Part shown: piece by piece, positions 1 through 64,000 of the stretch
Position numbering within the stretch: position 1 is the stretch's first letter
Layout of the letters: each line of letters begins with the position of its first letter
DNA from: a virus
Virus record (IMG/VR): IMGVR_UViG_3300032516_000003
Coordinates: 65,341 to 129,340 of that record
DNA length: 64,000 nt
Direction: 5' to 3' (one strand)
Notes under the pieces: model-generated
Seen by the model: the letters and a program-made list of their open reading frames with translations, nothing else
Told to the model about the DNA's origin: nothing
The model's database searches: none
Position numbers and translations under genes: made by a program

Positions 1-2
1 TG

Positions 3-455
3 ATGCCACACCGATCGTATGGCGTTACCGGTCAGCTGAGGGACATGGGCATGCCGGCGGATCTCGTACCACGCGGGCAGTCGCGGATGGCCACCGAGTC
101 CCTGATGCGCGGCCACGAGATGGATGAGCTGGCGCTGGGAGCCAGGAAATCCCACCTCGCCTACGCCGCAAAGGCCACGCACATGAGCCCTGACGTCATC
201 CTCCGGGAGCGCAATCGCCTGGTGACCATGCCGGAGAAGATGCGCTCGGATGTGGCTGGCGTCATGGAACCGCTGCGGGGCTACGAGTCGCCGGTGCTGG
301 AGCAGGCTACTCGTGGCGTCTCCGGCAAGGGACTGGACTACGCCACTGGTCCACGGCTGAGTCGGCATGCACGCCACCGCGTCAGCCAAAAGATGGAAGA
401 GATCACGCTGCGGCCAGAGACGCCGGGCCCTCTGGATGCTCTGCGTGGTGGGTAG
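3..455 (+). CDS. hypothetical protein, 5' end outside window
   Basis: Open frame running in from the window edge, same strand as downstream genes. No recognisable motifs. Confidence 0.4.
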   Translation: MPHRSYGVTGQLRDMGMPADLVPRGQSRMATESLMRGHEMDELALGARKSHLAYAAKATHMSPDVILRERNRLVTMPEKMRSDVAGVMEPLRGYESPVLEQATRGVSGKGLDYATGPRLSRHARHRVSQKMEEITLRPETPGPLDALRGG

Positions 456-464
456 GAGTCTACG

Positions 465-941
465 ATGCCACAGTGGATTCACGACCGTGCCGATCGCATC
501 AGGGCCGAGAACCCCACGATGCCGGAGAGCGAGTCCTTCGCCATCTCCACGCAGCAAGCACACAAGCTCGGCAAGACGCCCAAGGGATACGGCACTGCCA
601 AGGGAAAGCGCGAAGCCATGAAGAAGTACGACGAGCCCAAGAGTGAGTACCAGAAGACTGCCATGCTCATCGGCCTCTTCGATGAGCTCGACAAGATCGC
701 CAAGGTGAATCCGGCGGCGATGCGCGAGCTGGCCGAGCAGGCAGCCAAGCGGGCGGCTCAGCATCGAAAGAAGGGCAAGGAGAAGGGTAGCCAGGGCATG
801 GGCATGGATGCTGGTGGGGCTGCTGGTGGTGGTCCTGCAGCGGCCGCGGCCAGTGCACCTCCTCCACCGCCGCCACCTCCGCCGGCGGGAGGGGGCATGG
901 GCGCCGGTGGAGGGGCGGGTGGTCCAGGAGGCATGATGTGA
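465..941 (+). CDS. hypothetical protein with Pro9 / Gly-rich low-complexity C-terminal tail
   Basis: ATG preceded by GGTAGGAG. 158 aa ending in ...SAPPPPPPPPPAGGGMGAGGGAGGPGGMM. Confidence 0.55.
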   Translation: MPQWIHDRADRIRAENPTMPESESFAISTQQAHKLGKTPKGYGTAKGKREAMKKYDEPKSEYQKTAMLIGLFDELDKIAKVNPAAMRELAEQAAKRAAQHRKKGKEKGSQGMGMDAGGAAGGGPAAAAASAPPPPPPPPPAGGGMGAGGGAGGPGGMM

Positions 942-1168
942 ACCAGATCATGATGAAGGGTTTTCTGGACGAGCTCGGGAAGTTGAAGCTGGCAGGCAAG
1001 CTCCCGGAGGGGATCATTGAGAGTCTCCTCCGCCAGCCAGGCCGGTGGATCAACGCCAAGTACCAGGTGGATCGTGGCCGTGGTCTACAGCACGGCTTCA
1101 ACGAGGCAATCGAGCAGGGCTACCCAGCCGGGTGGGTCAGTTTGGGTATGCGTCCTCGTGTGGGCTGA
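938..1168 (+). CDS. small hypothetical protein (GTG start overlapping upstream stop, GTGA)
   Basis: 76-aa ORF, translationally coupled at both ends. Its stop overlaps the ligase start as ATGA. Confidence 0.4.
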   Translation: MNQIMMKGFLDELGKLKLAGKLPEGIIESLLRQPGRWINAKYQVDRGRGLQHGFNEAIEQGYPAGWVSLGMRPRVG

Positions 1169-3219
1169 TGCTACTGTTGCGCAAACTCGCCGCCGAGGTG
1201 TTGATCACCCCCGAGGAACATGCCCCAGGCATTCCAGCCTCGCGGGAAATCCACGCCGTCCCTACGGTAAAGTCACCACAGACCTGGGAGTTCGCCGCGC
1301 AGCGTCACGAAGCTGTGAAAGCGGGAACTCACCTCGACTTGAGGCTTGTAGACCCCTCTGGGAAGGCTCACAGCTGGGCGCTTCCCAAGGCCCGGCTCCC
1401 AGAGCCCGGAGAGCGGGTCCTGGCCGTCCCCCAGCCCACGCACACGCGCTCCTACGCGGCCCTCCGGGGCACGTTCGACATCGAGGAGGGGTACGGGAAG
1501 GGTCGCGTCACCTCGACCGGCCTAGAGCCTATAGAAGTGGTTCAAGCTCGTCCGGGGGTCATTCGGTTCAACCGCTACACCGGCACCAAGTCTGGTACGC
1601 AGGAATACATTCTCTCCCAGACTCCTGGTGGCCACCTGCTCCAGAATGTCACGGCCACCGCCGCCCACGGCATCCCGGGCACTGTAGGCGGGCCCATCCC
1701 GCAGTCCAAGCCGGCCTACCGCGAGGTCAAGGAGCCCGAGAAGCTCCAGTTCGAAGACTCCAGGACTGTCCACCAGACCAAGCTAGATGGGTCACATGTG
1801 ACCTATCATCTCTACGCCGGCCGACCGGTCAAGGTCTTCTCCTACCGGCCCACTGAACGGGCCAGCGGAGTGATCGAGCACACGCACAAGGTCCCTGGCT
1901 GGTTTGATCTGGTACCCCCAAAGGAGCTGCACAACACGGTGGTCCGGGGCGAGCTCTTCGGCATGCGCGGTGACAAGGCCATCCCCAACGCGGAGCTTGG
2001 TGGGCTGCTCAACGCCACCACCTGGAACAGCCGGAAGCAGCAGGAGGAGACTGGCGCTCAGCTTCGCCGTGCGATCTTCGACGTGGTCAAGTTCCGCGGC
2101 AAGAACATGGAGCAGGCGCCCTACGCGGAGAAGCTCGAAGTCCTCAAGCAGATCCAGGAGCGTCTCCCAGCCCTTCAGATCCCACCGACTGCAGCTACGA
2201 CTGCAGCCAAGCGCAAGCTCTTCGCGAAGATCGAAGCCGGCAAGCATCCGCTCACGGATGAAGGCGTGGTGGAGTGGCACCTCGATCGGCCACTGCCCAC
2301 CAAGTTCAAGTTCCGCCCCGACCACGATGCCGAGGTAGTAGGAGTCACCCCCGGCGCGGGCAAGTTCAAGGACGCCATTGGTGCCCTGCAGGTCAAGCTT
2401 CCCGGCAAGGATACGGTGACGCACGTAGGCACTGGCCTGAGCGAGGAACTCCGCCGGCAGATCGCCCAGAGCCCACAAGACTACATCGGCCGCGTGGCGA
2501 AAGTCAGGTCGCAGCAGGTCTTCCCCAGCGGTAAGATGCGAGCACCATCCTTCGCTGGGTGGCACCTGGAGAAGGGCAGGCCACTAGAGAAAAGCGCCGC
2601 AGTGACCACGCTCCTGCAACCTCATCAAGAACGTGTGGTCCGCCGCATGCGGCAGCCTGATCAACAAAGGGAAGCGCCCGGCAACGGCCATCCGCTCGCT
2701 CAGTTCCGTAGTATTCTAGCCAAGCAAGCTTCGGTCTACCACTTCACCTCACCGGAGACTCATGCGAAGATCAAGGCCCATGGTGCGATTCGTCCTGTAG
2801 ATGAACTTGATCCCGGACAGGTAAAGCGCTATCAAGGAAGGGACGAATCTACTGAGTCCATCCTCCGCAGAGTCAGGATACTCAAGCCAGAGGAGAAGTA
2901 CCGCAACTACGGTGTGTACACGACGCCGCTGGAACCAGGGTCGATAGATCTGAAGGCCTTCCGTGGCCCACACTTCAAGATCCCAGACGAGAATATCCCT
3001 AAGGATAGCCTCCTGATCTACCAGCACCCAGACACAGGAAGACGCATCAGAACGGAATACACCCCAGAAGCAGCTGAAAAAGCAAAGGCGGCCTGGACTC
3101 AGGACAAGATTGACAAGTGGCTAGAGATCTGTGAGGCACGCAAGGCTAGGGGTCTGAAAGGATTCCCCTTCTCCAAGCTGCCACAAGTCGTCAGCTTCGC
3201 TCCAGTGCCGGTGAGGTGA
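1168..3219 (+). CDS. LigD-type 3'-phosphoesterase domain fused to ATP-dependent DNA ligase, plus an unknown ~200-aa C-terminal domain
   Basis: N-terminal HLDLRLVD...SWALPKARLPEPGERVLAVPQPTHTRSY matches LigD PE-domain signatures (HxDLRLE, SWAVPKGPS, RLAV..EDHP). Ligase motif I is TKLDGSHV (KxDG adenylation lysine). Motif IV is EGVVEW. OB-domain motif VI is GKMRAPSFAGWHLEKG. The start was chosen at ATG 1168 (MLLLRK), which overlaps the upstream stop as ATGA. The C-terminal ~2590-3219 is visibly lower in GC. Confidence 0.7.
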   Translation: MLLLRKLAAEVLITPEEHAPGIPASREIHAVPTVKSPQTWEFAAQRHEAVKAGTHLDLRLVDPSGKAHSWALPKARLPEPGERVLAVPQPTHTRSYAALRGTFDIEEGYGKGRVTSTGLEPIEVVQARPGVIRFNRYTGTKSGTQEYILSQTPGGHLLQNVTATAAHGIPGTVGGPIPQSKPAYREVKEPEKLQFEDSRTVHQTKLDGSHVTYHLYAGRPVKVFSYRPTERASGVIEHTHKVPGWFDLVPPKELHNTVVRGELFGMRGDKAIPNAELGGLLNATTWNSRKQQEETGAQLRRAIFDVVKFRGKNMEQAPYAEKLEVLKQIQERLPALQIPPTAATTAAKRKLFAKIEAGKHPLTDEGVVEWHLDRPLPTKFKFRPDHDAEVVGVTPGAGKFKDAIGALQVKLPGKDTVTHVGTGLSEELRRQIAQSPQDYIGRVAKVRSQQVFPSGKMRAPSFAGWHLEKGRPLEKSAAVTTLLQPHQERVVRRMRQPDQQREAPGNGHPLAQFRSILAKQASVYHFTSPETHAKIKAHGAIRPVDELDPGQVKRYQGRDESTESILRRVRILKPEEKYRNYGVYTTPLEPGSIDLKAFRGPHFKIPDENIPKDSLLIYQHPDTGRRIRTEYTPEAAEKAKAAWTQDKIDKWLEICEARKARGLKGFPFSKLPQVVSFAPVPVR

Positions 3220-3222
3220 TCA

Positions 3223-4176
3223 ATGGCCGTCGAGACTGTCCGGGTCTACTCCGTCGATCAGAACGATGACGCTCTGCCTGGAGTGCTGGTCCGGGTCTTC
3301 GATGCGACGGGGACAACCTTCATCACGCAAGGCTATACGGCCACCGTGGGGGCCGAGGCCTATGTCGAATTCAGCCTGAACGGCAGCGACCCACCCGTGA
3401 GCTACACCATCCGCTTGGCCAAGACCGGAGTGGCCTTTGATGGCAGCCTCGGGGATGACAGCAAGACTCCGCAGCTCATTGCCATCTACAGTCCGCCAGG
3501 GACCCATCCCAACGGCTTCTCGGTCCAGGGCGAGACGTTTCCACTTCCATCAGCGACCGATCCGCGGCTATGTCGGGCTAGCGGGTGGTTCCGTGACGGC
3601 CAAGGTGCTCCCCTGGCCGGGCTGTACATCTCGATGATCAACCAGTTCAAGCCCGCCATCGTGGATGGGCGGGGCATCCTGGGTGGCAAGATCGACATCA
3701 AGACGGACGAGGACGGCTACGTCTCCATCGATCTCTTCCGCAGCGGCATCTACCGCGCCATGGTGGAGAGCATCCAGGCAGCCGAGGCCAGCCCCGAGGG
3801 CGCCATCGCCTTCTCCCGCGACATCCGGGTGCCTGACCGGCCCTACGTGAATCTGGTCGACCTGCTCTTCCCGGTGGTGATGGAGATCACGTGGGATCCA
3901 GCCACGCTTGCGGTGGCCGTAGGCGCGACGCTGGACGTGGTGCCGGAGATCACGTGTTCGGATGGCCGCGTGTTGACCGGTGCGGCAGTCGAGGACGTGC
4001 TCTACGCCACCGAGGACACCGACATCGCCAATGTGGGCGCCTGCGAAGACAAGATCGTGATTCTTGGCGTGGGACCAGGTACGACTCACCTGGTGGCCAC
4101 GCGCAAGGATCAGACCGTGGTGACGGTTCCCGTGACCGACATCATCGGTTCGCCGGTAGACATTGTGGTCACCTAG
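3223..4176 (+). CDS. virion structural protein with C-terminal Big_2-like Ig domain
   Basis: The N-terminus (VRVFDATGTTFITQGYTATVGAEAYVEF) resembles a carboxypeptidase-regulatory-like beta sandwich. The C-terminus (ITCSDGRVLTGAAVEDVLYATEDTDIANV...GPGTTHLVAT) is typical of bacterial Ig-like domain 2. Confidence 0.55.
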   Translation: MAVETVRVYSVDQNDDALPGVLVRVFDATGTTFITQGYTATVGAEAYVEFSLNGSDPPVSYTIRLAKTGVAFDGSLGDDSKTPQLIAIYSPPGTHPNGFSVQGETFPLPSATDPRLCRASGWFRDGQGAPLAGLYISMINQFKPAIVDGRGILGGKIDIKTDEDGYVSIDLFRSGIYRAMVESIQAAEASPEGAIAFSRDIRVPDRPYVNLVDLLFPVVMEITWDPATLAVAVGATLDVVPEITCSDGRVLTGAAVEDVLYATEDTDIANVGACEDKIVILGVGPGTTHLVATRKDQTVVTVPVTDIIGSPVDIVVT

Positions 4177-4178
4177 TC

Positions 4179-4586
4179 ATGCTCGTCGTGTCGCCCACCT
4201 GGCCAGCCCTGGAAGGGGAGAAGCTACTTCTTGCCTCGATCATCAGACGGGCGGCCTATGACATCGCCGAGTATCGCGGTTCAACGCGACTAGAGCACCA
4301 GAAGATCTGGCGCGATGCCTACGACTGGATGTTCCGCGAGCGAGAGAAGTACGAAGATCCGGACGACGAACTCATGTCGTTCCGCAGCATCTGCGAGATC
4401 TTGCGGACCAGCCCCAACTTCATCCGGGCTGTCACTAGGCTGATGTCGAAGAAGGACGTCAAGCGGGTTCAAATAGTGGAGCGCAACATAGTACCTCAGT
4501 TTGAGGAGATCATAGAGAAAGCCTCAGACGAGGAAGACCTCGATCGTCGAGTGGAGGAGTTCTGTGAGCGGATACAGCGACGATGA
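4179..4586 (+). CDS. hypothetical protein
   Basis: ATG 4179, 2 nt after the upstream stop. 135 aa, charged. No motifs recognised. Confidence 0.45.
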   Translation: MLVVSPTWPALEGEKLLLASIIRRAAYDIAEYRGSTRLEHQKIWRDAYDWMFREREKYEDPDDELMSFRSICEILRTSPNFIRAVTRLMSKKDVKRVQIVERNIVPQFEEIIEKASDEEDLDRRVEEFCERIQRR

Positions 4587-6966
4587 AATCCTGGAAGTCG
4601 CCGCCAAGTTCGTTCGCAGTGACGTCCAGGTCCAACGCGATCAGCTTGGTCCCATCGACATCGACAACAAGTTCGACGAGATGCGACAACTCGTCTCGTC
4701 GACGTTGATCTTCGAGCCGAACTCGATCTTCTACCTCATCTACCTGGCGACCAACCAGCTCAACCAGACGGTAGACACCATGGTGGGGTGGGTGGACGAC
4801 CTGCTCCAGGCGGTACAGGAGGTCAGCCATCTGACCAAAGAGGTGGAGAAGACCTCCCTGCTTGGAGATGCAGCTACGGCCCTATTGACCGTGGACTCAA
4901 TCCTCACCAACAACCAAGCCATCAGTTCCAGCGCCTTCACTCGCTACCAGAATGCCGTCGACCAATTCATCGCGGCCTCGGTGGCGCCCAACATCAAGGA
5001 TGCGGGGGAGATCGTCCGTCCGCCGCAGTTGGCTCGTTCGGCGGCCATCACCGATCTGAGCGACCTGTCAGCTCGCTACAGCGAGCTGCTGGTCACGCTG
5101 GCAGATGTGCGTGCGATGATGGACCAATTCCTGGGGCTCAACCTGCCGGTGATCGCCGCCCAGCTTTCGGTCCGGTCCACCCGTCTTGACGTCAAGGATC
5201 TGCAGAAGTACTTCGAGAGCAGCGCTTCCCGCGATGACAAGATTGCCAAGTGCCGAGAGGCCTTCCTCCGCCTCACCACCGGCAAGTCGGTGCTGCAGCA
5301 GTACACCTCGGTGGTTGACCCAACCCAACCACGACTACCAGTCTCAGCCAGTCGCCTGGGCCGGGCGTCGGTGCTAGATCTGGTGCCCGCCTCGGTGGCT
5401 ACTGGTCGCTCAGCCCCCTGGGAAGTGGCTGCAGGCAGCACACTGATCTTGGCCGCCGATGGCCTGGCACCAGTCACACTGGTCCTCAGCCCGATCCAGG
5501 CGACCCTGCTTGGCTATCAGACTGAGTTGTTCACCATCGCGGGCGAGACCTTGGAGCTTGATGGCCTGACACCCGCTATCGCCCTGACAGCAGGTTCACG
5601 TACAGCGGCGCAGATCGCGAGTGACGTCAATGCCTGGGCAGCCGCCAACTACCCGGGGCAGTACAGCAGTGCTGCCATAGGTGGCAAGGTATCTCTCACC
5701 AAGACAGTGGTCGGGGCTCAGCGTCTTACGATCAGTGGGGGCACAGCGCTCGACATCCTGGGATTCTACTTGGGGCAGTACGATACCGGCTCGGCAATGA
5801 GCCCGGCCGAGTTGGCAGCGGCGATCAACGAGGACGGATCTGCCAGGGCCGAGACTACCCTGACCAAGTCCGAGTCTGGCTTGGAGGGAGAGAACGACAC
5901 CACCTCCAGGCTGCGGGTGCCTCTCAACACGGTCGCCGATCTCAATCACGCCAACGACCAACTGCTGATCACCACCGGTCCCAATGCCGGCTACCATCGG
6001 ATCAGCAGCATCGTGCGTGCCAGTCCCTACGACCTCATCAACGTCTCCGTGCCATTTTCACTCCTGGTCGGCTCACAGGCCTGGTCCATCGTCCGCGAGG
6101 GGGTGGTGATTGCCTCCAAGGCGACAGACCTGACCACGCAGATCAGCATCGGTGCGGGCACGGCCAACAGTGCTCTCGGCCTCACTGCCGCGGCCCATTA
6201 CGGTCAGTCATCCGGCTTCGTGGCCACTGAGGCGGGAAGAGACGTAGACTTTGCCGTTGCCCGGGTAGCTGCAGACGACCGCCTCTATCTGGGTAGCGCG
6301 GAGCACCTCGTGGTTGGTCTCGATACGGACACCCAATTGGAGGTCGATCCACCACTGAGCACCAGTGTGAGTGGGGCCACCTTCTCCATCCTGAGTGGGG
6401 CAGCGCTTGCTCATCAGCAGTTCGTTACGGCCCTGGACCAGTGGTACGAGCAGCAAGCAGCTTCGGTCTTTCACGAAGACACCCGCGAACTCGATCGGGT
6501 GATGAACCCGCTCATCTTCAACAAGAACCCGTCGCTGTCGCAGCGGAACGATGCCAGCAGCACCTTGACGTCGTTCCGGACGCTGTTGTCGGACTTGTCC
6601 ATCGTGCTGATCGACTTCTTCGTCCACACCTCCAGCCGCATGGACGCCTCTCTGAAGATGCTGAATGAACGCGGCATGGACCGTGCCTACGACACGCTCA
6701 TGGGCGGCCGAATCGCCGAGTTCTTCGGCATGGACAAGGACGACGCCGCCAACAGCGCCTACCTACTGAAGACGATGCGCGCGATCGCACAGCATGACTT
6801 GCCGATCTCCAAGGAAGGCGAGGCTGGGGATGATCTCATTCTGGCACAGACGGTTAGCGAAACCGACGCTGATTACGACTTCAGCGACATGGATGACGAG
6901 AGCGACAAGACCCTTGGAAACGCGTACACTACGGAAGACAACGCGAACACGAAGCAGAGGCTCTGA
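4564..6966 (+). CDS. large virion protein (800 aa), function unknown
   Basis: Long ORF in an operon with structural genes. Ala/Ser/Thr-rich. No motifs recognised. Confidence 0.6.
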   Translation: MSGYSDDEILEVAAKFVRSDVQVQRDQLGPIDIDNKFDEMRQLVSSTLIFEPNSIFYLIYLATNQLNQTVDTMVGWVDDLLQAVQEVSHLTKEVEKTSLLGDAATALLTVDSILTNNQAISSSAFTRYQNAVDQFIAASVAPNIKDAGEIVRPPQLARSAAITDLSDLSARYSELLVTLADVRAMMDQFLGLNLPVIAAQLSVRSTRLDVKDLQKYFESSASRDDKIAKCREAFLRLTTGKSVLQQYTSVVDPTQPRLPVSASRLGRASVLDLVPASVATGRSAPWEVAAGSTLILAADGLAPVTLVLSPIQATLLGYQTELFTIAGETLELDGLTPAIALTAGSRTAAQIASDVNAWAAANYPGQYSSAAIGGKVSLTKTVVGAQRLTISGGTALDILGFYLGQYDTGSAMSPAELAAAINEDGSARAETTLTKSESGLEGENDTTSRLRVPLNTVADLNHANDQLLITTGPNAGYHRISSIVRASPYDLINVSVPFSLLVGSQAWSIVREGVVIASKATDLTTQISIGAGTANSALGLTAAAHYGQSSGFVATEAGRDVDFAVARVAADDRLYLGSAEHLVVGLDTDTQLEVDPPLSTSVSGATFSILSGAALAHQQFVTALDQWYEQQAASVFHEDTRELDRVMNPLIFNKNPSLSQRNDASSTLTSFRTLLSDLSIVLIDFFVHTSSRMDASLKMLNERGMDRAYDTLMGGRIAEFFGMDKDDAANSAYLLKTMRAIAQHDLPISKEGEAGDDLILAQTVSETDADYDFSDMDDESDKTLGNAYTTEDNANTKQRL

Positions 6967-7307
6967 TGGCGCAGAATCCTCAGACTGCCCAGACACAGCT
7001 CAACCTGCAGATGCGGGAGATCTTGGGGAATGCCTACCTCTTCGTGCGCAGCCGGGAGTACACCAAGACCATCGCCAACTTGACCTACGAGGAACTGCTG
7101 GATGCGGCCATTGGCCGCATCGAGGGTACTCAGGGACGTACTGAGATCCGACCCACACTGCTAGAGCGCATCGCCAAGATCAAGAATGAGATCGTGTCGG
7201 CGGTGAAGACGGTCAAGTCCAAGCCGCCCAACGAGTGGGTGATCGCCAGCGAGGACCAGAATCTGGACGCCAACCAGTTGGCCAACCCACCACCGGAGCT
7301 GGGGTAA
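6966..7307 (+). CDS. hypothetical protein
   Basis: 113-aa ORF, start coupled to the upstream stop. Confidence 0.5.
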   Translation: MAQNPQTAQTQLNLQMREILGNAYLFVRSREYTKTIANLTYEELLDAAIGRIEGTQGRTEIRPTLLERIAKIKNEIVSAVKTVKSKPPNEWVIASEDQNLDANQLANPPPELG

Positions 7308-7961
7308 ATGGCTGACCTGCAATACTTCCAGTTCAGCGATGCACTGGAGCTCACTGGGGCCCGAGAACTGCCCGGCTTTCTGCCCCGGACATTGGAACTC
7401 CACGGACCGAGCTTCAGCACGGCAGTGGAGGTCTACATCAACGAGTCCAAGTCACCGTCCTTCGTCATCAGCAGTTCGCGGGTAATCTTGGCTCAGGTGC
7501 CGGATGCCGTAGTGGACCAGCCGGTACGCAACATCTCGATTCTCAGCTCCGAGTTCACCGCCACCATCCGCAGCCAGATTCGCTTCCGCATCGGAGTCAA
7601 TCCGGCCAAGGTCAGCGGCCTGAAGGCGATGATGCAGACCTTCCTCAAGTTGTTGTTCACGACCCCAGGCACGGATGCCTTCGTCAAACGCCTGGGAGGA
7701 GCGGCCTTGCGAAATGTCGGCCGCAACTTCGACCTGGGACAGAGCTCAGACCTGGTGGCCGACTTCTCTGTAGCCGTCTCGCGGTCCGAGAGCCAGATGC
7801 GCGCCCTGCAGGGCTACCAGCCACGGCTGCCGGACGACGAACGGCTGCTCTCGGCGAAGCTGCTGAACGTCAGATTCGACCCGGCCACGACTGCCCTGAT
7901 CGCCCGTGTGGAGCTGATCTCCCAGTCCGGCATCCGGGCCATCACCAATCTGGAGCTGTAG
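7308..7961 (+). CDS. hypothetical virion-associated protein
   Basis: 217-aa ORF tightly packed between structural genes. Confidence 0.5.
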   Translation: MADLQYFQFSDALELTGARELPGFLPRTLELHGPSFSTAVEVYINESKSPSFVISSSRVILAQVPDAVVDQPVRNISILSSEFTATIRSQIRFRIGVNPAKVSGLKAMMQTFLKLLFTTPGTDAFVKRLGGAALRNVGRNFDLGQSSDLVADFSVAVSRSESQMRALQGYQPRLPDDERLLSAKLLNVRFDPATTALIARVELISQSGIRAITNLEL

Positions 7962-10900
7962 ATGGGTACTGTCGACCTTCGTCAATACGTGCAGGATCGG
8001 CTCCTAGCCTACGACCCCACGATCGACCTGAGTGAGGGATCGCCGGCACAGGTGCAGATCGTGGACCCCATCGTTCGCCGGTTCACTCCCGATCCGTTCG
8101 AGATGAACATCGACGCGTACATCGACGCGCTGCTTACGCAGCAGTTCCCGGATTACAACTTCAGGGAAGGTAGTGGAATCCGCGACCTGCTGGTGAAGCC
8201 AGCCACGCTGTTGATGGACCCAGTCAGTCGCGAGGTGCAGCTCATCAAGCAGGGGCAGTCTCTGTCGCAGCCAGATCTCCTCGCCAGCACCGAGGCCGAT
8301 GCCCTAGTGGCCAACTTGTTCGTAAGCCGTTCCACTGGCGGGCTCTCTGCTGGTAGCGTGCGTGCCTACTTCGCGACGCCCATGCCGATCGGCATTGGAG
8401 TGGGGAACATCGGCTTCACTGGTGACGGGCTGCGTTTCATTCCGACCAGTCTTCAGAGCATCTCCGCTGAGGCAATGATCTTCAACCAGGACGGCAACCT
8501 CTACTACTTCGACATCAACTACGTGGCTGAGGCGCCCGGTACCCAGTACAACGTCGACAAAGGTGCCATCATTGGCATCACCAACCTCAACGCGGCAGTC
8601 CGGGTCACCAACCTGGAGAAGTTCGAGAACGGCCTTGATGAAGAGAGCACCGATGAACTGATTGACAAGGCCGAAACGGGCATCACCGAGCGATCACTGG
8701 TCACTGCCCGTGGGGTCTCCTCCCGCCTACGCAACCAGTTCAGCGACCTGAAACATCTCCAGATCGTGGGTTTCAATGACAGTGAGATGGAGCGGGATGT
8801 TGTCACTGGTGGTGATCTTGGTCCGGCACTACTCTCGGGCAACGATGGCTATACTGAGGACAGCGGTGATGGTTCCGGGGTGACTCGCTACTTCAAGTCG
8901 CGGTACGTGGAGTTCACTGATCTCTTCAGTACCACGGGCGCGGTGGAGAACTACTACTTGAGTTCGTCCCAGATGCACCGCGGGACGGATGCCGCAGTAG
9001 TCATCTCCGACTTCACGCACGTCTACGTGGCTTCCCTCACCTTCACGGACGAGGACGTGGGCCGCACCTTCGCGATGATCGGCACTACCGATCCAGCGAA
9101 CACCGGCTACTTCCGCATCGTGGCCATCGTCGGCCCACACGAGGTGAAGCTCGACCTGGGTTCGGCCCCGTGGGTCGGGGTGTACGAGACGGGCATGACG
9201 TGGATGTTCGAACGGCCCAACTCAGACCTGCTCATCGAGTCGGTCGTAGGCACGCATGAGCTCAAGCTGGTGGCGGGCAACGAGCTCGACATCGACACCG
9301 ACTCGCTGATCTGGTCCGTCAGGAAGAAGGAGATCACCATCTCGGACATCCCCGGAGGAATCATCTTCACCGAGGACGAGAGCATCAGTATCCAGTCGGA
9401 TGAGATTCATATCGGTGGCTGCAGTGACTTCTTCGTCCGTGGGGTGTCAGTCGATGAGGAGACCCTAGACCTGACGGCCATCTCGGGCGAGTCCTCGGTG
9501 ACCAAGGGCACCGGCCTGTCAGCCGACACCACCCTCTCGCATTTCGTGCGGCATGAGGGAAAGAACTTCGTCACTGCAGGAGTCAAGGTCGGCCACTCGC
9601 TGATCATTGAAGATGGCATCAATGCGGGAACCTACACGCTCTTGCGTGTGGGAGAGAAGCCAAGTGCAGCACCCGGCGCCGCCACCGAGTACCTGCAGGT
9701 CGATCCGCCCATCACCTCCACAGAGAGTGGGCTGCGCTACCGGGTAGTGGACACCATCGACATCGACCTGGTGGAGCCCAAGACCATTCGCGGTGAGGGG
9801 ACTGACGGGCAGGTCATTCAGCTGAGCACCGTGATGACCACCGCGGCGGCCATCGACTTCCTGGCGCTGGGGATCGAGGTCGGGGACATCCTGGAATTCC
9901 TCACGGGCGCCAACAAGGGCGAGTACACCATCAAGCAGATTGGTGGGGTTGGGAATCGTGATCTGACACTGGACCGCCAGTTCATGACCACCGAGACGAA
10001 CGTCTCTTGGAAGGTGTACAGCCGCCACACCGGGCTGGACCTGCCGCTGGTGCGCGTCAGCTCGATCGAGATGCTGGACAGCTCCAGTCAGCCGACTGGG
10101 GATGGCATCCCGCTCGCCGATCCAGTCGACGCGCGTTCCACCTCGTTCTCCAACGCTGGCCGTGGCGTCAAGGTCAGCACCCGCGATGCGCGCACCGGCA
10201 TCATCGGCACAGTGGACCTGACGGCTGGCGGAGTCTTCCCTCTGGGCACCTGTGTCCTGCAGGTGAGCCTCAATGGTGCTGCGGCTGTCCCTATCACCTT
10301 GACCGGGGCGGCGTCGATCAGTGAGTTGCTGAATCTCATCAATGTGGCGTGTCCCAACATCGCCGGCACGATCACCTACGACAGCAAGACCTACCTGACA
10401 CTCCGCTCCAGCGATCGCTGGATCCAGGTACAGGCCGGCGCCGACAACGCTGAGGTGGGCCTGGACGTGTTGGGGGAAGACAACCGACAGATTAAGAGCG
10501 CCGGAGTCATCACTGACTGGACCAGTGCCGCGTACGACCTCAAGGCGATCGAAGACGTCGTGTCGATCACTACTGGAGACAACATCGGCTTCCTCTACTT
10601 GGTGGCCATGGCGTCATCGCCCAATCGTCTCCTCGCGGTGCTCTTCGATGAGGAGACTGGCAGGGTCCGGTTCCTGCAGCCCAACGTCGGGGTTTCGATG
10701 AGCGTGGGCAGCCGTTCCTACGGCAAGGCCCGTGTGTACTTCCTGGAACCGGTCTCCTTCCAGGTCAAGGGTGGCTGGCGGCCGTCACTGAAGAACTCCA
10801 CCGACTACCCGGCCAATCAGGCCATCGGCGCCTCGATCCCGCGTGACGAAGAGGCGGTAGCCTTCTTCACGGCCGTGGTGAATGGGGCGACGCTGCGCTT

Positions 10901-12257
10901 CATGCCCGACCCAGAGCTGGACTACCAGATCGTCCCGTCCCCAGAAGGCAGTGTGCCCAACAACCTCGATACGACCAACGGCAATCCCCTCATCATCTCT
11001 GATGCCCTGCCGGCCGGAGACTTGGGGAAGAACTCCAGAGATTCGGTGCTCAACTTCCTGAAGCGAGAGGTCCGCGTCGGCGATGTGGTCGAGCTCACGT
11101 ACCAGCCCATCCAGGGTACGGCAGATCTGAATAGCCTGGACTATCTGCCTGATCCACCAACGCTGGCAGGAGAGACACTCATCATCTCGATTGATGGCGC
11201 CCCCGCACGGACGTTCTCCTTCTCCGACCAGTTGACCGACCCTAGCAAGGTGGCAGAGGAGATCAACAAGTTCTTCGGCTCGACCATCGCCTACATCGAG
11301 ACGGTCGCCACGGACAAGTACCTACGACTGGAGGCAGACTTCGAGATCGTGCTGTACGGCTCGGGAACAGCCAACACGGACCTGGGTCTACCTACCAGCG
11401 ACACGAACAACCGGGCGGCCGCTGCTGTCGCCGGCAACTACGCGGTCACTGTGCTGGGTAATCCTAGCGATCTCACTCAGTCAGATCGATTGACCGTCTC
11501 GCCTACGCCAACCGCCAACAGTCAGGCACAGCACTTCAAGGTGTGGCGCCCTGGTATGCAGCGGCTGCACTCCACGGCCATGAACAACCAGACGGAGAAT
11601 GGCCTCTACTACATGGACGTGGAGTTGCTCTCGGAGGGCTCCGGCGACCAGTGGAACCTCGACGCTGGCGTACTGTTGGTGTTGGAGGGCTACGAGTCGG
11701 AGGGCTATCGCCTGGTGGTGGCCGACGCCAACCTGTCCTACTCCACGCAGGAGCAGGTCAAGCTGCTCCTCAGCCGTCGTCTGCTGCTGGTCGGCTCTTC
11801 CGACCGACCGGATGAGGCCACCCTGCTCTCGGGACAGAACACCCAGTTGAACTACGATCGTTCCTCCCTGACTGCACAGATCCAGAGCTTCGCTTCGTCG
11901 GAGCTGGAGCGAGTGCTCACGGCCAGCATCGTCGTGCGTCACCTCCAGCCCCACTACTTGAACTTCACGCTCAACTACCGCGGTGGTTCCGACTCCCCTG
12001 TCGTGGAGCAGGACATCTTCGACTACTTGAACGGGCTAACTCCTGATGAACGGGTCGAGGTGTCGGAGATCCAAGATCGGGCGAGTCGACGAAGCGCCGA
12101 CTACGTGGAGAATCCCATCGAACTGGTGGCCGTGGCCCATGCTGCTGACCGCAGCATCTCGGTAGACCGCTCTGAGGACTACGTGACCAAGGGGCGGCTG
12201 GCGACGTTCTTCCCGGGCGAGGTGGTGGTGACCAGGGAGACGCCCACGGCGCTCTAG
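7962..12257 (+). CDS. very large virion protein (1431 aa), possibly internal-core, tail or baseplate
   Basis: Uninterrupted 4.3-kb ORF. The size class of podovirus internal core or tail proteins. No catalytic motifs recognised. Confidence 0.6.
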   Translation: MGTVDLRQYVQDRLLAYDPTIDLSEGSPAQVQIVDPIVRRFTPDPFEMNIDAYIDALLTQQFPDYNFREGSGIRDLLVKPATLLMDPVSREVQLIKQGQSLSQPDLLASTEADALVANLFVSRSTGGLSAGSVRAYFATPMPIGIGVGNIGFTGDGLRFIPTSLQSISAEAMIFNQDGNLYYFDINYVAEAPGTQYNVDKGAIIGITNLNAAVRVTNLEKFENGLDEESTDELIDKAETGITERSLVTARGVSSRLRNQFSDLKHLQIVGFNDSEMERDVVTGGDLGPALLSGNDGYTEDSGDGSGVTRYFKSRYVEFTDLFSTTGAVENYYLSSSQMHRGTDAAVVISDFTHVYVASLTFTDEDVGRTFAMIGTTDPANTGYFRIVAIVGPHEVKLDLGSAPWVGVYETGMTWMFERPNSDLLIESVVGTHELKLVAGNELDIDTDSLIWSVRKKEITISDIPGGIIFTEDESISIQSDEIHIGGCSDFFVRGVSVDEETLDLTAISGESSVTKGTGLSADTTLSHFVRHEGKNFVTAGVKVGHSLIIEDGINAGTYTLLRVGEKPSAAPGAATEYLQVDPPITSTESGLRYRVVDTIDIDLVEPKTIRGEGTDGQVIQLSTVMTTAAAIDFLALGIEVGDILEFLTGANKGEYTIKQIGGVGNRDLTLDRQFMTTETNVSWKVYSRHTGLDLPLVRVSSIEMLDSSSQPTGDGIPLADPVDARSTSFSNAGRGVKVSTRDARTGIIGTVDLTAGGVFPLGTCVLQVSLNGAAAVPITLTGAASISELLNLINVACPNIAGTITYDSKTYLTLRSSDRWIQVQAGADNAEVGLDVLGEDNRQIKSAGVITDWTSAAYDLKAIEDVVSITTGDNIGFLYLVAMASSPNRLLAVLFDEETGRVRFLQPNVGVSMSVGSRSYGKARVYFLEPVSFQVKGGWRPSLKNSTDYPANQAIGASIPRDEEAVAFFTAVVNGATLRFMPDPELDYQIVPSPEGSVPNNLDTTNGNPLIISDALPAGDLGKNSRDSVLNFLKREVRVGDVVELTYQPIQGTADLNSLDYLPDPPTLAGETLIISIDGAPARTFSFSDQLTDPSKVAEEINKFFGSTIAYIETVATDKYLRLEADFEIVLYGSGTANTDLGLPTSDTNNRAAAAVAGNYAVTVLGNPSDLTQSDRLTVSPTPTANSQAQHFKVWRPGMQRLHSTAMNNQTENGLYYMDVELLSEGSGDQWNLDAGVLLVLEGYESEGYRLVVADANLSYSTQEQVKLLLSRRLLLVGSSDRPDEATLLSGQNTQLNYDRSSLTAQIQSFASSELERVLTASIVVRHLQPHYLNFTLNYRGGSDSPVVEQDIFDYLNGLTPDERVEVSEIQDRASRRSADYVENPIELVAVAHAADRSISVDRSEDYVTKGRLATFFPGEVVVTRETPTAL

Positions 12258-12568
12258 TCTTCTGTCTTGAGCACCGGCACCACTGGTACGAAGGCCTGTC
12301 CCAGATTCCCGAGCTTCTCGATCACGTTGGTGAACGGATCCCAGACGCACTCACAGTTGAGACAGCGCAACTGGTACTTGGGCAGGGGCTCCCCGGCCAC
12401 GATCATGCGTCGTGGATCGGCTTCCTTCACTGTCTCCTCCCCATCACAGCGAGGACACCGTTGCTGCCGGTAGAACTCCTCCCGCTCCGCAGCCAGGGGC
12501 CCAATCACATTCTTGTGGCCTTCGAGCAGCTTGACCAGGATGCGCGGGTCCATCGTCTTCAGGGCCAT
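12254..12568 (-). CDS. small zinc-ribbon protein (CxxC...CxxC)
   Basis: 104-aa ORF antisense to the flanking structural operon. Contains RCPRCDGEE ... RCLNCEC. Confidence 0.4.
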   Translation of the reverse strand: MALKTMDPRILVKLLEGHKNVIGPLAAEREEFYRQQRCPRCDGEETVKEADPRRMIVAGEPLPKYQLRCLNCECVWDPFTNVIEKLGNLGQAFVPVVPVLKTED

Positions 12569-12588
12569 GCGCAGATCTTAGCATAGCG

Positions 12589-12618
12589 TTGACCTAAGTC
12601 GGTGTAGAAGCATAGAAT
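12589..12618 (+). promoter_or_regulatory. sigma70-like promoter candidate (TTGACC -18- TAGAAT)
   Basis: Hexamers sit in a 70-nt intergenic gap just upstream of the 1195-aa structural gene. Confidence 0.3.
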
Positions 12619-12639
12619 CGTCGAAGACGAGGTGACCCG

Positions 12640-15600
12640 ATGGCGATTCCTACCAGCGATGCCTGGCCGTGCATGGACGTCGGTCCCAGTTCCATGCCCA
12701 GCCTGCTCGTTGAGCCAGGTGTGGAAGCCTCTCGCGGCAGCCCGTACTTCTCGATCGACGGCGACAACAACCTCGTCATCTACAGCGACGATGACGTAAG
12801 CAGCTGGTTGCACATCGACCTACCGGTCTCGGAGACGGCCACCTTCCAGGTCCAGTTCAAGCCGTCAGCACTGCCGCCAGACCTGGGAGCCGCCGCCCGC
12901 TACTTTTTGGGCCTGTACAACCATCAGGGACGTGGTGGCGGCGTCCTCCTCTCTCGCACTGGTCTGTGCATCGTCTCCGGTGCCGCCTCTCCCGCGATCG
13001 CTTTCCCTGGCAGCCAGGACCTCTGCCCACAGGGTGAGGACTACTACACGCTCCGCCTGGTGCTCGACGGCAGCACCATGGGCGTCTACCTGACGAAGAC
13101 CGAGCTGCTGCCGTTCATCGGCCATCAGCTGCGCTACACCTCGGCCGCCCCTCTGGCGCCAGCGGGAGTTGTTGACGGGGCTCTGATCGAGATCCTCGGC
13201 ACGTCGGGTGCAGTCAGTCGCATCAAGCTCGACACGCTTCAGATGAACTGCCTGGAAGCAGTCATCCCCAACCAGCGACCCACGGCAGACCCAGGTGCAG
13301 ATCAAACCGCCAACATTGGTTCTGCAGTCACCTTCACTGGTGACAACAGCCTCGATCCAGAAGGCAAGCCACTGTTCTATCGCTGGGCACTCTTGGACGC
13401 CCCAGATGGCACGCGCTTCAAGAGCTCGGGGACTGGTGGCTTCACGATCGACGACGGAGACGCCGACGGCTTCACCAACATCTTCAAGGTGCTGGATGAC
13501 GAGTTCAGCGCCGACAACATGCCTCTGCTCCAGCCTGGTGATCACCTCGAAGTTGCCGGTGTCTACTACCAGGTCGCGACTACCAGGTGGACGCTGAACA
13601 CCACGACTGGCAAGTACGAGCGTGACGACACGCTTTGGAATGACAACGAATTGGTCGTCACCGAGGAAACCATCCCTGACGACCTGTCCAACCAGGCCTG
13701 GAAGGTACTGCACACTGCCACCTTCTTCAGCGATGTCGACAACTTCAACCCCTATGCCATCGCCGACAAGGCAGGCCTCTACACCGTGCAGTTGACGGTC
13801 AACGATGGCGAGCTCGATTCGCTGCCCGCCCAGGCGCTGTTGAACGTGTCGCAGACATCGGTGCCACTAGGCTGTGTCCCGGATGTGAGCTGGATCTGGA
13901 ACTCCCTCTCTGACTTCTGGCCCCTGGTCGAAGATCGGGCCGTGGTGGAGATGGTGTGGTCGGGTTTCGCGCAGGCGGCCGCGGCCCAGTTGTTGACCGC
14001 CTGGCAAGTCGACTACAACAAGAGCCTATTGGATATCCAACGGACCTTCCAACGGCGGTGGCTGCCCTACAGCACTCTGCTCGATGACGATCCCGAGACC
14101 GCCATGGTCAGGATCATCAGAGGTCCCATCTTCAGCCGGTCTTTTCTTGAGGGTGTCCACTTCACGGCGGGCAACAACACCCTGCAGCTGATCCTCGACT
14201 CAGGTGACATCGAGACGGTCACTTTCGCAATCAACTCGCCCGACCCACTGGACCCCGACTACTACACCAGCGCGGCCTCAATGGCCGAGCAGATCAACAC
14301 CCAGTTGGGCTTCCGTGGCGCCCCGTTGGCAACGGCAGAGACGAAGTACTCCTACACCTTCGTGAAACTGGAGTACGCCACGCTGCTGCGTATCCGGCCT
14401 ACAGGCACGGCCAACGTCGAGATGGGGTTCTCCTCTACGGAGTACACCAAGAACGATCTGAAAGGCGGCTACGGCGGGATTGAGGCACCGGGGAAGGTTA
14501 CCGCCTTCGTGACGTACCAGTTGAGTCCATACGATGGTGGCCCACTCTACCCATTCGCGCTTCCAGAGACGCCCATCAGTGGGGGCTCGGGACCGTACGG
14601 CGGCGTGCCCATTTACGATCCGCCAATCCTCGACTTCGACCACGAGGGCATTGGCGGCTCTGATCTGCTGGTGTGGGATGCAATCGGCTACCGCATCCTC
14701 AAGACGGCCTACACCGGCACCGAGAAGCGGGCACTGACACTGCGGGATGAGATGCCTGACTCCGAGGCGCCAGACCGCAAGCCCTGGATCGTGCCCTCCA
14801 TCGTGACCTCCATCGATCTGGACTTCAACGAGGAGCTGGTCACGGCCGGGGACATCGCACGCTTCGAGGTCAAGAACCTCACCACCAACACCACGGTGGA
14901 GATCGACTGCCCGGTGCTGGGGGTGCGTGACTCACTGCTCGGCTTCGATCCCCAGCTGCTGTTGGAGACCTATGCTGGCGTGCCCAGCAACTACCGCACC
15001 AGGTTCCTCGGCGTGCGCCGGGTCAACAACCTGCCGGTCGATGGTCTGGTGGTGGAGATTCCACGCCTCCAAGGACAGTTGCGCGAGCCACAGATCTACT
15101 GGTCGCAGAACGAGCACTACCTCATCAACGACAGCCTGGGCCGGAACTCGATCCAGTTCCGTGTGGGCACCTTTAGCGCCCTTGACCCACCACCAGATGT
15201 CCTCTGGGCCGAGGTCACGCACCTGGACAATCGGCCGGCCATCGAGGCCAACTTCGGTCACCTGGTGAACTTCAGCCTGGAGGCGTTGGAGACCCACACA
15301 GACAACCTGGACTATCTCTCCGCAGTTCGGGGTCTCTGGTGGGCATACTTCGGCGGGCCAGCCTTGGACAAGGTACGCACGGGCACGCAGATCTTGCTGG
15401 GGCTGCCCTTCGCCGAGGCTGATGGCACAGTGGAGTCGATCGATGCCAGCTTCAGCACCACGGAGGGGCGGATTGTAGTCCGCGATGCGAAGAACACCAA
15501 CGTGGTGCGGACCTACTACTACCCCGTCCAGGCGGGCCTATCGATCAACGCTGCCACAGGTGAGCTCCTGAAGGTCGGGGATGCAGTCACCCAGTTCGCC

Positions 15601-16227
15601 CCGTTGAGCGGCGGCATCGAGGTCAAGGACTGTGCTTCCGATCCCTACTGGATGCAGCTCTACTATCGGCTGGGTGGACTCACTGAGATTGAGAAGTTCT
15701 TCCGCTTCATGGTCCGGGGTGACGTCGACACGTTCAACCTGATCAACTTGTCCTTCGCCATCGACTTCGTGCGGAAGATCAAGCCCCACTACTCCTTCCC
15801 ACTCTTCACGCTGTTGAAGAACATCGGTCCCACGGAAGTCGACGTGGACGACCAGGTGTACTTCAACATCACCCAGATCTTCCGCGATGCCATCTGCTAC
15901 ACGGCCGGGGCCCTAGCCTGGGACGACCAGGACGGTTCTGGAGCCTGCCGGAATCATTACGATGACCCACCACCGCAGTTCGTCCACGATACTCACCGCC
16001 TGTGTCCCAGCATGGACATCTGGGCGGTGCTGGCGTACTCTCATCCGGGAGGTAGCGGCTGGCCATGGGACACGATCTGGGCCTACGATGATGGCGGGGG
16101 TACGGACAGAGTCCCGCTCAGCGGCCCGGACAGCAGTCCGCCAGCTCCGTATGGGCCGGTTGTCGGCATCATCGAGCATGATGCAACCGTAACCGCCGGC
16201 GTGTATCATCGCGAGAAGACGCTCTAG
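12640..16227 (+). CDS. large virion/tail protein (1195 aa) with PKD-like domain
   Basis: ADPGADQTANIGSAVTFTGDNSLDPEGKPLFYRWALLDAPDG resembles a PKD/Ig-like motif. Confidence 0.6.
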   Translation: MAIPTSDAWPCMDVGPSSMPSLLVEPGVEASRGSPYFSIDGDNNLVIYSDDDVSSWLHIDLPVSETATFQVQFKPSALPPDLGAAARYFLGLYNHQGRGGGVLLSRTGLCIVSGAASPAIAFPGSQDLCPQGEDYYTLRLVLDGSTMGVYLTKTELLPFIGHQLRYTSAAPLAPAGVVDGALIEILGTSGAVSRIKLDTLQMNCLEAVIPNQRPTADPGADQTANIGSAVTFTGDNSLDPEGKPLFYRWALLDAPDGTRFKSSGTGGFTIDDGDADGFTNIFKVLDDEFSADNMPLLQPGDHLEVAGVYYQVATTRWTLNTTTGKYERDDTLWNDNELVVTEETIPDDLSNQAWKVLHTATFFSDVDNFNPYAIADKAGLYTVQLTVNDGELDSLPAQALLNVSQTSVPLGCVPDVSWIWNSLSDFWPLVEDRAVVEMVWSGFAQAAAAQLLTAWQVDYNKSLLDIQRTFQRRWLPYSTLLDDDPETAMVRIIRGPIFSRSFLEGVHFTAGNNTLQLILDSGDIETVTFAINSPDPLDPDYYTSAASMAEQINTQLGFRGAPLATAETKYSYTFVKLEYATLLRIRPTGTANVEMGFSSTEYTKNDLKGGYGGIEAPGKVTAFVTYQLSPYDGGPLYPFALPETPISGGSGPYGGVPIYDPPILDFDHEGIGGSDLLVWDAIGYRILKTAYTGTEKRALTLRDEMPDSEAPDRKPWIVPSIVTSIDLDFNEELVTAGDIARFEVKNLTTNTTVEIDCPVLGVRDSLLGFDPQLLLETYAGVPSNYRTRFLGVRRVNNLPVDGLVVEIPRLQGQLREPQIYWSQNEHYLINDSLGRNSIQFRVGTFSALDPPPDVLWAEVTHLDNRPAIEANFGHLVNFSLEALETHTDNLDYLSAVRGLWWAYFGGPALDKVRTGTQILLGLPFAEADGTVESIDASFSTTEGRIVVRDAKNTNVVRTYYYPVQAGLSINAATGELLKVGDAVTQFAPLSGGIEVKDCASDPYWMQLYYRLGGLTEIEKFFRFMVRGDVDTFNLINLSFAIDFVRKIKPHYSFPLFTLLKNIGPTEVDVDDQVYFNITQIFRDAICYTAGALAWDDQDGSGACRNHYDDPPPQFVHDTHRLCPSMDIWAVLAYSHPGGSGWPWDTIWAYDDGGGTDRVPLSGPDSSPPAPYGPVVGIIEHDATVTAGVYHREKTL

Positions 16228-16235
16228 GAGACCAC

Positions 16236-16916
16236 ATGTTCAAGGACATCATCCCGGTCAAGAACAACGTCTTCATCATCGCTCGCGAACGGGGAAAGAA
16301 GGTCCCTGGGCTCTGCCGCGAAGGCCACAACACCTGGGTCAACCTCGGTCGTCAGTTCTTGCCTGAGGTCATGTCTCCCCTGAACTCCAGCTTCAACGCG
16401 CACTACAACGACTCTCCGATCCAGGTCGTGCGCTACATGGCCCTAGGCATCGGTGGCGACGCGCAGCTCGCTGATTTGCCCAGCGACTTCCCGACTCTGA
16501 ACACCGACCACCCGGGCCAGAACATCTACGACGACGCCTCACTCGACACCCAGTACCTGGAACGTCCCCTGCGGGTGACTGGCACTCCCGGTGGCACAGG
16601 AACCAGCGGCGTGTGGATGAGCGACGTCGCGGCTCCTCCGACGTTCGGCACCAGCAAAGTCACCTACGTGACCCTGTTCGGCACTTCTGACCTTCATCTC
16701 AGCGGGGCGTATCCCTCAGTGCCGCTGTCGGAGATCGGACTGCTGCTCTCTTCACAGACAGCCTCACTGACGTGGGATCAACTCTACGACCCCACCAATC
16801 CGCCGTCGTACATCAAGGTCGCCTCGCGTCCACGACTGGTGGCCTACAACACGTTCGACACTCTCAGCAAGACAGCAGCCGTCTCGCTGGAGATCCACTG
16901 GGAGATAGAACTCTAG
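16236..16916 (+). CDS. hypothetical virion protein
   Basis: 226-aa ORF between two tail genes. Confidence 0.5.
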   Translation: MFKDIIPVKNNVFIIARERGKKVPGLCREGHNTWVNLGRQFLPEVMSPLNSSFNAHYNDSPIQVVRYMALGIGGDAQLADLPSDFPTLNTDHPGQNIYDDASLDTQYLERPLRVTGTPGGTGTSGVWMSDVAAPPTFGTSKVTYVTLFGTSDLHLSGAYPSVPLSEIGLLLSSQTASLTWDQLYDPTNPPSYIKVASRPRLVAYNTFDTLSKTAAVSLEIHWEIEL

Positions 16917-16925
16917 GAGAGGGAC

Positions 16926-18950
16926 ATGCCACTTCCGTTCCCACATGGTATTGGTTCCGGCCAGATCGGCAATAACGCGGACATCAACACCAGCGACACA
17001 CCCGGATCAACTGGTGGCCGATTCATTGGTTTTGGCGAAGAGGGTACGTCGGCGATTGCGAATCGTGCCCACTGGGCGCTCTCCTCGAACGACGACTACT
17101 TGTACGGCAAGGTCACTCGTGACATTGCCGTAGGCAGTGGTGCGGCGTTCACGTCCTCCAGCCAGAGCACCTACCACCTCACCGGTGATGTGTTCTGTGG
17201 GGACGACACCTATCCGGGAACTCCTGGTACCTACGATGACGACTACGCCGAGGGCATGCTGCTGCTCTTCTCCGTCCTCGACGACAAGTACAACGAGCTG
17301 ACCGACGCGCTAGGGAATGAGGTCCGCGTTGCGGTGGTGCGGGACACCACCAACGCCGTGGACATGTACAAGGGCGGCACGGTTCCACCTCCTGGCTACG
17401 TGGGCTTCGTCACCAATCCATGGGTGACCTTCCGCACGGTCGACGCCAGTGGTGCCGAGGTGCAGAACCCCTACACCATTCCCGTCTCCCAGAAGGTGCG
17501 TCTACTGTTCGGGATCAAGAGCACACTGGAGGCCTTGCCGCGCGATGCACTCACGCGCTACCACCTCAATGCAGCAGACGAAGCTCCTGCAGGTGTGGTG
17601 CTGCAAGACGGCACGCGGAAGATGACGGGAAGTTTCCTCCCATACACAAATGGCACCCTGACTCTCGGCGACGCCTCACACCAGTGGGCCGATCTCTACA
17701 TCAATGGACCGCTTCACATTGGGGCCAGTGCCACTATCACCGGGGACTTGATCCCAACCAGCAGTACTCACGATTTGGGCTCGTCTGGCACTCGTTGGGA
17801 TGATCTATTCGTCAAGAAGATCAGTGCTGTTGCGTCTTCTGGCAACGACACAGCCATCACCGCCACAGGATACGGTTCGGGTCGTGGTGTCACAGCTAAG
17901 GGGGGCGACAGCGGTTACGGCGTCTATGGGCAGGGTGGCGACCTCGGCAGTAATGAGGGGGTCTATGGACTCGGTGGCACTCCCGGAGGTTCGGGGGTTA
18001 AGGGGCAAGGTGTTGGATCGGGCTACGGTGTTAAGGGGCTAGGTGCAGTTGGAAGTAGCGCAACTGGTGTGCACGGCGAAGGTGGCAGTGTCGACGGTTA
18101 TGGCGTCGTCGGCCAGGGCCACGGCACAGGTTATGGAGTTTACGGCTCTGGTGGTGGTTCATGTCCGGCGGGCGTGTATGGGCAGAGTGGTTCAAATAAA
18201 GGCGTACACGGTAGGGGCAGTCCCGGCGTGTATGGTGAAGGCTACTCTGCCGGTCTCTCTGGTGTCTCTGGACTAGGTCTAGGTACAGGCGGGGGGGTCA
18301 TTGGTACGGGTGGCAATACCGACGGCAGCGTAGGTGTGTACGGCACGAGCAGTGCTACTAACGGTGTAGGAGTCCAGGGCGTTGGAACCGGTACGGGCGT
18401 TGGCGTGGTGGGTACATCCTTTGCTTTAGACGCAGACGCGTCTATCGTCATTCCGATTCCGCTCAATTTCGGTTTGGGATCGCGGGCGGACGGAACAACA
18501 CCTTCCCCATGGTTCATGGGTAACGACTGGATCTGGAAGGTAAACACGTCAATTGCCAAGCGCCTGCACCTGGCTTGTATGCTGCCCCATGGTTTCAGAC
18601 CAGAGACACTGCATCTACACTGGTATGTAGATCACGGAGACGGGCCAGATACGCCGATGTACGCCGTCTGTTACGTTGTTCGCCACACACCTTCCAGCAG
18701 CCCAACCACATTCACATTGAATGCGGCGATTAACTGCACCAAGGTAGCAGATGGTTGGGATTCTGGTTCGTTGACAGGTACAACAGATCATCGGATCGAT
18801 TTCACGTCTTCGTACGGAGATTGGCTGGTAGTAGACATCCTGTCTGGCGCTCATGCTGCCGGCGCCATTGACTACTTGGTGTTGGAGGTCGGCATTGTGG
18901 GCAAGATCAGCGCACCTGGCTGCTACCACGCTGGCCGACATGTTACCTAG
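16926..18950 (+). CDS. tail fibre with glycine-rich degenerate repeats and a distinct C-terminal tip domain
   Basis: The central ~180 aa is made of GYGV(Y/K)GxG-type units. The C-terminal ~170 aa (about 18440-18950) is lower in GC. Confidence 0.6.
   Translation: MPLPFPHGIGSGQIGNNADINTSDTPGSTGGRFIGFGEEGTSAIANRAHWALSSNDDYLYGKVTRDIAVGSGAAFTSSSQSTYHLTGDVFCGDDTYPGTPGTYDDDYAEGMLLLFSVLDDKYNELTDALGNEVRVAVVRDTTNAVDMYKGGTVPPPGYVGFVTNPWVTFRTVDASGAEVQNPYTIPVSQKVRLLFGIKSTLEALPRDALTRYHLNAADEAPAGVVLQDGTRKMTGSFLPYTNGTLTLGDASHQWADLYINGPLHIGASATITGDLIPTSSTHDLGSSGTRWDDLFVKKISAVASSGNDTAITATGYGSGRGVTAKGGDSGYGVYGQGGDLGSNEGVYGLGGTPGGSGVKGQGVGSGYGVKGLGAVGSSATGVHGEGGSVDGYGVVGQGHGTGYGVYGSGGGSCPAGVYGQSGSNKGVHGRGSPGVYGEGYSAGLSGVSGLGLGTGGGVIGTGGNTDGSVGVYGTSSATNGVGVQGVGTGTGVGVVGTSFALDADASIVIPIPLNFGLGSRADGTTPSPWFMGNDWIWKVNTSIAKRLHLACMLPHGFRPETLHLHWYVDHGDGPDTPMYAVCYVVRHTPSSSPTTFTLNAAINCTKVADGWDSGSLTGTTDHRIDFTSSYGDWLVVDILSGAHAAGAIDYLVLEVGIVGKISAPGCYHAGRHVT
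17868..18415 (+). repeat. in-frame degenerate tandem repeats encoding Gly-Tyr-Gly-Val units
   Basis: Repeated ggttacggcgtctatgggcagggtggc-like units visible in the DNA, all inside the tail-fibre CDS. Confidence 0.55.
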
Positions 18951-18969
18951 GCTTGCATAGGAGTGACCA

Positions 18970-19398
18970 ATGGATCAGATCAAAGAGTTCTTCCTCAACT
19001 GGCAGGCACTGGCGGCCGCCTTCGGTTCGTCCATCTTGCTCGGTATCGTGCGCCGACTGGGCACCAAGAAGAACAAGGCCGGCAAGGTCACGGGTGGCTT
19101 CGCCCAGAGCAAGTGGTTCAATGCCTTCACGCCGCTCTACCCTTACATCCTGGCGATCGCTGTGGTCTTCCTCCTCCCGATGCCCAAGATCATCGTGGAG
19201 CTGGGCAAGAAGACCATCATGGCCAAGATCCTCTTCGGCCTCTACGCCGGCTGGCTGTCGGGCTACAGCTTCCAGGTGATCAAGAAGTTCCTGGAGAATG
19301 CTTTCAGCATGAAATTCGACCCCGAGCCAGGTGAGCCGGACAAGAAGCCCGATCCGCCGGCTCCTGCGCCAACTCCACCGCCCCTCCCGAGCCTGTAG
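18970..19398 (+). CDS. membrane protein with ~3 TM segments and a Pro-rich tail (holin-like candidate)
   Basis: Hydrophobic segments AAAFGSSILLGIV, YPYILAIAVVFLLPM, ILFGLYAGWLSGYSF. C-terminus PDPPAPAPTPPPLPSL. Lies directly after the tail fibre. Confidence 0.4.
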   Translation: MDQIKEFFLNWQALAAAFGSSILLGIVRRLGTKKNKAGKVTGGFAQSKWFNAFTPLYPYILAIAVVFLLPMPKIIVELGKKTIMAKILFGLYAGWLSGYSFQVIKKFLENAFSMKFDPEPGEPDKKPDPPAPAPTPPPLPSL

Positions 19399-19400
19399 TC

Positions 19401-19721
19401 ATGCGCAAAGCGTGGGCGTGGCTGAAGAAGAACTGGAAGTACCTGCTCTTCCCACTGTGGGTGCTGTCGCTTATCCTGGTGTGGGTGCTCAGTGGCGGGA
19501 AGGCCAAGCCCTCCATCTCCGGCACCTCAGACCAGGCAGCTGACGAGGCAGTGAAGGCGAAGGACGAGGCCGTCCAGCAGTTCCGTGACCGTCTTGACCA
19601 GTTGGCCAAGATGCTAGAAGAGAAGCTGCAGAGCGCGTCCAAGGAGCAACTGGACGAATTCAAGAAGCTGAAGGACAAGCCCTTGGACGAGGTGGCAAAA
19701 TGGGTCGACAACATCCAGTGA
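19401..19721 (+). CDS. N-terminally membrane-anchored coiled-coil protein
   Basis: TM segment LLFPLWVLSLILVWVL followed by a charged helical region. Confidence 0.45.
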   Translation: MRKAWAWLKKNWKYLLFPLWVLSLILVWVLSGGKAKPSISGTSDQAADEAVKAKDEAVQQFRDRLDQLAKMLEEKLQSASKEQLDEFKKLKDKPLDEVAKWVDNIQ

Positions 19722-20746
19722 GTGGCTCCGAGGCGGTGGCCTACATCCTCAAGGTGGCCGACCACATGAGTCAGGCTCGGCGGGAGAGTCTATCCACCAG
19801 CCAGTTCGCCGTGCCGGCCCCGAAGGCCAAGAAGCTCGGAGTCGGCCATGAAATCAAGGGGGAAGCCAAGGGCAAGTACCCCATCCCCGACCTCAAGCAC
19901 GCCCGCAACGCTCTGGCGCGGGTCTCCCAGCATGGCTCTCCAGGTGAGCGTGAGGCGGTGCGGGGGAAGGTGTACGCCAAGTACCCCGAGCTCAAGGAGG
20001 GCTTCCAGGAGTCCCATGGAGGTGAGAGCCCGACTGCCAAGGTGAATATCAAGAAGCAGGAGCAGGGTGGCGTGGGCAAGGAGGGGTGCGCCTTCAAGAC
20101 GGCGGCCATCGAGCATCTCTCTGGCTACCTTGGCCACATCGCGGCCAAGCTGGCGCCCACCACCCAGACCATGGGAGCGGCACTGAGCACCATGAAGCCG
20201 GCAGGGTTGAAGGCGTTGCGGGCGATACCCTCGGCGCCAAAGCTTCCGACCTCAGCCCTAGGCCTGGAGACCCTACGCAAGACCTCGTCTGCTCTGTTCG
20301 ATGAGCTCCAGAAGATCGCTCTGGTGCCACAGCTCGCCTCATCTCTGGCCGGCAGGGGTGTCAGTGGTGCGGCACATCTCGTCGGTGGCAAGGGAGAGGC
20401 GGTTGCCAAGGCCCTGAGCGGGTTGAAGCCACGCGCTGGTGCCACCCCGCTCGCGACTGCTCAGCGGGAGCTTGGTGGGTTCAGGAGCCTCGCCGGCGGC
20501 GGCCCGATCATGCCCGGCGGCCAGCTGGTGAAGGGCTCCTCCATGGAGAAAGAAGAAGGGCTCTGGGGCAAGCTGGTAGGTAAGGGCTCTGCTCCTGCGG
20601 TACGAACTGCGCGGCAGCTTGCCACCACGGGTGGCGAAGTGGGAATCCCAACTCATCTACTGAGTCGGGCTCCTGCTGTTCCTCATGCGGCGAGACCGAT
20701 CGGCAGCCTCCAGCAGAACATCGCTGAGCGGGGCATCAGCCTCTAG
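19700..20746 (+). CDS. hypothetical basic protein
   Basis: 348-aa ORF. No motifs recognised. Confidence 0.45.
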   Translation: MGRQHPVSGSEAVAYILKVADHMSQARRESLSTSQFAVPAPKAKKLGVGHEIKGEAKGKYPIPDLKHARNALARVSQHGSPGEREAVRGKVYAKYPELKEGFQESHGGESPTAKVNIKKQEQGGVGKEGCAFKTAAIEHLSGYLGHIAAKLAPTTQTMGAALSTMKPAGLKALRAIPSAPKLPTSALGLETLRKTSSALFDELQKIALVPQLASSLAGRGVSGAAHLVGGKGEAVAKALSGLKPRAGATPLATAQRELGGFRSLAGGGPIMPGGQLVKGSSMEKEEGLWGKLVGKGSAPAVRTARQLATTGGEVGIPTHLLSRAPAVPHAARPIGSLQQNIAERGISL

Positions 20747-20748
20747 CC

Positions 20749-22575
20749 ATGGACGCTGACCTGGCAACGATCGTCGGTGCTGCCCCCGAGCCGAAGACTC
20801 CAAAGGCCCGCATCGGCCGCCTCAAGAAGCTCAGTGACTACGACGATCCGTGGGGTGGAGACGGCACCAAGCTCATGCCCTACCTACGCCGCATCCATAA
20901 GATGGGTGCGGTGAAACTGGCCGAGCCTCCACCGCCAAAGGGCGTGTCGGTGAAGGAGTGGGACAAGATCTTGGCCGGCAAGCTGAAGACCGCCGAGGAT
21001 CGGCCAGTCGCCGAGACCAAGTTCCAGGACCTCAAGATCGGCATCGAGAACCCCAAGGGATCGGTGCGTGAAGGGACCGATCGGAACGGCCATCACTGGC
21101 GCACCGAGATGAAACTCCTCTATGGTTTCATCAGGGGCGTCAAGGGCAAGGATGGGGACAGCGTGGACGTCTTCGTCGGCCCGGACAAGGAAGCCGACAA
21201 GGCCTTCGTCGTCCACCAGAAGACACCGGACGGCAAGAATTACGACGAGGATAAGGTCTTCCTCGGACTGCACTCCAAGCAGGAAGCCAAGGAGGCCTTC
21301 ATGGCCCACAACGACAACCCCAAGGCCTTTGGTGACGTCGCCGAGGTTTCGATGGACCGACTGCAGCAACTCTGTGAAGAGAAGGGCCGGCTCACCAAGA
21401 TCTCCCAGGCCTCCTATGTCTCCTTCCTCCAAGAGACGATGAAGCTGGCCTCGGAAGCGGAGCAACTGCGCCAAGGTGAGAAGGTCGAGCGGGAGCATGA
21501 GGGCACCATCGAGTACCTCAAGCGTGAGCCGAACATGCCTGTGGGCAAGGTCGAGCGGCTCATCGCCTCAGATCATCTGCGTGAGATCCCCGACTACTAC
21601 ACCCGGCTCAAGAAGATGGAGGAAGGAGCCAAGGAGAAGCAGGCAGCGCCAGTTGGTCTGATCGGCAAGCTTCTCTCCTCTGGCCCGGCCAAGAACCTCG
21701 CGAGCATGGCGGTGAGGAACCCGACCTCGACCTTGCGGCTGGCAGGTGGCGCGGGTGGGGCTCTGGTCGGTGCTGGCGTTGGTGCAGCCTCGGCCGAGCC
21801 TGGCAGTCGCATGAGCGGGGCCCTGAAGGGCGGTCTCATTGGTGGCGGTCTCGGTCTCGGCGCCGGTCATCTTGCCGGCAAGAGCAAGGCCATTCTTGGC
21901 GGCACGAGAAGCCTGGGAACCCGACTGGGCGGCACGGCGACTGGAGCGGGACAGGCTGCTGCCAAGGCACCAGGCGCGATCAAGATGGGTCCAGCGGTCC
22001 AGAGGACTCCCGGCACGCCGCCCCCTCCGGCCGCCGGCGTGGCAGGACCCACGCCAGTCGAAGCTGGAGCCGCACCGAAGATCGCCTCAGCGAAGCTGGC
22101 CTGGAGTTGGGAGGGCTTCAAGGAAGGCCTTCAGGACGAAGGCATCCCACTCTCAGGCGCGACGATCGGCGCTGGACTAGGCCACGCCATCAAGAAGGGC
22201 AAGGGTCTGACTGGCGCTGCTCTAGGATATGCCGCAGGCAGTGGCGCCTCCATCTTGCAGTCAAAGCTCAAGGGTGAGGAACCCTCTACCGCGCGGAAAG
22301 TGCTGGCCCTCAGTGGCATGGGCTATGGCATGGGCGGTCTTACTCACGCTGGGCTGGAACGCATCACCAAGAACATCAAGCCCGGGGCACTCAAATCGAT
22401 CTTCCACGAAGGGGCCAAAGACACGTGGAAGGCGCGCCTCATGCAAGCCGGAGCAGAAGAGGGCATCCCAGCTCTGGGGGCTACCGCCATGACGGGGGTA
22501 GCATTGGCCACTGACAAGTCGCATCGGGGCGGTCACGTTACCCCACCAACGGAGCGTGGAGCGCCGATAGGATAG
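20749..22575 (+). CDS. protein with N-terminal inorganic-pyrophosphatase-like domain, coiled coil and Gly-zipper C-terminus
   Basis: KIGIENPKGSVREG...YGFIRGVKGKDGDSVDVFVGPD...DEDKVFLGLH parallels family-I PPase motifs. The C-terminus is rich in GxxxG repeats. Confidence 0.45.
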   Translation: MDADLATIVGAAPEPKTPKARIGRLKKLSDYDDPWGGDGTKLMPYLRRIHKMGAVKLAEPPPPKGVSVKEWDKILAGKLKTAEDRPVAETKFQDLKIGIENPKGSVREGTDRNGHHWRTEMKLLYGFIRGVKGKDGDSVDVFVGPDKEADKAFVVHQKTPDGKNYDEDKVFLGLHSKQEAKEAFMAHNDNPKAFGDVAEVSMDRLQQLCEEKGRLTKISQASYVSFLQETMKLASEAEQLRQGEKVEREHEGTIEYLKREPNMPVGKVERLIASDHLREIPDYYTRLKKMEEGAKEKQAAPVGLIGKLLSSGPAKNLASMAVRNPTSTLRLAGGAGGALVGAGVGAASAEPGSRMSGALKGGLIGGGLGLGAGHLAGKSKAILGGTRSLGTRLGGTATGAGQAAAKAPGAIKMGPAVQRTPGTPPPPAAGVAGPTPVEAGAAPKIASAKLAWSWEGFKEGLQDEGIPLSGATIGAGLGHAIKKGKGLTGAALGYAAGSGASILQSKLKGEEPSTARKVLALSGMGYGMGGLTHAGLERITKNIKPGALKSIFHEGAKDTWKARLMQAGAEEGIPALGATAMTGVALATDKSHRGGHVTPPTERGAPIG

Positions 22576-22598
22576 TTTCCACGGTTTACTGTGGAAAC
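22575..22598 (+). terminator. hairpin directly after stop codon (gtttccacgg-ttta-ctgtggaaac)
   Basis: 10-bp stem with one mismatch and a 4-nt loop, overlapping the TAG of the upstream gene. Confidence 0.35.
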
Positions 22599-22625
22599 TA
22601 TTCCATGAGATTCCAGGAGGTTATC

Positions 22626-23144
22626 ATGCGCCCATTGGTAGCCCTCATCCTGGTCCTCCTGCAGCTCTGGCCGGTGATCACCTTCGCTGATCCCTGCACT
22701 CGACAGGACTACTCGAACCCCAAGGTGGAGCCGAACTACGACTGCCCCGGGCCGGACGAGGACTCCATGATCCCCCAGCTCCAGATGCGAGACTCCGCGG
22801 AGCTGCTCAAGGGCAAGCCAGCGCCGTGGGACGGGGTGCTCATGGACAAGAATCGGGTGCTCTTCCTCGGCCTGCGCGTCAAGGGTCTGCGGCGCATCCG
22901 CTACATCGAGCGCCAGAGCTTCGTGCAGAAGATCGAAGCAGAGTCCACCTTTCTCAAGGCCTCAGCTAGGGCTGACCTCGATCTGCGTACCTCCCAGCGT
23001 GACAGCTACAAGGAGCAACTAGTGCAGGCGCAGAAAGATCTGGCCAGGGCTCACGCCTGGTATCGGTCCTGGTCCTTCGGCCTGGTTCTCGGCATCGTGG
23101 TCACGGCCGCCGGGGCCACCGCACTAGGGTTCGCCCTGCGCTGA
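22626..23144 (+). CDS. secreted/membrane protein (signal peptide plus C-terminal TM)
   Basis: ATG 22626 sits 5 nt after AGGAGG. N-terminus MRPLVALILVLLQLWPVITFADPC. C-terminal TM WSFGLVLGIVVTAAGATALGF. Confidence 0.5.
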   Translation: MRPLVALILVLLQLWPVITFADPCTRQDYSNPKVEPNYDCPGPDEDSMIPQLQMRDSAELLKGKPAPWDGVLMDKNRVLFLGLRVKGLRRIRYIERQSFVQKIEAESTFLKASARADLDLRTSQRDSYKEQLVQAQKDLARAHAWYRSWSFGLVLGIVVTAAGATALGFALR

Positions 23145-23186
23145 TCTGAGGGCTAAGGGAGAACTGCGGGGGGGGATCAGAGGGAG

Positions 23187-23224
23187 GAGGACCGCAGGAC
23201 CTGGCGAAGCGTCCTGCAGTCCTC
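23187..23224. terminator. 14-bp-stem hairpin between convergent gene blocks (candidate bidirectional terminator)
   Basis: gaggaccgcaggac / ctggcgaagc / gtcctgcagtcctc, one mismatch. Preceded by a G8 run. Confidence 0.4.
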
Positions 23225-23340
23225 CGCGGGTGGGCCGGGGAGGGATGCGTTCTCGGCCACTGCTGCGCCGTGGAACGCGATCAGTTCAGGTAGGGATGCT
23301 GCATCCAGTGCTTCTTCGGCGATGATGAGGATCTCATCAG

Positions 23341-23364
23341 CACAGGGCCGCCGAGGGCCCTGTG
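23341..23364 (-). terminator. hairpin abutting the stop of the last minus-strand gene
   Basis: cacagggcc-gccgag-ggccctgtg, a 9-bp perfect stem ending 1 nt before the TAG at 23365-23367. Confidence 0.4.
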
Positions 23365-23811
23365 CTAGTTTCCCTCGTCAGCGAACTCCTTCTCCAGCTC
23401 GCCGATGCGCTCTTCGAGCTCCTCCTTGCCGCCGACCTGGGCCAGCCAGAGGTCGGAGAGCAGACCGAAGAGCATGTACTGCTGGCGCTCCAGGCCCTTG
23501 AGGCGCTCCTCGACGTCGTCCACGACCTTGCCCAGGGCGTCGAGCTGCTCGTTGGAGCCCTCGCCGTCCGACTCCTTCTCCTCTTCCTTCTCCGGCTCCT
23601 TGTCCTCCTTGGGCTTGGTGCTGGACTTGTCGGATTTCTTGTCGGACTTCTTGCCACCACCACCCTGCTTCTCCAGGATGGCCTCGATGATGTTCTCGGA
23701 CTTCATCTCCGAGACCTGGCGGGCGGTGAGGCTCAGCACCTTCATCGCGATCTGCCGCAGGCTCACGCGGCTCTCGGCCTTCAGGTTCTCCTTCGTGTAC
23801 GTCTCAGCCAT
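23365..23811 (-). CDS. acidic/K-rich protein with Rho-N/SAP-like helix-turn-helix
   Basis: Start taken at MAETYTKENLK. The segment SLRQIAMKVLSLTARQVSEMKSENIIEAILEKQ is followed by a KKSDKKSDK / EEEKE low-complexity stretch. Confidence 0.45.
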   Translation of the reverse strand: MAETYTKENLKAESRVSLRQIAMKVLSLTARQVSEMKSENIIEAILEKQGGGGKKSDKKSDKSSTKPKEDKEPEKEEEKESDGEGSNEQLDALGKVVDDVEERLKGLERQQYMLFGLLSDLWLAQVGGKEELEERIGELEKEFADEGN

Positions 23812-24046
23812 GGGATCTCTTTCTCCTTGTAGTGTGCGTGGCACGCACGAGTCGGGGCACGGCGTAGCGCAGTGCCCAGATGCCGAAGTCCTGCTCGATG
23901 CTTTGTCGCGCGGCCAGCTCTGCCTCATCGGCCGCCTTCCACAGGCTGCAGTGCTCCCGGTTCAGTATGTGCTGCTCGGTCACCTCCTGGCAATCCTTCA
24001 AGTAGGCACAGGTCCCGCACTCTGAAGGCGTCTTACCACTGGCCAC
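23804..24046 (-). CDS. small Cys-containing hypothetical protein
   Basis: 80-aa ORF. Confidence 0.3.
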   Translation of the reverse strand: MASGKTPSECGTCAYLKDCQEVTEQHILNREHCSLWKAADEAELAARQSIEQDFGIWALRYAVPRLVRATHTTRRKRSHG

Positions 24047-24413
24047 GATACTTCCCCTCGCGGACCCGTTCCATCAGGATGGGATCCACGTTCTCGCGGG
24101 CGCAGGCCACCGCGCGTGCGGGAGGACACTCCCAGCACATGCGTAGCGCGTCCTTGGCGACGCTCACTTCGCAGTAGAGCTGTCTTCGAATTGACGGGTA
24201 CTCTTCCTGCATCATGAGCATGGCATTCCGATCGCCATCGACTGGGTCTGCGGGCATCTCCTCCGGATCGAGATGCCCTTCCAGTACAGCGATGAGATCA
24301 TCGCGGCTGACTCCGCGGTGTAGACCGCCCAAGAAACCGTCGCGATAGGCTAGGGCGATCAGTTCGGTGTGGTTCAGCTGGTCGTAGTTGTAGAGTTCGT
24401 CCTCTGGCCTCAT
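24033..24413 (-). CDS. hypothetical protein
   Basis: 126-aa ORF. Its 5' end overlaps the RusA gene, so the true start may be internal. Confidence 0.35.
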   Translation of the reverse strand: MRPEDELYNYDQLNHTELIALAYRDGFLGGLHRGVSRDDLIAVLEGHLDPEEMPADPVDGDRNAMLMMQEEYPSIRRQLYCEVSVAKDALRMCWECPPARAVACARENVDPILMERVREGKYRGQW

Positions 24414-24852
24414 AACTCTCCTTGGTGAGCCCCACCTCCGTTTCCGGCACCTGCCCTAGGTGCACGTAGATGCCAGGGCTATCTGGGTCGCAGTGCTTTT
24501 CGATCACCAGCCGGAAGTTGTGACAGTCATCCAAGCCGATGGCCTCAGCAACCGTATCTTCTATGAGCTTGATCCGGTTGCTAAGATCCATCTTCTTGTA
24601 CCTGGCCCCGGTCGTACTTTTCCGGTTCTCGACCTGCTCGAAGAAGATCGCCAGTCGCAGCTCGTAGGGTACGTTCTGCTGGAGCTGCATGCTGACCAGA
24701 CGGCCGTCAGACTGCACGGCTCTCATGGCCTTGATCTTGAAGATCCGCGCCTGGGCGCTGAGGATGCGTCCCTTCCCCTGGGGATGGCGCACGTAGATGT
24801 TGTTCGAGGTGGGCGGCAACAGCGGCACCCACACCTCCAGGGGCCAGGTCAT
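24298..24852 (-). CDS. rusA: RusA-family Holliday-junction resolvase
   Basis: LPPTSNNIYVRH and KMDLSNRIKLIEDTVAEAIGLDDCHNF align with E. coli RusA PPSNNRYYRH and RDLDNLQKAAFDAL..LDDAQV. Confidence 0.7.
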   Translation of the reverse strand: MTWPLEVWVPLLPPTSNNIYVRHPQGKGRILSAQARIFKIKAMRAVQSDGRLVSMQLQQNVPYELRLAIFFEQVENRKSTTGARYKKMDLSNRIKLIEDTVAEAIGLDDCHNFRLVIEKHCDPDSPGIYVHLGQVPETEVGLTKESYEARGRTLQLRPAEPHRTDRPSLSRRFLGRSTPRSQPR

Positions 24853-25460
24853 CGACGCCTCACTCCCGAGCGGAACATCTGGCTCAGCGAGTCGTGCTTC
24901 TGGGCCCGATCTTCACGGACCATAGCGCGGTTGGCCTGGCGTCCCATGCCTACGTTGCGTCCTTCGAGATCGATGCGCTGCCGGAGCACCTCGAAGGACC
25001 GCGAGATGGTCTCGGTCTCCCGCTTGAGGGCTTCCACCATGCCGGCAAGGAAGGAGTGCTTGGCATCATGGTAGCGGTACTGCGCCTCCACCTCAATGTA
25101 CCGCACGTCGATGCCAGTAGCGTCGTCCTTGTCCGACACAGTGCCTTCCTTCAGCCGGCGAATGCGCTTCCAGGCGAAGGCCTTCTTCTCCGCCGCGGCG
25201 TCCCGTTGGTTGCCGGCGATGATCTTCTGGCCGATGGCGTAGGAGTGCCACTTGGTGAGCACCCCCAACAGGTTCCCCAGCTCGGACAGCCCGAGCTCGG
25301 ACAGGTTGTCGGGGATCTGCGGCCGCTCGGCCGGCTTGGTGCCGTAGAAGGGCCGCGGCGAGACGCCCAGCCCCAACTTGACGACATCATCCTCAGCGTT
25401 GCCGATGGCGTCGTCGTACTTCGCTAGGCCCTCCTCGTAAGGGCACTCGAATGCTGGCAT
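24849..25460 (-). CDS. hypothetical protein (position suggests a recombination accessory protein)
   Basis: 203-aa ORF between the exonuclease and RusA. No motifs recognised. Confidence 0.45.
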   Translation of the reverse strand: MPAFECPYEEGLAKYDDAIGNAEDDVVKLGLGVSPRPFYGTKPAERPQIPDNLSELGLSELGNLLGVLTKWHSYAIGQKIIAGNQRDAAAEKKAFAWKRIRRLKEGTVSDKDDATGIDVRYIEVEAQYRYHDAKHSFLAGMVEALKRETETISRSFEVLRQRIDLEGRNVGMGRQANRAMVREDRAQKHDSLSQMFRSGVRRR

Positions 25461-25463
25461 GAG

Positions 25464-26357
25464 CTACTCCTTGGTCTCGCGCGATGCGGTCACCATGGAG
25501 TTCCGGAACGCCGAATGCACGTTCCGATCGAGCCTACCCAGTGACCGCGGCGGCTTGCACGCACCCTTGTACTGGCACGTGCGACAGCTGAAGGTGACCT
25601 CCTGCTCTGGCATCTCGTCGACCAGAGCCTTCGAGCGCACGTAGTCCACCTTGGCGACGACCGCCTCCCAGCGCGCCTCGTCGAACACCTGGATGTACTC
25701 TGCAACCTGGCAGTCGTTGACATTCCAGTAGAGGAACAGCATCAGGGGCAGATCGAGGCACTTCTGGTAGATCGTCCCCTGGATGAGATGCTCGGGATGC
25801 GGGCCGGAGGTGGCCTTGAAGCCGTCCATGCTGATGGACTTGATCTCCAGCCCGAACCGCAGCTTGCCCTTGGGAGTCACTACAGTGTAGATCCCGTCCG
25901 CATGGCCAGACAGATCGTAGCGGTCGGCGACTTCGTTCGTGTCGGGACTGACCCGCGCCTCAGACTCGAAGTGGTCGGTGTCGGCGTTCTCGCGGGCGAA
26001 CTCGTGCAAGTAGGTCTGCACGAGCGCGTGGACCGCAGTGCCCTCGTCCAGACGTCGGCGTAGCCGTGGCTCCCAGGCCCCAGCCGATGTCGTACCCGTG
26101 TAGGCGTAGAACAGCTTGCGGCCGCATCCCATGGGGTAGCGGTTGTTCAGCGACTTGCCTGAGATCTCGCCAATCATGGATGCAGAGAAGACACCCTTCG
26201 GCCGCCCCGCATTGCCCAGTGTGAACTCCACCGGGATCTTGACGATCAGGGCGTTCATGTCCTCCAGATGGGCCTCGATGCGGTCTACCACCGAAGCTTG
26301 CTTGATCATGTGCTTATCCACCTTCTCCAGGTGGGCGATACTGGTCAGGTCGGGCAT
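25464..26357 (-). CDS. PD-(D/E)xK exonuclease, Cas4/RecB-like, with C-terminal Cys cluster
   Basis: ADGIY...GLEIKSIS (D..ExK), QGTIYQKCLDL (QhxxY motif), and C-terminal CRTCQYKGAC. Confidence 0.6.
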   Translation of the reverse strand: MPDLTSIAHLEKVDKHMIKQASVVDRIEAHLEDMNALIVKIPVEFTLGNAGRPKGVFSASMIGEISGKSLNNRYPMGCGRKLFYAYTGTTSAGAWEPRLRRRLDEGTAVHALVQTYLHEFARENADTDHFESEARVSPDTNEVADRYDLSGHADGIYTVVTPKGKLRFGLEIKSISMDGFKATSGPHPEHLIQGTIYQKCLDLPLMLFLYWNVNDCQVAEYIQVFDEARWEAVVAKVDYVRSKALVDEMPEQEVTFSCRTCQYKGACKPPRSLGRLDRNVHSAFRNSMVTASRETKE

Positions 26358-26554
26358 GAGATGATCCTGTCGAAGTGAAGCTCCTCGACGTGCATCACTT
26401 CCCGCCAGTGCTCATCGATTCCTAGGCGCTTGCACTCGACCACGACCAGATCTGTGGCCTGCGCCATGTCTCGGGCGTCAATGACGAGATGCCGTTCCTT
26501 GTTCCTGGTCACCACCAGGAACAGCCTGCGTTCCTTCCGCTCAGTGTGCCCCAT
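26345..26554 (-). CDS. small hypothetical protein
   Basis: 69-aa ORF bridging two genes with short overlaps. Confidence 0.3.
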   Translation of the reverse strand: MGHTERKERRLFLVVTRNKERHLVIDARDMAQATDLVVVECKRLGIDEHWREVMHVEELHFDRIISCPT

Positions 26555-27074
26555 GTGTCTTCTCCACCATCTCCAGGAACAGCTCGTAGGGGATGATCAC
26601 GAACTTCCTGGCGAGTTTCCGGAAGGTGATGACAAGGCCTGGCCACTCCAGGGCCAGGTTGGCGTGTCGGACCACGGCGGCCAGATCTGCCACCAGCAGC
26701 GTGTAGCTCTTGATGCTGTCAGTGAACTTGTGCTCCAGTCGCCACTCATCAACCACCCGGACATCATCCTTGGCATCCTGGTTGCCAGAGCCAGGCTGGA
26801 CCTTCCCGCCCATATCACGGGCCAGTCCCTGCTCCAATTTCCGCGACAACCGCACGCGTCGGCGCCGATCTAGGGGGGAACCAACCGAGTCGCGCTTGGG
26901 AGTGAACTTGATGACGTAGCCCTTGTCTTGGCATGCGTCGCACAAGGCGAATTCCTGGATGGGCCGCCCATCCAGACTCAGAATGTAGCTGGTGGTCTCG
27001 CGGTTGCGTCCGCAGTGGGAGCAATTCTTCCCGGTGCCGCGGAAGTGAATGGCGAGTTCGGCGATCATGACCAT
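26541..27074 (-). CDS. Zn-ribbon protein with possible PD-(D/E)xK-like core
   Basis: N-terminal CSHCGRN...CDAC. Central DDVRVVDEWRLEHK. Confidence 0.4.
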   Translation of the reverse strand: MVMIAELAIHFRGTGKNCSHCGRNRETTSYILSLDGRPIQEFALCDACQDKGYVIKFTPKRDSVGSPLDRRRRVRLSRKLEQGLARDMGGKVQPGSGNQDAKDDVRVVDEWRLEHKFTDSIKSYTLLVADLAAVVRHANLALEWPGLVITFRKLARKFVIIPYELFLEMVEKTHGAH

Positions 27075-27077
27075 CTC

Positions 27078-28397
27078 CTAGAGCGTGCGGTTCCGGATAT
27101 GCGCCAGGTTGGCCTGGCGCAGCATCAATCGCCACAGCATGTTCTTCAACTCCGGGTCATCAGCCAGCGCCTCCAGCACCTCGCCCTGACCCTTGAACTT
27201 GTACTGCTTGTCACTCAGGTTCTGCAGATCGATCGCGTAGATCGAAGTGCCTGCCTTGGTGATGATGCCGTTGGCCAGGCAGTAGCCGAAGAAGTCCAGA
27301 TCGACATCGACCTCTGGTGGCTCGAAGTAGTACTTGAAGGAGCCTGTCTTGCCTTCGTGCGTCCCTGCCTTCCCCTTGGTGATCTCCCAGACGATCTCCT
27401 TGCCGATGCGGGTGCCGTCCTTGTCCTTGAGCTGCTCTCCCGGCCGGAGCTGGATGTCCACCAGCTTGCCATGCTTCAGTGCATGCGAGCCGCCAACCTT
27501 CCAGTCGCGGGAGTGCATGCCCATCTTGTGGAGGTTAGCGCGGACCTGACGTATACCAATGATCGTGGTCTCGTTTTCCTCCAGGAAGGGGTCCCGTCCC
27601 TTCCAGCCGCAGTTCTTGTCGCTGCAGTAGTAGCCCCAGCCGCCATTGGCCGTCTTCTTGAACTCGATGTCGAGGCTCCTGCACTCGTGGCAGAGCTTCT
27701 TCGGCGCCAGCGCGCCCTGGACCTTCTTCATCCAGCGGGTCTGGACACTGGCTGGGCTGGCGATGCGGGGATCTTCTCCCAGCGGTGTCTCTTCTTCCGG
27801 GGCGGTCAGCATGGAGTCCCAGGAGTCGATCGCGCCGAGCTGGAACTTGTTGGAGGAGATCAGTTGAACCACTGCCTCCAGGTTGCCTTCGGCCGATCCA
27901 CCACGGGGGATCACGAACACCCCGGTGTCGGTGTCGTCCTGCAGGGCTTCGACCTCCTTCTTGGTCAGGGGCTCCTCACCCCGTTCCTTCCGCCCGCGTT
28001 GTTCCACTCCGATCTCGTAGTCCGAGAACGGCACGCGGAAGCCGACCTTGTAGGCGAACATCTTGTCGAAGGGAAACTCCATGCACAGCATGAAGATCCT
28101 GGTGTTCTCCTTGTAGAGCTTCTGCACCTTCGCGAAGTAGTGGTAGATGAGCAGGTTCTTCCCCGTGCCCTCCGGGCCGTCGATCTGGGATAGCCCTCCG
28201 GCCGGCAGCCCTCCACCCGTGGCGATGTCGAGCGCGGGGATGCCACAGGGACGGCGCAGGTCGAAGCGGCCTTCCAGCTCGCGACCACGTTGAAGCATGA
28301 CCCCGGTGCTGCCGAGGTCGGCCTGGATGCCTGCCAGCAGCTCGTCGATGTCCTCACGTGAGGAGTGCTTGCTGGGTGTCGCTTTGTCCTTGGCCAT
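27078..28397 (-). CDS. RecA/UvsX-like recombinase with zinc-ribbon insertion
   Basis: GIPALDIATGGGLPAGGLSQIDGPEGTGKN (RecA N-domain and Walker A). Inserted CHEC...YYCSDKNC. Start set at MAKDK, 9 nt after AGGAGG, and it does not overlap the upstream stop at 28406. Confidence 0.7.
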   Translation of the reverse strand: MAKDKATPSKHSSREDIDELLAGIQADLGSTGVMLQRGRELEGRFDLRRPCGIPALDIATGGGLPAGGLSQIDGPEGTGKNLLIYHYFAKVQKLYKENTRIFMLCMEFPFDKMFAYKVGFRVPFSDYEIGVEQRGRKERGEEPLTKKEVEALQDDTDTGVFVIPRGGSAEGNLEAVVQLISSNKFQLGAIDSWDSMLTAPEEETPLGEDPRIASPASVQTRWMKKVQGALAPKKLCHECRSLDIEFKKTANGGWGYYCSDKNCGWKGRDPFLEENETTIIGIRQVRANLHKMGMHSRDWKVGGSHALKHGKLVDIQLRPGEQLKDKDGTRIGKEIVWEITKGKAGTHEGKTGSFKYYFEPPEVDVDLDFFGYCLANGIITKAGTSIYAIDLQNLSDKQYKFKGQGEVLEALADDPELKNMLWRLMLRQANLAHIRNRTL

Positions 28398-28405
28398 GGT
28401 GCCTC

Positions 28406-28942
28406 CTAGGACTGGATCAGCTCCTCGTAGTTGAAGTTGTGGACGCCACGGATGTTGATGACTTCGAAGTCGTCCAGACCCAGACATTCGCCGTTGAAGT
28501 CGAATGCATGCGAGGCGACACGCACCTCACCGCGGGCGAACCGGATGCCGAGGAGCGTGATCTTCCACGACCCGTTGCGGTTGCTGCCGTCCGCGCGCAG
28601 ACCAGTGGCCTGTTCGAGCAGGCCCCAGTAGCGGAGCTTGGCGTAGTCACCGCCCCACTCGCCGTTGCTCCAGCGGCGGGGCGTGTTCTTGAGCAGGTGG
28701 GGGACATCGATCCACTCCTGCTCGGGGTGTCGGTCGTGCTCCTGCTTGATGCGCACCAACGCCTCGGCCATGTTGCTGTTCAGGAGCCGCCGATAGCGCT
28801 TGGCCGGCTGGCCGCAACAGGGGCAGCGAGGGATTTTGCCCTTCTGCACCATGGCCAGGCGGACGTTCTCCTGGGCCTCGCGAAGTGTGATCTCGTGCGG
28901 GTGGGGGATCCGTGCGGTTGCCGCTGTCGCTGCAGTAGTCAT
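28406..28942 (-). CDS. zinc-finger hypothetical protein
   Basis: 178 aa, contains RCPCCGQPAKRY. Confidence 0.45.
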   Translation of the reverse strand: MTTAATAATARIPHPHEITLREAQENVRLAMVQKGKIPRCPCCGQPAKRYRRLLNSNMAEALVRIKQEHDRHPEQEWIDVPHLLKNTPRRWSNGEWGGDYAKLRYWGLLEQATGLRADGSNRNGSWKITLLGIRFARGEVRVASHAFDFNGECLGLDDFEVINIRGVHNFNYEELIQS

Positions 28943-29466
28943 AGTTGCTTCCCTCCGTGAAGATGAGGCCGGCCCCTGTTGTATTTCAGCTTCAGACGCA
29001 GGGCGGCCTCCAGATCGATCCCATGCGTCTTGCTGACGTCGAAGATACGGATGAGGACGTCGGCCAGTTCGATCGGCACACCCTCAGGCTTCTTCACCAG
29101 GCCGAGATCAGCCGGGTGGTAGTAGATCTCGTTCGGCTTGTGGCCGTTGCGGTACTCCTCCAGGGCCTCGGAGATCTCCGAGTGGAAGAGGGCACAATCC
29201 TCGGCGAAGGTCTTGTTGGCCGCGTGGAAGCCCTTGTTCTCGGCGTGCTGCCAGGACTCGTCCATCAGCTCCCGGATGGTCAGAGGTGATGGTTCCAGTG
29301 CGACCGAGGGGGCACCCGTCTGGTAGGCCAAGTCGAACATCTCGGCCAACAGGCTAACCTCCTGGGGGACCAGGTCGTAGACGATGCTGTTGAGGAGCTC
29401 CCAGTGGAGGTCGGAGAGCTTCACACTGTAGTGCTCCAGCGTCTCCTGTGGGCTCAGGCAGGTCAT
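28939..29466 (-). CDS. MazG-like nucleoside triphosphate pyrophosphohydrolase
   Basis: ELADVLIRIFDVSKTHGIDLEAALRLKLKYNRGR plus an upstream EISEALEEY helix pattern. Confidence 0.6.
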   Translation of the reverse strand: MTCLSPQETLEHYSVKLSDLHWELLNSIVYDLVPQEVSLLAEMFDLAYQTGAPSVALEPSPLTIRELMDESWQHAENKGFHAANKTFAEDCALFHSEISEALEEYRNGHKPNEIYYHPADLGLVKKPEGVPIELADVLIRIFDVSKTHGIDLEAALRLKLKYNRGRPHLHGGKQL

Positions 29467-29560
29467 CTACTTCTCCTCCGGCTGCTTCTCGTAGGGCTCA
29501 GAACCCTTCACGGGATCGAGGGGAATGTTGCTGTCTGGATGCTCGACCGTGTTGCCGGCC

Positions 29561-29956
29561 TCACCCTTCTTCTCCTTCTCCGGAACCTTCTTCGGGTCGA
29601 TCACTACCGCGTACTTGTCCATTGTCCTTCTCCTTGAGCCCGAAATGCTCCGCCGGATCAATCTTGGCGAAGAGCTTGTGGCTCTCTCTGATCTTGTGCT
29701 TCACGAAGCGTGAAGGCACGAACTTGACCCGCCGGGTGGCGGGCATGATGAACTGCCGCTTGGTCCGCGGGTCCATCACCGAGCGGGCTGCAGCCGGGAC
29801 GTTCAGGAAGAAGCCTAGACTCTCTACGTAGACGTCCCGGCCGGAGAACAGGGCCTCCTGTATCACCTTGGAGAAGGCCCGCAGGACGGCCCTGATCTCC
29901 CGCTTGGTGTAGCGTGTGTCCTCAGCCACGTGTTCAATGAGCTCTTGGTAGTTCAT
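29561..29956 (-). CDS. HU/IHF-family DNA-binding protein with acidic C-terminal tail
   Basis: KREIRAVLRAFSKVIQEALFSGRDVYVESLGFF...DPRTKRQFIMPATRRVKF. Confidence 0.65.
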   Translation of the reverse strand: MNYQELIEHVAEDTRYTKREIRAVLRAFSKVIQEALFSGRDVYVESLGFFLNVPAAARSVMDPRTKRQFIMPATRRVKFVPSRFVKHKIRESHKLFAKIDPAEHFGLKEKDNGQVRGSDRPEEGSGEGEEG

Positions 29957-29958
29957 GG

Positions 29959-30672
29959 CTATCCTCGGCTAGGGTCGAGGCTCTCCACATAGCCGTCAAA
30001 GAGATGGCTCTTATGCCTAATGGCGGCGAGGATGTTAGGCACCAGATCGACGAACTTCCCGCTCCTGATCTCCGCAAAGCCCCGATGGATCGCCATGTGG
30101 TGAGTGGGACAGAGGTAGTGCTTCCTAGATGCTTTGTTTGACCGGTATGAGAATTCCTCATGGTGTTCGTCGAGGATCAACCGCTCTCTGCAGTTGGGGA
30201 CCATACACTTGACCTTGCGATCAAGCAGTCGGCGATACCACCCGGTCTTGCGGCGAGTGTGGGCCAGGTTCGAGTGCTTCTCACAACAGAAGCGTTTACC
30301 GGCACCCTTTCGCAATGGCATGAGGGTCGGTTTCTTCTCTGGATGCACGTACACTACAGTGTTGGTGCACTCGGGTATCGCACACGGCAGGATCGAGACG
30401 TGCAAACCAAGATCACGTCTGGTGGACAACCGTTTAAGGTGCTTACGACAGCAGCACTTATGTTTTTGCCTAGTAGACTGGAATCGCTTTTGGCATTCTG
30501 GCAGCTCGCATATATGCCAGAAGAGCCGCTTAAATCCACGGCTCTTGAAGAGCATAGATACTGCTTCGGGAGTCGTTTTCCGCTCCTTTGCTATCATCCG
30601 AAGCGTCACTCCTGCACAGTGGCGCTGCCATAGGTGTTCTACTCTCTCTTTAGAGACCGGCACAGTGCTCAT
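29959..30672 (-). CDS. free-standing HNH endonuclease with multiple zinc-finger repeats (homing-endonuclease-like)
   Basis: ILDEHHEEF...RKHYLCPTHHMAIHRG plus several CxxC...HxxH pairs. The gene is visibly lower in GC than its neighbours. Confidence 0.6.
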   Translation of the reverse strand: MSTVPVSKERVEHLWQRHCAGVTLRMIAKERKTTPEAVSMLFKSRGFKRLFWHICELPECQKRFQSTRQKHKCCCRKHLKRLSTRRDLGLHVSILPCAIPECTNTVVYVHPEKKPTLMPLRKGAGKRFCCEKHSNLAHTRRKTGWYRRLLDRKVKCMVPNCRERLILDEHHEEFSYRSNKASRKHYLCPTHHMAIHRGFAEIRSGKFVDLVPNILAAIRHKSHLFDGYVESLDPSRG

Positions 30673-30680
30673 GGTTTGGT

Positions 30681-30709
30681 AGATTACCAGCGATTACTCG
30701 CGTTGTCAA
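30681..30709 (-). promoter_or_regulatory. sigma70-like promoter (TTGACA -17- TAATCT) for the HNH gene
   Basis: Near-consensus hexamers in the 38-nt AT-richer gap between the polA stop and the HNH start. Confidence 0.4.
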
Positions 30710-30710
30710 G

Positions 30711-33700
30711 TTATGCTTTGGCGCTCGACCATGCGTAGCCAGCACCCATATCCACGTTCAGGGGCACCAGCAGATCGAACGGCAGTGGGTGCTCCATGAG
30801 CTCGCGGATGATCGGCATGGCCTCCACCACAGTCTCTTCTGGCACCTCGAACACCAGCTCATCGTGGACCTGGAGCAGCATCTGCACGCCCAGGCTCCGC
30901 AAACGGGGATCGAGTTCACACTTCAGCATGGCGGCCTTGGCCACGTCAGCAGCCGATCCCTGGATCACCGAGTTGACCGACTGACGTTCGTTGCGGGCCA
31001 GGTTGGCTTTCTCACTGCCGCGCATGTGGTAGCGCGACATGTGCCCCAGGGTGGCCATCTCGGGGAACCGGCGGGGCCGGTTCAGGATGGTCTCGACGAA
31101 GTGGATGTCGGCGATGACGGCGTGGATGTCGTCGATGAAGTTCTTGATGTGAGGGTAGGGCTGGAAGTACTTCGCGATCTTCGCCTTGGCCTCGTCGACT
31201 GTGCAGTCTAGCGCCTTCGCCAGCTTCTTGGGGCCCTCGCCGTAATTCAGCGCGAAGCCGATTGTATTGTGCGTGATGAGGCCGTTAGCCAGGTAGAGGT
31301 GGTCGTCATCGGCCAATTCCAGATCGACACAGGGCCCGGGTCCCACAGGAATAACTGTCATGACTTGATCAGGCAGCTGCTTATGGGATGCCTTGCGCCG
31401 GATTCGATCACGCTTGCCCGGGTGCCTGATGTAGGATCTTAGAGTTGGCCCATCAGACCCCATCACTTTTAGTCGGAAGTACCATCTCCTGTACGTAGAG
31501 TTCCACCCCGGATCGAGCCCGATCTTCAGTCCACAAGCACGTGCCATGAAAGCCAGCTGTCCGGCAAAGATGCCATCCTTTGTCGTGAGGGATATGTCTC
31601 CATCCCTCTTGTCCACTGTGCCATCTGTGTCGATCAGGCCGCCTAGGAAATGCAGTGCCGCTTCCCTACCAGCCTGTAGGATCCATGAGGGCACCCTGAG
31701 CAATTTCTTACTGTTGCGGATCAAATCCAGCGCCTCTAAGTACTCGCCCGTATGCCTGCTCCCTATGTACAGGCTAGTGTTATGGCGTCTCACCGAATCG
31801 AGCCCGATGCGAGTGCAGGCGTGGTACAGATCATCCTGCCACGAACTGTAGGGATACCCGGATGCGTCGCTACTGCCACACGGCCCGTGAGCAAATCCGT
31901 ATGCGTGGTCGCTGCTCCTACATCCATCACCGAGAAAGAGCCCGGCAAAGTATGAGACGTCGTGGTCTAGGCACAGCACAGAAGCAGGTATGCCGCTGGT
32001 CATTTTCCGTTTCCAATGCGGATACGGATGAGTTCCGAGCTGAGGCACGGCTGCCTCAGCCAATCTATCACCGGGCATGAGATCTTCTGCCTTTCGCAGT
32101 GTGCCGTCTGCTAGCAGGAAGCGGTGATTGTGAGAGCACGTAAGTACACCGCGTCGGGCCACAACCTGTAGCAGTTCTTTTTCTCCTCCATTGTAGGTAG
32201 CTTTGACGGCTACTGCGCTTTCGCGCCTGCCAGTAGCGACCTGAATGCCCGAGCTGATCTCCAGGAAGGTGTCTGGATCTTCGCCGAACCGGAAGCTCTC
32301 CATGGGGCGCAGACCGTCAGACCACACCAACGTAGTCGGATGTACACACTTGGCGTCCTGTCGGTGCAGGACCATGGCCTTCTCTTCGTCACTCAGCTTG
32401 ATCGACGAGTCCTTGGCCGCAGCCTTCTTCTTCTTGATGGCCGCGATGAGCTCGTCGTAGTCGTGGTCGTACATCAGCGCCGCCGAGCCGGAGTGGATGT
32501 CCCAGCCTCGATTGATGACGCCGATCATGTTGGGGTCTTCCGAGAAGTGAGCGAGCAATCTCATCTCCAACTGCTCGTAGTCAGAGATCACTAGGACATG
32601 GCCATCCTTGGGCATGAACGCCTGTCGGATGACGTACTTGTCATTATCCGGCCTGGGAAGGTTTTGCAGATTCGGATCAACCGAGCTGAGGCGACCAGTG
32701 ACGGTGACGTGCTGGGTCATGGTGGCATGGATGCGCCCGTCCTGATCGGTCCACTTGCGCATGCCATCCACGTAGGTGCCCTTGAACTTGCTGAGCTCGC
32801 GGAGTTGCATCAGAAGCACGGCTGCTTCAACGCCGTCATCAGCCCAGATCTGCAGGCACTCCTCGTCTGTGGATGGTTGCCGATTGCCGCTATCCCCGCC
32901 CGAGGTCATCTTGATCGGCTTCAGCCCCAGCTTGGTGAAGAACAGTTCCCGGAGCTGAGGATTGCTGCGTGGATTGATCTCCTTACCCGCGACCTTGACC
33001 AGCTGCTTTTCTAGTCGGTCAATGTCCACTTGGATCGCCGGTGAGAGCGAGTCCAGATAGCCGACGTCGACCATGATGCCGCGGCGACAGCAGTTGTGGA
33101 GCACCCGGGTGAAGGGCATCTCGTAGGTCACGAAGTAGTCCCAGAGGGACTGCCCGAGGGTGTTGGTCTCCTTCTCCAATGCCGCCTTCAGGTAGCGGAA
33201 GACCTTGAGAGTGGCGTAGGCGTCCAGCGATGCGTAGGAGACCGCCTTCTCGAAGTCATCCCGCAGGCCACGCTGCAGCCGCTCCGGGATGGTCTCATTG
33301 CGCTTGACCGTGCCGAAGGTGTCTTTGAAGGACTTCATCTGCAGCTGGTGGTAGTCCCACATGGTCTCCTTGAGACCGTGTCGGCCCTGGCGATTCTCGT
33401 CATGCAGCCAATCCATCGCCAGGGTGCAGTAGGTATCCCCTTCGGGAACACGCACGCCGGAGTTGGCGAGCATGGAGAAGTCGAAGGTCTGGTTGGTGAA
33501 GTACCACTTGAGGTCCGGATCGGGAGCCAGCTCCCGGTCCCAGATCTTCAGCATGTTGGGGCTGAAGCAGTAGCGGGACTTCTCATCAGGACTGGCCGAC
33601 CAGAGAACTATGTGGTCCTTGCGTCGATCCAGTCCGGTGGTCTCGGTGTCCATGGCGCACTCGCCGGTGTCACGGACATGGCGCACGAACTTCATCATCT

Positions 33701-33749
33701 CGTCGGCCCTGTCCACGTACGTGACAGGGGGGACCCACTGGATCATCAT
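30711..33749 (-). CDS. polA: family-A DNA polymerase with 3'-5' exonuclease domain, interrupted by an intein
   Basis: Exo I AMDTETTGLD. Motif A DYEQLEMRLLAH. Motif B RQDAK|...|TIGFALNYG, split by the insert. Motif C VHDELVFEV. Confidence 0.85.
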   Translation of the reverse strand: MMIQWVPPVTYVDRADEMMKFVRHVRDTGECAMDTETTGLDRRKDHIVLWSASPDEKSRYCFSPNMLKIWDRELAPDPDLKWYFTNQTFDFSMLANSGVRVPEGDTYCTLAMDWLHDENRQGRHGLKETMWDYHQLQMKSFKDTFGTVKRNETIPERLQRGLRDDFEKAVSYASLDAYATLKVFRYLKAALEKETNTLGQSLWDYFVTYEMPFTRVLHNCCRRGIMVDVGYLDSLSPAIQVDIDRLEKQLVKVAGKEINPRSNPQLRELFFTKLGLKPIKMTSGGDSGNRQPSTDEECLQIWADDGVEAAVLLMQLRELSKFKGTYVDGMRKWTDQDGRIHATMTQHVTVTGRLSSVDPNLQNLPRPDNDKYVIRQAFMPKDGHVLVISDYEQLEMRLLAHFSEDPNMIGVINRGWDIHSGSAALMYDHDYDELIAAIKKKKAAAKDSSIKLSDEEKAMVLHRQDAKCVHPTTLVWSDGLRPMESFRFGEDPDTFLEISSGIQVATGRRESAVAVKATYNGGEKELLQVVARRGVLTCSHNHRFLLADGTLRKAEDLMPGDRLAEAAVPQLGTHPYPHWKRKMTSGIPASVLCLDHDVSYFAGLFLGDGCRSSDHAYGFAHGPCGSSDASGYPYSSWQDDLYHACTRIGLDSVRRHNTSLYIGSRHTGEYLEALDLIRNSKKLLRVPSWILQAGREAALHFLGGLIDTDGTVDKRDGDISLTTKDGIFAGQLAFMARACGLKIGLDPGWNSTYRRWYFRLKVMGSDGPTLRSYIRHPGKRDRIRRKASHKQLPDQVMTVIPVGPGPCVDLELADDDHLYLANGLITHNTIGFALNYGEGPKKLAKALDCTVDEAKAKIAKYFQPYPHIKNFIDDIHAVIADIHFVETILNRPRRFPEMATLGHMSRYHMRGSEKANLARNERQSVNSVIQGSAADVAKAAMLKCELDPRLRSLGVQMLLQVHDELVFEVPEETVVEAMPIIRELMEHPLPFDLLVPLNVDMGAGYAWSSAKA
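31266..32348 (-). mobile_element. intein (361 aa, LAGLIDADG type) in Pol A motif B
   Basis: Starts at Cys468 (CVHPTTLVW). Contains YFAGLFLGDGC and LGGLIDTDGTV. Ends ...LYLANGLITHN with +1 Thr. The surrounding DNA is lower in GC. Confidence 0.8.
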
Positions 33750-33837
33750 CTACCTCCAAGGTGAAGGGGGGGGGTGGCAGGCGCCTTGTGCGGAGCCAAC
33801 CGTTCCTGCACGCCTGCCACTCCCCAGGTTCATCGGC

Positions 33838-35028
33838 CTAGAACGGGATCCCGTCGTCTGCCGCCACTTCTACGGCGCCATCCTTGCCGTAGTCCTCCGC
33901 GTGGTGATCAGCTTCTTCGTTCGCGTAGGGATTCTCGATCTTGAGCATTTTGGCCTGGATCGAGAATGGGTCTGCCTCGAAGATCTTCCGGAACGGCCAA
34001 GGCTGAGTCAGCTCCTTCAGCTCCTCGGTGAGCTCAATCTTCTCCCACCGGGGCACCTGGACGGTGGAGCCGGTCTTCTCTCCTGTCCGCTTGACTTCGA
34101 TGTTGCAGTCGAAGATCGTGACCGGCGTTGGGTCCTGGCACGAATTGCACTCGTTCTGCTTGAGCGGGAAATCCTCCTTGCTGCACTTGGGGCACTTGCG
34201 GGCCGCGCCGCCGAACGTGTCGGCTTCGTCGGGCTTGACGTCGGTGATGTCCAGGAGCATGGCCCCACACTCGCCGCATTCGTAGGCGACTTCGGTGATC
34301 CGGCCACCGCAGGTGCAGTCCTTGCCGATCTCCCGCTCGATGCCACCGAGCTGCTCTAGGTGGGAGTTGCCCATCGCCCAGTGGACCTTCTTGCCGAAGA
34401 TCTTCTCGACCTTCTCGCCGCACAGCTTGCAGCGCCGGCCCTCGCAGAGGACCTTGTCCATGATGACTTCGCCCTGGTGCCGGCCGTGCTCGTACTTCCG
34501 CGGACGGTCGTGCTCGTCGAGCACGGGGCTGAGGTGATACCAGGCGAGGTGGATGGCGTTCCACACGTGCATGACCCGCCAGCTGATGTTCTTGGCGTCG
34601 CTCTTGTCGTCGCTCTTGTCGTCGCTCTTGTCGCGGTGCTCACACGTCAGGCACTTGCCGGCCACGGTGGTGATCTCACCCTCGACGTACTTGTACTGCT
34701 TGGAGCAGATCAGCGACTTGTCCGGCCCGGCGATGAAGTGCTCCACATACGAGTAGTACGGCAGCGGGAAGTCTTCGAACGTGATGTAGCTGCCGGGGAG
34801 CATGCGCAGCTCGGTGGTCACGTTCTTCGGGGGCTTCCAGCGAGCCCCCCAGCGGATGTTGAGGGAGCGGCCGCGGCTCATCCGGCCGCGGCTCATCCGG
34901 CCGCCGCCGCCTCCGGTATCAGCACGGCGAGCGCTGGCGCCGCGAATCAGCTGACTGAATGGAACTCTTGGGGCTCCTCTGAAGTCCATTGTCTCTCCTC
35001 CACACGCGGAAGTCCGGTGCAGCGTCAA
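33838..35028 (-). CDS. multi-zinc-ribbon protein with short tandem repeats
   Basis: Four CxxC...CxxC pairs and a (KSDD)3 tract. The true start may be internal (MSRGR) because the 5' 110 nt overlap the primase gene. Confidence 0.45.
   Translation of the reverse strand: MTLHRTSACGGETMDFRGAPRVPFSQLIRGASARRADTGGGGGRMSRGRMSRGRSLNIRWGARWKPPKNVTTELRMLPGSYITFEDFPLPYYSYVEHFIAGPDKSLICSKQYKYVEGEITTVAGKCLTCEHRDKSDDKSDDKSDAKNISWRVMHVWNAIHLAWYHLSPVLDEHDRPRKYEHGRHQGEVIMDKVLCEGRRCKLCGEKVEKIFGKKVHWAMGNSHLEQLGGIEREIGKDCTCGGRITEVAYECGECGAMLLDITDVKPDEADTFGGAARKCPKCSKEDFPLKQNECNSCQDPTPVTIFDCNIEVKRTGEKTGSTVQVPRWEKIELTEELKELTQPWPFRKIFEADPFSIQAKMLKIENPYANEEADHHAEDYGKDGAVEVAADDGIPF
34591..34632 (-). repeat. 3 x 12-nt tandem repeat (gtcgctcttgtc) encoding DKSD-DKSD-DKSD
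   Basis: Direct repeats visible in the DNA. A second 2 x 15-nt repeat (MSRGRMSRGR) lies near 34867-34896. Confidence 0.5.
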
Positions 35029-35980
35029 TGACGCTCTGTATGACTTCCCTACTGAGGTTGTCGGGTTGTACCTTCTCGTCTTCGTAGTGCTCGGGGTACT
35101 CGCACACCTTGACGTCCAGGCCGCGCTCAGCTAGTCGGCAGCCTGTGTCGAGGGTTCCCTCCAATCCCGCTTGGTCATGATCCAGGAACAGGTAGATTGT
35201 CGCTCCCAAGCGGCTGAGCGTCAGTTCCTGGGCCCGGCTCATCCGGCTGCCCTGTAGGGCCACGGTCCATGGCCAGCCCTGCTGGATGAGCCAGATGCAG
35301 GCCTTGTATCCCTCCGCGATGATCAGCGTGTCCAGATCACCGTAGAAGATGTCCGGGAACACGTTGTGCATGTTCCACAGGAAGTTGTGGTTCCTGATCT
35401 CGTACCGCTCGTAGCGCGCCTTTACCGTGACGTCATCAGGCGCGTACTGCAACAGGTCAGCCGCCTTGTACACCTTGTAGCGCGGGCTGTCCTCATCTCT
35501 GACCGCTCGGCCAGAGATCCCCACCAAGTTGCCGTACAGATCCCGGATGGGGAAGGTGATTCGCAGCTCCCGCTTGTCGAAACCGATCTCCAGCTCTGCC
35601 AGCAGCTGCTTGTCAAAGCCAGCCTTCACCAGATCTGTTGGGCAGTACTGGAACACGCCCAACAGACTCTCGTTGATGAAGTGCTCACCCTTGCCCGGGT
35701 CGCGATCCTTGAGTGGATCCTTCGCCGGCTTGAGCTGCACGTTCTCCATGATCTGGTCGATCTGGGTGGAGGGGGCCCGCATCGCCTTGAGGAACTGGAG
35801 CAGCGTGCCCTTGGCGTGACAGGTGTGGCAGTACCAGAGACCGGTCTCGACGTTGATGTAGAAGCTGGGGTGCGACTCCTGGCCACCCTTGTGGAATGGA
35901 CAGGGGCCGCCCACGTTGTTGTTGCCTGAGGGCTTCACGAACCTCAGGAACTTCTGGGCGATGTCGAGTACGGTGCTCAA
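34919..35980 (-). CDS. DnaG-like DNA primase (zinc-binding plus Toprim)
   Basis: CPFHKGGQESHPSFYINVETGLWYCHTCHAKG (CHC2 zinc finger). IIAEGYKACIWLIQ...LFLDHDQAG (Toprim E...DxD). Confidence 0.7.
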   Translation of the reverse strand: MSTVLDIAQKFLRFVKPSGNNNVGGPCPFHKGGQESHPSFYINVETGLWYCHTCHAKGTLLQFLKAMRAPSTQIDQIMENVQLKPAKDPLKDRDPGKGEHFINESLLGVFQYCPTDLVKAGFDKQLLAELEIGFDKRELRITFPIRDLYGNLVGISGRAVRDEDSPRYKVYKAADLLQYAPDDVTVKARYERYEIRNHNFLWNMHNVFPDIFYGDLDTLIIAEGYKACIWLIQQGWPWTVALQGSRMSRAQELTLSRLGATIYLFLDHDQAGLEGTLDTGCRLAERGLDVKVCEYPEHYEDEKVQPDNLSREVIQSVIDAAPDFRVWRRDNGLQRSPKSSIQSADSRRQRSPC

Positions 35981-38745
35981 TTCTTCCCTTTCTCCTTTTT
36001 GCCCTTGAACGCCTTGGCCGCGACGGTATGTACGATGTTGGAGAGAGCCGCCGGCGTGCGCGGCCCATCGCTGTTCTTCTTGCGCTCCGCCTTGAGATTG
36101 TCGGAACCCTTGAAGAAGGCCGCGACGTCCTTGCGCTGGTAGAAGATTACCGGTTCCGTTTGAGGCTCACCCGCTTCATTGGTGAGCACCACACCCTCGT
36201 CGTTGCGCTTCTTGCGCATGACCACGCCGAAGTCGGTGGCCGCGTTGCCGTGGATGACGAAGCCGTACAGGTTGATCTCACGTGCGGCAGGGATGCAGAG
36301 CGCCAACAGGTTGCGCTCCGGGTCTCCGGTCTCTTCCTTGTTCACCTCCATGCACAGGTCGGCGTTCATCCCGTAGGCATCCGCGAAGGCGATGTTCCGC
36401 ACCGAGTAGCCTCGGGAATCCTCGGAATCACGGTTGGCCTGGGTGGTGATGACAATGGGACGCCGGTAGACCATCGCCGTCTCCTTCAGCTCCGTGACGA
36501 TGTCGGCCTGGTCCTCCCACTTGATCGACCGCTTGCCCGACTTGTCGTTCTTCATCAGGTAGGCGGCGTCCACGTAGATGATGTCCGGGTTGTGGTCGCG
36601 GATCTTCTGCTTGAGTCCTTCTACGCCACCACCATACTCGCCGCGGCGAGACTGATCTGTGGTGATGATGAAGCCCTTGTTGAACCCGGACTCCAGCCGG
36701 CAAGTCTCCTCATCAATCACCACCGTGTCCATCAGCGTGCGCAGGCGGTCCTTCATGGTGCCACCTTCCCAGACGGCAATCTGGTCCAGGCGACCCTTCC
36801 GGTAGGCGGAGTAGGGAGCATTGATGAGCAGACATGCAGTCCGGTCCATCATCTGCTCGGGCGACATCTCCCGGGTGTAGACCAGCACCCGGCGGTTGTG
36901 GTTGTAGGCGTGGACCGCCATTGACAGCAACACCCAGGTGTTATGCACGATGAAGTTCTCGACCACGAAGTTCGGATCTTGGCCATCCTCGATGCAGATG
37001 TCGTAGCAGGGGAGCACTCCGAGGTGCTCGATGCTCTTGATGCGCTCCCAGATGATGTCGCTGTCTGCCACCTTCTGCAGTTCGGGACTTTCGAGGGCCC
37101 GCGCCAAGAGCTGGAGCAGGTGCCTGCTGATGCGACCGGTCCTACGGAAGAACTTGCTCGCATCCAGCTTTGATCCGCCCCAGCGGGGCCAGGGCTTATC
37201 GACCTTGGCCTCCAATATCTGGGCCATGAGTCGATCGCTGTAAGGCACAGCATCGGCGTTCCTCTTCTCCATGACGTCGAGCATTGCCAGGCGCTCTAGG
37301 GCCTGCCGCTTTCGTGTCAGGCACAGATGGCTGCCGAGTACCTCATGGAGTTGCTGATGCTGTTCCTTGGAGTAAACCACCAGCATGTATGCGAACGTGT
37401 CGAAGTTGGTGACCAATTCTTGGATTCTCCCGCGGATACCAAAACGAGAGAGCAGATGCTGCACCCCTTCAAGTAGCTTTCTGCTGGCGCTGCTCCAGGA
37501 CACCGTGCTGCGAGAAACATGCCCATCCGTGTCTAGCAAGCCGGCGAGGAAAGCTGCCACAGATGCGGGGCTCGATCTGAAGATGCTTTCGGGGACCTCC
37601 TTGTCTGGTCCCTTCTTACCGTGCATCCCCAATTCGTGCAGACGATCTAGCAGTAGGTTGTGTTTACCCGATGCACGTACAATGCGGTATTCGATGGGTC
37701 GTGTCTCTTGGTGCAGCTCACAGTTGAACAGCGAAGAGGAGAGGCGCTCTACGAGAGCCTTCAATTCTTCATCCTCAGTGGTGAACTGCACCTCGTCCCT
37801 GGTGTAGTTGCCATCCCCAACGAGCATTCCTAGTAGTTGCGCTTCATCGGTTTCGATCTTGCTGCTGGGTTCCGTCTCTGGCAGTCGTCGTGCAGTGGCT
37901 ACGTAGTCTCCAGGTTGGAGCTCGCAGATGCGGCGATAACCACCGCCTGGCACCATGTAGAGGTGCTCTGTGCTGGTTCGCAGCAGAAGACCTGACTCAG
38001 TCTCAACCTCTACTGAGTCTTTCTCTCCGCTTACCACGCGCCGAGCTCGTGCCCACCTGGTCTTTCCCGTCTTTTCGGTGTAGGAGGGTACATCGAGCGA
38101 CTCAGGTAGCTGCTCGATGGGAACCAAGGAACCGTCACGCAGCATGATCTTCTGGCCGACCGGAACGCACTTCATCGACTTGGGCCGGCCGTATAGGACG
38201 ATCAGCTCTCGATTCTGGATACCACGAGTCTCCTCGTTCAGCGGCTTCCAGGGGTACGGGATGCCTTGGACGCTCTCCGGATTCTCGTACCGCTCGTAGC
38301 GCGCCATCGTCTCCTGCATGTAGCTGGAGACCTCGATGTCCTTGCCGATGCGGCGATCCTTGGAGACGGCTTCCAGGCGAGAGAGCGAGCGCGCCAGCAG
38401 CGCGTCAACATCCTTATGCTTCTTGTTGTTGTCCAGGATGTCATCGCATAACGCGCCCAGCTCCCGATTGGTGCGGTAGTCGAGCAGGTCCTTGATGTGT
38501 ACTGCCAGTGGTGTGCGGCTGGTGCGCGGCAGGGAGATGTGTGGGAACTTCTCCTCCAGTCGTTCACGGGTGGGTACTGTGCCCTTGCTCTCATCCGACT
38601 CGTAGAACGCGGCGATGTCATTCCACAGCTGCCGCGCCCCATCATCGGCGAAGCACTCGGCCGAAACCCCTTCGTCGACTGCCAGCCGGAAGTTGCCTTC
38701 CTCGACGAGCTTGGCGATGAACAGCAGCTCTTCGTTGGCCGGCAT
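35977..38745 (-). CDS. DnaB-like replicative helicase interrupted by an intein in the P-loop
   Basis: Walker A GRPKSMK|...|TWVLLSMAV. Downstream SxEMS-like REMSPEQM and Walker B IIYVDAAYLM. Start set at MPANEE (TGATG overlap with the upstream stop). Overlaps the primase start as ATGA. Confidence 0.75.
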   Translation of the reverse strand: MPANEELLFIAKLVEEGNFRLAVDEGVSAECFADDGARQLWNDIAAFYESDESKGTVPTRERLEEKFPHISLPRTSRTPLAVHIKDLLDYRTNRELGALCDDILDNNKKHKDVDALLARSLSRLEAVSKDRRIGKDIEVSSYMQETMARYERYENPESVQGIPYPWKPLNEETRGIQNRELIVLYGRPKSMKCVPVGQKIMLRDGSLVPIEQLPESLDVPSYTEKTGKTRWARARRVVSGEKDSVEVETESGLLLRTSTEHLYMVPGGGYRRICELQPGDYVATARRLPETEPSSKIETDEAQLLGMLVGDGNYTRDEVQFTTEDEELKALVERLSSSLFNCELHQETRPIEYRIVRASGKHNLLLDRLHELGMHGKKGPDKEVPESIFRSSPASVAAFLAGLLDTDGHVSRSTVSWSSASRKLLEGVQHLLSRFGIRGRIQELVTNFDTFAYMLVVYSKEQHQQLHEVLGSHLCLTRKRQALERLAMLDVMEKRNADAVPYSDRLMAQILEAKVDKPWPRWGGSKLDASKFFRRTGRISRHLLQLLARALESPELQKVADSDIIWERIKSIEHLGVLPCYDICIEDGQDPNFVVENFIVHNTWVLLSMAVHAYNHNRRVLVYTREMSPEQMMDRTACLLINAPYSAYRKGRLDQIAVWEGGTMKDRLRTLMDTVVIDEETCRLESGFNKGFIITTDQSRRGEYGGGVEGLKQKIRDHNPDIIYVDAAYLMKNDKSGKRSIKWEDQADIVTELKETAMVYRRPIVITTQANRDSEDSRGYSVRNIAFADAYGMNADLCMEVNKEETGDPERNLLALCIPAAREINLYGFVIHGNAATDFGVVMRKKRNDEGVVLTNEAGEPQTEPVIFYQRKDVAAFFKGSDNLKAERKKNSDGPRTPAALSNIVHTVAAKAFKGKKEKGKN
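36940..38169 (-). mobile_element. intein (410 aa, LAGLIDADG type) in the helicase P-loop
   Basis: CVPVGQKIMLRDG... with LLGMLVGDGNY and LAGLLDTDGHV. Ends NFIVHN with +1 Thr. Confidence 0.8.
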
Positions 38746-39104
38746 CAGTTCACCTTGCGGAGCACGATCTGACTCTTGGGAAAGATCAAGGTGCCGGCCG
38801 TGCCTTCGACTAGACATAGCGTGTAGCGGTCGATCCACTTGAGCGTGCCGGCGTACTCTTTCTCGCCATACATCACCACTACGACCGACCCAATCCAGTC
38901 GCGCACCTCGGTGTGCCAGTTGTCCTGGACGTTCAGCAGATCCTTCAGCTGCCGCACGTCCTTCTCCAGCCGGTCCACCTTGTCCTTCAGACTCTGTAGC
39001 TTCTTGGACTGATCATTCTGGGGCATGGGAGGTCTCCTGAGGGTGGGGGGAGTGGCAGCATCTACTGCCTCGAATTGAACGTCAAGACAGTAGATGCCAA
39101 CCAC
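38745..39104 (-). CDS. coiled-coil protein with possible Sm/Hfq-like C-terminal domain
   Basis: SVVVVMYGEKEYAGTLKWIDRYTLCLVEG...IFPKSQIVL resembles the Sm1/Sm2 pattern. Confidence 0.35.
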   Translation of the reverse strand: MVGIYCLDVQFEAVDAATPPTLRRPPMPQNDQSKKLQSLKDKVDRLEKDVRQLKDLLNVQDNWHTEVRDWIGSVVVVMYGEKEYAGTLKWIDRYTLCLVEGTAGTLIFPKSQIVLRKVN

Positions 39105-39114
39105 CGGAGACTCC

Positions 39115-40248
39115 TTATGCCCGAGCCACGAGTCGCTGCATCACACGACCGGCCATAGCCTCATACTCGAAGCGGCGGTCCATGTCGTCGCTGTCCTGCG
39201 CCGCCCTGGTGATGGCCTGGAGGATTCCGTACCCGTCACCGAGTGGCTCCTCCTCGTACTTCTTGATCGCCAGGTCGATGAACTTCTTCGGCGCCTCCAG
39301 CTTCTTCAGCTCCTCGGAAATGACCAGGTTCGGCTGGTCGATGACCACGTCGTGTAGCTTGGTGAGGTTCTGTCGGGTGTGCTCCCAGCGAACCGGCACC
39401 TTCTCGAACACCTTCTTTAGCAGCGAGTCGAGCTCGCTGTTCGCGATGGGGCGGTGTTGCCGGTATAGCAGGCGGCTGTCACCGGTGGTGACCATCATGC
39501 CGTTGAGGCAGATGAGTCGGAAGCTGAACTCATCGATGGTGATGGCCGTGAAGCCGACCTCCGAGTTGCGCAGATGGAAGCCGGGGTATACGTAGTCGGC
39601 GGCGGGCAGCGTGCCCAGGCGCTCGGCCATGTCGTAGCCGTGCCGCACCCGCTCGTCCGCGTGCTGCCGGTCGATGGGGCCCATGTCGAGCGGCGATCCG
39701 ACCATGGTGTAGTGGTTGCAGTGGTCATTGCCCCAGCTCGACTTCTTGCTGAGATGGTTGGGCATGAATTTCAGCCCCTCCAGATCGCCGCAGAACTGCT
39801 TCTCCAGCCGATCGAAGACTCGCTCGTCGTCGATGGGGTGGAAGGTCGGGCCAACTACCGCCCGGATGTAGCCGTCGCAGCCGGGTACGCCTGGGGTGCC
39901 GGGACGGAAGCGGCAGGTGCGGAGCTGGCGGATGTCCTTCTCCTGGATGAAGCGCCGCTGGATCTCTTCCTGCACCTGGGTGTAGCTGACCTTCTTCAGG
40001 TCGAACCATTTGTCCCAGTGCACGCCAAGGATGGTGCCCAGCTGCTTCTTGGCCCATTCGGTCATGTTGTAGGTCCCCTGGTTGGGGATCTCGATGTTCA
40101 GCTCGGGCGTGACGCGGAGCTTGTCGATCTCTATGAGCACATCCGGGTTCTGGAGCGCGTGCTGTTCGGCGACGTGTTGGCGCACCTCGTCAAACTTGCG
40201 CAGGTCCTTCCGTTCCTCGATCGGAAGCCCTCTCCTCATCAGTGCCAT
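39115..40248 (-). CDS. DUF932-like phage/plasmid protein
   Basis: FRLICLNGMMVTTGDSRLLYRQH resembles the DUF932 R..VC.NG signature. Start chosen at MALMRRG; the longer ORF runs to 40398. Confidence 0.4.
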   Translation of the reverse strand: MALMRRGLPIEERKDLRKFDEVRQHVAEQHALQNPDVLIEIDKLRVTPELNIEIPNQGTYNMTEWAKKQLGTILGVHWDKWFDLKKVSYTQVQEEIQRRFIQEKDIRQLRTCRFRPGTPGVPGCDGYIRAVVGPTFHPIDDERVFDRLEKQFCGDLEGLKFMPNHLSKKSSWGNDHCNHYTMVGSPLDMGPIDRQHADERVRHGYDMAERLGTLPAADYVYPGFHLRNSEVGFTAITIDEFSFRLICLNGMMVTTGDSRLLYRQHRPIANSELDSLLKKVFEKVPVRWEHTRQNLTKLHDVVIDQPNLVISEELKKLEAPKKFIDLAIKKYEEEPLGDGYGILQAITRAAQDSDDMDRRFEYEAMAGRVMQRLVARA

Positions 40249-40540
40249 GTGAATCCTCCTTGTTGACGTTGAAGTGTCGGGGTAGTAGGTCTTCTTCCAT
40301 GGACTCGAATAGCGTCCGGAGGAGCTCGTAGGTCTTGGCAGACCAGTTGTTGGGATACGCCGTGCACTTGCCGTGGGTCTGGATGTTGCGCGGCCCATCA
40401 GGGTCGCCTTCCTGCATCGGCGTGATCTGGGCGAGGGCGTAGGTGGCGTCCATCTTCAGCACCAGGATGTTGGTCGCGTCGATACGCGCCTCCATGATGT
40501 GGACGCCATTCACGAACGAGGTCGCACCGGCGATCTTCAC
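40190..40540 (-). CDS. hypothetical protein
   Basis: 116-aa ORF. Confidence 0.35.
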   Translation of the reverse strand: MKIAGATSFVNGVHIMEARIDATNILVLKMDATYALAQITPMQEGDPDGPRNIQTHGKCTAYPNNWSAKTYELLRTLFESMEEDLLPRHFNVNKEDSHGTDEERASDRGTEGPAQV

Positions 40541-40890
40541 TTCACGTCCTCCACGAACTTCTTGATGTAGAGGTCCATGTCTTCACAACCGGCCACTGCC
40601 AGCTTCTCGGCCATCTTCCCAGCCTCCTCCGCTGCCTGGCCGATGGCGTCGTACTCTTGGGCGCAGCTGAGTGTGACAGTCATGGTGGCCTCAACCGTGA
40701 TGCCGGCCTCTCTGGTGCTGAACCAGTGCTTGAAGCCTCTGGTAGCCGCCACTGAGGCGTCACCCGGAGGGATGTCCACCGGGTGGTCGTCCGAGTAGTC
40801 CTTGCGCTTCTCGACCCGTTCGTCAGTCTTGTTGGTGCGAGTAGCGGAGCCGCTGGCGTGTGCCGTCTGCCTGGGCCGTGGGAGCTTCAT
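40537..40890 (-). CDS. hypothetical protein
   Basis: 117-aa ORF, coupled to its neighbours. Confidence 0.4.
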   Translation of the reverse strand: MKLPRPRQTAHASGSATRTNKTDERVEKRKDYSDDHPVDIPPGDASVAATRGFKHWFSTREAGITVEATMTVTLSCAQEYDAIGQAAEEAGKMAEKLAVAGCEDMDLYIKKFVEDVK

Positions 40891-41369
40891 GACTGCACCG
40901 GGAGGGCCGGGATGAAGTACGGCTTCGGCGTGCCAGGCAGTGCAGAGGGGTTCTGCTCCTCCTCCTTGTAGGCGCGGCGCACCAGGTTGTTGTCCACCTC
41001 ACCTTGCCGGCATAGCTGTTCCAGCCGGGTCTCGTTGACCTCGTAGACGATCTTCTCGGTGAGGACTTCATCCGCCTGGTCGCTGGGCAGCAGCTTCGCC
41101 AGGATGTCGGCGTCGTACCAGCGCTTGTACTTCTTCTGCGCACCGATGCCACCGAGGATCAGCTTGTCTGAGTCGGAGCGGCGCAGCTCGTTCTTCACCG
41201 ACCGCACAGCTTCATCCAGACGCTCATTGAAGTTGGTGATCAACTGGTTGTACTGCTCGAAGACTGGCCGCGTCTCCGGGTCGTTCAGCAGGTCGTTGAG
41301 CTCGGCCTCGGCCTCGCGAAAGGCCGTGACAGCCTGCTCAGCCGGATTCTTGTTCAGTTGCCTTGCCAT
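40887..41369 (-). CDS. hypothetical helical protein
   Basis: Start at MARQLNK with GGAG 8 nt upstream. Confidence 0.4.
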   Translation of the reverse strand: MARQLNKNPAEQAVTAFREAEAELNDLLNDPETRPVFEQYNQLITNFNERLDEAVRSVKNELRRSDSDKLILGGIGAQKKYKRWYDADILAKLLPSDQADEVLTEKIVYEVNETRLEQLCRQGEVDNNLVRRAYKEEEQNPSALPGTPKPYFIPALPVQS

Positions 41370-42114
41370 GGATGATCTCCTCTCGGTCGACTTCAATCCC
41401 GTAGTAGGCGGACCGTAGGTGGTCGACGATCTTGCAAGCCAGTACGAAGTCCCGCGCTGATTTGCCCCACGCTCCATCCTCTCTCCGGTCGAACGTACGC
41501 AGGAGAAAGGCCGTGTGGTAGACCGGCATCACCGTGTAGCGGATGGGTACGTGTCGGCCCTCGATGGTGGCGGCATACAGCTTGCCGTGCATGTTATCCA
41601 CGGTGGAGATCTTGCCCAGCAGTGCTGCCGCCGGCACCTTGCCCACCGCGATGATCAGCAGCGGGTCGACGATGTAGATGGTCTCCAGTAGCCGCCGCCG
41701 ACAGGCCTCACGCTCGGGCTTGGAGGGTGGGCGATTCTCGATGCGATTCTTGCCATCCTCACCACGTACCTCCTGGGTAGGACGGCAGGCCGCAGTGTTG
41801 GTGATGTAGAGGTCCTGCTCACGATCCCAGCCGACTGCCTGGATGAGATCGTTCAGGACGTCGCCGGAATCGCCCACGAAGGGCTCGCCAGTCTCATCCT
41901 CCTCCTTGCCCGGCGCTTCGCCGACGATCAGCACGTCGGCGTCGGGGTTGCCAGTACCAAACACCACGTTGGTCCGGGTCTGGCACAGCTCGCAACGCTG
42001 GCAGTCGATCCAGTCTTTGCGGAGGTTGGCGAGCAGCTCTTCCTTCCGTTCCAGCGTCCTCTGCCGTTCCTGCCCTTGCCGGCGTTCCAGCTCGCTCAGC
42101 TCCGCCCCACTCAT
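41338..42114 (-). CDS. uracil-DNA glycosylase, family 4
   Basis: [54 protein letters not shown] matches the family-4 UDG signature. Confidence 0.7.
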
Positions 42115-42551
42115 TCGACCAGCCTCCCGAGCTTCGGCCGGGCGACGACTAGACCAGCCGCCTTGGCCCGGTGCTCCTGTTCGTTCCGCTCACACGAGGC
42201 GATGCTCTGCACCAGCTTGTCGAAGTCGCCGTCGTTCTGGCCGGCCCAGTAGTACATGGTCGGCTTGATGCGTAGCATGATCGCGCAGTTCGACATGCCG
42301 AGCGACATGACGCTGTTGTTGACCCCGATCCCCTCGGGGGTGGGCACCATGATGGTCCGAATGCACCGGCACTCGTACACGGTGACGTAGCCGTCGTCGT
42401 CCGGGAGCAGCCGCAGTTCCTTGCCGATTCGTGGGTACTCGACGATCTTGCACTTGTCCTGTGGCACCTTGCCCACATAGAGCATCTGTGGCGTGCCATC
42501 GGAGAGCACGAAGAGCTGGGCGTTCACTGACGTGTTTTCTTGATCGTTCAC
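42111..42551 (-). CDS. hypothetical protein, GTG start overlapping the helicase stop (GTGA) with AGGAGG
   Basis: AGGAGGACAACAAGTGA. 146 aa. No motifs recognised. Confidence 0.45.
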
Positions 42552-43993
42552 TTGTTGTCCTCCTGGTATGACCGGATGATGGTGAACTCCAGCGGCCCGC
42601 CTTGGTCCTTCGGCCACTGAGCCAGGCGCCGTTTGAGCGTGGTGCACATCTTGTGGAACTTGGGGATGAAGATGTGATCAATGATGACCACGATCGGCTG
42701 CTTCTTGTCCTTCCGGAAGCGCAGGATGCGCCCCATCCCCTGTTGCAGGGTGTTGGCCCCGCCGTCGTCGATGTCGGCTCGACCGAAGGGCGTGAGGAAG
42801 AACAGCGTGTCCAGACTGGCCTCATCCAGCGCCTCGCGAACGAGCTGGAGGGTGCCAAAGCTGATCTGCTTGTTCCTCAACGTCTCGATACGGGCGGCTG
42901 GTCGCTCCTTGCCCGTGCACAGGCCAGAGTCACCAAACATCCCGTGTAGTAGTCGTAGCTGCTCGACACTGTGGCTGAGGGCCAGGATCTTCCTCCCGGC
43001 CGCCAGTGGCTTGCGGAGCTTCTCGGCGATGAAGTCGTTCCCCTCAGGCAGCCGCCCTAGATACGTGCGCAGCTTGGGGATGCTCAGCTTGCCGCCCTTG
43101 TCTGTGACTTCATGAAGCACCGCACGGTCCTTCATGTTGATCTGCACCGGACACATCTGGAAGAAGATGGCCGGCTTGAGCTCCTGCATCAGGTCACGGT
43201 AGTAGATCTGCCCGATGTGGTACTGGTAGATCGTCTCCAGCCCATCTTCCCTGGTGGTCGTCGCCGTCAGTCCATGGCGCTCACCGAAGAACATCGGGGC
43301 GGTCTTCACGAAGAGTGGGGCGCTGAGGTGATGGGCCTCGTCGAAGTACACACCAGCGAAGTAGCGGTCGAATCCCAGCGGCAACTCGTCAGCGCGTAGT
43401 GCCAGCGAATTGATCATGCCGACGACGATGCCACGCCCCTGCCAGTCCCATTCTGCCGGTGGGCCCTGAGCCACTCCGACTCCACCCGGGACGTCGAGGA
43501 ATTCAGCGATGCGCTCCTGCCACTGATCGATAAGCGTCGTATTGTTCACCACTACGAGGGCCGGCATCTTGCGACAGGCAATGTGATGCAACGCGATGTT
43601 AGTCTTGCCCCGACCACATGCCAGATTCAGTAGCCCGCCACGGGACGCCCTCATGGCCGCGAAAGCATCACGCTGCAGGTGCTTGTCCGGCTCCTGCTTA
43701 TCCAGCACTACCCGGCTGCGGAACTCTACCCGGGGATACTGTTCAGGCCCGACGTCGATGATCGGGAACGGCAGGTTGTTGTACTGTCGCGCGGGGACGT
43801 ACTCGCGGGGGACGATCAGGTGGGTGTCGTTCTCAGACCACAGCTGGATGTACTTGATCCCGTCTGCGTCCATGACGGGAAACTCCAACCCGCGCTTGAT
43901 CGACCTGGTGTTGATGAGGGACTTGGGGAGCCAGAGCTGGCGGCCGTAGTAGCCTTTGTCCGACTCCCTGCGGACGAACCGCAGATCAGCCAT
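42548..43993 (-). CDS. SF2 DEAH-box DNA helicase
   Basis: LACGRGKT (motif I), FDEAHH (motif II), LTATT (motif III), QQGMGRILR (motif VI). The start has AGGAGG. Confidence 0.7.
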   Translation of the reverse strand: MADLRFVRRESDKGYYGRQLWLPKSLINTRSIKRGLEFPVMDADGIKYIQLWSENDTHLIVPREYVPARQYNNLPFPIIDVGPEQYPRVEFRSRVVLDKQEPDKHLQRDAFAAMRASRGGLLNLACGRGKTNIALHHIACRKMPALVVVNNTTLIDQWQERIAEFLDVPGGVGVAQGPPAEWDWQGRGIVVGMINSLALRADELPLGFDRYFAGVYFDEAHHLSAPLFVKTAPMFFGERHGLTATTTREDGLETIYQYHIGQIYYRDLMQELKPAIFFQMCPVQINMKDRAVLHEVTDKGGKLSIPKLRTYLGRLPEGNDFIAEKLRKPLAAGRKILALSHSVEQLRLLHGMFGDSGLCTGKERPAARIETLRNKQISFGTLQLVREALDEASLDTLFFLTPFGRADIDDGGANTLQQGMGRILRFRKDKKQPIVVIIDHIFIPKFHKMCTTLKRRLAQWPKDQGGPLEFTIIRSYQEDNK

Positions 43994-44036
43994 TGAAGCC
44001 TCCTACCTGGCAGTGCTCCCGCGCCTGGTAAGCCCT

Positions 44037-44065
44037 GTTGTACATACGTTGTGGGGCCAAGTCAA
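44037..44065 (-). promoter_or_regulatory. sigma70-like promoter candidate (TTGACT -17- TACAAC) upstream of the SF2 helicase
   Basis: Hexamers found on the minus strand in the 68-nt gap. Confidence 0.3.
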
Positions 44066-44556
44066 GCCACATTCAAGTAACGTGCCGCCCTCCTTAGAAG
44101 TTCGGGGTTATCTCTGAAGTATCCTATGCCGTGGTTGCAGGCATGGCAGAGCAAGCCGCGAATGCGCCCAGTCCTATGATCGTGGTCAATGTGGAGCTTG
44201 CCCCACCTCTTTTCGGGTTGGTGCGGAGCCTTGCATAAGGCACATCGGTTGCGCTGTTTCTTGAGAAGCTGCTCGTAGGCTTCTGGAGTGAGACCGTACC
44301 TCTTCAGCCATGTCCTGTGAGACATGGCCTTGACCCGATCTGGGTGGGCGTCATCCCACTCCCGCTTCTTGACGGTGCCGTATCCCGGGTGTCTAGCCCT
44401 CCAGTTGCGTGTGTAATTCAGGCAGCGCTCACAGGCGGCGAAGCCGTTCGGCTCCTTTGTATGCCCGCACCACCTACAGCGCTTACTTGATTCTGTAGGA
44501 GCGCCAGAAACTGTACATCTCCCAGAATGTGCCACGAAGGGCGCCGGCAGCAGCAT
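44062..44556 (-). CDS. endonuclease VII-family resolvase with extra N-terminal zinc-binding region
   Basis: CALCKAPHQ...KLHIDHDHRTGRIRGLLCHACNHGIGYF matches T4 endo VII (CLICQ...HLDHDHELNG..GKVRGLLCNLCN). Confidence 0.65.
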   Translation of the reverse strand: MLLPAPFVAHSGRCTVSGAPTESSKRCRWCGHTKEPNGFAACERCLNYTRNWRARHPGYGTVKKREWDDAHPDRVKAMSHRTWLKRYGLTPEAYEQLLKKQRNRCALCKAPHQPEKRWGKLHIDHDHRTGRIRGLLCHACNHGIGYFRDNPELLRRAARYLNVA

Positions 44557-44845
44557 CCTTCAAGAAGCGTTCGATGGGCTTTTCATGCTCCTCCACCTGG
44601 CCGCCTTCATACCGGCCGACCACTCCATCGTCACGGCGACCACTGCCGGTCACCCGAATGCTGGTGCCACTACCGCTGCTGCTGCTTCCTCGCTCGGCCC
44701 GGCTCTCCCGCTCGATCGAGGCGGCGCAGGAATGGCGGAATCGACAGCCGGAGCACTCGCTGTCACTGGGGTCGAAGGACCGCTCATTGCCCCAGCAGTT
44801 GGGCTTCTGAGCGGCCGTTGATCTGAGGTACTCTGCGTAGCTCAA
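44483..44845 (-). CDS. Cys-containing hypothetical protein
   Basis: 120-aa ORF and the first gene of the minus block. It overlaps endo VII by 74 nt, so one of the two starts is probably internal. Confidence 0.3.
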   Translation of the reverse strand: MSYAEYLRSTAAQKPNCWGNERSFDPSDSECSGCRFRHSCAASIERESRAERGSSSSGSGTSIRVTGSGRRDDGVVGRYEGGQVEEHEKPIERFLKDAAAGALRGTFWEMYSFWRSYRIK

Positions 44846-44884
44846 GTTGGCCTCCTTTCATGGGGCGTGCTTGGGGGTTCAGAA

Positions 44885-44921
44885 CAAGGAGCTTATGCCA
44901 CCGAACCTGCCAGAGTTGCGG
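44885..44921 (+). promoter_or_regulatory. conserved 37-nt motif, copy 1 (caaggagCTTATGCCACCGAAcctgccaGAGTTGCgg)
   Basis: 28/37 identical to 55881-55917, including an identical 14-mer. Lies in the divergent intergenic region. Confidence 0.4.
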
Positions 44922-44923
44922 GG

Positions 44924-44953
44924 TTGACCCAGGGGTAGGTACATGGGTACTAT
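44924..44953 (+). promoter_or_regulatory. sigma70-like promoter candidate (TTGACC -18- TACTAT)
   Basis: Immediately downstream of motif copy 1, 24 nt before ATG 44977. Confidence 0.35.
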
Positions 44954-44976
44954 CGGGAGATCGCGAGAGGGACACC

Positions 44977-46185
44977 ATGCAGACTGGCCAAGTGCTGGAC
45001 TTCTACGATGACCCGACCGGCATGGTCCTGAAGACCAAGCTGGCCTATGGGCAGCTCCCGGAATTCATCAAGACAGCCCAGCACCTGGACGAGGCAGCCC
45101 GGGAGAGGCTGCCAGATGACGTCTTCGCCTTGATCATGGTGGACCAGGGCCAGCCCTTCCGGAAGTACGCCTGCCAGGACCAGGGCAACACTGCTCTCAG
45201 CGTCATCTACTTCCTGGAGAACCACCACAAGCTGCCCGAGGAGGCCCAGAAGGTGGCTGCGGCCAACCTCCTCACGGCCTGTGGCTGGTACGACCTGGAG
45301 CCCCCGGCGCAGCTCCACAAGCTGGCCGCTGGTAGCAAGGTGAAGCGCTCTGAACTGGTGGGCTCAGAGATCATGCCCAAGTCCGGTCCCGAGAAGCAGG
45401 CGGCAGGAGACGAAGGCAACCCCGATCAGAGCACCCAGAATCCCGGCCGGGAAGAGCCATCCAAGCTGGGCTCCGCCCGCTACGTGGATGTGACTGGCCT
45501 GTCGTCTCCAGTCCGCTTGGTCGACCAGAAGGCCGAGCGATACGGGCTGGTCAAGGAGGGCGCGGCCAGGTTCCCGCTCGACGGCTATGGCGAGGTCAAG
45601 CAAGCGTCGGCCTGGTTCGATGAGTACCACCAGAGCCTGCACCCAGCCGACCGGCACGAGTTCGCCACCAAGCTGGCGGCCCGCGCCAATGAGCTGGACA
45701 TCAAGGTCTCGGACCTGATCAAGAAGTACGGCTCGACCGACTACGCCCCGAGTGGTGAGGTCAACCTCGCCATCCACACCCGCATGCAGCACTGGGCCGA
45801 GGATGCGCCCGAGCGGGACATGCTCAAGGGGCTGATGGGCAAGTATGCCAGCGTCCAGCCCGAGGTCTTCTGTGAGGCGCTGCGCCAGTTCGACGAGCTG
45901 CACGACCTCGACCGCGAGTGGGACGAGACGATCTACGATCCCTGGTACTCTACCTACGGCTTCGACAAGACGGCCGAGGAGTGGGTCTTCTCCCATGCGG
46001 GGGAGAGGATCACCAGCGAGCAGCTGCGCAACTTCGCCAAGAGCGAGCGCTACTGCAAGATCAAGCACATGTTCGGCGATGAGCTGGCGGATGGGCTGAA
46101 GAAGAACCCCGAGAAGATCTTCGATTCCCTTCCGCTGGACTCCAAGCGTATCATCATGCGACTGGCTGCCGATCCGCAGCCCTAA
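44977..46185 (+). CDS. hypothetical virion-module protein (403 aa)
   Basis: The first gene of the second plus-strand block, starting MQTGQV. No motifs recognised. Confidence 0.5.
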   Translation: MQTGQVLDFYDDPTGMVLKTKLAYGQLPEFIKTAQHLDEAARERLPDDVFALIMVDQGQPFRKYACQDQGNTALSVIYFLENHHKLPEEAQKVAAANLLTACGWYDLEPPAQLHKLAAGSKVKRSELVGSEIMPKSGPEKQAAGDEGNPDQSTQNPGREEPSKLGSARYVDVTGLSSPVRLVDQKAERYGLVKEGAARFPLDGYGEVKQASAWFDEYHQSLHPADRHEFATKLAARANELDIKVSDLIKKYGSTDYAPSGEVNLAIHTRMQHWAEDAPERDMLKGLMGKYASVQPEVFCEALRQFDELHDLDREWDETIYDPWYSTYGFDKTAEEWVFSHAGERITSEQLRNFAKSERYCKIKHMFGDELADGLKKNPEKIFDSLPLDSKRIIMRLAADPQP

Positions 46186-46200
46186 GGCAAGGAGAGAGCA

Positions 46201-47241
46201 ATGAAGCAGAGCAAGTCTTTCGGAGCGGAGCGTGCGTTTCGGCAGCACATCCTCATGGGGCATGGGCTGGCGAGGGAGGTCGTTGACCTCCGTGCTGACG
46301 TAGAGGAAGGTTTCCAGAACAACGAGGCACGGGCCAGCTTCCCGCACCTCGACTGGCTGGATGCCACGACTGGTGTCCTGCTGGCAGCGGGTGGCCCGAT
46401 CAAGCTGTTGGGCCGCAACCTGTGGCAGGATCAGACCTTCGACACACTGACCCTGGGCACGGGCACTGCCGGCGTCATCTTCACGATGCTCAAGCCAGGT
46501 GACAGCAACACCTTCGTCAAGATCGTGCAGGGTGCGGGCGGTAGCGCCACGGCAGCCTTTGACGCCAACACCAAGTCCCACCACACCTTCGCGAGCGCCC
46601 ACATTGACACAGTGGTGCGGGCAGTCACGGCAGGTCCTGCTGGTGATGGCCTCCTCGTCGCACTGGTCGGCGACTCGCCCACTAGCAGCGGCGTGCTGAT
46701 CGAGGAGTCCGGCAAGCACATCTACATCCACTACGAGGTGGGTGTCTCCACGCGCGCCAACGTCGAGACGGCCATTGGTGCCAGCGCGACTCTGATCGAG
46801 GTCGCCACGGCTGGTTCCGCTACTGGCGCCATCACGGCTGCGGAAGCGGTCACTCCGACCAACCTGGTCGGCGGTGGTTGTCAGCTGCTCACGGTCACGC
46901 TCAAGGGCGCCGGCAGCACCGCGACGGAGGTCTGCACGGCAGTCAATGCTGAGGCGACGGCGATCGGCGTCATCTTCGCCAAGGTCCTCAGTGGTGGTAG
47001 TGGCACCGTGCTGGTAGCAGCCGAGACGGCTATGGCCGGTGGTGATGGCCTGTACGCGGGCAACAAGATCTGGGTCGCTGGTGTGGAATGCCTGCCGACG
47101 CAGATGAATGCGGCCTGGACGAACACGGAACTCTACGTGACGGTTCCGGCGCTGACAGGCAAGGCAGCCACCGACCTGGTGAATGTCATGGTCTCCAGCA
47201 ACGGAGTCACCAGCGAGGCGCTCAGCGGCGTCCTGGCATAG
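46201..47241 (+). CDS. Ala/Gly/Thr-rich 346-aa protein, candidate capsid or decoration protein
   Basis: Strong RBS AAGGAGAGAGCA-ATG. The composition is typical of abundant structural proteins. Confidence 0.5.
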   Translation: MKQSKSFGAERAFRQHILMGHGLAREVVDLRADVEEGFQNNEARASFPHLDWLDATTGVLLAAGGPIKLLGRNLWQDQTFDTLTLGTGTAGVIFTMLKPGDSNTFVKIVQGAGGSATAAFDANTKSHHTFASAHIDTVVRAVTAGPAGDGLLVALVGDSPTSSGVLIEESGKHIYIHYEVGVSTRANVETAIGASATLIEVATAGSATGAITAAEAVTPTNLVGGGCQLLTVTLKGAGSTATEVCTAVNAEATAIGVIFAKVLSGGSGTVLVAAETAMAGGDGLYAGNKIWVAGVECLPTQMNAAWTNTELYVTVPALTGKAATDLVNVMVSSNGVTSEALSGVLA

Positions 47242-47277
47242 CCGGTGTCGACCCACAGTAGATGCTGACGCCCAGCT

Positions 47278-47478
47278 TTGCAGGTGGACCACATAGACGG
47301 AGGTGGTACTAGGGAGCGCAGAGGCTGCGGCATGTGGCAGTACTACAAGAGCATGCTGCTGCCTGGAGCCAAAGATCGATACCAGCTGCTCTGCGCCAAC
47401 TGCAACTGGATCAAGCGATACGAAGAAAACGAAGATCGGCGAGGTCGCCTGCAAATAGAGATGGCTACACATGTCTAG
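47278..47478 (+). CDS. mini HNH-motif ORF (possibly a truncated HNH endonuclease)
   Basis: VDHIDGGG...LLCANCNWIK. TTG start. It lacks the usual N-terminal Cys pair. Confidence 0.35.
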   Translation: MQVDHIDGGGTRERRGCGMWQYYKSMLLPGAKDRYQLLCANCNWIKRYEENEDRRGRLQIEMATHV

Positions 47479-48307
47479 CACCGACCATGAACAGCGGCTA
47501 CTCGCCGTCCTCGAAAAGATCGGTCAGGCGGAGGAGCAGGCTGGGCTTCCTCCGCCCATGCCAGAGGCTGCGGGTCCAGCATCAGGAGCCAGCACGACCG
47601 AGCGTGCTGGCGCACCAGATGCGCCTGCGCCGGTCACCCGCAAGAACTTCTTCGCCCACTACGACACGCATCCCGTGGTCTTCGATGTAGCGCTGCTCCA
47701 CAAGTACAACGCGGACTGGTACGGCTGGGAGCCGGCCACCTTGTGGCAGGAGATTCTGGCCGACTTCCACGTGCCTTCAATCAGCGACCACAACAAGGCC
47801 AAGATCCAGGCGATCAGAACGCTGCACATCAACGAGTGGTTCTGGATCCAGTGGGAGGTCTTCAACTGGATCACTCAGGCGCTGAACGGCAACATCCCTG
47901 ACTTCCAGGTCATCCAGAAGCCCACCGTGGCGCAGCTGGTGAACGCGGTGGACATCGCGACACTCGTTCGCGACGGGGAGCAGTTTGGCCCCGAGGTGCA
48001 GATGTACACGGCCGCGGCAATGGCGGACGAGGGTGTGTACCATGCCCCCAAGCCGCTCACCTACTGCCAGGATGAGATCAAGCAGCTACTCGAAGTGACC
48101 CGGGCCGAGCATGTCCAGTCCACGATCCAAGACGTGCGGAATCGCCTGGCTGAGATCATGGCACTCAACGATGCCGACTGGGCCAAGGCAGATCCGATCC
48201 TGCACGAGAACTCAGTCGACATCCAGGTGGCCAAGCTCAAGGTGGCACTCGACTACCTCGGGCTACGACGGCGACAACTCCGGGCGCAGCTAGGACTACT
48301 GCAATGA
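47471..48307 (+). CDS. hypothetical protein
   Basis: 278-aa ORF. Confidence 0.5.
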   Translation: MSSTDHEQRLLAVLEKIGQAEEQAGLPPPMPEAAGPASGASTTERAGAPDAPAPVTRKNFFAHYDTHPVVFDVALLHKYNADWYGWEPATLWQEILADFHVPSISDHNKAKIQAIRTLHINEWFWIQWEVFNWITQALNGNIPDFQVIQKPTVAQLVNAVDIATLVRDGEQFGPEVQMYTAAAMADEGVYHAPKPLTYCQDEIKQLLEVTRAEHVQSTIQDVRNRLAEIMALNDADWAKADPILHENSVDIQVAKLKVALDYLGLRRRQLRAQLGLLQ

Positions 48308-49218
48308 GACACGTTGATGCCGCGCGCATGTCCGCCTTCGTGGACGAGCTGAACAAGACGGCCGGGTGGATGGGCACGCTGGGTAGAACCGCGCTCCGTA
48401 CCGGAGCCGCCATGGCCGGCGCCCCCGGTTCCTACGGGCGCCGTCTGGCTATAGGTGCAGGCGTCGGGGCGCTTGGTGGTGGTGCCGTCGATGAGGAGAA
48501 CCGACTGCGGGGCGCCTTGATCGGTGCCGGTCTCGGGGCAGGTGCCACTGGTGGGGCGATCCTCTCAACTCCCGCTGGCCGTGAGGAGGCCAAGAAGCTG
48601 GTGAAGCGCCAGGTGTACTCGCTCACGGGTCGGGGGGTAAAGGACCTTGAACATGCCCGTGAGCTGGGCATCGTCGCCAAAGACCCCACCGAAGCCACCC
48701 TCCGCCCAGGGCTGATCAACCGCGTCTTGGGTCGGACTCCTAAGGACCTACACGAGCGGGCTCTGGCGCAGGTCAAGCGGGAAGAAGAAGCTTTCACTGC
48801 CGGCCACTTGCATGCTCCAGGCATCCTCAAGGGCATGGTCACTCACCCATTGCAGACACTGAAGAGCGGCTGGCAGAGGTCGGGCGTTTTGGGCAAGGCC
48901 TTCACCGGACTCGGCGCCTACGAAGCTGGCAAGGGCTTCATCAAGAAGCCGGAGGAGGGTGGGCCAGGTCGGGCTGAGAGTGGGCTCAGGGCGCTTGGTA
49001 GCACCGCTGGAATGGTTCTCGCCCCACCGGTCCTTGCTGGTGGTATGCTGGTGAGCGAAGGACTTGGACAGACCGGCAAGTGGCTTGGCCGAGGTGTTGA
49101 TCGCGCAACGGGCCGGCTCAAGTCCCCAACGCATGACACAGCGGTACAGCGACCGGGACGCGAGATCATTCGACAGCATGTGGTCTCGCCCATTCAACAG
49201 ACGCTGGGAGTGACCTAA
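48304..49218 (+). CDS. Gly-zipper-rich hypothetical protein
   Basis: GAGVGALGGGAV...GALIGAGLGAGATGGAIL. Confidence 0.5.
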   Translation: MRHVDAARMSAFVDELNKTAGWMGTLGRTALRTGAAMAGAPGSYGRRLAIGAGVGALGGGAVDEENRLRGALIGAGLGAGATGGAILSTPAGREEAKKLVKRQVYSLTGRGVKDLEHARELGIVAKDPTEATLRPGLINRVLGRTPKDLHERALAQVKREEEAFTAGHLHAPGILKGMVTHPLQTLKSGWQRSGVLGKAFTGLGAYEAGKGFIKKPEEGGPGRAESGLRALGSTAGMVLAPPVLAGGMLVSEGLGQTGKWLGRGVDRATGRLKSPTHDTAVQRPGREIIRQHVVSPIQQTLGVT

Positions 49219-49219
49219 C

Positions 49220-52200
49220 GTGGCTACCTCCTCGATGTTCGGCGGCTCCCAGAGCGCGATGCGCTTCTCCCACACCCGTGGGAGAATCAGCGGCAGTCAG
49301 GACTACGGGCTTCAGTACCCCAGCCCCTTCTTCGACATCGCCCACACGTACCTGCCGGCCACCGTCAAGCAGATGTTCCGGTGGTGCCGGTACTACTTCC
49401 TCGTCAACCCACTGATCAACGCCATCGTAGCCAAGATGTCCGAGTACCCGGTCACGGACATCATCTTCGACACGGAGAAGCCGGAGCTCAAGCAACAGTG
49501 GAAGGACTTCCTGCTGGAGCACCTGCGCTATCGAGCGTTCCAGATCGAGACGGGCCTCGACTACTACACCTACGGCAACACCCTGATCAGCATCTTCTAC
49601 CCCTTCATCAAGCTGCTGGTCTGCCCATCTTGTGGCAAGAAGACGCCGGCCCGCGAGGCGGAGTACCGCTTTCAGAACTTCCAGTTCATCATCAGCTGCA
49701 GCTGTGGTCACCACGGCCCGGCTGATACGGTGGACCACTACATCCGGGCGCCCAAGGGCATCCGGCTGCTGCGCTGGAATCCTGAGGACGTGGACATCCG
49801 CTACAACGACATCACCGGCGAGTACGAGTACTACTACACGGTCCCCACGCCACTGCGGAACGACATCATCATGGGCCGCAAGTCGACGGTGGAGACTGTG
49901 CCCCAGTTGTTCATCGACGCCTTGAGGCTAAAGAAGGCGGTCGTCTTCAGCCGTGACAACATCTACCACTTCAAGCGCCCCACCTTGGCCACCAAGGATC
50001 GCGGCTGGGGCACGCCGATGATCCTGCCGGTGCTGAAGGACACCTTCTACCTGCAGATCCTGCGGAAGGCCCAAGAATGCGTGGCACCCTCGACACTCAT
50101 CGAGTCTGTTAATGGCCTGGTGCCGGCTGATGACGTACGGGTGGGGGATCTAGTTAGAACGCACACCGGCCAGTGGCAGCCAGTGGAGAAGAAGTGGTAT
50201 CGAGATGCCCGCGAGGAAGAGATCGGACGCAAAATCATACTGGCTGGGCTGCGACCGTTTGGTGCTGTCTACTCTCCACAGCACCCGGTGTTTAGCCTTC
50301 GTCGCAACGAGGAGGGTCGGAGGATTGATACCAAGGATCGCCAGCGATCTTCTGTGATCTTGCGCAACCCACACCTCTACGAAGAAGTGCTGTGTCCCGC
50401 CGAGCAGCTACAGGTAGGAGACTACGTGCTCTACCCGCGTCGGCTTCCGACGGAAGATACGACGGTAGACGTAGCCCAGTATACTGGACTGACATCTACA
50501 GATGGCTGGGTCTACAGTGGTTGCGGGGAAGAGACGGCACAGGCGTTTGAGGCTTTGGAGCGCGGTGAACATGTCACGCACGACAATGCAGGGCAGGTGG
50601 CAAAGAGGATCCTGAAGGAGGGCCGTACCCCCAAGCGTATGGCAGCCTCTAGGCTCATGACTGAGGACTTCGCCTACGTCTTGGGCTGGTACGCAGGAGA
50701 CGGCAGTTGTGGCACTCGCCACGTCACATTTTCCTTGGGCAAGAAGGACGACCCAGCGCCATTGATGGCCGCCATCAAACGCGAGTTCGATTCGGTCGCT
50801 ACTGTCGAGATGGGGGAGTCAATCAATTCGGTGGTACTGTCTGATGTCATAGTGCGTCAGCTGATCAAAGGCATGATCCCCGGCGTAGCCAGGATCAAGC
50901 GCGTCCCGATTGAGGTACTGAACGGCACGGATAAGGTGAAGTTGGCCTATCTGCGCGGGCTGTGGGAGGCCGATGGCTGCAGGAGCGAGCATCAAGCGAC
51001 GCTGGCTACCAGCAGCCGCGAGCAGGCGTACGACGTCTATCGCCTGCTGCTACACTTCGGCTGCATTGCTAGCGTAAACCAGCGTCAAACGGCTGACTCG
51101 CAGCTGTCTGACGGCAGAGTCATCGTTGGTGGTACCCACTACCATACAGTGGCCTGCAGTGCGTCTCGTGATCGCCTCATGTCTCTGCTGGAGTGCGGAG
51201 GTGGGCCAGAGATCACTTCAGGCAAGAGCGGCTTCTTCTGGAAGGACTATTTCGCGTCTAGGGTAAGCGCGATCGAGGAGTCTGATGAGGAGCAATACAT
51301 CGACTTCAAGGTCAAGAACGACACCACCTTCTGTACGCCGGGCACAGCGACGAAAAATTCTATTGCGCTCGAACACATCGTGCCTCTGCGAATCCTCTTC
51401 CCACAAGCCGGGTCTGCCACCAGCGACCCGTACTGTCTATCGGTCAGTACATTGGTGGAGATCAATAAGGGATATCTCCCCGCAGGCGAGGTGAAGGTAG
51501 GCGATCTGGTTAAGACCTATCGTGGCAAATACCTTCCGGTGATTGCGATCAAGCGACGCCTGGTCAAGAAAGCGGAGAAGGTGTACGCGATCGGGGTGGT
51601 TGGTATGTCGGCCTTCCCCGTGGAGGCGTCTGAAGACCATCCTTTCTTTGCGGTCCAAGCTGAGGGCCGGCAGAAGAGGTATATCGCGGACTGGCAGCCA
51701 GATTGGGTAGCGACTAAAGACCTGCAGATCGGGGACTATGTTGCCTATCCGTTAGCACGAGAGATCAAGAATAGCCTCTCGGTTGACGTAGCGCAGTATC
51801 TGAGCTCCTACGTGGCTACTGACGAGTGGGTATATCGGCAGATCACGAAGGAGGGGGCAGAAGTCTACGAGTATGTAGAGCAGAGAGAGCAGCGACTATT
51901 TGCGGGAGGAGAGCTGCAGCAAACTGCTGCACAACACGGCTGGTCAGTGCCCACTCTGCAAACTACCGCCAGCCGCTATCGGCGTGGCCATCGAACCTCC
52001 AGGATCCCGCGACATCTCTCATGGTCCAAGCATCTTGCTACGATCGTAGGGTACTACCTGGCCGAGGGTTGCATTGGGAATCATATTACCTTCTCTTTGC
52101 ATAAGAAGGAGACTTGGATCTGCGACGAACTAGATGTCGCCTTCACGGCGCTGTTGGGTAAGAAAGGCACCCGGCGAACTCATGGCGACAATGGCTTGGT

Positions 52201-55075
52201 CTACGAGATCAGTGACAGTATCTTCGGAGAGTTCCTCCAGAACTACCTCGGTCACTTGGCCTGGAACAAGCGACTGCCACAAGAGGTCGTGCATCTTCCA
52301 GACGAGGTCATTCGCGAGCTTGTACGCTGTCTAATCAATGGTGACGGGGGCCGCGAGGAATGTTACCGAGACAACGGTACAGGCAGAGCCTGCCGTACTT
52401 CTTCGATGACGTTCACTTCAACTTCCAGAGACTTGGCCTTGAAGCTACGAGAGTTGTTGCTCTACTTGAGGGTAGTGGGCAAGGTACACCGGACACCTGT
52501 CCGTGAGAGACGCAAGCACGAGATCTTCCGCGTGAAAGTGTCTGGTGCGGAGGCCGTGGGGCTTTGGCAGCAGCTTGGTTGGGCCCTCCCCGAATTGGAG
52601 GTCAAGAAGGACACCACACGTTCCTTCATCCAGGGAGACTACGCCTTCTTCAGGGTGCAGAAGAAGGCGGAGCTCCATGATGTTGACTTCGTCTATGGCT
52701 TCCAGGTGGATGGAGACAAGAGCTTCTGTGTTCCGGCGTGCGCCACCCACAATACCACGGTCAACCTCCAAGACTGGCGTGACCACGTCGCCGGGGAGAT
52801 CAGACGGTGGCGTTGCGTATCACCCGACTCCATGGTTGAAACCATGGAGGGGCTGCGCCCGGCCGGAGAAGTGACAGTAGGAGATTGGCTGAAGAACCGG
52901 CTTGGAGGTTACGATCGCGTAGTCAAGCGTCACGAACGCGCGCTTGATCCAGGGGAGTTGGCGTATCGCCTGAGGGTGCGTGGGCAGCACGCTATTCAGA
53001 CCGTCTACTCTGAGGAACACCCCATCTTTGCCGCGCGCAAGCAGAACAACGGCAACGGCCATAAGCTGGGGGCACGCGAGTTCATTCCTGTAGCTGCACT
53101 CTCTGTCGGTGACTATGTAGGTTATCCTACCCGACGAGATGTCGTAAAGTATGTTGATCTGGACATCTCAGCTCACGTAGATCGGGCGGCTACAGATAAG
53201 TTCGTGTACACCGACTACCTGGAGTCCGATACGCCTCTGGCGTTCGAGTACCTTGAGGCACATCCGCAGGCGGGGGCCGCAGAGGCGGCCGCGGCCTCGG
53301 GGTGTCCAATTACCCCGGCCAAGACGGCGCATAACGCCGTTCGGGAAGGGCGTACGCTTAGACGCATCCCACGGTACCTCCCGTTTGACAAAGATCTGAT
53401 GTACGTGCTCGGCCTCTACGTGGCCGAAGGCAACGCTACACCCAAGCAGGTGATGTTCTCCTTGCACAAGGACGAGACCGAGATCTGTCAGCGTCTGGAC
53501 AGCTTCTTCCTGTCACGGTTTGGTGCGCACAGAACTGGCGGGCAGAAGACTGAGAATGGGATCCAGATCGCTTACAGCAGTGTCATCGCTGCTCAGGTAT
53601 TCCATGGGCTGGTTCCTGGTATAGCCATGAACAAGCGTCTGCCAGAAGCAGTTCGCCAGGCATCAGACGAACTAGCACTTGAGGCAGTGCGTGGCGTACT
53701 TGATGGTGATGGGTGCTACTATACCGACAAGACGGTGTTGGGAACCGCTAGTCGGCAGCTAGCAGAAGATGTGCGTCAACTGCTGCTATCTTGGGAAATC
53801 ATGCCCGGCATTTCTTTTGTTTCGGGCGGTCCCACCATCATCTGTGGTCGCGAGACCGTAGGCCACGGCTGCTACCTCGTTCAGGTCTCTGGTGACCAGC
53901 ACGCCAAGCTACAGGCACTCTTGCAAGGGGTGTCCTATACGGGTGCTGAGCACTGTAGATCAGGGCTATTCCGGGATGGCTTTGCCTGGTTCCGCATTGA
54001 GGCCATCGAAGAAGCTGAGCCGGAGAAGGTAGTGGCCTTCCAGATGGATGGTGACAGCACCTTCTGTACCTGGGGCGTGGCCACTCACAATAGCGACAAC
54101 AACTACATCCCCATCATGCCGCTGCCCATCGGCAACCAGACTATCGGCGGGGATGGCCGGGCCCTGCTTCTCAGCCAGGAGATCCGGGTATGGTCGGAGC
54201 ACATCGTGGCTGGGATGGGCGTACCAGTAGAGCTCATCTTCGGCGGCATGAGCTACTCGGGTAGCAACGTGTCGCTGCGCATGCTGGAGAACACCTACCT
54301 CGGCTACCTGCAGGACCAGCTCTCACTGCTGCGCTGGGTCATCCGCAACGTGTCCTCCTACTTGGGCTGGGCACCAGTGCGGGCCCGCTTCAAGCCGTTC
54401 AAGATGGCCGACGACCTGCAGCGGAAGGCCTACCTGTTCCAGCTGAGCCAGGCCGGCAAGCTCTCGGACGAGTCACTCCTGGCGGACGCCGACTTCGACT
54501 CGACCAAGGAAGACGCGATCATAGAGCGTGAGGCCTCCCGCCGTTCGGAAGCGCTACGCAAGCAGCAACTCATGCAGGCTGACATCCAGGGTGAAGCCCA
54601 GATGCAGAGCATGAAGTGGCAGACCAAGGCGCAGACCAAGGCGCTGAAGGAGCAGACGGCCATGCAGAACGAGATGGCCAAAGATCAACTGGCTACTCAA
54701 GCCGCCGCGCAGCAGGGACAGATCCCGCCGCCGCTGCCTCCTCGACCTGACCTGATTCAGCCGCCTCAGGAAGTGAAGTCACCACTCACCCTGCAGTCGG
54801 TGCAGCCCATCACCCCGGCCACCACCGGCGAATCCCTGGTCGGCCAGCAGAACATCGACCTGCTCTACCTCGGCCGCCAGCTCGCCGATCGCATCAACAA
54901 CATGGATGAGCTGCAGAAGCCGCAGGCCTTGGCGCAGCTGCGTGAAGACTCACCACAACTCTATGACGTCGTCTTGGGGCTAATGGCAAGCGGACCGAAG
55001 GGTCAAGTATCCGCCGGGCGGCCCCTGCCTGAGCAGAGACCGCCACGGCGGGGTCCAGAGAGCAGCTTGATCTAA
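49220..55075 (+). CDS. portal (T7 gp8-like head-tail connector) carrying three inteins. Mature extein about 658 aa
   Basis: Extein NNYIPIMPLPIG...GDGRALL resembles T7 gp8 YIPIRMVRLDGESYG, and the Q-rich C-terminal helix resembles gp8's C-terminus. The 1951-aa ORF minus inserts of 427, 440 and 426 aa gives about 658 aa. Confidence 0.65.
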   Translation: MATSSMFGGSQSAMRFSHTRGRISGSQDYGLQYPSPFFDIAHTYLPATVKQMFRWCRYYFLVNPLINAIVAKMSEYPVTDIIFDTEKPELKQQWKDFLLEHLRYRAFQIETGLDYYTYGNTLISIFYPFIKLLVCPSCGKKTPAREAEYRFQNFQFIISCSCGHHGPADTVDHYIRAPKGIRLLRWNPEDVDIRYNDITGEYEYYYTVPTPLRNDIIMGRKSTVETVPQLFIDALRLKKAVVFSRDNIYHFKRPTLATKDRGWGTPMILPVLKDTFYLQILRKAQECVAPSTLIESVNGLVPADDVRVGDLVRTHTGQWQPVEKKWYRDAREEEIGRKIILAGLRPFGAVYSPQHPVFSLRRNEEGRRIDTKDRQRSSVILRNPHLYEEVLCPAEQLQVGDYVLYPRRLPTEDTTVDVAQYTGLTSTDGWVYSGCGEETAQAFEALERGEHVTHDNAGQVAKRILKEGRTPKRMAASRLMTEDFAYVLGWYAGDGSCGTRHVTFSLGKKDDPAPLMAAIKREFDSVATVEMGESINSVVLSDVIVRQLIKGMIPGVARIKRVPIEVLNGTDKVKLAYLRGLWEADGCRSEHQATLATSSREQAYDVYRLLLHFGCIASVNQRQTADSQLSDGRVIVGGTHYHTVACSASRDRLMSLLECGGGPEITSGKSGFFWKDYFASRVSAIEESDEEQYIDFKVKNDTTFCTPGTATKNSIALEHIVPLRILFPQAGSATSDPYCLSVSTLVEINKGYLPAGEVKVGDLVKTYRGKYLPVIAIKRRLVKKAEKVYAIGVVGMSAFPVEASEDHPFFAVQAEGRQKRYIADWQPDWVATKDLQIGDYVAYPLAREIKNSLSVDVAQYLSSYVATDEWVYRQITKEGAEVYEYVEQREQRLFAGGELQQTAAQHGWSVPTLQTTASRYRRGHRTSRIPRHLSWSKHLATIVGYYLAEGCIGNHITFSLHKKETWICDELDVAFTALLGKKGTRRTHGDNGLVYEISDSIFGEFLQNYLGHLAWNKRLPQEVVHLPDEVIRELVRCLINGDGGREECYRDNGTGRACRTSSMTFTSTSRDLALKLRELLLYLRVVGKVHRTPVRERRKHEIFRVKVSGAEAVGLWQQLGWALPELEVKKDTTRSFIQGDYAFFRVQKKAELHDVDFVYGFQVDGDKSFCVPACATHNTTVNLQDWRDHVAGEIRRWRCVSPDSMVETMEGLRPAGEVTVGDWLKNRLGGYDRVVKRHERALDPGELAYRLRVRGQHAIQTVYSEEHPIFAARKQNNGNGHKLGAREFIPVAALSVGDYVGYPTRRDVVKYVDLDISAHVDRAATDKFVYTDYLESDTPLAFEYLEAHPQAGAAEAAAASGCPITPAKTAHNAVREGRTLRRIPRYLPFDKDLMYVLGLYVAEGNATPKQVMFSLHKDETEICQRLDSFFLSRFGAHRTGGQKTENGIQIAYSSVIAAQVFHGLVPGIAMNKRLPEAVRQASDELALEAVRGVLDGDGCYYTDKTVLGTASRQLAEDVRQLLLSWEIMPGISFVSGGPTIICGRETVGHGCYLVQVSGDQHAKLQALLQGVSYTGAEHCRSGLFRDGFAWFRIEAIEEAEPEKVVAFQMDGDSTFCTWGVATHNSDNNYIPIMPLPIGNQTIGGDGRALLLSQEIRVWSEHIVAGMGVPVELIFGGMSYSGSNVSLRMLENTYLGYLQDQLSLLRWVIRNVSSYLGWAPVRARFKPFKMADDLQRKAYLFQLSQAGKLSDESLLADADFDSTKEDAIIEREASRRSEALRKQQLMQADIQGEAQMQSMKWQTKAQTKALKEQTAMQNEMAKDQLATQAAAQQGQIPPPLPPRPDLIQPPQEVKSPLTLQSVQPITPATTGESLVGQQNIDLLYLGRQLADRINNMDELQKPQALAQLREDSPQLYDVVLGLMASGPKGQVSAGRPLPEQRPPRRGPESSLI
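50078..51358 (+). mobile_element. portal intein 1 (427 aa, LAGLIDADG type)
   Basis: ...RKAQE|CVAPSTLIES... with VLGWYAGDGSC and LRGLWEADGC. Ends TFCTPGTATKN with +1 Ser, so the penultimate residue is Lys rather than His. Confidence 0.75.
51434..52753 (+). mobile_element. portal intein 2 (440 aa, LAGLIDADG type)
   Basis: ...SDPY|CLSVSTLVEINKG... with IVGYYLAEGCIG and LVRCLINGDGG. Ends SFCVPACATHN with +1 Thr. Confidence 0.75.
52814..54091 (+). mobile_element. portal intein 3 (426 aa, LAGLIDADG type)
   Basis: ...IRRWR|CVSPDSMVETMEG... with VLGLYVAEGNAT and VRGVLDGDGCY. Ends TFCTWGVATHN with +1 Ser. Confidence 0.75.
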
Positions 55076-55533
55076 CTGACTGCTTCTAGGAGGGCCTTGC
55101 CCTCCTCCATGTCTCCCTCGCCGAAACCTTCGTACGCACACGAGGCGCACATGATCCCGGCGGACTTCTCCCGGTTGTGGGGCACGAAGACCAGCGTGTC
55201 TGTGTCGACGTTGCCGACCTTCAAGTAGAACGCCCGGTCTCCCTCTCGCAGCTTGCGTCCGCACCAGCACTGCCACCCAGTGTCCTCTCCCCAATTCAGG
55301 TGGAGATCGAAACGCGTCAGCAAGCAATGCACGTGGAAGAGACCCAAGACTGCACGATTGCAGTCGTCGGGACGGTCCCGATCGGGGGCGAACGTGAGAA
55401 ACCGCTTGTCCCGCCGCATGGAGACCATCCACCCAGATTCGATCAACACTAGGTCGTTCTCTTCGAGGAGTGGCTCTCCGCAGAGGGCGCAGTTCTCCTC
55501 CGGTTCGACGTCGATCCGTGGATCGATCTCCAT
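55072..55533 (-). CDS. Cys-rich hypothetical protein
   Basis: 153-aa ORF convergent with the portal, sharing overlapping stops. Has NCALCGE, WQCWCG and CASC. Confidence 0.4.
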   Translation of the reverse strand: MEIDPRIDVEPEENCALCGEPLLEENDLVLIESGWMVSMRRDKRFLTFAPDRDRPDDCNRAVLGLFHVHCLLTRFDLHLNWGEDTGWQCWCGRKLREGDRAFYLKVGNVDTDTLVFVPHNREKSAGIMCASCAYEGFGEGDMEEGKALLEAVS

Positions 55534-55569
55534 GGCGTTAATCCTGTAGCAAGATGTGGGGATGCCTGA

Positions 55570-55689
55570 TCAGCGACCCCCGGGATCTCCATCCCTTCTC
55601 AGGTTATCTGCCAGTTCACAGAGCCCCTGAGCGACCTCGTCCGCAGCCGCGGAAGCGAAGCACAGGATGAAGATCCAGAGCAGCGGCAT
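55570..55689 (-). CDS. 39-aa hydrophobic micro-protein (MPLLWIFILCFASAAA...)
   Basis: Below the 60-aa track cutoff. Its ATG follows directly on the TAG of the acidic ORF upstream. Confidence 0.25.
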   Translation of the reverse strand: MPLLWIFILCFASAAADEVAQGLCELADNLRRDGDPGGR

Positions 55690-55836
55690 CTACTCGTCGT
55701 CCTCGCTGCCTGGTTTGTCGGTGTTGTCCTCTTGTTCCTGGTCGTCTCCTCCAGATGGATCGGTGGTGGGGTCGAGCGCGTCATCAAGCTCGTCTTCGAG
55801 CTCACCCAGTGAGCCACGTCCTGGGGAACACAGCAT
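55690..55836 (-). CDS. 48-aa highly acidic micro-protein
   Basis: AAGGAG sits 8 nt before the ATG. MLCSPGRGSLGELEDELDDALDPTTDPSGGDDQEQEDNTDKPGSEDDE has 19 D/E in 48 residues. Confidence 0.3.
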   Translation of the reverse strand: MLCSPGRGSLGELEDELDDALDPTTDPSGGDDQEQEDNTDKPGSEDDE

Positions 55837-55880
55837 GAGATAGGTCTCCTTTCTCTATGATACTTATACCTCAGGGCGAA

Positions 55881-55917
55881 CAAGAGTCTTATGCCACCGA
55901 ATGTTGCGGAGTTGCAG
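55881..55917 (+). promoter_or_regulatory. conserved 37-nt motif, copy 2 (caagagtCTTATGCCACCGAAtgttgcgGAGTTGCag)
   Basis: Lies 49 nt upstream of the RNAP start codon. See copy 1. Confidence 0.4.
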
Positions 55918-55965
55918 AAGGATGGGACTCTCTGATACCCTCTACCCATGTGATGGAGGACATAG

Positions 55966-58900
55966 ATGGCACGCCTGTCCCCGGAAGAGGGCTTTCAAGT
56001 CCTCGGAGACCGGGTCAAGGAGACGCTGACGGGCCTGTTCCCGATCGTAGGCAAGAAGCACACCCTGAGCCTTGATCAGGTAGAGGTCAAGGACAACCTC
56101 GATCTGGACGACATCCGCAGCCAGAAGGAAGCGCGCCTCAGCGGGCGCTCCTGGGCTGTTCCCGTTGAGGGTCGGGTGGCACTGGTGGACAATGCCACTG
56201 GTCGCGCCGTCGACTCGCAGAAGATCCGGCTGCTCAGCCTGCCCAAACACACCCGCCGCTACACGCACATCGTCAACGGCCGCGAGAAGCAGATCGACAA
56301 CCAGTGGCGGTTGAAGTCCGGCGTGTACGCTCGCATCAAGGAGAACGGCGAGCTGCAGTCGGACTTCAATCTGCGCAAGGGTGGCCGCGGCTTCGACATC
56401 GAATTCGATCCCAAGACCCACCAATTCAAGCTGGCGTACGGCACCTCGAACATCCCGCTCTCGCCACTCATGCAAGAGCTTGGCGTCCCGCGCGACACCA
56501 TTGAGCAGCAGTGGGGCAAGGAGATCACCAGCGCCAATCATGCTGATCGCGACCAGGCGGTGGCCAAGTTCTACCGCGCCTCGGTGGGCAAGCCCCCAGA
56601 GAGTCTGGAGCAGGCACGGGCCCATCTGCGTGACTCCTTCCAGAAGATGGAGGTCCGGCCGGACACCACGAGGATCACCTTGGGCAAGGAGCACACCCAG
56701 GTCACTGGTCACACACTGATGGACGCGGCCACCAAGCTGCTCCACGTCAGCCAGGGCAAGGCCCAGCCGGATGCTCGTGATGCGCTCATGTTCAAGGAGC
56801 TCCACTCGGTCGAGGACTTCATGGCTGAGCGGCTGCGTAAGGGCTCCCGCGACATCTTCCGCCGCATCCAGAACACCCTCGACAAGAAGACCAGTGTCCG
56901 CGACATCGTCGGTCCTAACATCTTCCACGGACCGATCGAGACGATGTACCGCACCTCACTGGTGAACGAGCCCAAGCAGATCAATCCGCTGGAGATGATC
57001 TCCGGCCAGATGAAGACCACCATCACTGGCGAGGGTGGCATCCAGAATGTCTACGGCATCACTGACGACGCCAAGCTGGTAGATGCCTCTCATCTGGGCT
57101 TCCTTGATCCCATTCACACGCCCGAGGGTGAAGCGACCGGCGTCAACCTGCGCTTGCCGTTGGGGGTCAAGAAGGTCGGTCACGACGTCGTAGTCCGAAT
57201 GTTCAACGTCCGGACTGGCAAGATGGAGCAGATCAATCCTGAGAAGGCGATGAATGCCACGGTAGCCCTGCCAGATCAGGTGAAGTGGGTTGGCGGCAAG
57301 CCCCACCCACTCGGCAAGGACGTACAAGTCAGTGGCCCCGGGAATGAGATCAAGACGGCCCCATTCAAGTCGGTCGACTACGTCATGCGAGACCCATCGC
57401 AGATGTTCTCGGTGTCGTCCAACCTGATCCCTTTCTTGCCCGCTGACCACCCCAACCGTAGCACCATGGCTGGCCGTCACATGGAGCAGGCCATATCACT
57501 GGTCCATCGCGAGCCGCCGCTGGTCCGGTCTGCCATCGTCGGCGGCAAGAAGATCATAGATGAGTGGGTCGGCAAGTTCGCTGGCCACAGCTCTCATGTG
57601 GATGGCACGGTGACGAAGGTGCAGAACGACGCCATCCACGTCAAAGACAAGGATGGCAAGAAGCACGAGATCCAGATCTACGATCACTTCCCGCTCAACG
57701 ATGACAAGTCTTTCCTCCACTCCACCCCGCTGGTGAAGGTGGGCGACCGAGTCAAGAAGGGCCAGCCGATCGCGGACAGCAACTTCACGCGTGGTGGCAC
57801 CCTGGCCTTGGGCACGAACCTGAAGGTCGGCTACTTGCCCTACAAGGGCTACAACTTCGAGGACGGTGTGGTCATCAGTGAGTCTGCGGCCAAGCAGCTC
57901 ACCAGCGAGCACCTGCACCAGAAGTCACTGGCTCTGGACAAAGAGCATGTGCTGGACAAGGCCAAGTACCAGGCCTACATGCCTGGTCGCCTGAATCGCG
58001 ATCAGATGGCCAAGATGGATGACGACGGGGTGGTCAAGCCGGGGCAGCTCGTGATGCCTGGCGACCCGCTAGTGCTGGCTCTGAAGAAGCACTCCGACCG
58101 GGGAGAGGATCGAGATCTGGCGCGGTTGCACCGCTCTCTGGTAAAGCCCTACCGAGATGACAGCATCATCTGGGAGCAGGATCATCCAGGTGTAGTGCAG
58201 GAGGTGGTGAAGCACGGCAAGCAGATCCTCGTGCACGTCAAGACCCAGGAGCAGGCAGAGATCGGGGACAAGGTGGCCGGCCGCCATGGCAACAAGGGGA
58301 TCATCACGTGTCATGATCAATGGACGGAGGTGCTGACTGGTCGCGGTTGGCTCAAATTCGAAGAGCTGCGCAAGGACGATCTCGTCTGCACTCTGAATCC
58401 AGAGACAGACGAGATCGAATATCACCGACCCACAGCCACTATCAGTCAGCAGCATCAGGGAAAGATGTTCCTGTTCGATGGGCCTCGTGTGAATCTATGT
58501 ACCACCCCTGAACATCGTCACTGGATACGCCCAATTCGTGGCGGGGCGTATCACTTCGAGACCTCGAAGGAGGTACACGCCCATGGCACGGTACACAAAC
58601 GTGGTGGATCGATTTGGGGTGGTACAGCAAAGAGACGAATCACGATCCCCGGTAGGCCAGCATTCAGGAAGGGTTGGCACGAGTACGATAGTCCGCGGTC
58701 TTACAACGCTGACGATTTCTTAGAATTCTTCGGGTACTGGATTACTGAAGGCTGCTTGTCTCGTAGTAGTGTGGTGATCGGGCAATCTCTTAACGCCAAT
58801 CCAGACACTTATGCGGCGATCAGGGCGTGTCTAGAGCGACTGGGGTACCGTGTGTCTGCGGGGTCGACCAGTTTGGCGATTGGGGATCCGCGGCTGGCCT

Positions 58901-61900
58901 ACTGGTTGCGCCAGTTCGGTCTATCTAAGAACAAGTCCATTCCGCGAACGTTCATGAGCTTGACCAAGCACCAATTGGCGATCTTGATGGATGCTATGAT
59001 GGCTGGGGATGGATGCATCTATTACGATGCCCGCCACAACCACACCAGACACGAGTTCTGCACCTCTTCCAAGCGGCTTGCAGATGACGTCCAAGAACTA
59101 GCACTGAAGCTGGGTCACAGCGCCAATATTAAGGTGAACATTCGTAAGAAGACGGGTGCTCACGAATACGTGGTGCGTTTTAGCTTCAAGGATGAAGTCT
59201 TCGTCAACAACGATAAGCGGGTGAATTGCTCTCGTTGGATCGATTACGCGGGACCAGTCTATTGTGTGGACGTGCCCAACCACATCGTCTACGTGCGCCG
59301 TAACGGTGTCCCAGTCTGGTCTGGCAATTGCATCATCCCAGATCATGAGATGCCCAAGACAGCAGATGGTCCGCTCCATATTCTCCTGAACCCGGCCGGC
59401 GTTCCTGGTCGTACCAACCTGGGGCAGGTCTTGGAGACCGCAGTCTCCAAGGTGGCGCTGAAGACGGGCAAGCCCTATCTGGTGCAGAACTTCGCCCCCA
59501 ACGCCGACTTCCACACCCAAGTATCGCAAGAGCTCAAGAAGCACGGCCTCACTGACAAGGAAGAAGTCTTCGACGGCGTCTCCGGCAAGAAGCTGGGAGA
59601 GGCACTGGTTGGCGTCCAGCACATCCTCAAGCTGCAGCACCAGGTGGAGAAGAAGCTCTCGGCTCGTGCTGGTGGTCCTGGTTATGCCTATGATCGCAAC
59701 TTGATCCCCCGTGGTGGTGGCGCTCACGGTGCCCAGTCACTAGGCGCTCTCGGCCTGTATGCCATGTTGGCCCATGGGGCCAAGGCCAACCTGCGCGAGA
59801 TGCAGACGGTGAAGAGCGACTCCGAGCAGAGCGATGAGTTCTGGGCCGCACTGCAGGCCGGTGAGCCACTTCCTGCCCCACGCCCGACCTTCGCCTACAA
59901 GAAGTTCCTGGGCTACATGACCGGCCTGGGATTGAACGTGAAGAAGGAAGGCAACAACCTCCAGCTCATCCCCTTCACCGACAAGCAGGTGGAGCAGATG
60001 AGCAACGGTGCCTTGCCTGATGCCGCGAAGATGGTCCACGCCAAGAACCTCAAGCCAGAGGTGGGTGGCAGCTTCGATCCCCACCTCACTGGCGGAGAGA
60101 GCGGCACCAAGTGGACCCACATCCGGCTGCCAGAATCCTTCCCCAACCCAGTCTTCGAGCATCCGATCCAAGCCCTGCTGGGCATCACGCACAAGGACTT
60201 CGAGGCGGTGATCGCCGGCCAGAAAGGACTGCATCCCACCACGGGGAAGCTCGTCGAGTCACATCTGGGACTCACTGGCGGTCATGCCTTCGACCAGGCC
60301 TTGGGCAGGATCGACGTGCAGAAGGAGCTGCGCACCGCCACCACCCAGCTAGCCAATCCCGGGCTCAAGGGCAACCGCCTCGACCAGATCAACAAGAAGA
60401 TCAAGTTCTTGAAGGCACTGGACAGCGCCGGCCTGTCTCCACGTGAAGCCTACATGCAGCAGAACATCCCGGTCATGCCGCCGGTGTTCCGCCCGGTCTC
60501 CCAGCTACCCAACGGCGACCTGAACGTCGATGACGTCAATCACATGTACAAGGGCATCGCCCTGTCGGCCAGCCGTCTCAAGGTGATGTCACCGCTGCTG
60601 CCGCCGGAAGAGAAGAACGAGGTCCGGGCCGAGGTCTACGACGGCCTGCGCTCACTGGCGGGTCTGGGCGGCCACATGAACCGGAAGTTCCGCGGCATCC
60701 TCGACATCATCTCTGGCCACCGTCCCGACAAAGAGACCGGTGAGAAGGTCGGCGCCCCCAAGTACGGCTACTTCCAAGATCGACTGGTGAAGCGGAAGCA
60801 GGACCTGAGCATGCGCTCCACCATCATCCCCGAGCCGTCTCTTGGTCTGGACGAGGTGGGCATTCCGCGGAAGGCCGCAGTCGAGCTCTACAAGCCCTTC
60901 ATCGTCAGGGAGTTGCGGACTCTGGCCGGCATGACCCCGCTGGAGGCCCAGCAGCACATCAAGGACAATGCCCCCATCGTTGATCGGGCATTGGAGCGGG
61001 TGATCACTGACCGTCCCATCCTGCTCAAGCGCGATCCAGTGCTTCACAAGTATGGGGTGCAGGCCTTCAAGCCGCGCATCGTTGGCGGCAAGGCGGTGCA
61101 GATCCACCCGCTGGTGACCTCGGGCTACAACGCCGACTTCGACGGCGATGCCATGAGCGCCTTCGTCCCAGTCGGCAATGAGGCCGTGGCTGAAGCGCAC
61201 AAGATGTTCCCCTCCAACAACCTGTTCAGCCCGGCCACCGGCTCGATCGCCTATGCCCCGACCCATGAGGCTCTACTCGGACTCTATGGGGTCACCAGGA
61301 CCGGGGGCAAGACCAACAAGACCTTCAAGAATGTAGAGGAGGTAGAGGCCGCTCTACGCAAGAGTGAGTTGCAGCTGAACGACCAGATCAAAGTGGGTGG
61401 CCTGGCTAGTACTGCTGGTCGTTTCCTCGTTGGCGGGGCGCTTCCCGAGCCGATGCGGCGACCGTTCCTCACCAAAACTGAGCCGCTGGACAAGAAGGCC
61501 CAGCAAGAGCTGTTGACTCACTTGGCCACGAACCACCCCCACGATTACGGCCCGGTGGTGGACAAACTGAAGAATCTCGGCAACCGCTGGTCTACCGACA
61601 CGGCCTTCTCGATCGGCTTGGAGGACATCAAGCCGGAGAAGGAAGCGCGAGACAAGATCTTGGCGGCCGCGCACAAGGCGGCCGCGGGGACCACCGGCAC
61701 CCAGCACGAGCGGGATCGAAAAGCCATCGACATCTACTCGCAGGCCACGGAGCAGATGCACAAGGAGCTAGGGAAGCTGGACGAGCAGCACAGCTCGCTG
61801 ATCACCATGAGTCGGGCCGGAATCAAGCCGACGATGGACACGCTCCGTCAGATCAAGATGGCGCCGATGCTGTTCATGAACGCCAAACGGGAGGTCATCC

Positions 61901-63141
61901 CCTCACCCGTGACCAAGTCCTTCGCTGAGGGCCTGGATCTGGCCGGCTACTGGACTTCAATGAGTGGGGCTCGCAAGGGCATCATCCAGAAGGTCCAGGC
62001 CGTGCAGGAGCCAGGCTACGTCACCAAGATGATCATGAACTCGGTCATGGATAACCTGATTATGGACCATGACTGTGGTACCGACAAGGGCATTGCTCTA
62101 CACATCGACGAGAAGGATATCCTCGATCGGCACCTGGCGATCGACCACAAGGCTGGCAAGCACGTCTTCAAGGCTGGCACCCTGGTCACGCCAGAAGTAC
62201 GGACTGCCCTGCGGAACAACAAGGTGGGTCGAGTAGTAGTTCGCTCCCCGCTGCGCTGCCAGCATGGGCCGGGGGTCTGTCAGAAGTGCTTCGGTCTGGC
62301 CGAGAACGGCAGACACCCGGAGATCGGGACGAACATCGGCGTGATGGCAGGCCAGGCCATTGGCGAACGCGCCACGCAGCTGGCGATGAAAAGCTTCCAT
62401 ACTGGTGGCACGGCAGCCACGTTCACCGGGCTCGTGGATGAGTTCAGCCGGGTGAAGAACCTGTTGACGTTCCCGTTGACCCTGCCGAACTCGGCCACGC
62501 TCAGCTCCGTCTCGGGGCGGGTAGAGAAGGTCGAGAAGGACCCGGCCGGTGGCCACAACGTCTTCATCGGTGGCACGCGCCACTACGTGCCCCAGAGTCG
62601 TGGCATCCCGCAGTTCGATGGAAAGTCACTCAGGTCGGGGGTGGAGATCAAGAAAGGCTCGCCGATCTCCGCCGGCCCGGTCAATCCCCACGAGATGCTG
62701 CCACTCACTGGCATTGAAGCAGTACAGGGTCACCTGTCTGATGAGCTGCACAAGCTCTATGCCTCTGAAGGTATCCGGCGGCGCAACCATGAGGTCGTGG
62801 TGAAGGCCATGACCAGCGTCACCAAGATTGAAGATCCAGGCAGCCATCACGGCTTCATCCGGGGGGACTTTGCACCGGCCGCGCTGGTTGCTAATCTGAA
62901 TCGGACAGCACCCAAGACGGCCAAGCCCATCATTCACAAGCCGGTGCTGCGCGGAGTGAACATCCTGCCACTGGACCTGCACGAGGACTGGATGGCGCGA
63001 TTGAATCACGAGCGGCAGACCCAGACAGTACTGGAAGCCGCGCAGAAGGGCTGGATCAGCAAGATCCACGGCACCCACCCCATCCCAGCGATTGTGCATG
63101 GGGCCGAAGTGGGTAGAGGAGACAAACCATGGCTCTACTAG
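55966..63141 (+). CDS. single-polypeptide bacterial-type RNA polymerase: reduced beta fused to beta', with an intein in beta
   Basis: Beta motifs: GFLDPIHTPEGEATG, HPNRSTMAGRHMEQAISLV, GYNFEDGVVISE, GDKVAGRHGNKG|intein|IIPDHEMP...LNPAGVPGRTNLGQ, and ..LREMQTVKSDS. Beta' follows without a stop: IPVMPPVFRP, LKRDPVLHKYGVQAF..GKAVQIHPLVTSGYNADFDGDAMS, GERATQLAMKSFHTGG. No zinc-binding CxxC is present at the beta' N-terminus. Confidence 0.85.
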   Translation: MARLSPEEGFQVLGDRVKETLTGLFPIVGKKHTLSLDQVEVKDNLDLDDIRSQKEARLSGRSWAVPVEGRVALVDNATGRAVDSQKIRLLSLPKHTRRYTHIVNGREKQIDNQWRLKSGVYARIKENGELQSDFNLRKGGRGFDIEFDPKTHQFKLAYGTSNIPLSPLMQELGVPRDTIEQQWGKEITSANHADRDQAVAKFYRASVGKPPESLEQARAHLRDSFQKMEVRPDTTRITLGKEHTQVTGHTLMDAATKLLHVSQGKAQPDARDALMFKELHSVEDFMAERLRKGSRDIFRRIQNTLDKKTSVRDIVGPNIFHGPIETMYRTSLVNEPKQINPLEMISGQMKTTITGEGGIQNVYGITDDAKLVDASHLGFLDPIHTPEGEATGVNLRLPLGVKKVGHDVVVRMFNVRTGKMEQINPEKAMNATVALPDQVKWVGGKPHPLGKDVQVSGPGNEIKTAPFKSVDYVMRDPSQMFSVSSNLIPFLPADHPNRSTMAGRHMEQAISLVHREPPLVRSAIVGGKKIIDEWVGKFAGHSSHVDGTVTKVQNDAIHVKDKDGKKHEIQIYDHFPLNDDKSFLHSTPLVKVGDRVKKGQPIADSNFTRGGTLALGTNLKVGYLPYKGYNFEDGVVISESAAKQLTSEHLHQKSLALDKEHVLDKAKYQAYMPGRLNRDQMAKMDDDGVVKPGQLVMPGDPLVLALKKHSDRGEDRDLARLHRSLVKPYRDDSIIWEQDHPGVVQEVVKHGKQILVHVKTQEQAEIGDKVAGRHGNKGIITCHDQWTEVLTGRGWLKFEELRKDDLVCTLNPETDEIEYHRPTATISQQHQGKMFLFDGPRVNLCTTPEHRHWIRPIRGGAYHFETSKEVHAHGTVHKRGGSIWGGTAKRRITIPGRPAFRKGWHEYDSPRSYNADDFLEFFGYWITEGCLSRSSVVIGQSLNANPDTYAAIRACLERLGYRVSAGSTSLAIGDPRLAYWLRQFGLSKNKSIPRTFMSLTKHQLAILMDAMMAGDGCIYYDARHNHTRHEFCTSSKRLADDVQELALKLGHSANIKVNIRKKTGAHEYVVRFSFKDEVFVNNDKRVNCSRWIDYAGPVYCVDVPNHIVYVRRNGVPVWSGNCIIPDHEMPKTADGPLHILLNPAGVPGRTNLGQVLETAVSKVALKTGKPYLVQNFAPNADFHTQVSQELKKHGLTDKEEVFDGVSGKKLGEALVGVQHILKLQHQVEKKLSARAGGPGYAYDRNLIPRGGGAHGAQSLGALGLYAMLAHGAKANLREMQTVKSDSEQSDEFWAALQAGEPLPAPRPTFAYKKFLGYMTGLGLNVKKEGNNLQLIPFTDKQVEQMSNGALPDAAKMVHAKNLKPEVGGSFDPHLTGGESGTKWTHIRLPESFPNPVFEHPIQALLGITHKDFEAVIAGQKGLHPTTGKLVESHLGLTGGHAFDQALGRIDVQKELRTATTQLANPGLKGNRLDQINKKIKFLKALDSAGLSPREAYMQQNIPVMPPVFRPVSQLPNGDLNVDDVNHMYKGIALSASRLKVMSPLLPPEEKNEVRAEVYDGLRSLAGLGGHMNRKFRGILDIISGHRPDKETGEKVGAPKYGYFQDRLVKRKQDLSMRSTIIPEPSLGLDEVGIPRKAAVELYKPFIVRELRTLAGMTPLEAQQHIKDNAPIVDRALERVITDRPILLKRDPVLHKYGVQAFKPRIVGGKAVQIHPLVTSGYNADFDGDAMSAFVPVGNEAVAEAHKMFPSNNLFSPATGSIAYAPTHEALLGLYGVTRTGGKTNKTFKNVEEVEAALRKSELQLNDQIKVGGLASTAGRFLVGGALPEPMRRPFLTKTEPLDKKAQQELLTHLATNHPHDYGPVVDKLKNLGNRWSTDTAFSIGLEDIKPEKEARDKILAAAHKAAAGTTGTQHERDRKAIDIYSQATEQMHKELGKLDEQHSSLITMSRAGIKPTMDTLRQIKMAPMLFMNAKREVIPSPVTKSFAEGLDLAGYWTSMSGARKGIIQKVQAVQEPGYVTKMIMNSVMDNLIMDHDCGTDKGIALHIDEKDILDRHLAIDHKAGKHVFKAGTLVTPEVRTALRNNKVGRVVVRSPLRCQHGPGVCQKCFGLAENGRHPEIGTNIGVMAGQAIGERATQLAMKSFHTGGTAATFTGLVDEFSRVKNLLTFPLTLPNSATLSSVSGRVEKVEKDPAGGHNVFIGGTRHYVPQSRGIPQFDGKSLRSGVEIKKGSPISAGPVNPHEMLPLTGIEAVQGHLSDELHKLYASEGIRRRNHEVVVKAMTSVTKIEDPGSHHGFIRGDFAPAALVANLNRTAPKTAKPIIHKPVLRGVNILPLDLHEDWMARLNHERQTQTVLEAAQKGWISKIHGTHPIPAIVHGAEVGRGDKPWLY
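58309..59328 (+). mobile_element. intein (340 aa, LAGLIDADG type) in RNAP beta between GNKGIIT and IIPDHEMP
   Basis: Starts at Cys782 (CHDQWTEV). Contains FFGYWITEGCLS and LMDAMMAGDGCI. Ends ...NGVPVWSGN with +1 Cys, so the penultimate residue is Gly rather than His. Confidence 0.7.
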
Positions 63142-63773
63142 TTTTAGTAGAGCCTGGACGTCCAGGACCGAAGCCCAAAGACATCACGGGCATGAAGTTC
63201 GGGATGCTCACTGCTGTCCAACCCACAGGGAAGAGTAACCACTATGGCATAATCTGGCTGGCCCGGTGTGATTGTGGCAACGAGATCGAAAGGGGTGCTT
63301 CGGAACTGCTCAGGAAGCCGAAGAGGAAGACACAGGTGCCCCAGAACTGTGGTTGCTACCGCAAGAGGAACCGCAGCCCAAAGTACAAGGGTGTGGGTGA
63401 TCTATCGAGCACTAGATTCAGGAGGGTGCTAGCACAAGCTAAGCAACGGGGCATTCCCTTCAAGATCACGATTCGTCAAGCCTGGGATCAGTTCCTGCGA
63501 CAAGATGGCAAATGCTCCTTGACTGGGGTTGCCCTTGCCATGAGTCCCAGCAGTATGAAGGAGGGGGCTAGCACGGCCTCTCTTGATCGAATCGACAGTA
63601 CCAAAGGTTACGTCCTGGGCAATATCCAGTGGGTCCATGTAGCAATCAACTTCATGAAACACTCGCTTCCGGAGGAGGAGTTCGTGCGCTGGTGTTGTCT
63701 GGTAGCTAAGCATAAGGGCCGTGCATGGGGCCGAGATTGGCAAGGGCAAGCATCCATGGGAGTACTGACATGA
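63129..63773 (+). CDS. HNH-type homing-endonuclease-like protein
   Basis: WLARCDCGNE...CGCY and SLDRIDSTKGYVLGNIQWVHVAINFMK fit an HNH_3-like LDRID..GNY..N..W pattern. GAGGAG SD. Lower GC. Lies directly after the RNAP gene. Confidence 0.45.
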   Translation: MALLVLVEPGRPGPKPKDITGMKFGMLTAVQPTGKSNHYGIIWLARCDCGNEIERGASELLRKPKRKTQVPQNCGCYRKRNRSPKYKGVGDLSSTRFRRVLAQAKQRGIPFKITIRQAWDQFLRQDGKCSLTGVALAMSPSSMKEGASTASLDRIDSTKGYVLGNIQWVHVAINFMKHSLPEEEFVRWCCLVAKHKGRAWGRDWQGQASMGVLT

Positions 63774-64000
63774 TCGAGAACTTCGAAGCAGTCACCGAGT
63801 CTTTCATCGATGAGCTGGAGAAGATCGGGAGCACCTTGGGCACGATTGGGTCTCGTGCGGCAGAGGGCGTCGGCCAGCTGTTCGGACCCGGGAGAGCGGG
63901 ATTCTTCGGCCGAGTCGGGGAGGCCTGGAAGAAGTCTGGCAAGCTCATTCCCGGTGAAGGTCAGGCGAGTCCGGGAATCGTGCGGAGGCTGCGGCATACG
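63770..64000 (+). CDS. hypothetical protein, 3' end outside window
   Basis: ATG overlaps the upstream stop as ATGA. The frame stays open to the window edge. Confidence 0.35.
   Translation, partial: MIENFEAVTESFIDELEKIGSTLGTIGSRAAEGVGQLFGPGRAGFFGRVGEAWKKSGKLIPGEGQASPGIVRRLRHT

Follow-up and report, generated by a model that had tools for sequence, protein, structure and literature searches.

The gene at positions 1168 to 3219 of the window (the whole 64,000-nucleotide stretch of viral DNA analysed here) encodes a 683-aa protein in which a LigD-type 3'-phosphoesterase (PE) is joined to an ATP-dependent DNA ligase, followed by a helicase vestige and a module with an ART fold. In our preferred and, on balance, probable reading, it is a heal-and-seal PE-ligase core with a cargo slot that holds an ART effector, and it is likely delivered by the virion. 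The ART-fold module, its recent insertion into a variable slot, the late/virion gene block and the linkage to a helicase and a virion-type RNA polymerase (RNAP) were all overlooked in the earlier note on this DNA. The features are as follows.

1168..3219, + strand: whole gene (683 aa), PE, ATP-dependent DNA ligase, helicase vestige and ART-fold module
1216..1236, + strand: boundary motif E-[F/H]-A-P-G-I-P, aa 17-23 (family consensus x-x-E-F-A-P-G-I-P), from the family alignment
1273..1662, + strand: LigD-type PE domain, aa ~36-165, from profiles, invariant residues and an all-beta model
1720..2292, + strand: ligase nucleotidyltransferase (NTase, adenylation) domain, aa ~185-375, from profiles and Foldseek
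2299..2577, + strand: ligase motif V, OB domain (Pfam, aa 395-464) and motif VI, from PF14743 and phrog_114
2584..2658, + strand: SNF2-like helicase vestige of ~25 aa with the N-terminal Q motif LxPHQxRV, from alignment to P0072 and Gp217 of phage Arash
2665..3216, + strand: ART-fold module (domain X), aa 500-683, from structure prediction and alignment, within the low-GC insertion 2586-3219

The start codon (ATG at 1168) shares bases with the TGA that ends the preceding ORF (GGGCTGATG), the downstream gene begins 3 nt past the stop, and we found no promoter- or terminator-like site between the gene and its neighbours; judged from this layout, translation of the gene is coupled to that of both. 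When genes on the source contig were called independently, the identical 683-aa product was obtained, and the ORF and motifs quoted in the earlier note are all present in the sequence. The gene sits within a tight same-strand block, flanked by virion-structural-like and baseplate genes whose labels rest on weak PHROG and Pfam matches. An attempt to identify these flanking genes by BLAST as homologues of Arash capsid or tail proteins failed.

The N-terminal domain unambiguously belongs, by its profile matches, to the LigD-PE family, with PF13298 / TIGR02777 as the test of superfamily membership. As a single sequence the protein gives matches of weak to moderate strength: Pfam LigD_N is hit at E 1.5e-6 (28.7 bits, under the cut-off of 31.1), and in the PDB phmmer picks out 3p43 and 3p4h, both PE structures from archaea (E 3e-5). 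A profile built from 59 family members matches 3p4h at E 2e-19 over residues 5-117 of 118, which is the full PE domain, as well as 3p43 (E 2e-13) and the PE domain of Pseudomonas aeruginosa LigD, 3n9b (E 6e-11). Placement of the N-terminus outside the family, which the earlier note had named as a possible objection, thus did not materialize. His47, His55, Asp57, Arg59, His92 and Tyr96, the predicted catalytic residues, are invariant in all 59 aligned relatives and align with the QxH...HxDxRL...H-x3-Y pattern of PE chains in the PDB; the equivalent P. aeruginosa LigD set is His42, His48, Asp50, Arg52, His84 and Tyr88. The quoted motifs HLDLRL, SWALPK and RVLAVPQPTH correspond to aa 55-60, 69-74 and 83-92, and the domain is modeled as all-beta with a pLDDT above 90 (AF2).

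The boundary motif always lies directly ahead of the PE domain, even when accessory domains are N-terminal to it, and is consequently internal in P0005, P0018, P0121 and other relatives. A19, G21 and P23 are nearly invariant in the 59-relative alignment, and the Glu is found in 98 of 105 members.

By its motifs and matches, the second part of the core is an ATP-dependent DNA ligase of the minimal NTase+OB type, with Lys205 as the predicted adenylation site. The NTase motifs are I (K205-L-D-G), Ia (R227), III (R260/E262), IIIa (F304/D305) and IV (E365-G366), followed by motif V (K379-F-K381, nt 2302-2310) and motif VI (GKMRAPSFAGWHLEKG, aa 455-470). The last reads R458-A-P-S-F-x-x-W-H466-L-E-K469, where His466 replaces the usual Arg. 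Neither K205 nor D207 varies in the 59 aligned relatives, so the loss of the adenylation lysine that would have spoken against a ligase is not seen; G208 is conserved in at least 90%, and R260/E262, F304/D305, E365-G366 and K379/K381 are also conserved. The ligase motifs cited earlier could all be located, KLDGSH at aa 205-210, EGVVEW at aa 365-370 and motif VI as above. In Pfam searches with the single sequence, DNA_ligase_OB_2 (PF14743) was over its cut-off (E 1.2e-8) and DNA_ligase_A_M gave E 0.0026; the OB region matches phrog_114 at E 1.5e-18, and the family profile reaches PDB DNA ligases at values down to E 3e-7. When the AF2 model of the core (pLDDT above 90) was compared with the PDB by Foldseek, the best 50 matches were all DNA ligases (E 4e-14 to 2e-10).

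The protein shares with bacterial LigD (PE, LIG and POL, with Ku) the six PE catalytic residues, a minimal NTase+OB ligase and the presence of PE and LIG on one chain, an arrangement also found among 'non-conventional' bacterial LigD variants (bioRxiv 10.1101/869602). In contrast to LigD, it has no primase-polymerase domain, in agreement with the earlier description of a PE and minimal ligase without Pol: Pfam and NCBIfam detected no polymerase domain in the 683 aa, and the family profile supports the two remaining domains. It scores 14.6 bits against a cut-off of 373 for TIGR02776 and 28.7 against 895 for NF004628 (NCBIfam). It has a phage/Lig E-type OB domain (PF14743) and is phage-encoded, in a virion gene block, with swappable accessory modules; no Ku was found among the larger ORFs scanned in the window. 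Lacking POL and scoring far under the equivalog cut-offs, it does not classify as LigD proper. The best matches to the PE among solved structures, over their full length, are the archaeal stand-alone enzymes of Cand. Korarchaeum (3p4h) and Methanosarcina barkeri (3p43), but these are single-domain proteins; here a ligase follows the PE on the same chain, and the family-specific E-F-A-P-G-I-P motif stands before it.

The PE-ligase core stays constant throughout its protein family, which comes from metagenomes only and occurs in phages of ~170-207 kb with a fused beta-beta' RNAP. We collected 126 proteins, of which 123 align to the core; the family alignment and profile comprise 59 members, and 46 IMG/VR loci carry the core at 34-60% identity. 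No match to the LigD-PE domain was found in 50,697 deposited phage genomes, and a pattern scan of 185,579 species-representative cellular genomes, the result of which depends on the patterns chosen, yielded no family member. Literature text searches found no paper on a phage PE-ligase. Extensions of at least 100 aa are present at the C-terminus of 40 and the N-terminus of 18 of the 123 core-matching proteins. The added modules comprise a P-loop kinase, an inorganic pyrophosphatase (InPase), a C39 peptidase, GNAT, NUDIX, 2H, DUF4269, a GT28-like domain, a SNF2 helicase and the ART, and up to five modules are combined in one chain, as in P0005 (C39-InPase-kinase-PE-ligase) and P0100 (PE-ligase-GNAT-GNAT-InPase). 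Seven syntenic loci display six different states at one 3' slot. These alignments show either end of the core to be a cargo slot in which unrelated enzymatic modules are swapped, which suggests a toolkit carried in with the phage DNA.

The logic of the core resembles that of T4 polynucleotide kinase-phosphatase and ligase, in which a 3'-phosphate is cleaned before ligation. Unlike in T4, the 3'-end cleaner is a LigD-PE beta-barrel rather than a HAD phosphatase, the ligase is DNA-ligase-like, and the 683-aa protein has no kinase. This heal-and-seal analogy, drawn in the earlier note, gains indirect support from the 16 of the 126 collected proteins in which a P-loop kinase directly follows the ligase: such a kinase would complete a 3'-phosphatase, 5'-kinase and ligase trio, placing all three predicted T4-like activities on one chain. 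The analogy is weaker at the kinase itself, which matches the CthPnkp kinase at E 0.018-0.06 (4gp7 at 0.018), T4 Pnk at E 0.63 and, in PHROG, a generic 'ATPase', so that its identification as a polynucleotide kinase is only suggestive. Action against host nucleases that leave 3'-P ends, the use the earlier note had in mind for the enzyme, is a speculative role.

The C-terminal tail was acquired separately from the core. The GC content of nt 2590-3219 is 0.556, compared with 0.637 in the core and 0.607 in the window, and its GC3 is 0.608 compared with 0.776; the tail is among the lowest 5.4% of 630-bp windows by GC. The drop pointed out in the earlier note is therefore real but moderate in size, not marked. 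Relatives at 85-91% identity end directly after the ligase and do not have the low-GC segment 2586-3219, and the ART module is more similar to its counterpart in P0121 (49% identity) than the core is (43%). Together with the lower GC and GC3, these comparisons show segment 2586-3219 to be an insertion, and by the same sequence evidence the ART-fold domain is a recent gain in this genome. Between ligase and ART lies the ~25-aa helicase vestige, which aligns with P0072, where core and helicase are fused, and with the N-terminal end of Gp217 from Arash, and which ends just short of where the Walker A motif would start. A tblastn alignment to locus L003 extends to aa 495, and a syntenic relative has a SNF2-like helicase fused to the PE-ligase core. 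No intact Gp217-like helicase was found in the window or in ~30 kb of its flanks. The ART cargo probably replaced a SNF2-like helicase module except for its first ~25 residues.

The earlier note had described the C-terminal ~200 aa as devoid of recognisable motifs and had proposed structure prediction for them. At the sequence level this description stands: Pfam and PHROG gave nothing for six domain X members even at E values up to 10, NCBIfam likewise gave nothing for the C-terminal domain, and a domain X profile found nothing in the PDB at E up to 10. At the fold level it does not, since the predicted structure is an ART fold and the region is thus not featureless. The fold of domain X is predicted with confidence, and the closest solved folds to aa 505-683 are DarT, superposed over 108-127 residues, and Tpt1/KptA, superposed over the ~70 residues of the NAD lobe; the model thereby assigns aa 500-683 to the His type of ART fold, closest to DarT and Tpt1. 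Foldseek of domain X against viral models returned no significant match. A word-indexed search of 5.8 billion proteins gave no match from the single C-terminal sequence and, with the domain X profile, only two relatives, both already known; the relatives used here came from an exhaustive phmmer search. A candidate second copy downstream of the RNAP (L056, 11368-11496; tblastn E 0.007) turned out to be a 416-aa protein without the domain X motifs.

Both DarT (an ssDNA ADP-ribosyltransferase) and Tpt1/KptA (an RNA 2'-phosphotransferase) act on nucleic acids, and domain X has in common with them the fold and a His-type motif, Y-H-x-T, on the N-terminal strand, but no detectable sequence similarity. 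Its conserved motifs, Y-H525-[FY]-T, N-x-G-V-Y584-x-T-P and L-P-Q673-V-V-S, resemble an H-Y-[E to Q] series in the correct strand order, with the mapping of residues to sites inferred from the model; on that mapping, the position expected for the catalytic Glu appears to be occupied by an invariant Gln, unlike in DarT and Tpt1. This Gln, the failure of any ART sequence profile to match, and the neighboring helicase vestige, which records a past disruptive rearrangement of the region, would all fit an ART-like domain that is catalytically inactive, whether as a degenerate fold kept for binding, as a decoy or for structure, or as what is left, still decaying, of a recent recombination. We consider this rather unlikely. 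Eighteen columns, the His and Tyr motifs included, are invariant in six domain X proteins at only 27-49% identity, the fold is confidently predicted, and the retention of the domain in five different architectures points to purifying selection on a functional site. Moreover, activity is known for ARTs that lack the Glu, among them Tpt1 and several mono-ART PARPs.

Domain X also appears to be independent of the core, because it occurs as standalone copies (P0122 and P0125), at the N-terminus in P0121, and in P0124 beside a PE and ligase whose catalytic residues have decayed. No DarG/macro or NADAR partner is adjacent to it in the window. The module would most likely be an independent NAD+-using effector acting on nucleic acid or on a host target rather than a step in ligation. 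A rival view, RNA (e.g. tRNA) repair, would have the PE heal the 2',3'-cyclic or 3'-phosphate ends that host anticodon nucleases produce, the ligase seal the RNA, and the ART use NAD+ to remove the junction 2'-phosphate in the manner of Tpt1/KptA. Some relatives do carry a 2H phosphoesterase or P-loop kinase typical of RNA repair, Pfam RNA_ligase gives weak matches (E 0.005 for the 683-aa protein and 8.5e-5 for P0040), and KptA-type ARTs are known from phage RNA repair (PMC9503650). We nevertheless judge this reading improbable, since the ligase includes an OB domain bearing motif VI and finds DNA ligases as its best matches throughout, the Tpt1 matches are shorter than those to DarT, and a domain that stands alone or beside a catalytically dead core is hardly an obligatory ligation component. 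Tpt1/KptA enzymes have a two-lobe architecture with an Arg-His-Arg-Arg catalytic tetrad, which is not evident in domain X, the alignment of which contains no invariant Arg.

Part of the link to the virion comes from the helicase. The helicase module of P0072 and Gp217 of Salmonella phage Arash share 40.7% identity over 99% of the module's length, and 38 unique peptides and 1148 spectra of Gp217 were recovered from purified virions (PMC10585845). In Arash, Gp217 has a gene of its own beside that for RNAP beta'. No protein was detected in greater abundance in the virions than RNAP, and their proteome is permissive, with 116 proteins that include metabolic enzymes (PMC10585845). In our protein, by contrast, the helicase body is lost and its N-terminal Q motif survives as the vestige. 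Of 52 core-containing loci, 19 have a Gp217-type helicase either on the same chain as the core or next to it, and 18 have RNAP no more than 6 kb upstream. Since Arash itself has no match to the PE-ligase core, the packaging argument rests on the fusion partner and the neighborhood; by this analogy, the PE-ligase protein is probably packaged with the virion RNAP and ejected with the DNA.

The add-ons point in the same direction. InPase, GNAT, ART, SNF2 and peptidase domains belong to the repertoire of virion-delivered polyvalent proteins (PMC5512222, PMC9503650), whose genes lie beside those for virion proteins and for which injection along with the DNA is predicted (Iyer et al., 2017; PMC5512222). 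Like these, the family is multidomain and shuffles conflict-type modules (InPase, GNAT, ART, SNF2 helicase, NUDIX, 2H and peptidases), and by sequence comparison such unrelated domains do change places in one polypeptide across relatives. It differs in that we found no fusion of MuF or portal to PE-ligase proteins, and the 683-aa protein has only three modules. The text of PMC5512222 does not mention LigD and uses 'ligase' three times, in no case for a PE-DNA-ligase core.

The protein could instead be an ordinary intracellular ligase for replication, recombination or repair with a built-in 3'-end cleaner, unpackaged, its late-gene position incidental and its add-ons plain fusions for DNA or nucleotide metabolism. 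The lineage-wide conservation of the core is what one would expect of an essential replication gene, every ligase motif is intact, no other ligase was found among the ORFs scanned in the window, and a pyrophosphatase fusion would suit any ligase, PPi being a product of adenylylation. We hold this to be possible but not likely. The gene lies inside the tight structural block and outside the replication module (PolA, DnaB, a RecA-like protein and UDG, encoded on the minus strand between 25 and 44 kb of the window), the C39 peptidase, GNAT and ART add-ons are ill-suited to a replicative ligase, an abundant virion protein has a homologue that is joined to the core or encoded next to it, and the P0124 scaffold was kept despite its lost catalytic residues.

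In the delivered heal-and-seal reading that we prefer, the protein would be made alongside virion proteins, packaged and ejected with the DNA, and, like polyvalent proteins, would serve to protect the incoming genome or repair it. The PE, predicted to be metal-dependent, would strip 3'-phosphates or 3'-ribonucleotides from broken strands, and the ligase, adenylylated on Lys205, would then close the cleaned 3'-OH/5'-P nick. A bolder version, which we offer tentatively and regard as doubtful, makes the core the capsid-targeted chassis of an undescribed polyvalent class in RNAP-packaging phages: once injected it would at once heal and seal damaged or nicked incoming DNA, or join the ends of that DNA, while co-delivering a new His-type ART aimed at nucleic-acid ends or at a host defence or repair target, and x-x-E-F-A-P-G-I-P would be a maturation-protease site that frees the modules.

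These data put a known repair domain in a new place, with the LigD-PE unmatched among deposited phage genomes yet forming the heart of a phage family widespread in metagenomes. The cargo slot is a natural experiment in module exchange, with one core, one genomic position and six different add-ons, and the ART-fold domain represents an uncharacterised and very rare branch within a superfamily that is central to conflict between phage and host. The compact PE-ligase, with or without the kinase, could serve as a one-chain reagent for 'dirty' DNA ends. If packaged, the protein would be to a phage what virion-borne DNA-repair enzymes are to large eukaryotic viruses, and would provide a new route for a phage to survive nuclease attack on its incoming DNA.

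The longest ORF at the gene spans 1045-3219 on the + strand; the likely start, ATG 1168, shares bases with the TGA that ends a 76-aa ORF upstream (GGGCTGATG), and a separate gene call on the source contig (ENA ERZ27248201 k141_3956766, 193.7 kb) gave the same 683-aa product. All peptide strings quoted in the earlier note were found in this PE-ligase ORF:

aa 55-60, HLDLRL
aa 69-74, SWALPK
aa 83-92, RVLAVPQPTH
aa 205-210, KLDGSH
aa 365-370, EGVVEW
aa 455-470, GKMRAPSFAGWHLEKG

The single sequence matched LigD_N just under the Pfam cut-off (E 1.5e-6), DNA_ligase_OB_2 over it (E 1.2e-8), DNA_ligase_A_M (E 0.0026), the LigD phosphoesterase (PE) equivalog-domain model (E 1e-6), the PE structures 3p43 and 3p4h (E 3e-5) and the ATP-dependent DNA ligases of phrog_114 (E 1.5e-18). 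A family search returned more than 200 relatives. The profile of a 59-member alignment (A3), on which conservation is also based, matched the Korarchaeum PE structure 3p4h over the entire domain (E 2e-19), P. aeruginosa LigD-PE (3n9b, E 6e-11) and DNA ligases (E 3e-7). All six PE catalytic residues (H47, H55, D57, R59, H92 and Y96) are invariant, as are K205 and D207 (motif I), R260 (III), D305 (IIIa), E365/G366 (IV) and H466 (VI) of the ligase; E262, F304, K379/K381 (motif V) and P460/F462/K469 (motif VI) are nearly so. Given these matches and residues, neither an N-terminus outside the LigD-PE family nor a missing adenylation lysine, which the earlier note took as fatal to its assignment, was found. 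In an AlphaFold2 model built from the same alignment, aa 30-475 had pLDDT >90, and the best 50 Foldseek matches to the core model in the PDB were all DNA ligases (E 4e-14). There is no polymerase domain in the protein, as claimed, and full-length LigD models score far under their cut-offs. The protein thus joins a PE domain to a DNA ligase of the minimal NTase+OB type, both with intact active sites, and is not a LigD orthologue. Bacteria also have PE+LIG proteins without POL (bioRxiv 10.1101/869602).

The proposed drop in GC beyond this core is real: nt 2590-3219 have a GC of 0.556 vs 0.637 in the core (GC3 0.608 vs 0.776), among the lowest 5.4% of 630-bp windows. Since the remaining low-GC patches coincide with intein or homing-endonuclease inserts, low GC tends to mark imported DNA here. 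The nearest relatives, P0001 (91% identity, 490 aa) and P0002 (85%, 476 aa), end directly past motif VI. Gene by gene, the contig of P0002 (L001) keeps the same order as the window, and in the DNA alignment window 2586-3219 stands in place of ~20 nt of L001. The tail was inserted recently into a cargo slot at the core end. Among 123 collected core-matching proteins, 40 have a C-terminal extension of at least 100 aa, 18 an N-terminal one and 67 neither. The add-ons are:

P-loop kinase, directly after the ligase, 16 proteins
InPase, about 10 proteins
GNAT, about 4 proteins
C39 peptidase, 3 proteins
NUDIX, 2 proteins
DUF4269, 2 proteins
SNF2 helicase, in P0072
2H phosphoesterase
GT28-like domain
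ART-like domains X and Y

Seven loci with the window's flanking genes present six states of the same 3' slot: none (L001), ART (window), helicase (L003), GT28-like (L009), kinase (L010, L011) and GNAT (L012). Functionally, the PE would take off 3'-phosphates or 3'-ribonucleotides and the ligase would then close the nick; the kinase of relatives would supply 5'-phosphorylation, its match to polynucleotide kinases being suggestive only (CthPnkp, E 0.018), and InPase fusions would remove PPi, pulling ligase adenylylation forward.

Between motif VI and the ART module, aa 473-497 (LEKSAAVTTLLQPHQERVVRRMRQP) align with the start of the P0072 helicase module (IEKIAEVKTELKPHQKRVIQRIKAQP), which is followed by the Walker A motif GMGSGKT, and also with the N-terminus of a phage helicase. 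The window's gene has therefore kept the helicase Q motif and lost everything from Walker A on, where the ART module starts. The simplest reading of this alignment is that the ART took the place of a helicase cargo.

The earlier note saw no recognisable motifs in the tail. Sequence methods are indeed nearly blank there, but an ART fold and conserved motifs were found. The ART matches listed for the tail are SopF (6.5), OspC3 (6.0) and Tpt1/KptA (5.7-4.7), with pertussis toxin, PARPs, diphtheria toxin, C3 and Arr further down, and we conclude that aa ~500-683 (domain X) form a divergent ART-fold domain. An exhaustive phmmer search of 1.84 billion representative proteins yielded only five true relatives, described as having five different architectures:

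P0121, X-Y-PE-ligase, with X N-terminal
P0123, PE-ligase-X-Y
P0124, decayed core, then X
P0122 and P0125, X as a stand-alone protein

Across the six aligned sequences 18 columns are invariant, among them those of Y-H-[FY]-T, N-x-G-V-[YF]-x-T-P and L-P-Q-V-V-S; we infer that these motifs follow the strand order expected of a His-Tyr-[Glu] triad, with Gln673 in third position. An inactive, decoy or structural remnant, a reading that concerns the tail only and would fit either a packaged or an unpackaged protein, is unlikely. P0124 (683 aa) has a motif I K-to-Y change, has lost the PE His/Asp/Arg and the OB domain, and keeps domain X, which suggests that a core stripped of catalysis can be retained as a scaffold or carrier. 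Because X is found as a free-standing protein, N- or C-terminal to the core, and joined to a decayed one, it probably acts independently of ligation. This weakens the view, which we consider improbable, that the protein repairs RNA and ends with a Tpt1-like step, and favours an effector role.

Domain Y (ALYHGSP...VFATPSR...KWGDRD), in P0121, P0123 and P0085, is weakly DUF6886-like (E 0.002-0.005) and lies directly after X or after the ligase; judging by its YHGS motif, it may be one more ART-like domain. P0032 has an additional VYHGTT-type module. L003 (1-27; NCBI GCA_040960215.1) has, ~8 kb upstream of its PE-ligase-helicase gene and on the other strand, a gene with a domain of the ADP-ribose-removing NADAR family.

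The large genes of the window include:

55966-63141, + strand, fused beta-beta' multisubunit RNA polymerase (RNAP), 2391 aa; Rpb2_6 E 8e-54, Rpb1 domains
49220-55075, + strand, 1951-aa ORF with Hint_2 and two LAGLIDADG (intein); C-terminus weakly like Arash portal (E 1.6e-6)
30711-33749, - strand, family A DNA polymerase (PolA) with LAGLIDADG/intein insertion
35977-38838, - strand, DnaB-like helicase with LAGLIDADG/intein insertion
20749-22575, + strand, separate 608-aa InPase-DUF5661 protein; InPase of polyvalent-protein type, PF18823 E 2e-38

With 31-33% identity in RNAP, Vibrio phages D69, D181 and D148 (~187 kb) and Salmonella phage Arash (181 kb) come nearest among deposited phages. Within the RNAP gene, the low-GC patch at 58151-59581 holds a LAGLIDADG insert, and inteins or homing endonucleases invade at least four large genes. 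The 1951-aa ORF probably encodes a portal with an intein and sits shortly before RNAP, the order seen in Arash. A RecA-like protein, UDG, a ResIII helicase and baseplate-like genes are also encoded. RNAP is a single fused gene in the window and L005; in the ~187-kb phages L004 and L006 it is split (~1480-aa beta/beta'-N and ~560-600-aa beta'-C genes), with ~6 kb between containing the PE-ligase and DUF5661 genes. The InPase-DUF5661 gene lies within the structural-gene block of the PE-ligase; relatives have InPase joined to the core, and a DUF5661 gene follows the core in L004 and L006. The C-terminal ~170 aa of the InPase-DUF5661 protein, 45% identical to the NUDIX protein following P0123 in L005, may be a common anchoring domain. 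Among 50,697 deposited phage genomes the PE domain and domain X had no match and the full protein had hits to distant ligases only; IMG/VR holds 46 loci of the family, many on 170-207 kb contigs.

Several observations tie the core to virion-associated genes. The P0072 helicase module shares 40.7% identity, across 99% of its length, with Gp217, an Arash helicase detected in purified virions (38 unique peptides, 1148 spectra) and encoded next to RNAP beta' (Gp216), upstream of a structural-protein run; RNAP beta was the most abundant protein detected there (PMC10585845). A Gp217-like helicase is fused or adjacent to the core in 19/52 core-containing loci, and RNAP lies at most 6 kb upstream in 18/52. 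The PE-ligase gene sits in an unbroken same-strand array whose stops and starts overlap or abut, with no promoter- or terminator-like sites between the genes around it. Its 5' neighbours weakly match virion-structural or head-decoration families; 3' neighbours are Big_2 or tail-like and baseplate-wedge genes. Two genes 5', at 465-941 (+), lies a 158-aa protein with a long Gly/Pro/Ala low-complexity tail (…GGGPAAAAASAPPPPPPPPPAGGGMGAGGGAGGPGGMM), its N-terminal part kept in syntenic relatives at 56-66% identity. Nearly all members carry x-x-E-F-A-P-G-I-P-x-x-R/K...L-P-x-V at the N-terminal PE boundary (window 1216-1236, aa 17-23; Glu in 98/105), which remains at the junction where accessory domains precede the core. 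In its small-x-Glu context it is reminiscent of the consensus at which prohead proteases cleave. Packaging and injection would be the most attractive setting for the protein, at odds that we put slightly below even; an ordinary unpackaged replicative or repair ligase is a rather doubtful alternative.

Virion-delivered polyvalent proteins draw on InPase, GNAT, ART, SNF2, NUDIX, 2H and peptidase modules, ARTs being their commonest modifying enzymes (PMC5512222; PMC9503650). These module types also occur as add-ons here; a text search of the polyvalent-protein catalogue found no mention of LigD or a PE-DNA-ligase core (PMC5512222). The constituent domains belong to known superfamilies. What is new is a phage-borne PE-ligase family in which the core stays constant and the attached modules are swapped, a polyvalent-like architecture tied to virion RNAP and helicase genes, with a very rare ART-fold family serving as cargo and a helicase scar documenting cargo replacement.

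What the first reader, a model, noticed from the sequence alone, without database searches (positions are those of the whole stretch)
30711..38745. Replication inteins at classic sites: Pol A motif B and the DnaB P-loop
Pol A is split exactly between RQDAK and TIGFALNYG (motif B, the O-helix). The DnaB-like helicase is split between GRPKSMK and TWVLL (Walker A). Both inserts are canonical C...HN+Thr LAGLIDADG inteins and lie in DNA of lower GC than the host genes. With the portal and RNAP inteins, the window carries six inteins in 64 kb. That density is notable, and it ties expression of replication, transcription and packaging to protein splicing.
Basis: seen in the sequence. Interest (0 to 1): 0.5.

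Follow-up and report, generated by a model that had tools for sequence, protein, structure and literature searches.

The report
Homing inteins in phage polymerase and helicase
Two replication genes of an uncultivated large phage, its DNA polymerase and its DnaB-like helicase, are each interrupted at the active site by a self-splicing, mobile protein element (an intein); this is a known kind of parasite, but six of them sit in 64 kb of this genome.

Summary
The family A polymerase gene (30711-33749, minus strand) has a 361-aa insert (31266-32348) between ...HRQDAK and TIGFALNYG. The DnaB-like helicase gene (35977-38745, minus strand) has a 410-aa insert (36940-38169) between ...GRPKSMK and TWVLL.

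Close relatives (85% and 96.5% identical) lack both inserts and read straight through the predicted junctions. Both inserts keep Cys1, the block B His, the block F Asp, the terminal His-Asn, a Thr at +1 and two LAGLIDADG motifs with their acidic residues. High-confidence models match solved endonuclease-containing inteins.

The helicase site is the published "classic" P-loop Lys|Thr site (DnaB site b). The polymerase site aligns to Taq K663|T664 in the O-helix. I found no paper that describes it. Even so, all 62 full-length homologous inteins examined lie at or one residue beyond that Lys, in phage and bacterial Pol I alike.

Intein third-position GC is 0.61-0.68, against 0.80-0.85 in the host genes. 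Inteins are better conserved than their host proteins, which indicates horizontal homing. The count of six inteins is correct.

Verdict: real, and new members of a known kind. Any regulatory role for splicing is untested.

The parts
30711..33749 (-). Family A DNA polymerase precursor gene (3'-5' exonuclease + polymerase), 1012 aa with intein, 651 aa after predicted splicing
   Evidence: ORF. Pfam DNA_pol_A E=5.9e-96 and DNA_pol_A_exo1 E=2.5e-10. Identical protein P0001 on a 193,704-bp public contig.
32349..33749 (-). Polymerase N-extein (aa 1-467), ending ...HRQDAK (motif B Arg and Lys)
   Evidence: Aligns to Taq ...RRAAK.
31266..32348 (-). Polymerase intein, 361 aa, class 1: Cys1, block B S72-x-x-H75, block F D342/H350, H360-N361
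   Evidence: TIGR01443 intein C-terminal region scores 21.2 bits, above its 15.6 cutoff. AlphaFold model pLDDT 95.4. Foldseek matches to TliVMA intein (E=5.6e-17) and PI-SceI.
31389..31982 (-). LAGLIDADG homing endonuclease domain inside the polymerase intein (about aa 123-320). Motif 1 YFAGLFLGDGC (nt 31920-31952, acidic residue D141). Motif 2 FLGGLIDTDGT (nt 31617-31649, acidic residue D242).
   Evidence: Pfam LAGLIDADG_3 E=2.4e-8. Alignment to PI-PfuI. D242 invariant and D141 at least 90% conserved in 25 homologues. Motif positions.
30711..31265 (-). Polymerase C-extein, starting TIGFALNYG (rest of motif B, then motif C HDE); includes the stop codon
35977..38745 (-). DnaB-like replicative helicase precursor gene, 922 aa with intein (ATG at 38745), 512 aa after predicted splicing
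   Evidence: ORF. Pfam DnaB_C 36.8 bits, above its 27 cutoff. Identical P0121. Solved DnaB helicases match at E=1e-10.
38170..38745 (-). Helicase N-extein (aa 1-192), ending ...YGRPKSMK (Walker A up to the Lys)
36940..38169 (-). Helicase intein, 410 aa, class 1: Cys1, block B S66-x-x-H69, block F D390, H409-N410
   Evidence: Pfam Intein_splicing 47.1 bits, above its 35.8 cutoff. NF005852 E=1.2e-44. Invariant residues. AlphaFold model pLDDT 93.4. Foldseek match to TliVMA intein TM 0.77, E=8.8e-25, and to PI-PfuI.
37282..37857 (-). LAGLIDADG homing endonuclease domain inside the helicase intein (about aa 105-296). Motif 1 LLGMLVGDGNY (nt 37807-37839, acidic residue D119). Motif 2 FLAGLLDTDGH (nt 37519-37551, acidic residue D215).
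   Evidence: Pfam LAGLIDADG_3 E=6.8e-20 and Hom_end E=6.3e-8. PI-PfuI alignment. D119 present in 30/31 and D215 in 29/31 homologues.
35977..36939 (-). Helicase C-extein, starting TWVLLSMAV (Walker A Thr onward); includes the stop codon
50078..51358 (+). Related feature outside the finding: intein 1 of 3 in ORF 49220-55075 (weakly portal-like). KAQE|CVAPS...TATKN|S, 427 aa.
51434..52753 (+). Related feature: intein 2 of 3 in the same ORF. SDPY|CLSVS...CATHN|T, 440 aa.
52814..54091 (+). Related feature: intein 3 of 3 in the same ORF. RRWR|CVSPD...VATHN|S, 426 aa.
58309..59328 (+). Related feature: intein in the beta-like half of the fused beta-beta' RNA polymerase ORF 55966-63141. GRHGNKGIIT|CHDQW...VWSGN|C, 340 aa.

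Best explanation
Both inserts are bona fide class 1 inteins that carry a LAGLIDADG homing endonuclease. Each sits in a catalytic motif of an essential replication enzyme of an uncultivated phage of about 194 kb and 61% GC.

Splicing (inferred from established intein chemistry, with every required residue shown to be present). The precursor is translated as one chain. Cys1 attacks the preceding Lys carbonyl to form a thioester. The Thr +1 hydroxyl then takes over the N-extein. The terminal Asn cyclises, helped by the penultimate His and the block F Asp/His, and releases the intein. An O-to-N shift leaves a normal Lys-Thr peptide bond. That bond restores the polymerase O-helix (...RQDAK-TIGFALNYG) and the helicase P-loop (GRPKSMK-T).

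Consequence for the enzymes (inferred). The inserts of 361 and 410 aa split the dNTP-binding helix and the ATP-binding loop. The unspliced proteins should therefore be inactive, and replication should depend on splicing.

Spread (inferred from distribution and conservation). During co-infection the free intein endonuclease should cut the intein-less allele at the insertion point. Recombinational repair then copies the intein in (homing).
For: - Precise insertion: exact colinearity with intein-free close relatives, in protein and in DNA. A syntenic relative, L001, lacks both inteins.
- Splicing residues are present. In the polymerase intein family C1, D342 and N361 are invariant, and H75, H350 and H360 are conserved in at least 90% of sequences. 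In the helicase intein family C1, H69, D390, H409 and N410 are invariant. The +1 residue is Thr in both.
- Fold: models with pLDDT 95.4 and 93.4 match solved endonuclease-containing inteins (TliVMA, PI-SceI, PI-PfuI), free LAGLIDADG enzymes (I-DmoI) and mini-inteins.
- Endonuclease: both acidic residues are retained in each intein and conserved in the families.
- Sites: the polymerase junction aligns to Taq K663|T664 in motif B. The helicase junction aligns to the GK|T of Walker A. It is the same site as in a cellular two-intein DnaB, P0159.
- Mobility: helicase inteins are 39-66% identical (24 of 30 at 50% or more), while their exteins are 27-45% identical. The three nearest extein relatives (96.5, 79.6 and 54.7%) have no intein. 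Mini and shortened derivatives exist: P0157, P0151, P0156. Intein GC3 is 0.61-0.68, against 0.80-0.85 for the exteins.
- Not an artefact: the same intein-containing helicase appears in an independent assembly.
Against: - No experiment: neither splicing nor endonuclease activity is shown.
- No clear co-conversion tract flanks either junction when the window is compared with intein-free relatives. Recent homing into this genome is therefore not demonstrated.
- The nearest homologous polymerase intein is only 58% identical, so no recent donor is identified.
- Lower GC3 could reflect constraints on the intein coding sequence rather than recent arrival.
Confidence: 0.9

Rival explanations
1. The inteins still splice but are no longer mobile. 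The endonucleases are inactive or have no targets left, and the elements persist only by vertical descent because precise deletion is rare.
For: No co-conversion tract next to either junction. The nearest polymerase intein relative is only 58% identical. Shortened and mini derivatives in the helicase family show that the endonuclease does decay in some lineages.
Against: Both catalytic acidic residues are kept in both inteins, and they and other endonuclease residues are conserved across 25-31 homologues down to 30-40% identity. The nearest extein relatives are intein-free, while distant exteins carry similar inteins. Empty target sites therefore exist in the population.
Confidence: 0.2
2. The inteins have been co-opted as switches. 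Splicing is conditional (on redox state, temperature or substrate), so that replication, transcription and packaging proteins mature only under certain conditions.
For: Conditional splicing is documented for a P-loop DnaB intein (PMC6195587) and others. All six inteins of the window sit in enzymes or virion proteins that the phage needs. Both inteins hold extra cysteines: 8 in the polymerase intein and 6 in the helicase intein.
Against: Nothing in the sequence points to regulation. Close relatives do without the inteins. The patchy distribution and the intact endonucleases fit a selfish element.
Confidence: 0.08
3. The inserts are not functional inteins. They are assembly chimeras, or dead insertions in pseudogenes of a defective phage.
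For: The sequence comes from a metagenome. No isolate or expression data exist.
Against: Both ORFs are intact, with all catalytic intein residues present. An identical protein appears in an independent assembly. Extein motifs are intact on both sides. Homologous inteins occupy the same sites in dozens of other genomes.
Confidence: 0.02

Closest known systems
DnaB site b (P-loop) inteins, e.g. Mycobacterium smegmatis DnaBi1 (PMC6195587; site naming in PMC4760082)
   Same: Same host protein family and the same position: between the Walker A Lys and the Ser/Thr that then serves as the +1 nucleophile. A metagenomic cellular-type two-intein DnaB, P0159, shows GARPSMGK|C...HN|T.
   Different: Msm DnaBi1 is a class 3 mini-intein without an endonuclease. 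The window's intein is class 1 (Cys1, Asp at block F position 4) and carries a full LAGLIDADG endonuclease. The host here is a divergent phage helicase whose Walker A reads GRPKSMKT (Met in place of the second Gly).
'Classic' P-loop Lys|Thr inteins of phage ATPases, e.g. mycobacteriophage TerL1-a (PMC5050341)
   Same: Insertion between the invariant Lys and the nucleophilic Thr of a P-loop in a phage protein. Neighbouring alternative sites one to a few residues apart also occur: TerL1 a/b there, and the 3-codon shifted helicase variants P0127, P0130 and P0152 here.
   Different: Different host protein (terminase against helicase) and an unrelated intein lineage. In deposited phages the best matches to the helicase intein are 31% identical or less.
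Endonuclease-containing inteins of known structure: TliVMA/PhoVMA inteins (7qss, 7qsu, 7qst), PI-PfuI (1dq3), PI-SceI (1vde)
   Same: Overall architecture: a Hint splicing domain split by a two-motif LAGLIDADG endonuclease. TM 0.77 (helicase intein) and 0.61 (polymerase intein) to the TliVMA intein.
   Different: Sequence identity is only 13-19%. The host proteins are archaeal or yeast V-ATPase and RNR, not phage replication enzymes.
Inteins in catalytic motifs of other replicative polymerases (archaeal PolB and PolII/DP2, bacterial DnaE); bacterial Pol I is listed among intein hosts (PMC4760082, PMC5874633)
   Same: An intein in the polymerisation domain, in a motif that contacts the incoming nucleotide.
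   Different: I found no description of a family A motif B site in the literature searched. The homologous intein family found here has 651 cluster representatives at E<=1e-3. All 62 full-length members examined lie at or one residue beyond the motif B Lys. They include bacterial full-length Pol I (P0194, P0238) and one unannotated 485-kb phage record, LR745208.1.
[quoted passage not shown]
   Same: Phage genomes of about 145-192 kb whose core genes are heavily invaded by self-splicing elements.
   Different: [quoted passage not shown] This window holds 6 inteins, and Rfam detects no intron in 64 kb. The genome is high-GC and unrelated at the sequence level: no megablast match, and polymerase identity to deposited phages is 32% or less.

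Membership tests
Class 1 intein (Hint-fold protein-splicing element) | Nucleophile (Cys/Ser/Thr) at intein position 1 | tested here: met
   Cys1 in both. Invariant in 25 and 31 homologues.
Class 1 intein (Hint-fold protein-splicing element) | Block B (T/S)xxH motif | tested here: met
   Polymerase S72-x-x-H75, with H75 conserved in at least 90%. Helicase S66-x-x-H69, with H69 invariant.
Class 1 intein (Hint-fold protein-splicing element) | C-terminal His-Asn, block F Asp, and a Cys/Ser/Thr at extein position +1 | tested here: met
   Polymerase ...ITHN|T with D342. Helicase ...IVHN|T with D390. TIGR01443 scores above its cutoff for the polymerase intein.
Class 1 intein (Hint-fold protein-splicing element) | Hint fold | tested here: met
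   AlphaFold models (pLDDT 95.4 and 93.4) match solved inteins and mini-inteins. Pfam Intein_splicing is above the gathering score for the helicase intein only.
Class 1 intein (Hint-fold protein-splicing element) | Precise in-frame insertion relative to intein-less homologues | tested here: met
Class 1 intein (Hint-fold protein-splicing element) | Autocatalytic excision with ligation of the exteins | not testable with these tools
   Needs expression and mass spectrometry of the junction peptide.
Class 3 intein (as in mycobacterial DnaB site b) | No position 1 nucleophile; Trp-Cys-Thr triplet with an obligate block F Cys | tested here: not met
   Cys1 is present, and block F position 4 is Asp (CYDICIED), not Cys. 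Same site, different mechanistic class.
LAGLIDADG homing endonuclease (single-chain, two-motif) | Two LAGLIDADG motifs, each ending in a catalytic Asp/Glu | tested here: met
   Polymerase D141 and D242. Helicase D119 and D215. Conserved in the families.
LAGLIDADG homing endonuclease (single-chain, two-motif) | LAGLIDADG fold | tested here: met
   Foldseek matches to I-DmoI, I-Tsp061I, PI-SceI and PI-PfuI. Pfam LAGLIDADG_3 above cutoff.
LAGLIDADG homing endonuclease (single-chain, two-motif) | Site-specific cleavage of the intein-less allele | not testable with these tools
   Candidate target sequences are available from L001, L002 and L004.
DnaB site b (P-loop) intein allele | Host is a DnaB-family helicase and the insertion lies between the Walker A Lys and Ser/Thr | tested here: met
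   Pfam DnaB_C above cutoff. Alignment to solved DnaB, ARPSMGK|TTF. Same site in the cellular-type DnaB P0159.
Family A polymerase motif B intein allele (defined here from data, not from the literature) | Insertion directly after the motif B Lys (Taq K663, E. coli Pol I K758 by my own numbering), by an intein homologous to those at the same site elsewhere | tested here: met
   Alignment to Taq. 59 of 62 homologous inteins sit after that Lys and 3 sit one residue later.

The most novel reading that the evidence does not exclude
This phage lineage may carry the densest load of endonuclease-containing inteins yet seen in a virus. At least six lie in 64 kb, three of them within about 45 extein residues of one virion gene, and all sit in replication, transcription or virion genes. 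Its polymerase intein also belongs to a large allelic family at motif B of family A polymerases that appears to be undescribed. That family spans phage and bacterial Pol I (651 cluster representatives) and includes variants shifted by one codon.
Probability: 0.35. Interest if true: 0.5.

Novelty: new member of a known kind. Interest (0 to 1): 0.35.

Why it matters
As single elements these inteins are ordinary. Inteins with homing endonucleases in the active sites of replication proteins are the textbook pattern, and the P-loop Lys|Thr site is explicitly called classic.

Three points go beyond that.

1. The genome is a natural case of extreme intein crowding. Six inteins lie in 64 kb, three of them packed into one gene. 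That makes it useful for studying interference between neighbouring inteins and homing during phage co-infection.

2. The polymerase motif B site is a heavily used intein site in metagenomic phage and bacterial Pol I, yet it is almost absent from deposited phage genomes (1 of 50,697 records) and from the literature I could search. Gene callers and polymerase-based marker surveys of viromes will mis-size or mis-align such genes unless the intein is removed.

3. Intein-plus alleles, intein-minus alleles at 93% nucleotide identity, mini-inteins and site-shifted variants are all available. Together they offer a ready-made series for studying the homing cycle.

Tried and rejected
- Megablast of 28000-41000 against 50,697 phage records: no match. 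tblastn with the spliced polymerase gave at most about 32% identity. No cultured relative was identified.
- Word-indexed protein search with the polymerase intein alone: no hit, not even to itself. This is a limitation of the tool. The exhaustive HMMER search solved it.
- IMG/VR scan with the spliced polymerase: nothing confirmed.
- Co-conversion tracts: sliding-window nucleotide identity of the exteins against intein-free relatives shows no distinct drop or rise next to the junctions. Inconclusive.
- I suspected that the 215-aa or 80-aa in-frame insert in motif B of some relatives' polymerases (P0023, P0066, P0068, P0070) is a group I intron. Rfam finds nothing, even at E<=10. An out-of-frame 141-aa ORF with an HNH-type Cys/His motif (by eye) does lie inside it. 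It stays a probable intron with a homing endonuclease gene, unproven.
- I suspected that ORF 29959-30672 is a free-standing HNH homing endonuclease, from its low GC and a Cys/His motif. There is no Pfam or PHROG support. Left as unknown.
- Class 3 mechanism, as in mycobacterial DnaB site b inteins: rejected, because Cys1 and the block F Asp are present.
- Literature: no paper was found that describes a family A polymerase motif B intein. The supplements of PMC4760082 that might list Pol I sites are not held.
Full report
**1. What is in the sequence**

The region holds a minus-strand replication module:
- a DnaB-like helicase (ATG at 38745, stop codon at 35977-35979)
- a DnaG-type primase (34919-35980)
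- a 396-aa ORF of unknown function
- a family A DNA polymerase with a 3'-5' exonuclease domain (30711-33749)

Both the polymerase and the helicase are single open reading frames that are far too long for their families.

In the polymerase, a 361-aa segment (aa 468-828, nt 31266-32348) separates ...AMVLHRQDAK from TIGFALNYGEGP.... In the helicase, a 410-aa segment (aa 193-602 counted from the ATG at 38745, nt 36940-38169) separates ...VLYGRPKSMK from TWVLLSMAVH.... Each segment begins with Cys, ends with His-Asn and is followed by Thr.

**2. More than chance**

The identical proteins exist in public data: P0001 and P0121, on a contig of 193,704 bp.

The nearest relatives of the host proteins have exactly the lengths predicted after excision:
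- Polymerases P0002 (85% identical) and P0003 (80%) are 650 aa, against a predicted 651. They read ...HRQDAKTIGFGLNYGEGP....
- Helicases P0122 (96.5% over the exteins) and P0123 (79.6%) are 512 and 513 aa, against a predicted 512. They read ...YGRPKSMKTWVLLAMAVH....

At the DNA level the empty alleles are colinear with the window across both junctions, 62-66 of 72 nt identical and no gap. One relative contig, L001, keeps the same gene order and lacks both inserts. The intein-containing helicase was also assembled independently from another sequencing run. The inserts are therefore real, precise, in-frame insertions of 1083 and 1230 nt.

**3. What the inserts are**

*Sequence.*
- The helicase insert passes Pfam's own thresholds for Intein_splicing and LAGLIDADG_3. 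It matches an intein-containing DnaB model at E=1.2e-44 and solved DnaB mini-inteins and PI-PfuI.
- The polymerase insert is more divergent. It passes LAGLIDADG_3 and the intein C-terminal model TIGR01443. Its N-terminal splicing region is only weakly matched.

*Conservation.* An exhaustive HMMER search found 651 cluster representatives related to the polymerase insert, 92 of them at E<=1e-30.
- In an alignment of 25 of these, C1, D242, D342 and N361 are invariant. H75, D141, H350 and H360 are at least 90% conserved.
- In 29-31 helicase inteins, C1, H69, D390, H409 and N410 are invariant. D119 is present in 30 of 31 and D215 in 29 of 31.

These are the canonical residues: block A Cys, block B His, block F Asp and block G His-Asn, plus the two catalytic acids of a two-motif LAGLIDADG endonuclease.

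*Structure.* The AlphaFold models are confident (pLDDT 95.4 and 93.4). Both match solved endonuclease-containing inteins:
- TliVMA intein, E=5.6e-17 with TM 0.61 and E=8.8e-25 with TM 0.77
- PI-SceI and PI-PfuI
- free LAGLIDADG enzymes such as I-DmoI
- mini-intein Hint domains

*Class.* Both are class 1, because Cys1 and the block F Asp are present. Neither is class 3.

**4. Where they sit**

*Polymerase.* The spliced polymerase aligns to Taq polymerase with vlhRqdAKTIgFalnYG against PLMRRAAKTINFGVLYG. The insertion is therefore between the motif B Lys and the next residue (Taq K663|T664), inside the O-helix that binds the incoming dNTP. The helix assignment and the Taq numbering come from my own knowledge of family A polymerases.

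*Helicase.* The spliced helicase aligns to solved DnaB helicases with ygRPkSmKTwvll against aaRPsMGKTTFAM. The insertion is therefore between the Walker A Lys and Thr. The literature calls this DnaB insertion site b (PMC4760082, PMC6195587). More generally it is the 'classic' P-loop insertion between the invariant Lys and the nucleophilic Thr (PMC5050341).

A metagenomic cellular-type DnaB with two inteins, P0159, has GARPSMGK|C...HN|T at the same place.

*Literature on the polymerase site.* Bacterial Pol I is listed among intein hosts (PMC4760082, PMC5874633). I found no paper that describes the motif B site.

*What the data show.* The site is heavily used. All 62 full-length homologues of the polymerase intein that I examined lie in motif B of a family A polymerase. 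Of these, 59 sit directly after the Lys and 3 sit one residue later. The hosts include bacterial full-length Pol I with a 5' nuclease domain (P0194, P0238). They also include one unannotated 485-kb phage record, LR745208.1, the only hit among 50,697 deposited phage records.

**5. Evidence for mobility**

- The distribution is patchy. The three closest helicases lack the intein, while about 30 distant ones carry it.
- Of the 120 best polymerase hits, three have the motif B intein. Five others have inteins at different sites: after TGRL, in motif A after DY, and after QG before SAAD.
- Helicase inteins are much better conserved than their hosts. They are 39-66% identical to the window's intein, 24 of 30 at 50% or more, while the exteins are 27-45% identical.
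- The same trend is weaker for the polymerase. Most inteins there are 31-59% identical and most exteins 26-46%, and in a few pairs the extein is the more similar.
- Decay products exist: a mini-intein without endonuclease (P0157) and shortened forms (P0151, P0156).
- Composition differs from the host genes. GC3 is 0.61 and 0.68 in the two inteins, against 0.76-0.84 in their exteins. All six inteins of the window fall at 0.61-0.68, against 0.80-0.85 for their exteins and 0.776 +/- 0.073 for other genes.
- I looked for co-conversion tracts next to the junctions and found none that stands out. A recent homing event into this particular genome is therefore not shown.

**6. How it most likely works**

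*Shown.* All residues and folds required for class 1 splicing and for LAGLIDADG catalysis are present and conserved. The insertions split the O-helix and the P-loop. Empty target sites exist in close relatives.

*Inferred from established intein biochemistry.* Splicing proceeds as follows:
1. An N-S acyl shift at Lys|Cys1.
2. Transesterification to the Thr +1 hydroxyl.
3. Asn cyclisation.
4. An O-N shift that gives a native Lys-Thr bond.

This restores both motifs. The precursors should be inactive, so replication depends on splicing. The excised inteins should then cut intein-less alleles during co-infection, and recombinational repair copies the intein in.

A regulatory use (conditional splicing, as shown for a mycobacterial P-loop DnaB intein, PMC6195587) is possible. 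Nothing here supports it, and intein-free relatives manage without.

**7. The wider claim of six inteins**

The count is confirmed.
- ORF 49220-55075 (1951 aa) holds three LAGLIDADG inteins separated by only 25 and 20 extein residues. Its 658-aa spliced product is only weakly portal-like: PHROG 2833, E=4e-5, over aa 48-120.
- These three are each other's nearest relatives within the window, at 32-34% identity and z scores of 22-26.
- ORF 55966-63141 (2391 aa) is a fused beta-beta' RNA polymerase with one intein after GRHGNKGIIT.
- No further LAGLIDADG motif occurs in any frame.

[quoted passage not shown] From my own knowledge, the giant virus CroV has four inteins in about 730 kb. Six in 64 kb is therefore notable. 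I cannot show that it is a record.

**8. Verdict**

The two elements are new members of a known kind. One sits at the classic DnaB P-loop site, but is of a different mechanistic class from the well-studied mycobacterial example. The other sits at a polymerase motif B site that is common in metagenomes but apparently undescribed in the literature. Interest is moderate to low for the elements themselves. It is somewhat higher for the crowding of inteins in this genome.

Noticed in passing
window 49220-55075 (+): One 1951-aa ORF carries three LAGLIDADG inteins separated by only 25 and 20 extein residues. Its spliced product is only weakly portal-like. The first intein ends ...TATKN|S, with Lys instead of the usual penultimate His. 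The three inteins are each other's closest relatives in the window (32-34% identity), which hints at spread within the gene or a dedicated family.
   Followed up: partly
window 55966-63141 (+): A single 2391-aa ORF encodes a fused bacterial-type RNA polymerase beta + beta' (Rpb2 domains, then Rpb1 domains, with NADFDGD present). Phage multisubunit RNA polymerases are usually described as split into several polypeptides. It also holds an intein after GRHGNKGIIT|C...SGN|C, with no penultimate His and Cys at +1.
   Followed up: partly
L006 1932-2583 (relative's polymerase gene, P0023); also P0066, P0068, P0070: Some relatives have a non-intein insert of 215 or 80 codons in motif B, between IGFG and INYG, five residues downstream of the intein site. 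It reads through in frame. In L006 it contains an out-of-frame 141-aa ORF with an HNH-type Cys/His motif by eye (2096-2521). It looks like a self-splicing intron with a homing endonuclease gene, but Rfam finds no intron.
   Followed up: partly
proteins P0127, P0130, P0152 (helicase); P0052, P0176, P0193 (polymerase): Homologous inteins occupy shifted sites. In three helicases the intein sits three codons upstream (GRPK|C...HN|S[LM]KTW). In three polymerases it sits one codon downstream (KA|C or KN|C). Each time it uses a different native Ser, Thr or Cys as the +1 nucleophile.
   Followed up: partly
proteins P0209, P0210, P0221: Three polymerase motif B inteins appear to be followed by Asn at +1 (GHN|NLNFG), which is not a nucleophile. 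Either the boundary is misplaced by my alignment or these copies cannot splice in the standard way.
   Followed up: no
proteins P0018, P0026, P0077, P0044, P0053 (relatives of the window's polymerase): The same polymerase clade carries unrelated inteins at three other conserved sites: after TGRL before SS.DPNLQN, in motif A after DY, and after QG before SAAD. P0023 and P0026 are near-identical polymerases that carry different mobile elements.
   Followed up: partly
window 29959-30672 (-): A 237-aa Cys/His-rich ORF lies directly downstream of the polymerase gene. Its GC is 0.50-0.55, the lowest in the region. It occupies a slot that holds unrelated genes in relatives: a nucleoside deoxyribosyltransferase-like gene in L001 and NADAR in L002. 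It has no Pfam or PHROG match. A mobile endonuclease is a guess only.
   Followed up: partly
window 27078-28487 (-): A 469-aa RecA-like protein in which only the N-terminal third matches RecA. A Cys-rich, zinc-ribbon-like segment (CHECRSL...CSDKNCGW) follows. It might supply recombination functions for homing.
   Followed up: no

Follow-up and report, generated by a model that had tools for sequence, protein, structure and literature searches.

The 64,000-nt stretch analysed here (the window) comes from a metagenomic phage contig of 193.7 kb (ENA ERZ27248201:k141_3956766), of which 83 of 194 kb were read. Two divergent gaps within it were examined. Gap 1 (44846-44976) separates a minus-strand gene of 120 aa (44483..44845, TTG start at 44845, ribosome-binding site AAGGAGG) from a plus-strand gene of 402 aa (ATG 44977). 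The 120-aa gene heads a minus-strand replication/recombination block (23365-44845) with genes for PolA, HU, a RecA-like protein, primase, DnaB, UDG, a helicase and endonuclease VII; in the other direction the 402-aa gene is the first of a plus-strand head-module operon (44977..55075), whose last gene (49220-55075, plus strand) encodes the portal, is interrupted by inteins and shows 32-34% identity to the gp204 portal of Salmonella phage Arash. Gap 2 (55837-55965) lies between a minus-strand gene of 48 aa (55690..55836, ATG 55836, ribosome-binding site AAGGAG), followed by genes of 39 aa and 153 aa, and a plus-strand gene (55966-63141, ATG 55966). The first-pass annotation, a reading made from the letters of the window, had named the latter an RNA polymerase gene, and this was borne out: the product is a single 2391-aa fusion of beta and beta' of a bacterial-type multisubunit polymerase, with a LAGLIDADG intein inside, and the gene is transcribed away from gap 2. 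As beta' aligns to bacterial beta' only from about residue 170-180, its N-terminal part is missing or divergent. The polymerase gene adjoins the portal gene in the head module, both in the window genome and in Arash.

The homing-element load of this genome is unusually heavy. Inteins or LAGLIDADG domains were seen in the portal gene (1951 aa in the window vs. 678 aa in relative L120), in PolA (30711-33749, minus strand), in DnaB (35977-38838, minus strand) and in the large terminase (L158:16903-19827, plus strand; L158 is sequence of the same genome), and there are free-standing endonuclease VII/HNH genes at 44062-44556 and 63129-63773 and at 14313-14834 and 16473-16885 of L158. The replication genes also carry repeats: an exact 23-nt direct repeat, TCTCGTACCGCTCGTAGCGCGCC, at 35398-35420 and 38283-38305, inside two minus-strand genes (primase region and DnaB/intein region), and in-frame short tandem repeats at 34596-34633 and 34868-34904 (a 12-nt unit x3 and a 15-nt unit x2) inside the minus-strand gene 33838-35028.

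The first-pass annotation had drawn attention to a 37-nt element occurring once in each gap, and the repeat was confirmed, both sequences standing as quoted: copy 1 (44885-44921) and copy 2 (55881-55917) are identical at 28/37 positions, share an identical 14-mer (CTTATGCCACCGAA) and the 7-mer GAGTTGC, and lie in divergent gaps of about 130 nt, ending 55 nt (copy 1) and 48 nt (copy 2) before the plus-strand ATGs. A repeat search stretched the match to 38 nt at 79% (44882-44919 / 55878-55915). The best 38-nt intergenic match between gap 1 and gap 2 was 30/38, where 300 shuffles averaged 19.1 and never exceeded 23; chance does not account for the repeat, which is real. The recurrence of a 14-mer is in itself commonplace, with 86 different 14-mers recurring within the window. 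It had also been proposed to look for further copies, and none turned up for the exact 14-mer, which occurs only at the two sites in the window and the 83 kb assembled of the 194-kb genome. At least 118 stretches in IMG/VR hold the exact 14-mer; all were judged chance matches, the second box being present in none. A near-identity DNA search of phage records gave no match.

Read on the minus strand, both copies have the form GCAACTC-N11-GGTGG-CATAAG-N5-TG, in which a -35-like box is separated by an 18-nt spacer from a -10-like hexamer; the hexamer is preceded by an extended -10 G and followed, at exactly 7 nt, by a pyrimidine/purine step. The parts of copy 1 are GCAACTC at 44919-44913, the extended -10 TGG at 44900-44898, CATAAG at 44897-44892 and a predicted start G at 44885; those of copy 2 (box A) are GCAACTC at 55915-55909, TGG at 55896-55894, CATAAG at 55893-55888 and a predicted start G at 55881. 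The GG-CATAAG-N5-TG portions of copies 1 and 2 lie 46 and 51 nt, respectively, before minus-strand start codons. We aligned 27 sites from the window genome and its metagenomic relatives on the hexamer. The G two nt 5' of the hexamer was present in 27/27, and ATAAG of (T/C)ATAAG was invariant; thus A stands at -11 in every site, and -7, where T is usual for sigma-70, is G in every site. At the extended -10 position G was found in 27/27 and T in 7/27, the full TGG being present in both window copies and in the gap-4 copy described below. The -35 region, nnG(C/A)AA, lies exactly 18 nt upstream (G in 16/27, A in 23/27, A in 25/27), and the sixth and seventh bases past the hexamer are T in 23/27 and a purine in 27/27. 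As this T and purine stand where a sigma-type promoter starts, 44885 and 55881 are the predicted start sites; they are also the first bases of the element, so that the element would span +1 to -37 of a minus-strand promoter. A sub-type, GCAAYTC-N11-sTGG-CATAAG-N5-TGTT, is common to both window copies, the gap-4 copy and the ortholog of copy 2 in relative L131. A sigma-54 reading (TGCCAC...TTGC) was dismissed on inspection by eye, as it would need a spacing of 5 nt and that found is 14 nt.

The sigma-70-type promoter TTGACC-18-TACTAT that the first-pass annotation placed across copy 1 is indeed present on the plus strand (44924..44953), upstream of the head-module operon (402-aa gene through portal), but it does not overlap the element, beginning 3 nt past it. 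It is conserved in L126, L152 and L153 as TTGACC/TTGACA-18-TAGTAT/TAGACT. The promoter of the RNA polymerase gene (55912..55941, plus strand) comprises a -35 TTGCAG (55912-55917), an 18-nt spacer, and an extended -10 TGA plus TACCCT (55933-55941); relatives have TTGCnn-18-(TGn)TAnnnT, with TGnTAnnnT in 18/18 lineages and TTGnnn at 18 nt in about 14/18. The canonical promoters of these genomes carry T at -7 in 18/18. In D69 and Arash no intergenic enrichment was found for TGnTAGCTT, the clade-wide form of the polymerase-gene promoter. The GAGTTGC of copy 2 doubles as the polymerase-gene -35, the same 6 bp being read as TTGCAG or CTGCAA, and is the sole part of the element that serves the polymerase gene; in gap 1 the corresponding -35 boxes are 2 bp apart. 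Since the gap 2 promoters share -35 base pairs, they presumably cannot be occupied at the same time.

Other canonical promoters were seen in this genome. A third divergent gap of 71 nt (12569-12639) holds a near-consensus TTGACC-18-TAGAAT (12589-12618) for the 1195-aa gene of the tail/baseplate block, and no GGTATAAG-type box was found there for the opposing 104-aa gene. Two more lie 6-8 nt from an ATG, i.e., TTGACA-17-TAATCT (30673-30710, minus strand) before the gene 29959-30672, and TTGAAA-17-TAGTGT (L158:16437-16475, plus strand) before the HNH gene adjoining the terminase; from that distance the transcripts would be leaderless or nearly so.

About 20 metagenomic relatives have the core of the element at orthologous sites; they comprise about 20 lineages (IMG/VR, JGI metagenomes) with 44-91% identity over the polymerase N-terminus and GC contents from 36% to 64%. 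In gap 1 of four diverged genomes (including L126, L152 and L153) the distance from CTTATnnC to TTGC, start to start, is exactly 24 nt, and 46-50 nt separate the box from the start codon on the minus strand; the TTGC box and the plus-strand TTGACC are 4, 5, 14 or 24 nt apart. Upstream of the polymerase gene all relatives have a box CCTTATAyCCA, the counterpart of CTTATGCC in the window, with CTTAT to TTGC distances of 19, 24, 29-30 or about 62 nt, and the offset of this box to the polymerase gene -10 ranges from 38 to 75 nt. A fixed CTTAT-TTGC unit beside a floating plus-strand promoter indicates that the unit is not tied to the plus-strand promoter. In L131 the ortholog of copy 2 keeps the -35-like GCAACT, TGGCATAAG and TGTT while the spacer and the stretch past the hexamer have diverged, a pattern of change that fits the signature of a promoter under selection. 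The gap-1 leaders of the 120-aa gene in L126, L152 and L153 also share, on the minus strand, (a/c)CTAGCCA about 15-20 nt before the ribosome-binding site; it is absent from the window.

These distances bear on the proposal that the element serves the plus-strand blocks, acting from upstream as a promoter or activator site and, for the RNA polymerase gene, as a means of autoregulation. It is true that both copies, like the gap-3 site described below, lie 50-120 nt upstream of plus-strand genes, and that in gap 2 of most relatives the polymerase-gene extended -10 stands 49-51 nt away from the box. The latter spacing, however, is that expected for tightly packed back-to-back promoters (17-18 + 6 + 6 + 17-18), and the fixed position relative to the plus-strand promoter that marks an activator site or UP element was not found, as the distance varies in gap 1 (4-24 nt) and in gap 2 (38 to 75 nt). 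On the plus strand, moreover, the conserved step at the predicted start would be without a role. Two further observations count against the proposal, namely a gap-4 copy with no plus-strand gene nearby and 15 strong matches in Vibrio phage D69 that are all on the minus strand, within minus-strand gene blocks; both are taken up below. With promoter features found on the minus strand only and with the plus-strand genes having promoters of their own, we regard a plus-strand function of the element as very unlikely. All sites other than gap 4 are nevertheless also upstream of a plus-strand gene, which counts against reading the motif on the minus strand.

The pattern GCAA-N15-TGnnATAAG, expected 0.00 times by chance, found a third site in the same genome. 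This gap-4 copy, GCAATTC-N11-CTGG-CATAAG, lies at 20258-20231 of L158, at about window coordinate 73386, i.e., about 9.4 kb past the window end. Both neighbouring genes are on the minus strand, and 42 nt downstream of the copy follows an ATG with the ribosome-binding site AGGAGG. Gap 3 lies upstream of the large terminase and has no minus-strand protein gene; there the motif stands at the head of a structured unit of 165-230 nt that is non-coding. The unit gave folding z-scores of -4.9 and -5.0, and its end in relative L152 is an intrinsic terminator compatible with the minus strand only. We note it as a candidate new small RNA (L158:16248-16423, minus strand, at about window 69376-69551; orthologs L152:21200-21419 and L151:11990-12258), sitting between the large terminase and its preceding gene and beginning at a predicted GGTATAAG promoter; it would have a 5' hairpin and a long closing stem, the stem sequence of which differs between genomes. 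Rfam and tRNA/tmRNA scans assigned the unit to no known family, and a small ORF was disfavoured because of a 1-nt indel within the sole conserved stretch. A locus search by the large-terminase N-terminus for gaps 3 and 4 of relatives found nothing.

The nearest cultured phages by polymerase are Vibrio phage D69 and Salmonella phage Arash, at only about 31-33% identity. A 25-nt matrix trained only on the window's lineage was used to scan 147 kb of D69 at a cut-off of 15 bits or more; it gave 15 sites where shuffles averaged 1.2, and every one of the 15 is on the minus strand. Those D69 sites that were checked against the annotation were in or beside gaps before minus-strand genes, except 148045, which has no annotated gene. 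This one (minus strand; L162 24721) is a GTTATAAG site of 17 bits between two plus-strand pieces of the polymerase gene region, and could point to an antisense RNA or to a small gene that the annotation lacks. In Arash the lineage matrix gave 8 sites, seven on the minus strand before minus-strand genes and one on the plus strand just before gp9-gp10, and a scan with the simple pattern GnTATAAG around the portal and polymerase genes gave 7 more minus-strand sites. Wherever a D69 or Arash site faces an annotated gene, the motif strand is the gene strand, and the genes of the class in these two phages are outside the annotated virion modules. The -7 position is G in all 24 D69 and Arash training sites. 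The -35 region of the D69 sites is TCAACA-like, resembling TTGACA; in Arash there is no conservation there.

Both phages encode sigma factors, one or two per phage. Those of Arash are gp10 (L165:11892-12596), which was found in virions, and gp196 (L166:2483-3520); in D69, D69_0246 (L162:9861-10637) is by eye like gp196 N-terminally but matches gp10 only weakly by blastp (22% over 72 residues). Directly upstream of gp9-gp10 lies the only GGTATAAG site that was found on the plus strand in the first 50 kb of Arash.

A second matrix, trained on D69 and Arash only, was then turned on the window genome. It gave 26.0 bits for the gap-3 site, 19.3 for gap 4 and 22.6 for a second -10-like element that we call box B, GAGG-TATAAG-TATCATAG (55856..55872, hexamer 55868-55863, minus strand), situated 25 nt downstream of copy 2. 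Copy 1 scored 1.8 bits (rank 20) and copy 2 3.0 bits (rank 12) of 166,570 positions; by this matrix alone the window copies are indistinguishable from chance, and their putative assignment to the class rests on orthology, on the two-part spacing and on the gap-4 copy. Their sub-type is a divergent one, in which the hexamer begins with C and the A-rich stretch past it is lacking. Both nevertheless show GG-(T/C)ATAAG-N5-T-purine in an intergenic position 20-65 nt before a same-strand start codon, the features by which we define the class. The predicted class consensus is GG-TATAAG-N5-TGTA, clade-wide, of which the window copies are a weak, putatively lineage-specific variant (C first, -35-like box). 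Box B is far closer to this clade consensus than copy 2; its predicted start is at about 55856, some 19 nt before ATG 55836. With box B, the better match, only 25 nt further downstream, copy 2 may be a minor promoter or one with a different timing, and the small minus-strand genes may have tandem promoters (copy 2 and box B). A leaderless reading of box B was considered and set aside.

The two window copies are more alike than the motif demands, agreeing at about 15/23 positions beyond the conserved promoter ones (TTCGG in the spacer and CTCyT 3' of the hexamer), and this extra identity suggests either recent copying or an additional shared binding site. The latter would be an operator, overlaid on the promoter or taking its place, through which a regulator co-controls both divergent regions; the extra agreeing positions speak for it, as does their not being kept in the L131 ortholog. 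Neither gap, however, shows dyads or direct repeats of at least 7 nt, the extra positions are conserved in no relative and are missing from the gap-4 copy, and recent copying between the promoters is the simpler account, which leaves an operator unlikely. Recent copying between the two promoters is the most likely source of the extra identity. That the repeat is nothing else, i.e., a functionless remnant of duplication or gene conversion, might be argued from the window copies being more alike than copy 2 and its L131 ortholog; yet it is precisely the promoter-like positions that orthologs, paralogs and distant cultured phages have kept, and kept at a constant distance from start codons. We consider such a remnant barely tenable.

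We think it probable, from the conservation and spacing described above, that each copy corresponds to the core of a minus-strand promoter, about -37 to +1, and we infer that transcription starts at 44885 and 55881. Copy 1 (44885..44921) would drive the replication/recombination block starting at 44845, and copy 2 (55881..55917) the three small genes (48, 39 and 153 aa) starting at 55836, with the plus-strand genes served by canonical promoters of their own that stand back to back with the element; the divergent promoters in these gaps would then exclude each other. The first-pass annotation had thus surmised the kind of element correctly in part: the copies are promoter-like, and the motif class of the clade makes a phage-specific promoter plausible, but the orientation and the target genes it gave were wrong.

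It remains to consider which enzyme would read the motif, and here we lean toward a phage-encoded polymerase with a sigma factor over the host holoenzyme. In its full form, which we advance tentatively as one possibility, GG(T/C)ATAAG-N5-TGT would be the consensus of the phage's own fused beta-beta' polymerase with a phage sigma, possibly delivered in the virion, and the G at -7 would separate phage- from host-directed transcription clade-wide. The T at -7 of ordinary promoters is one of two bases flipped out and bound by sigma region 2 (PMC7598289). Arash virions contain beta (with the most spectra of any protein), beta' and the sigma Gp10 (PMC10585845); the invariant G at -7 together with these virion proteins makes a phage-specific holoenzyme plausible, if putative. 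The place of the polymerase gene in the head module, beside the portal gene here as in Arash, points the same way. Alternatively, the host primary-sigma holoenzyme could read the minus-strand promoter as an ordinary extended -10 early promoter with no phage factor. The layout is that of the sigma-70 family, with the 18-nt spacer of the canonical promoters in the same genome, an extended -10 G and A at -11; the D69 -35 region resembles TTGACA as noted, and no sigma gene was found within 83 kb of the 194-kb genome. Searches by tblastn or phmmer with D69_0246 and Arash gp10 and gp196 gave no sigma homologues in the lineage DNA searched (83 of 194 kb of this genome), and Pfam and PHROGs gave no sigma or gp55-like factor among about 40 window proteins. 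Against a host reading stand the G at -7 in 27/27 lineage sites and 24/24 sites of D69 and Arash, with T in 18/18 canonical promoters, the sigma factors and virion polymerase of the relatives, and a motif unchanged across phages of GC 36% to 64% and in Vibrio and Salmonella phages alike. On balance we hold the host reading doubtful.

What is gained in either case is a testable promoter consensus, common to uncultured sediment phages and to the cultured D69 and Arash, with G vs. T at -7 as a simple discriminator from the canonical promoters in the same genomes. Should a phage holoenzyme read the motif, the consensus would give the sequence specificity of a polymerase-sigma pair that is new, and it would mark out the early or middle regulon of the clade; the back-to-back placement of the polymerase gene and such a promoter would then be accounted for too, as the shared -35 would let the two compete. 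Should the host enzyme read it, the sites would be an ordinary early promoter set with an odd but conserved -7 base.

Tailed phages encoding a deep-branching bacterial-type beta/beta' RNA polymerase have been described from metagenomes (PMC7481178), and in the literature searched we found no description of promoters or transcription initiation for this phage clade. The closest likeness in layout is to extended -10 sigma-70 promoters (TGnTATAAT, with or without a -35), which have the same 18-nt spacer, extended -10 G and A at -11, and in which, as predicted here, the start is a purine after a pyrimidine 7 nt past the hexamer. They differ in having T at -7, where this class invariably has G, with the mid-hexamer T-A-A also invariant; the TAnnnT form of a sigma-70 -10, with A at -11 and T at -7, was accordingly not found. 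The -35 here is, moreover, only nnGCAA or GAAA (in the lineage) and is absent in Arash, and TGTA at the start site is conserved.

T4 late promoters have the sequence TATAAATA and are read by gp55. The likeness is in the type, a -10-only element beginning TATAA, for which in T4 a phage-encoded specificity factor replaces the host sigma. They differ in sequence, the relatives having TATAAGrA (6/8) and the window CATAAG where T4 has TATAAATA, in a spacing to the predicted start that is off by 1 nt, and in that the downstream genes here are replication or small genes, not late ones, with no gp55-like match among the proteins tested; the combination that marks a T4-type late promoter (TATAAATA at -13 to -6, late genes and a gp55-like factor) was thus not found.

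The early operons of phiKZ and AR9, jumbo phages whose virion RNA polymerase is injected, are preceded by a conserved motif that is about 10 nt long and centred at -10 (PMC7598289). The class described here likewise has a short, highly conserved motif around -10 that recurs before gene blocks not belonging to the annotated virion modules, and a phage polymerase is present in virions, as shown on this side for Arash (PMC10585845). The phiKZ and AR9 polymerases, in contrast, are split, with non-canonical beta/beta' and no recognisable sigma, and their motifs are different and AT-rich; here there is a fused bacterial-type beta-beta', there are sigma factors in the relatives, and the motif is sigma-like. 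The arrangement of each gap, finally, is that of back-to-back divergent bacterial promoters, with predicted starts about 67 and 75 bp apart and -35 regions that abut (gap 1) or coincide (gap 2), with the difference that the partners here belong to different classes (T or G at -7) and may be served by different holoenzymes.
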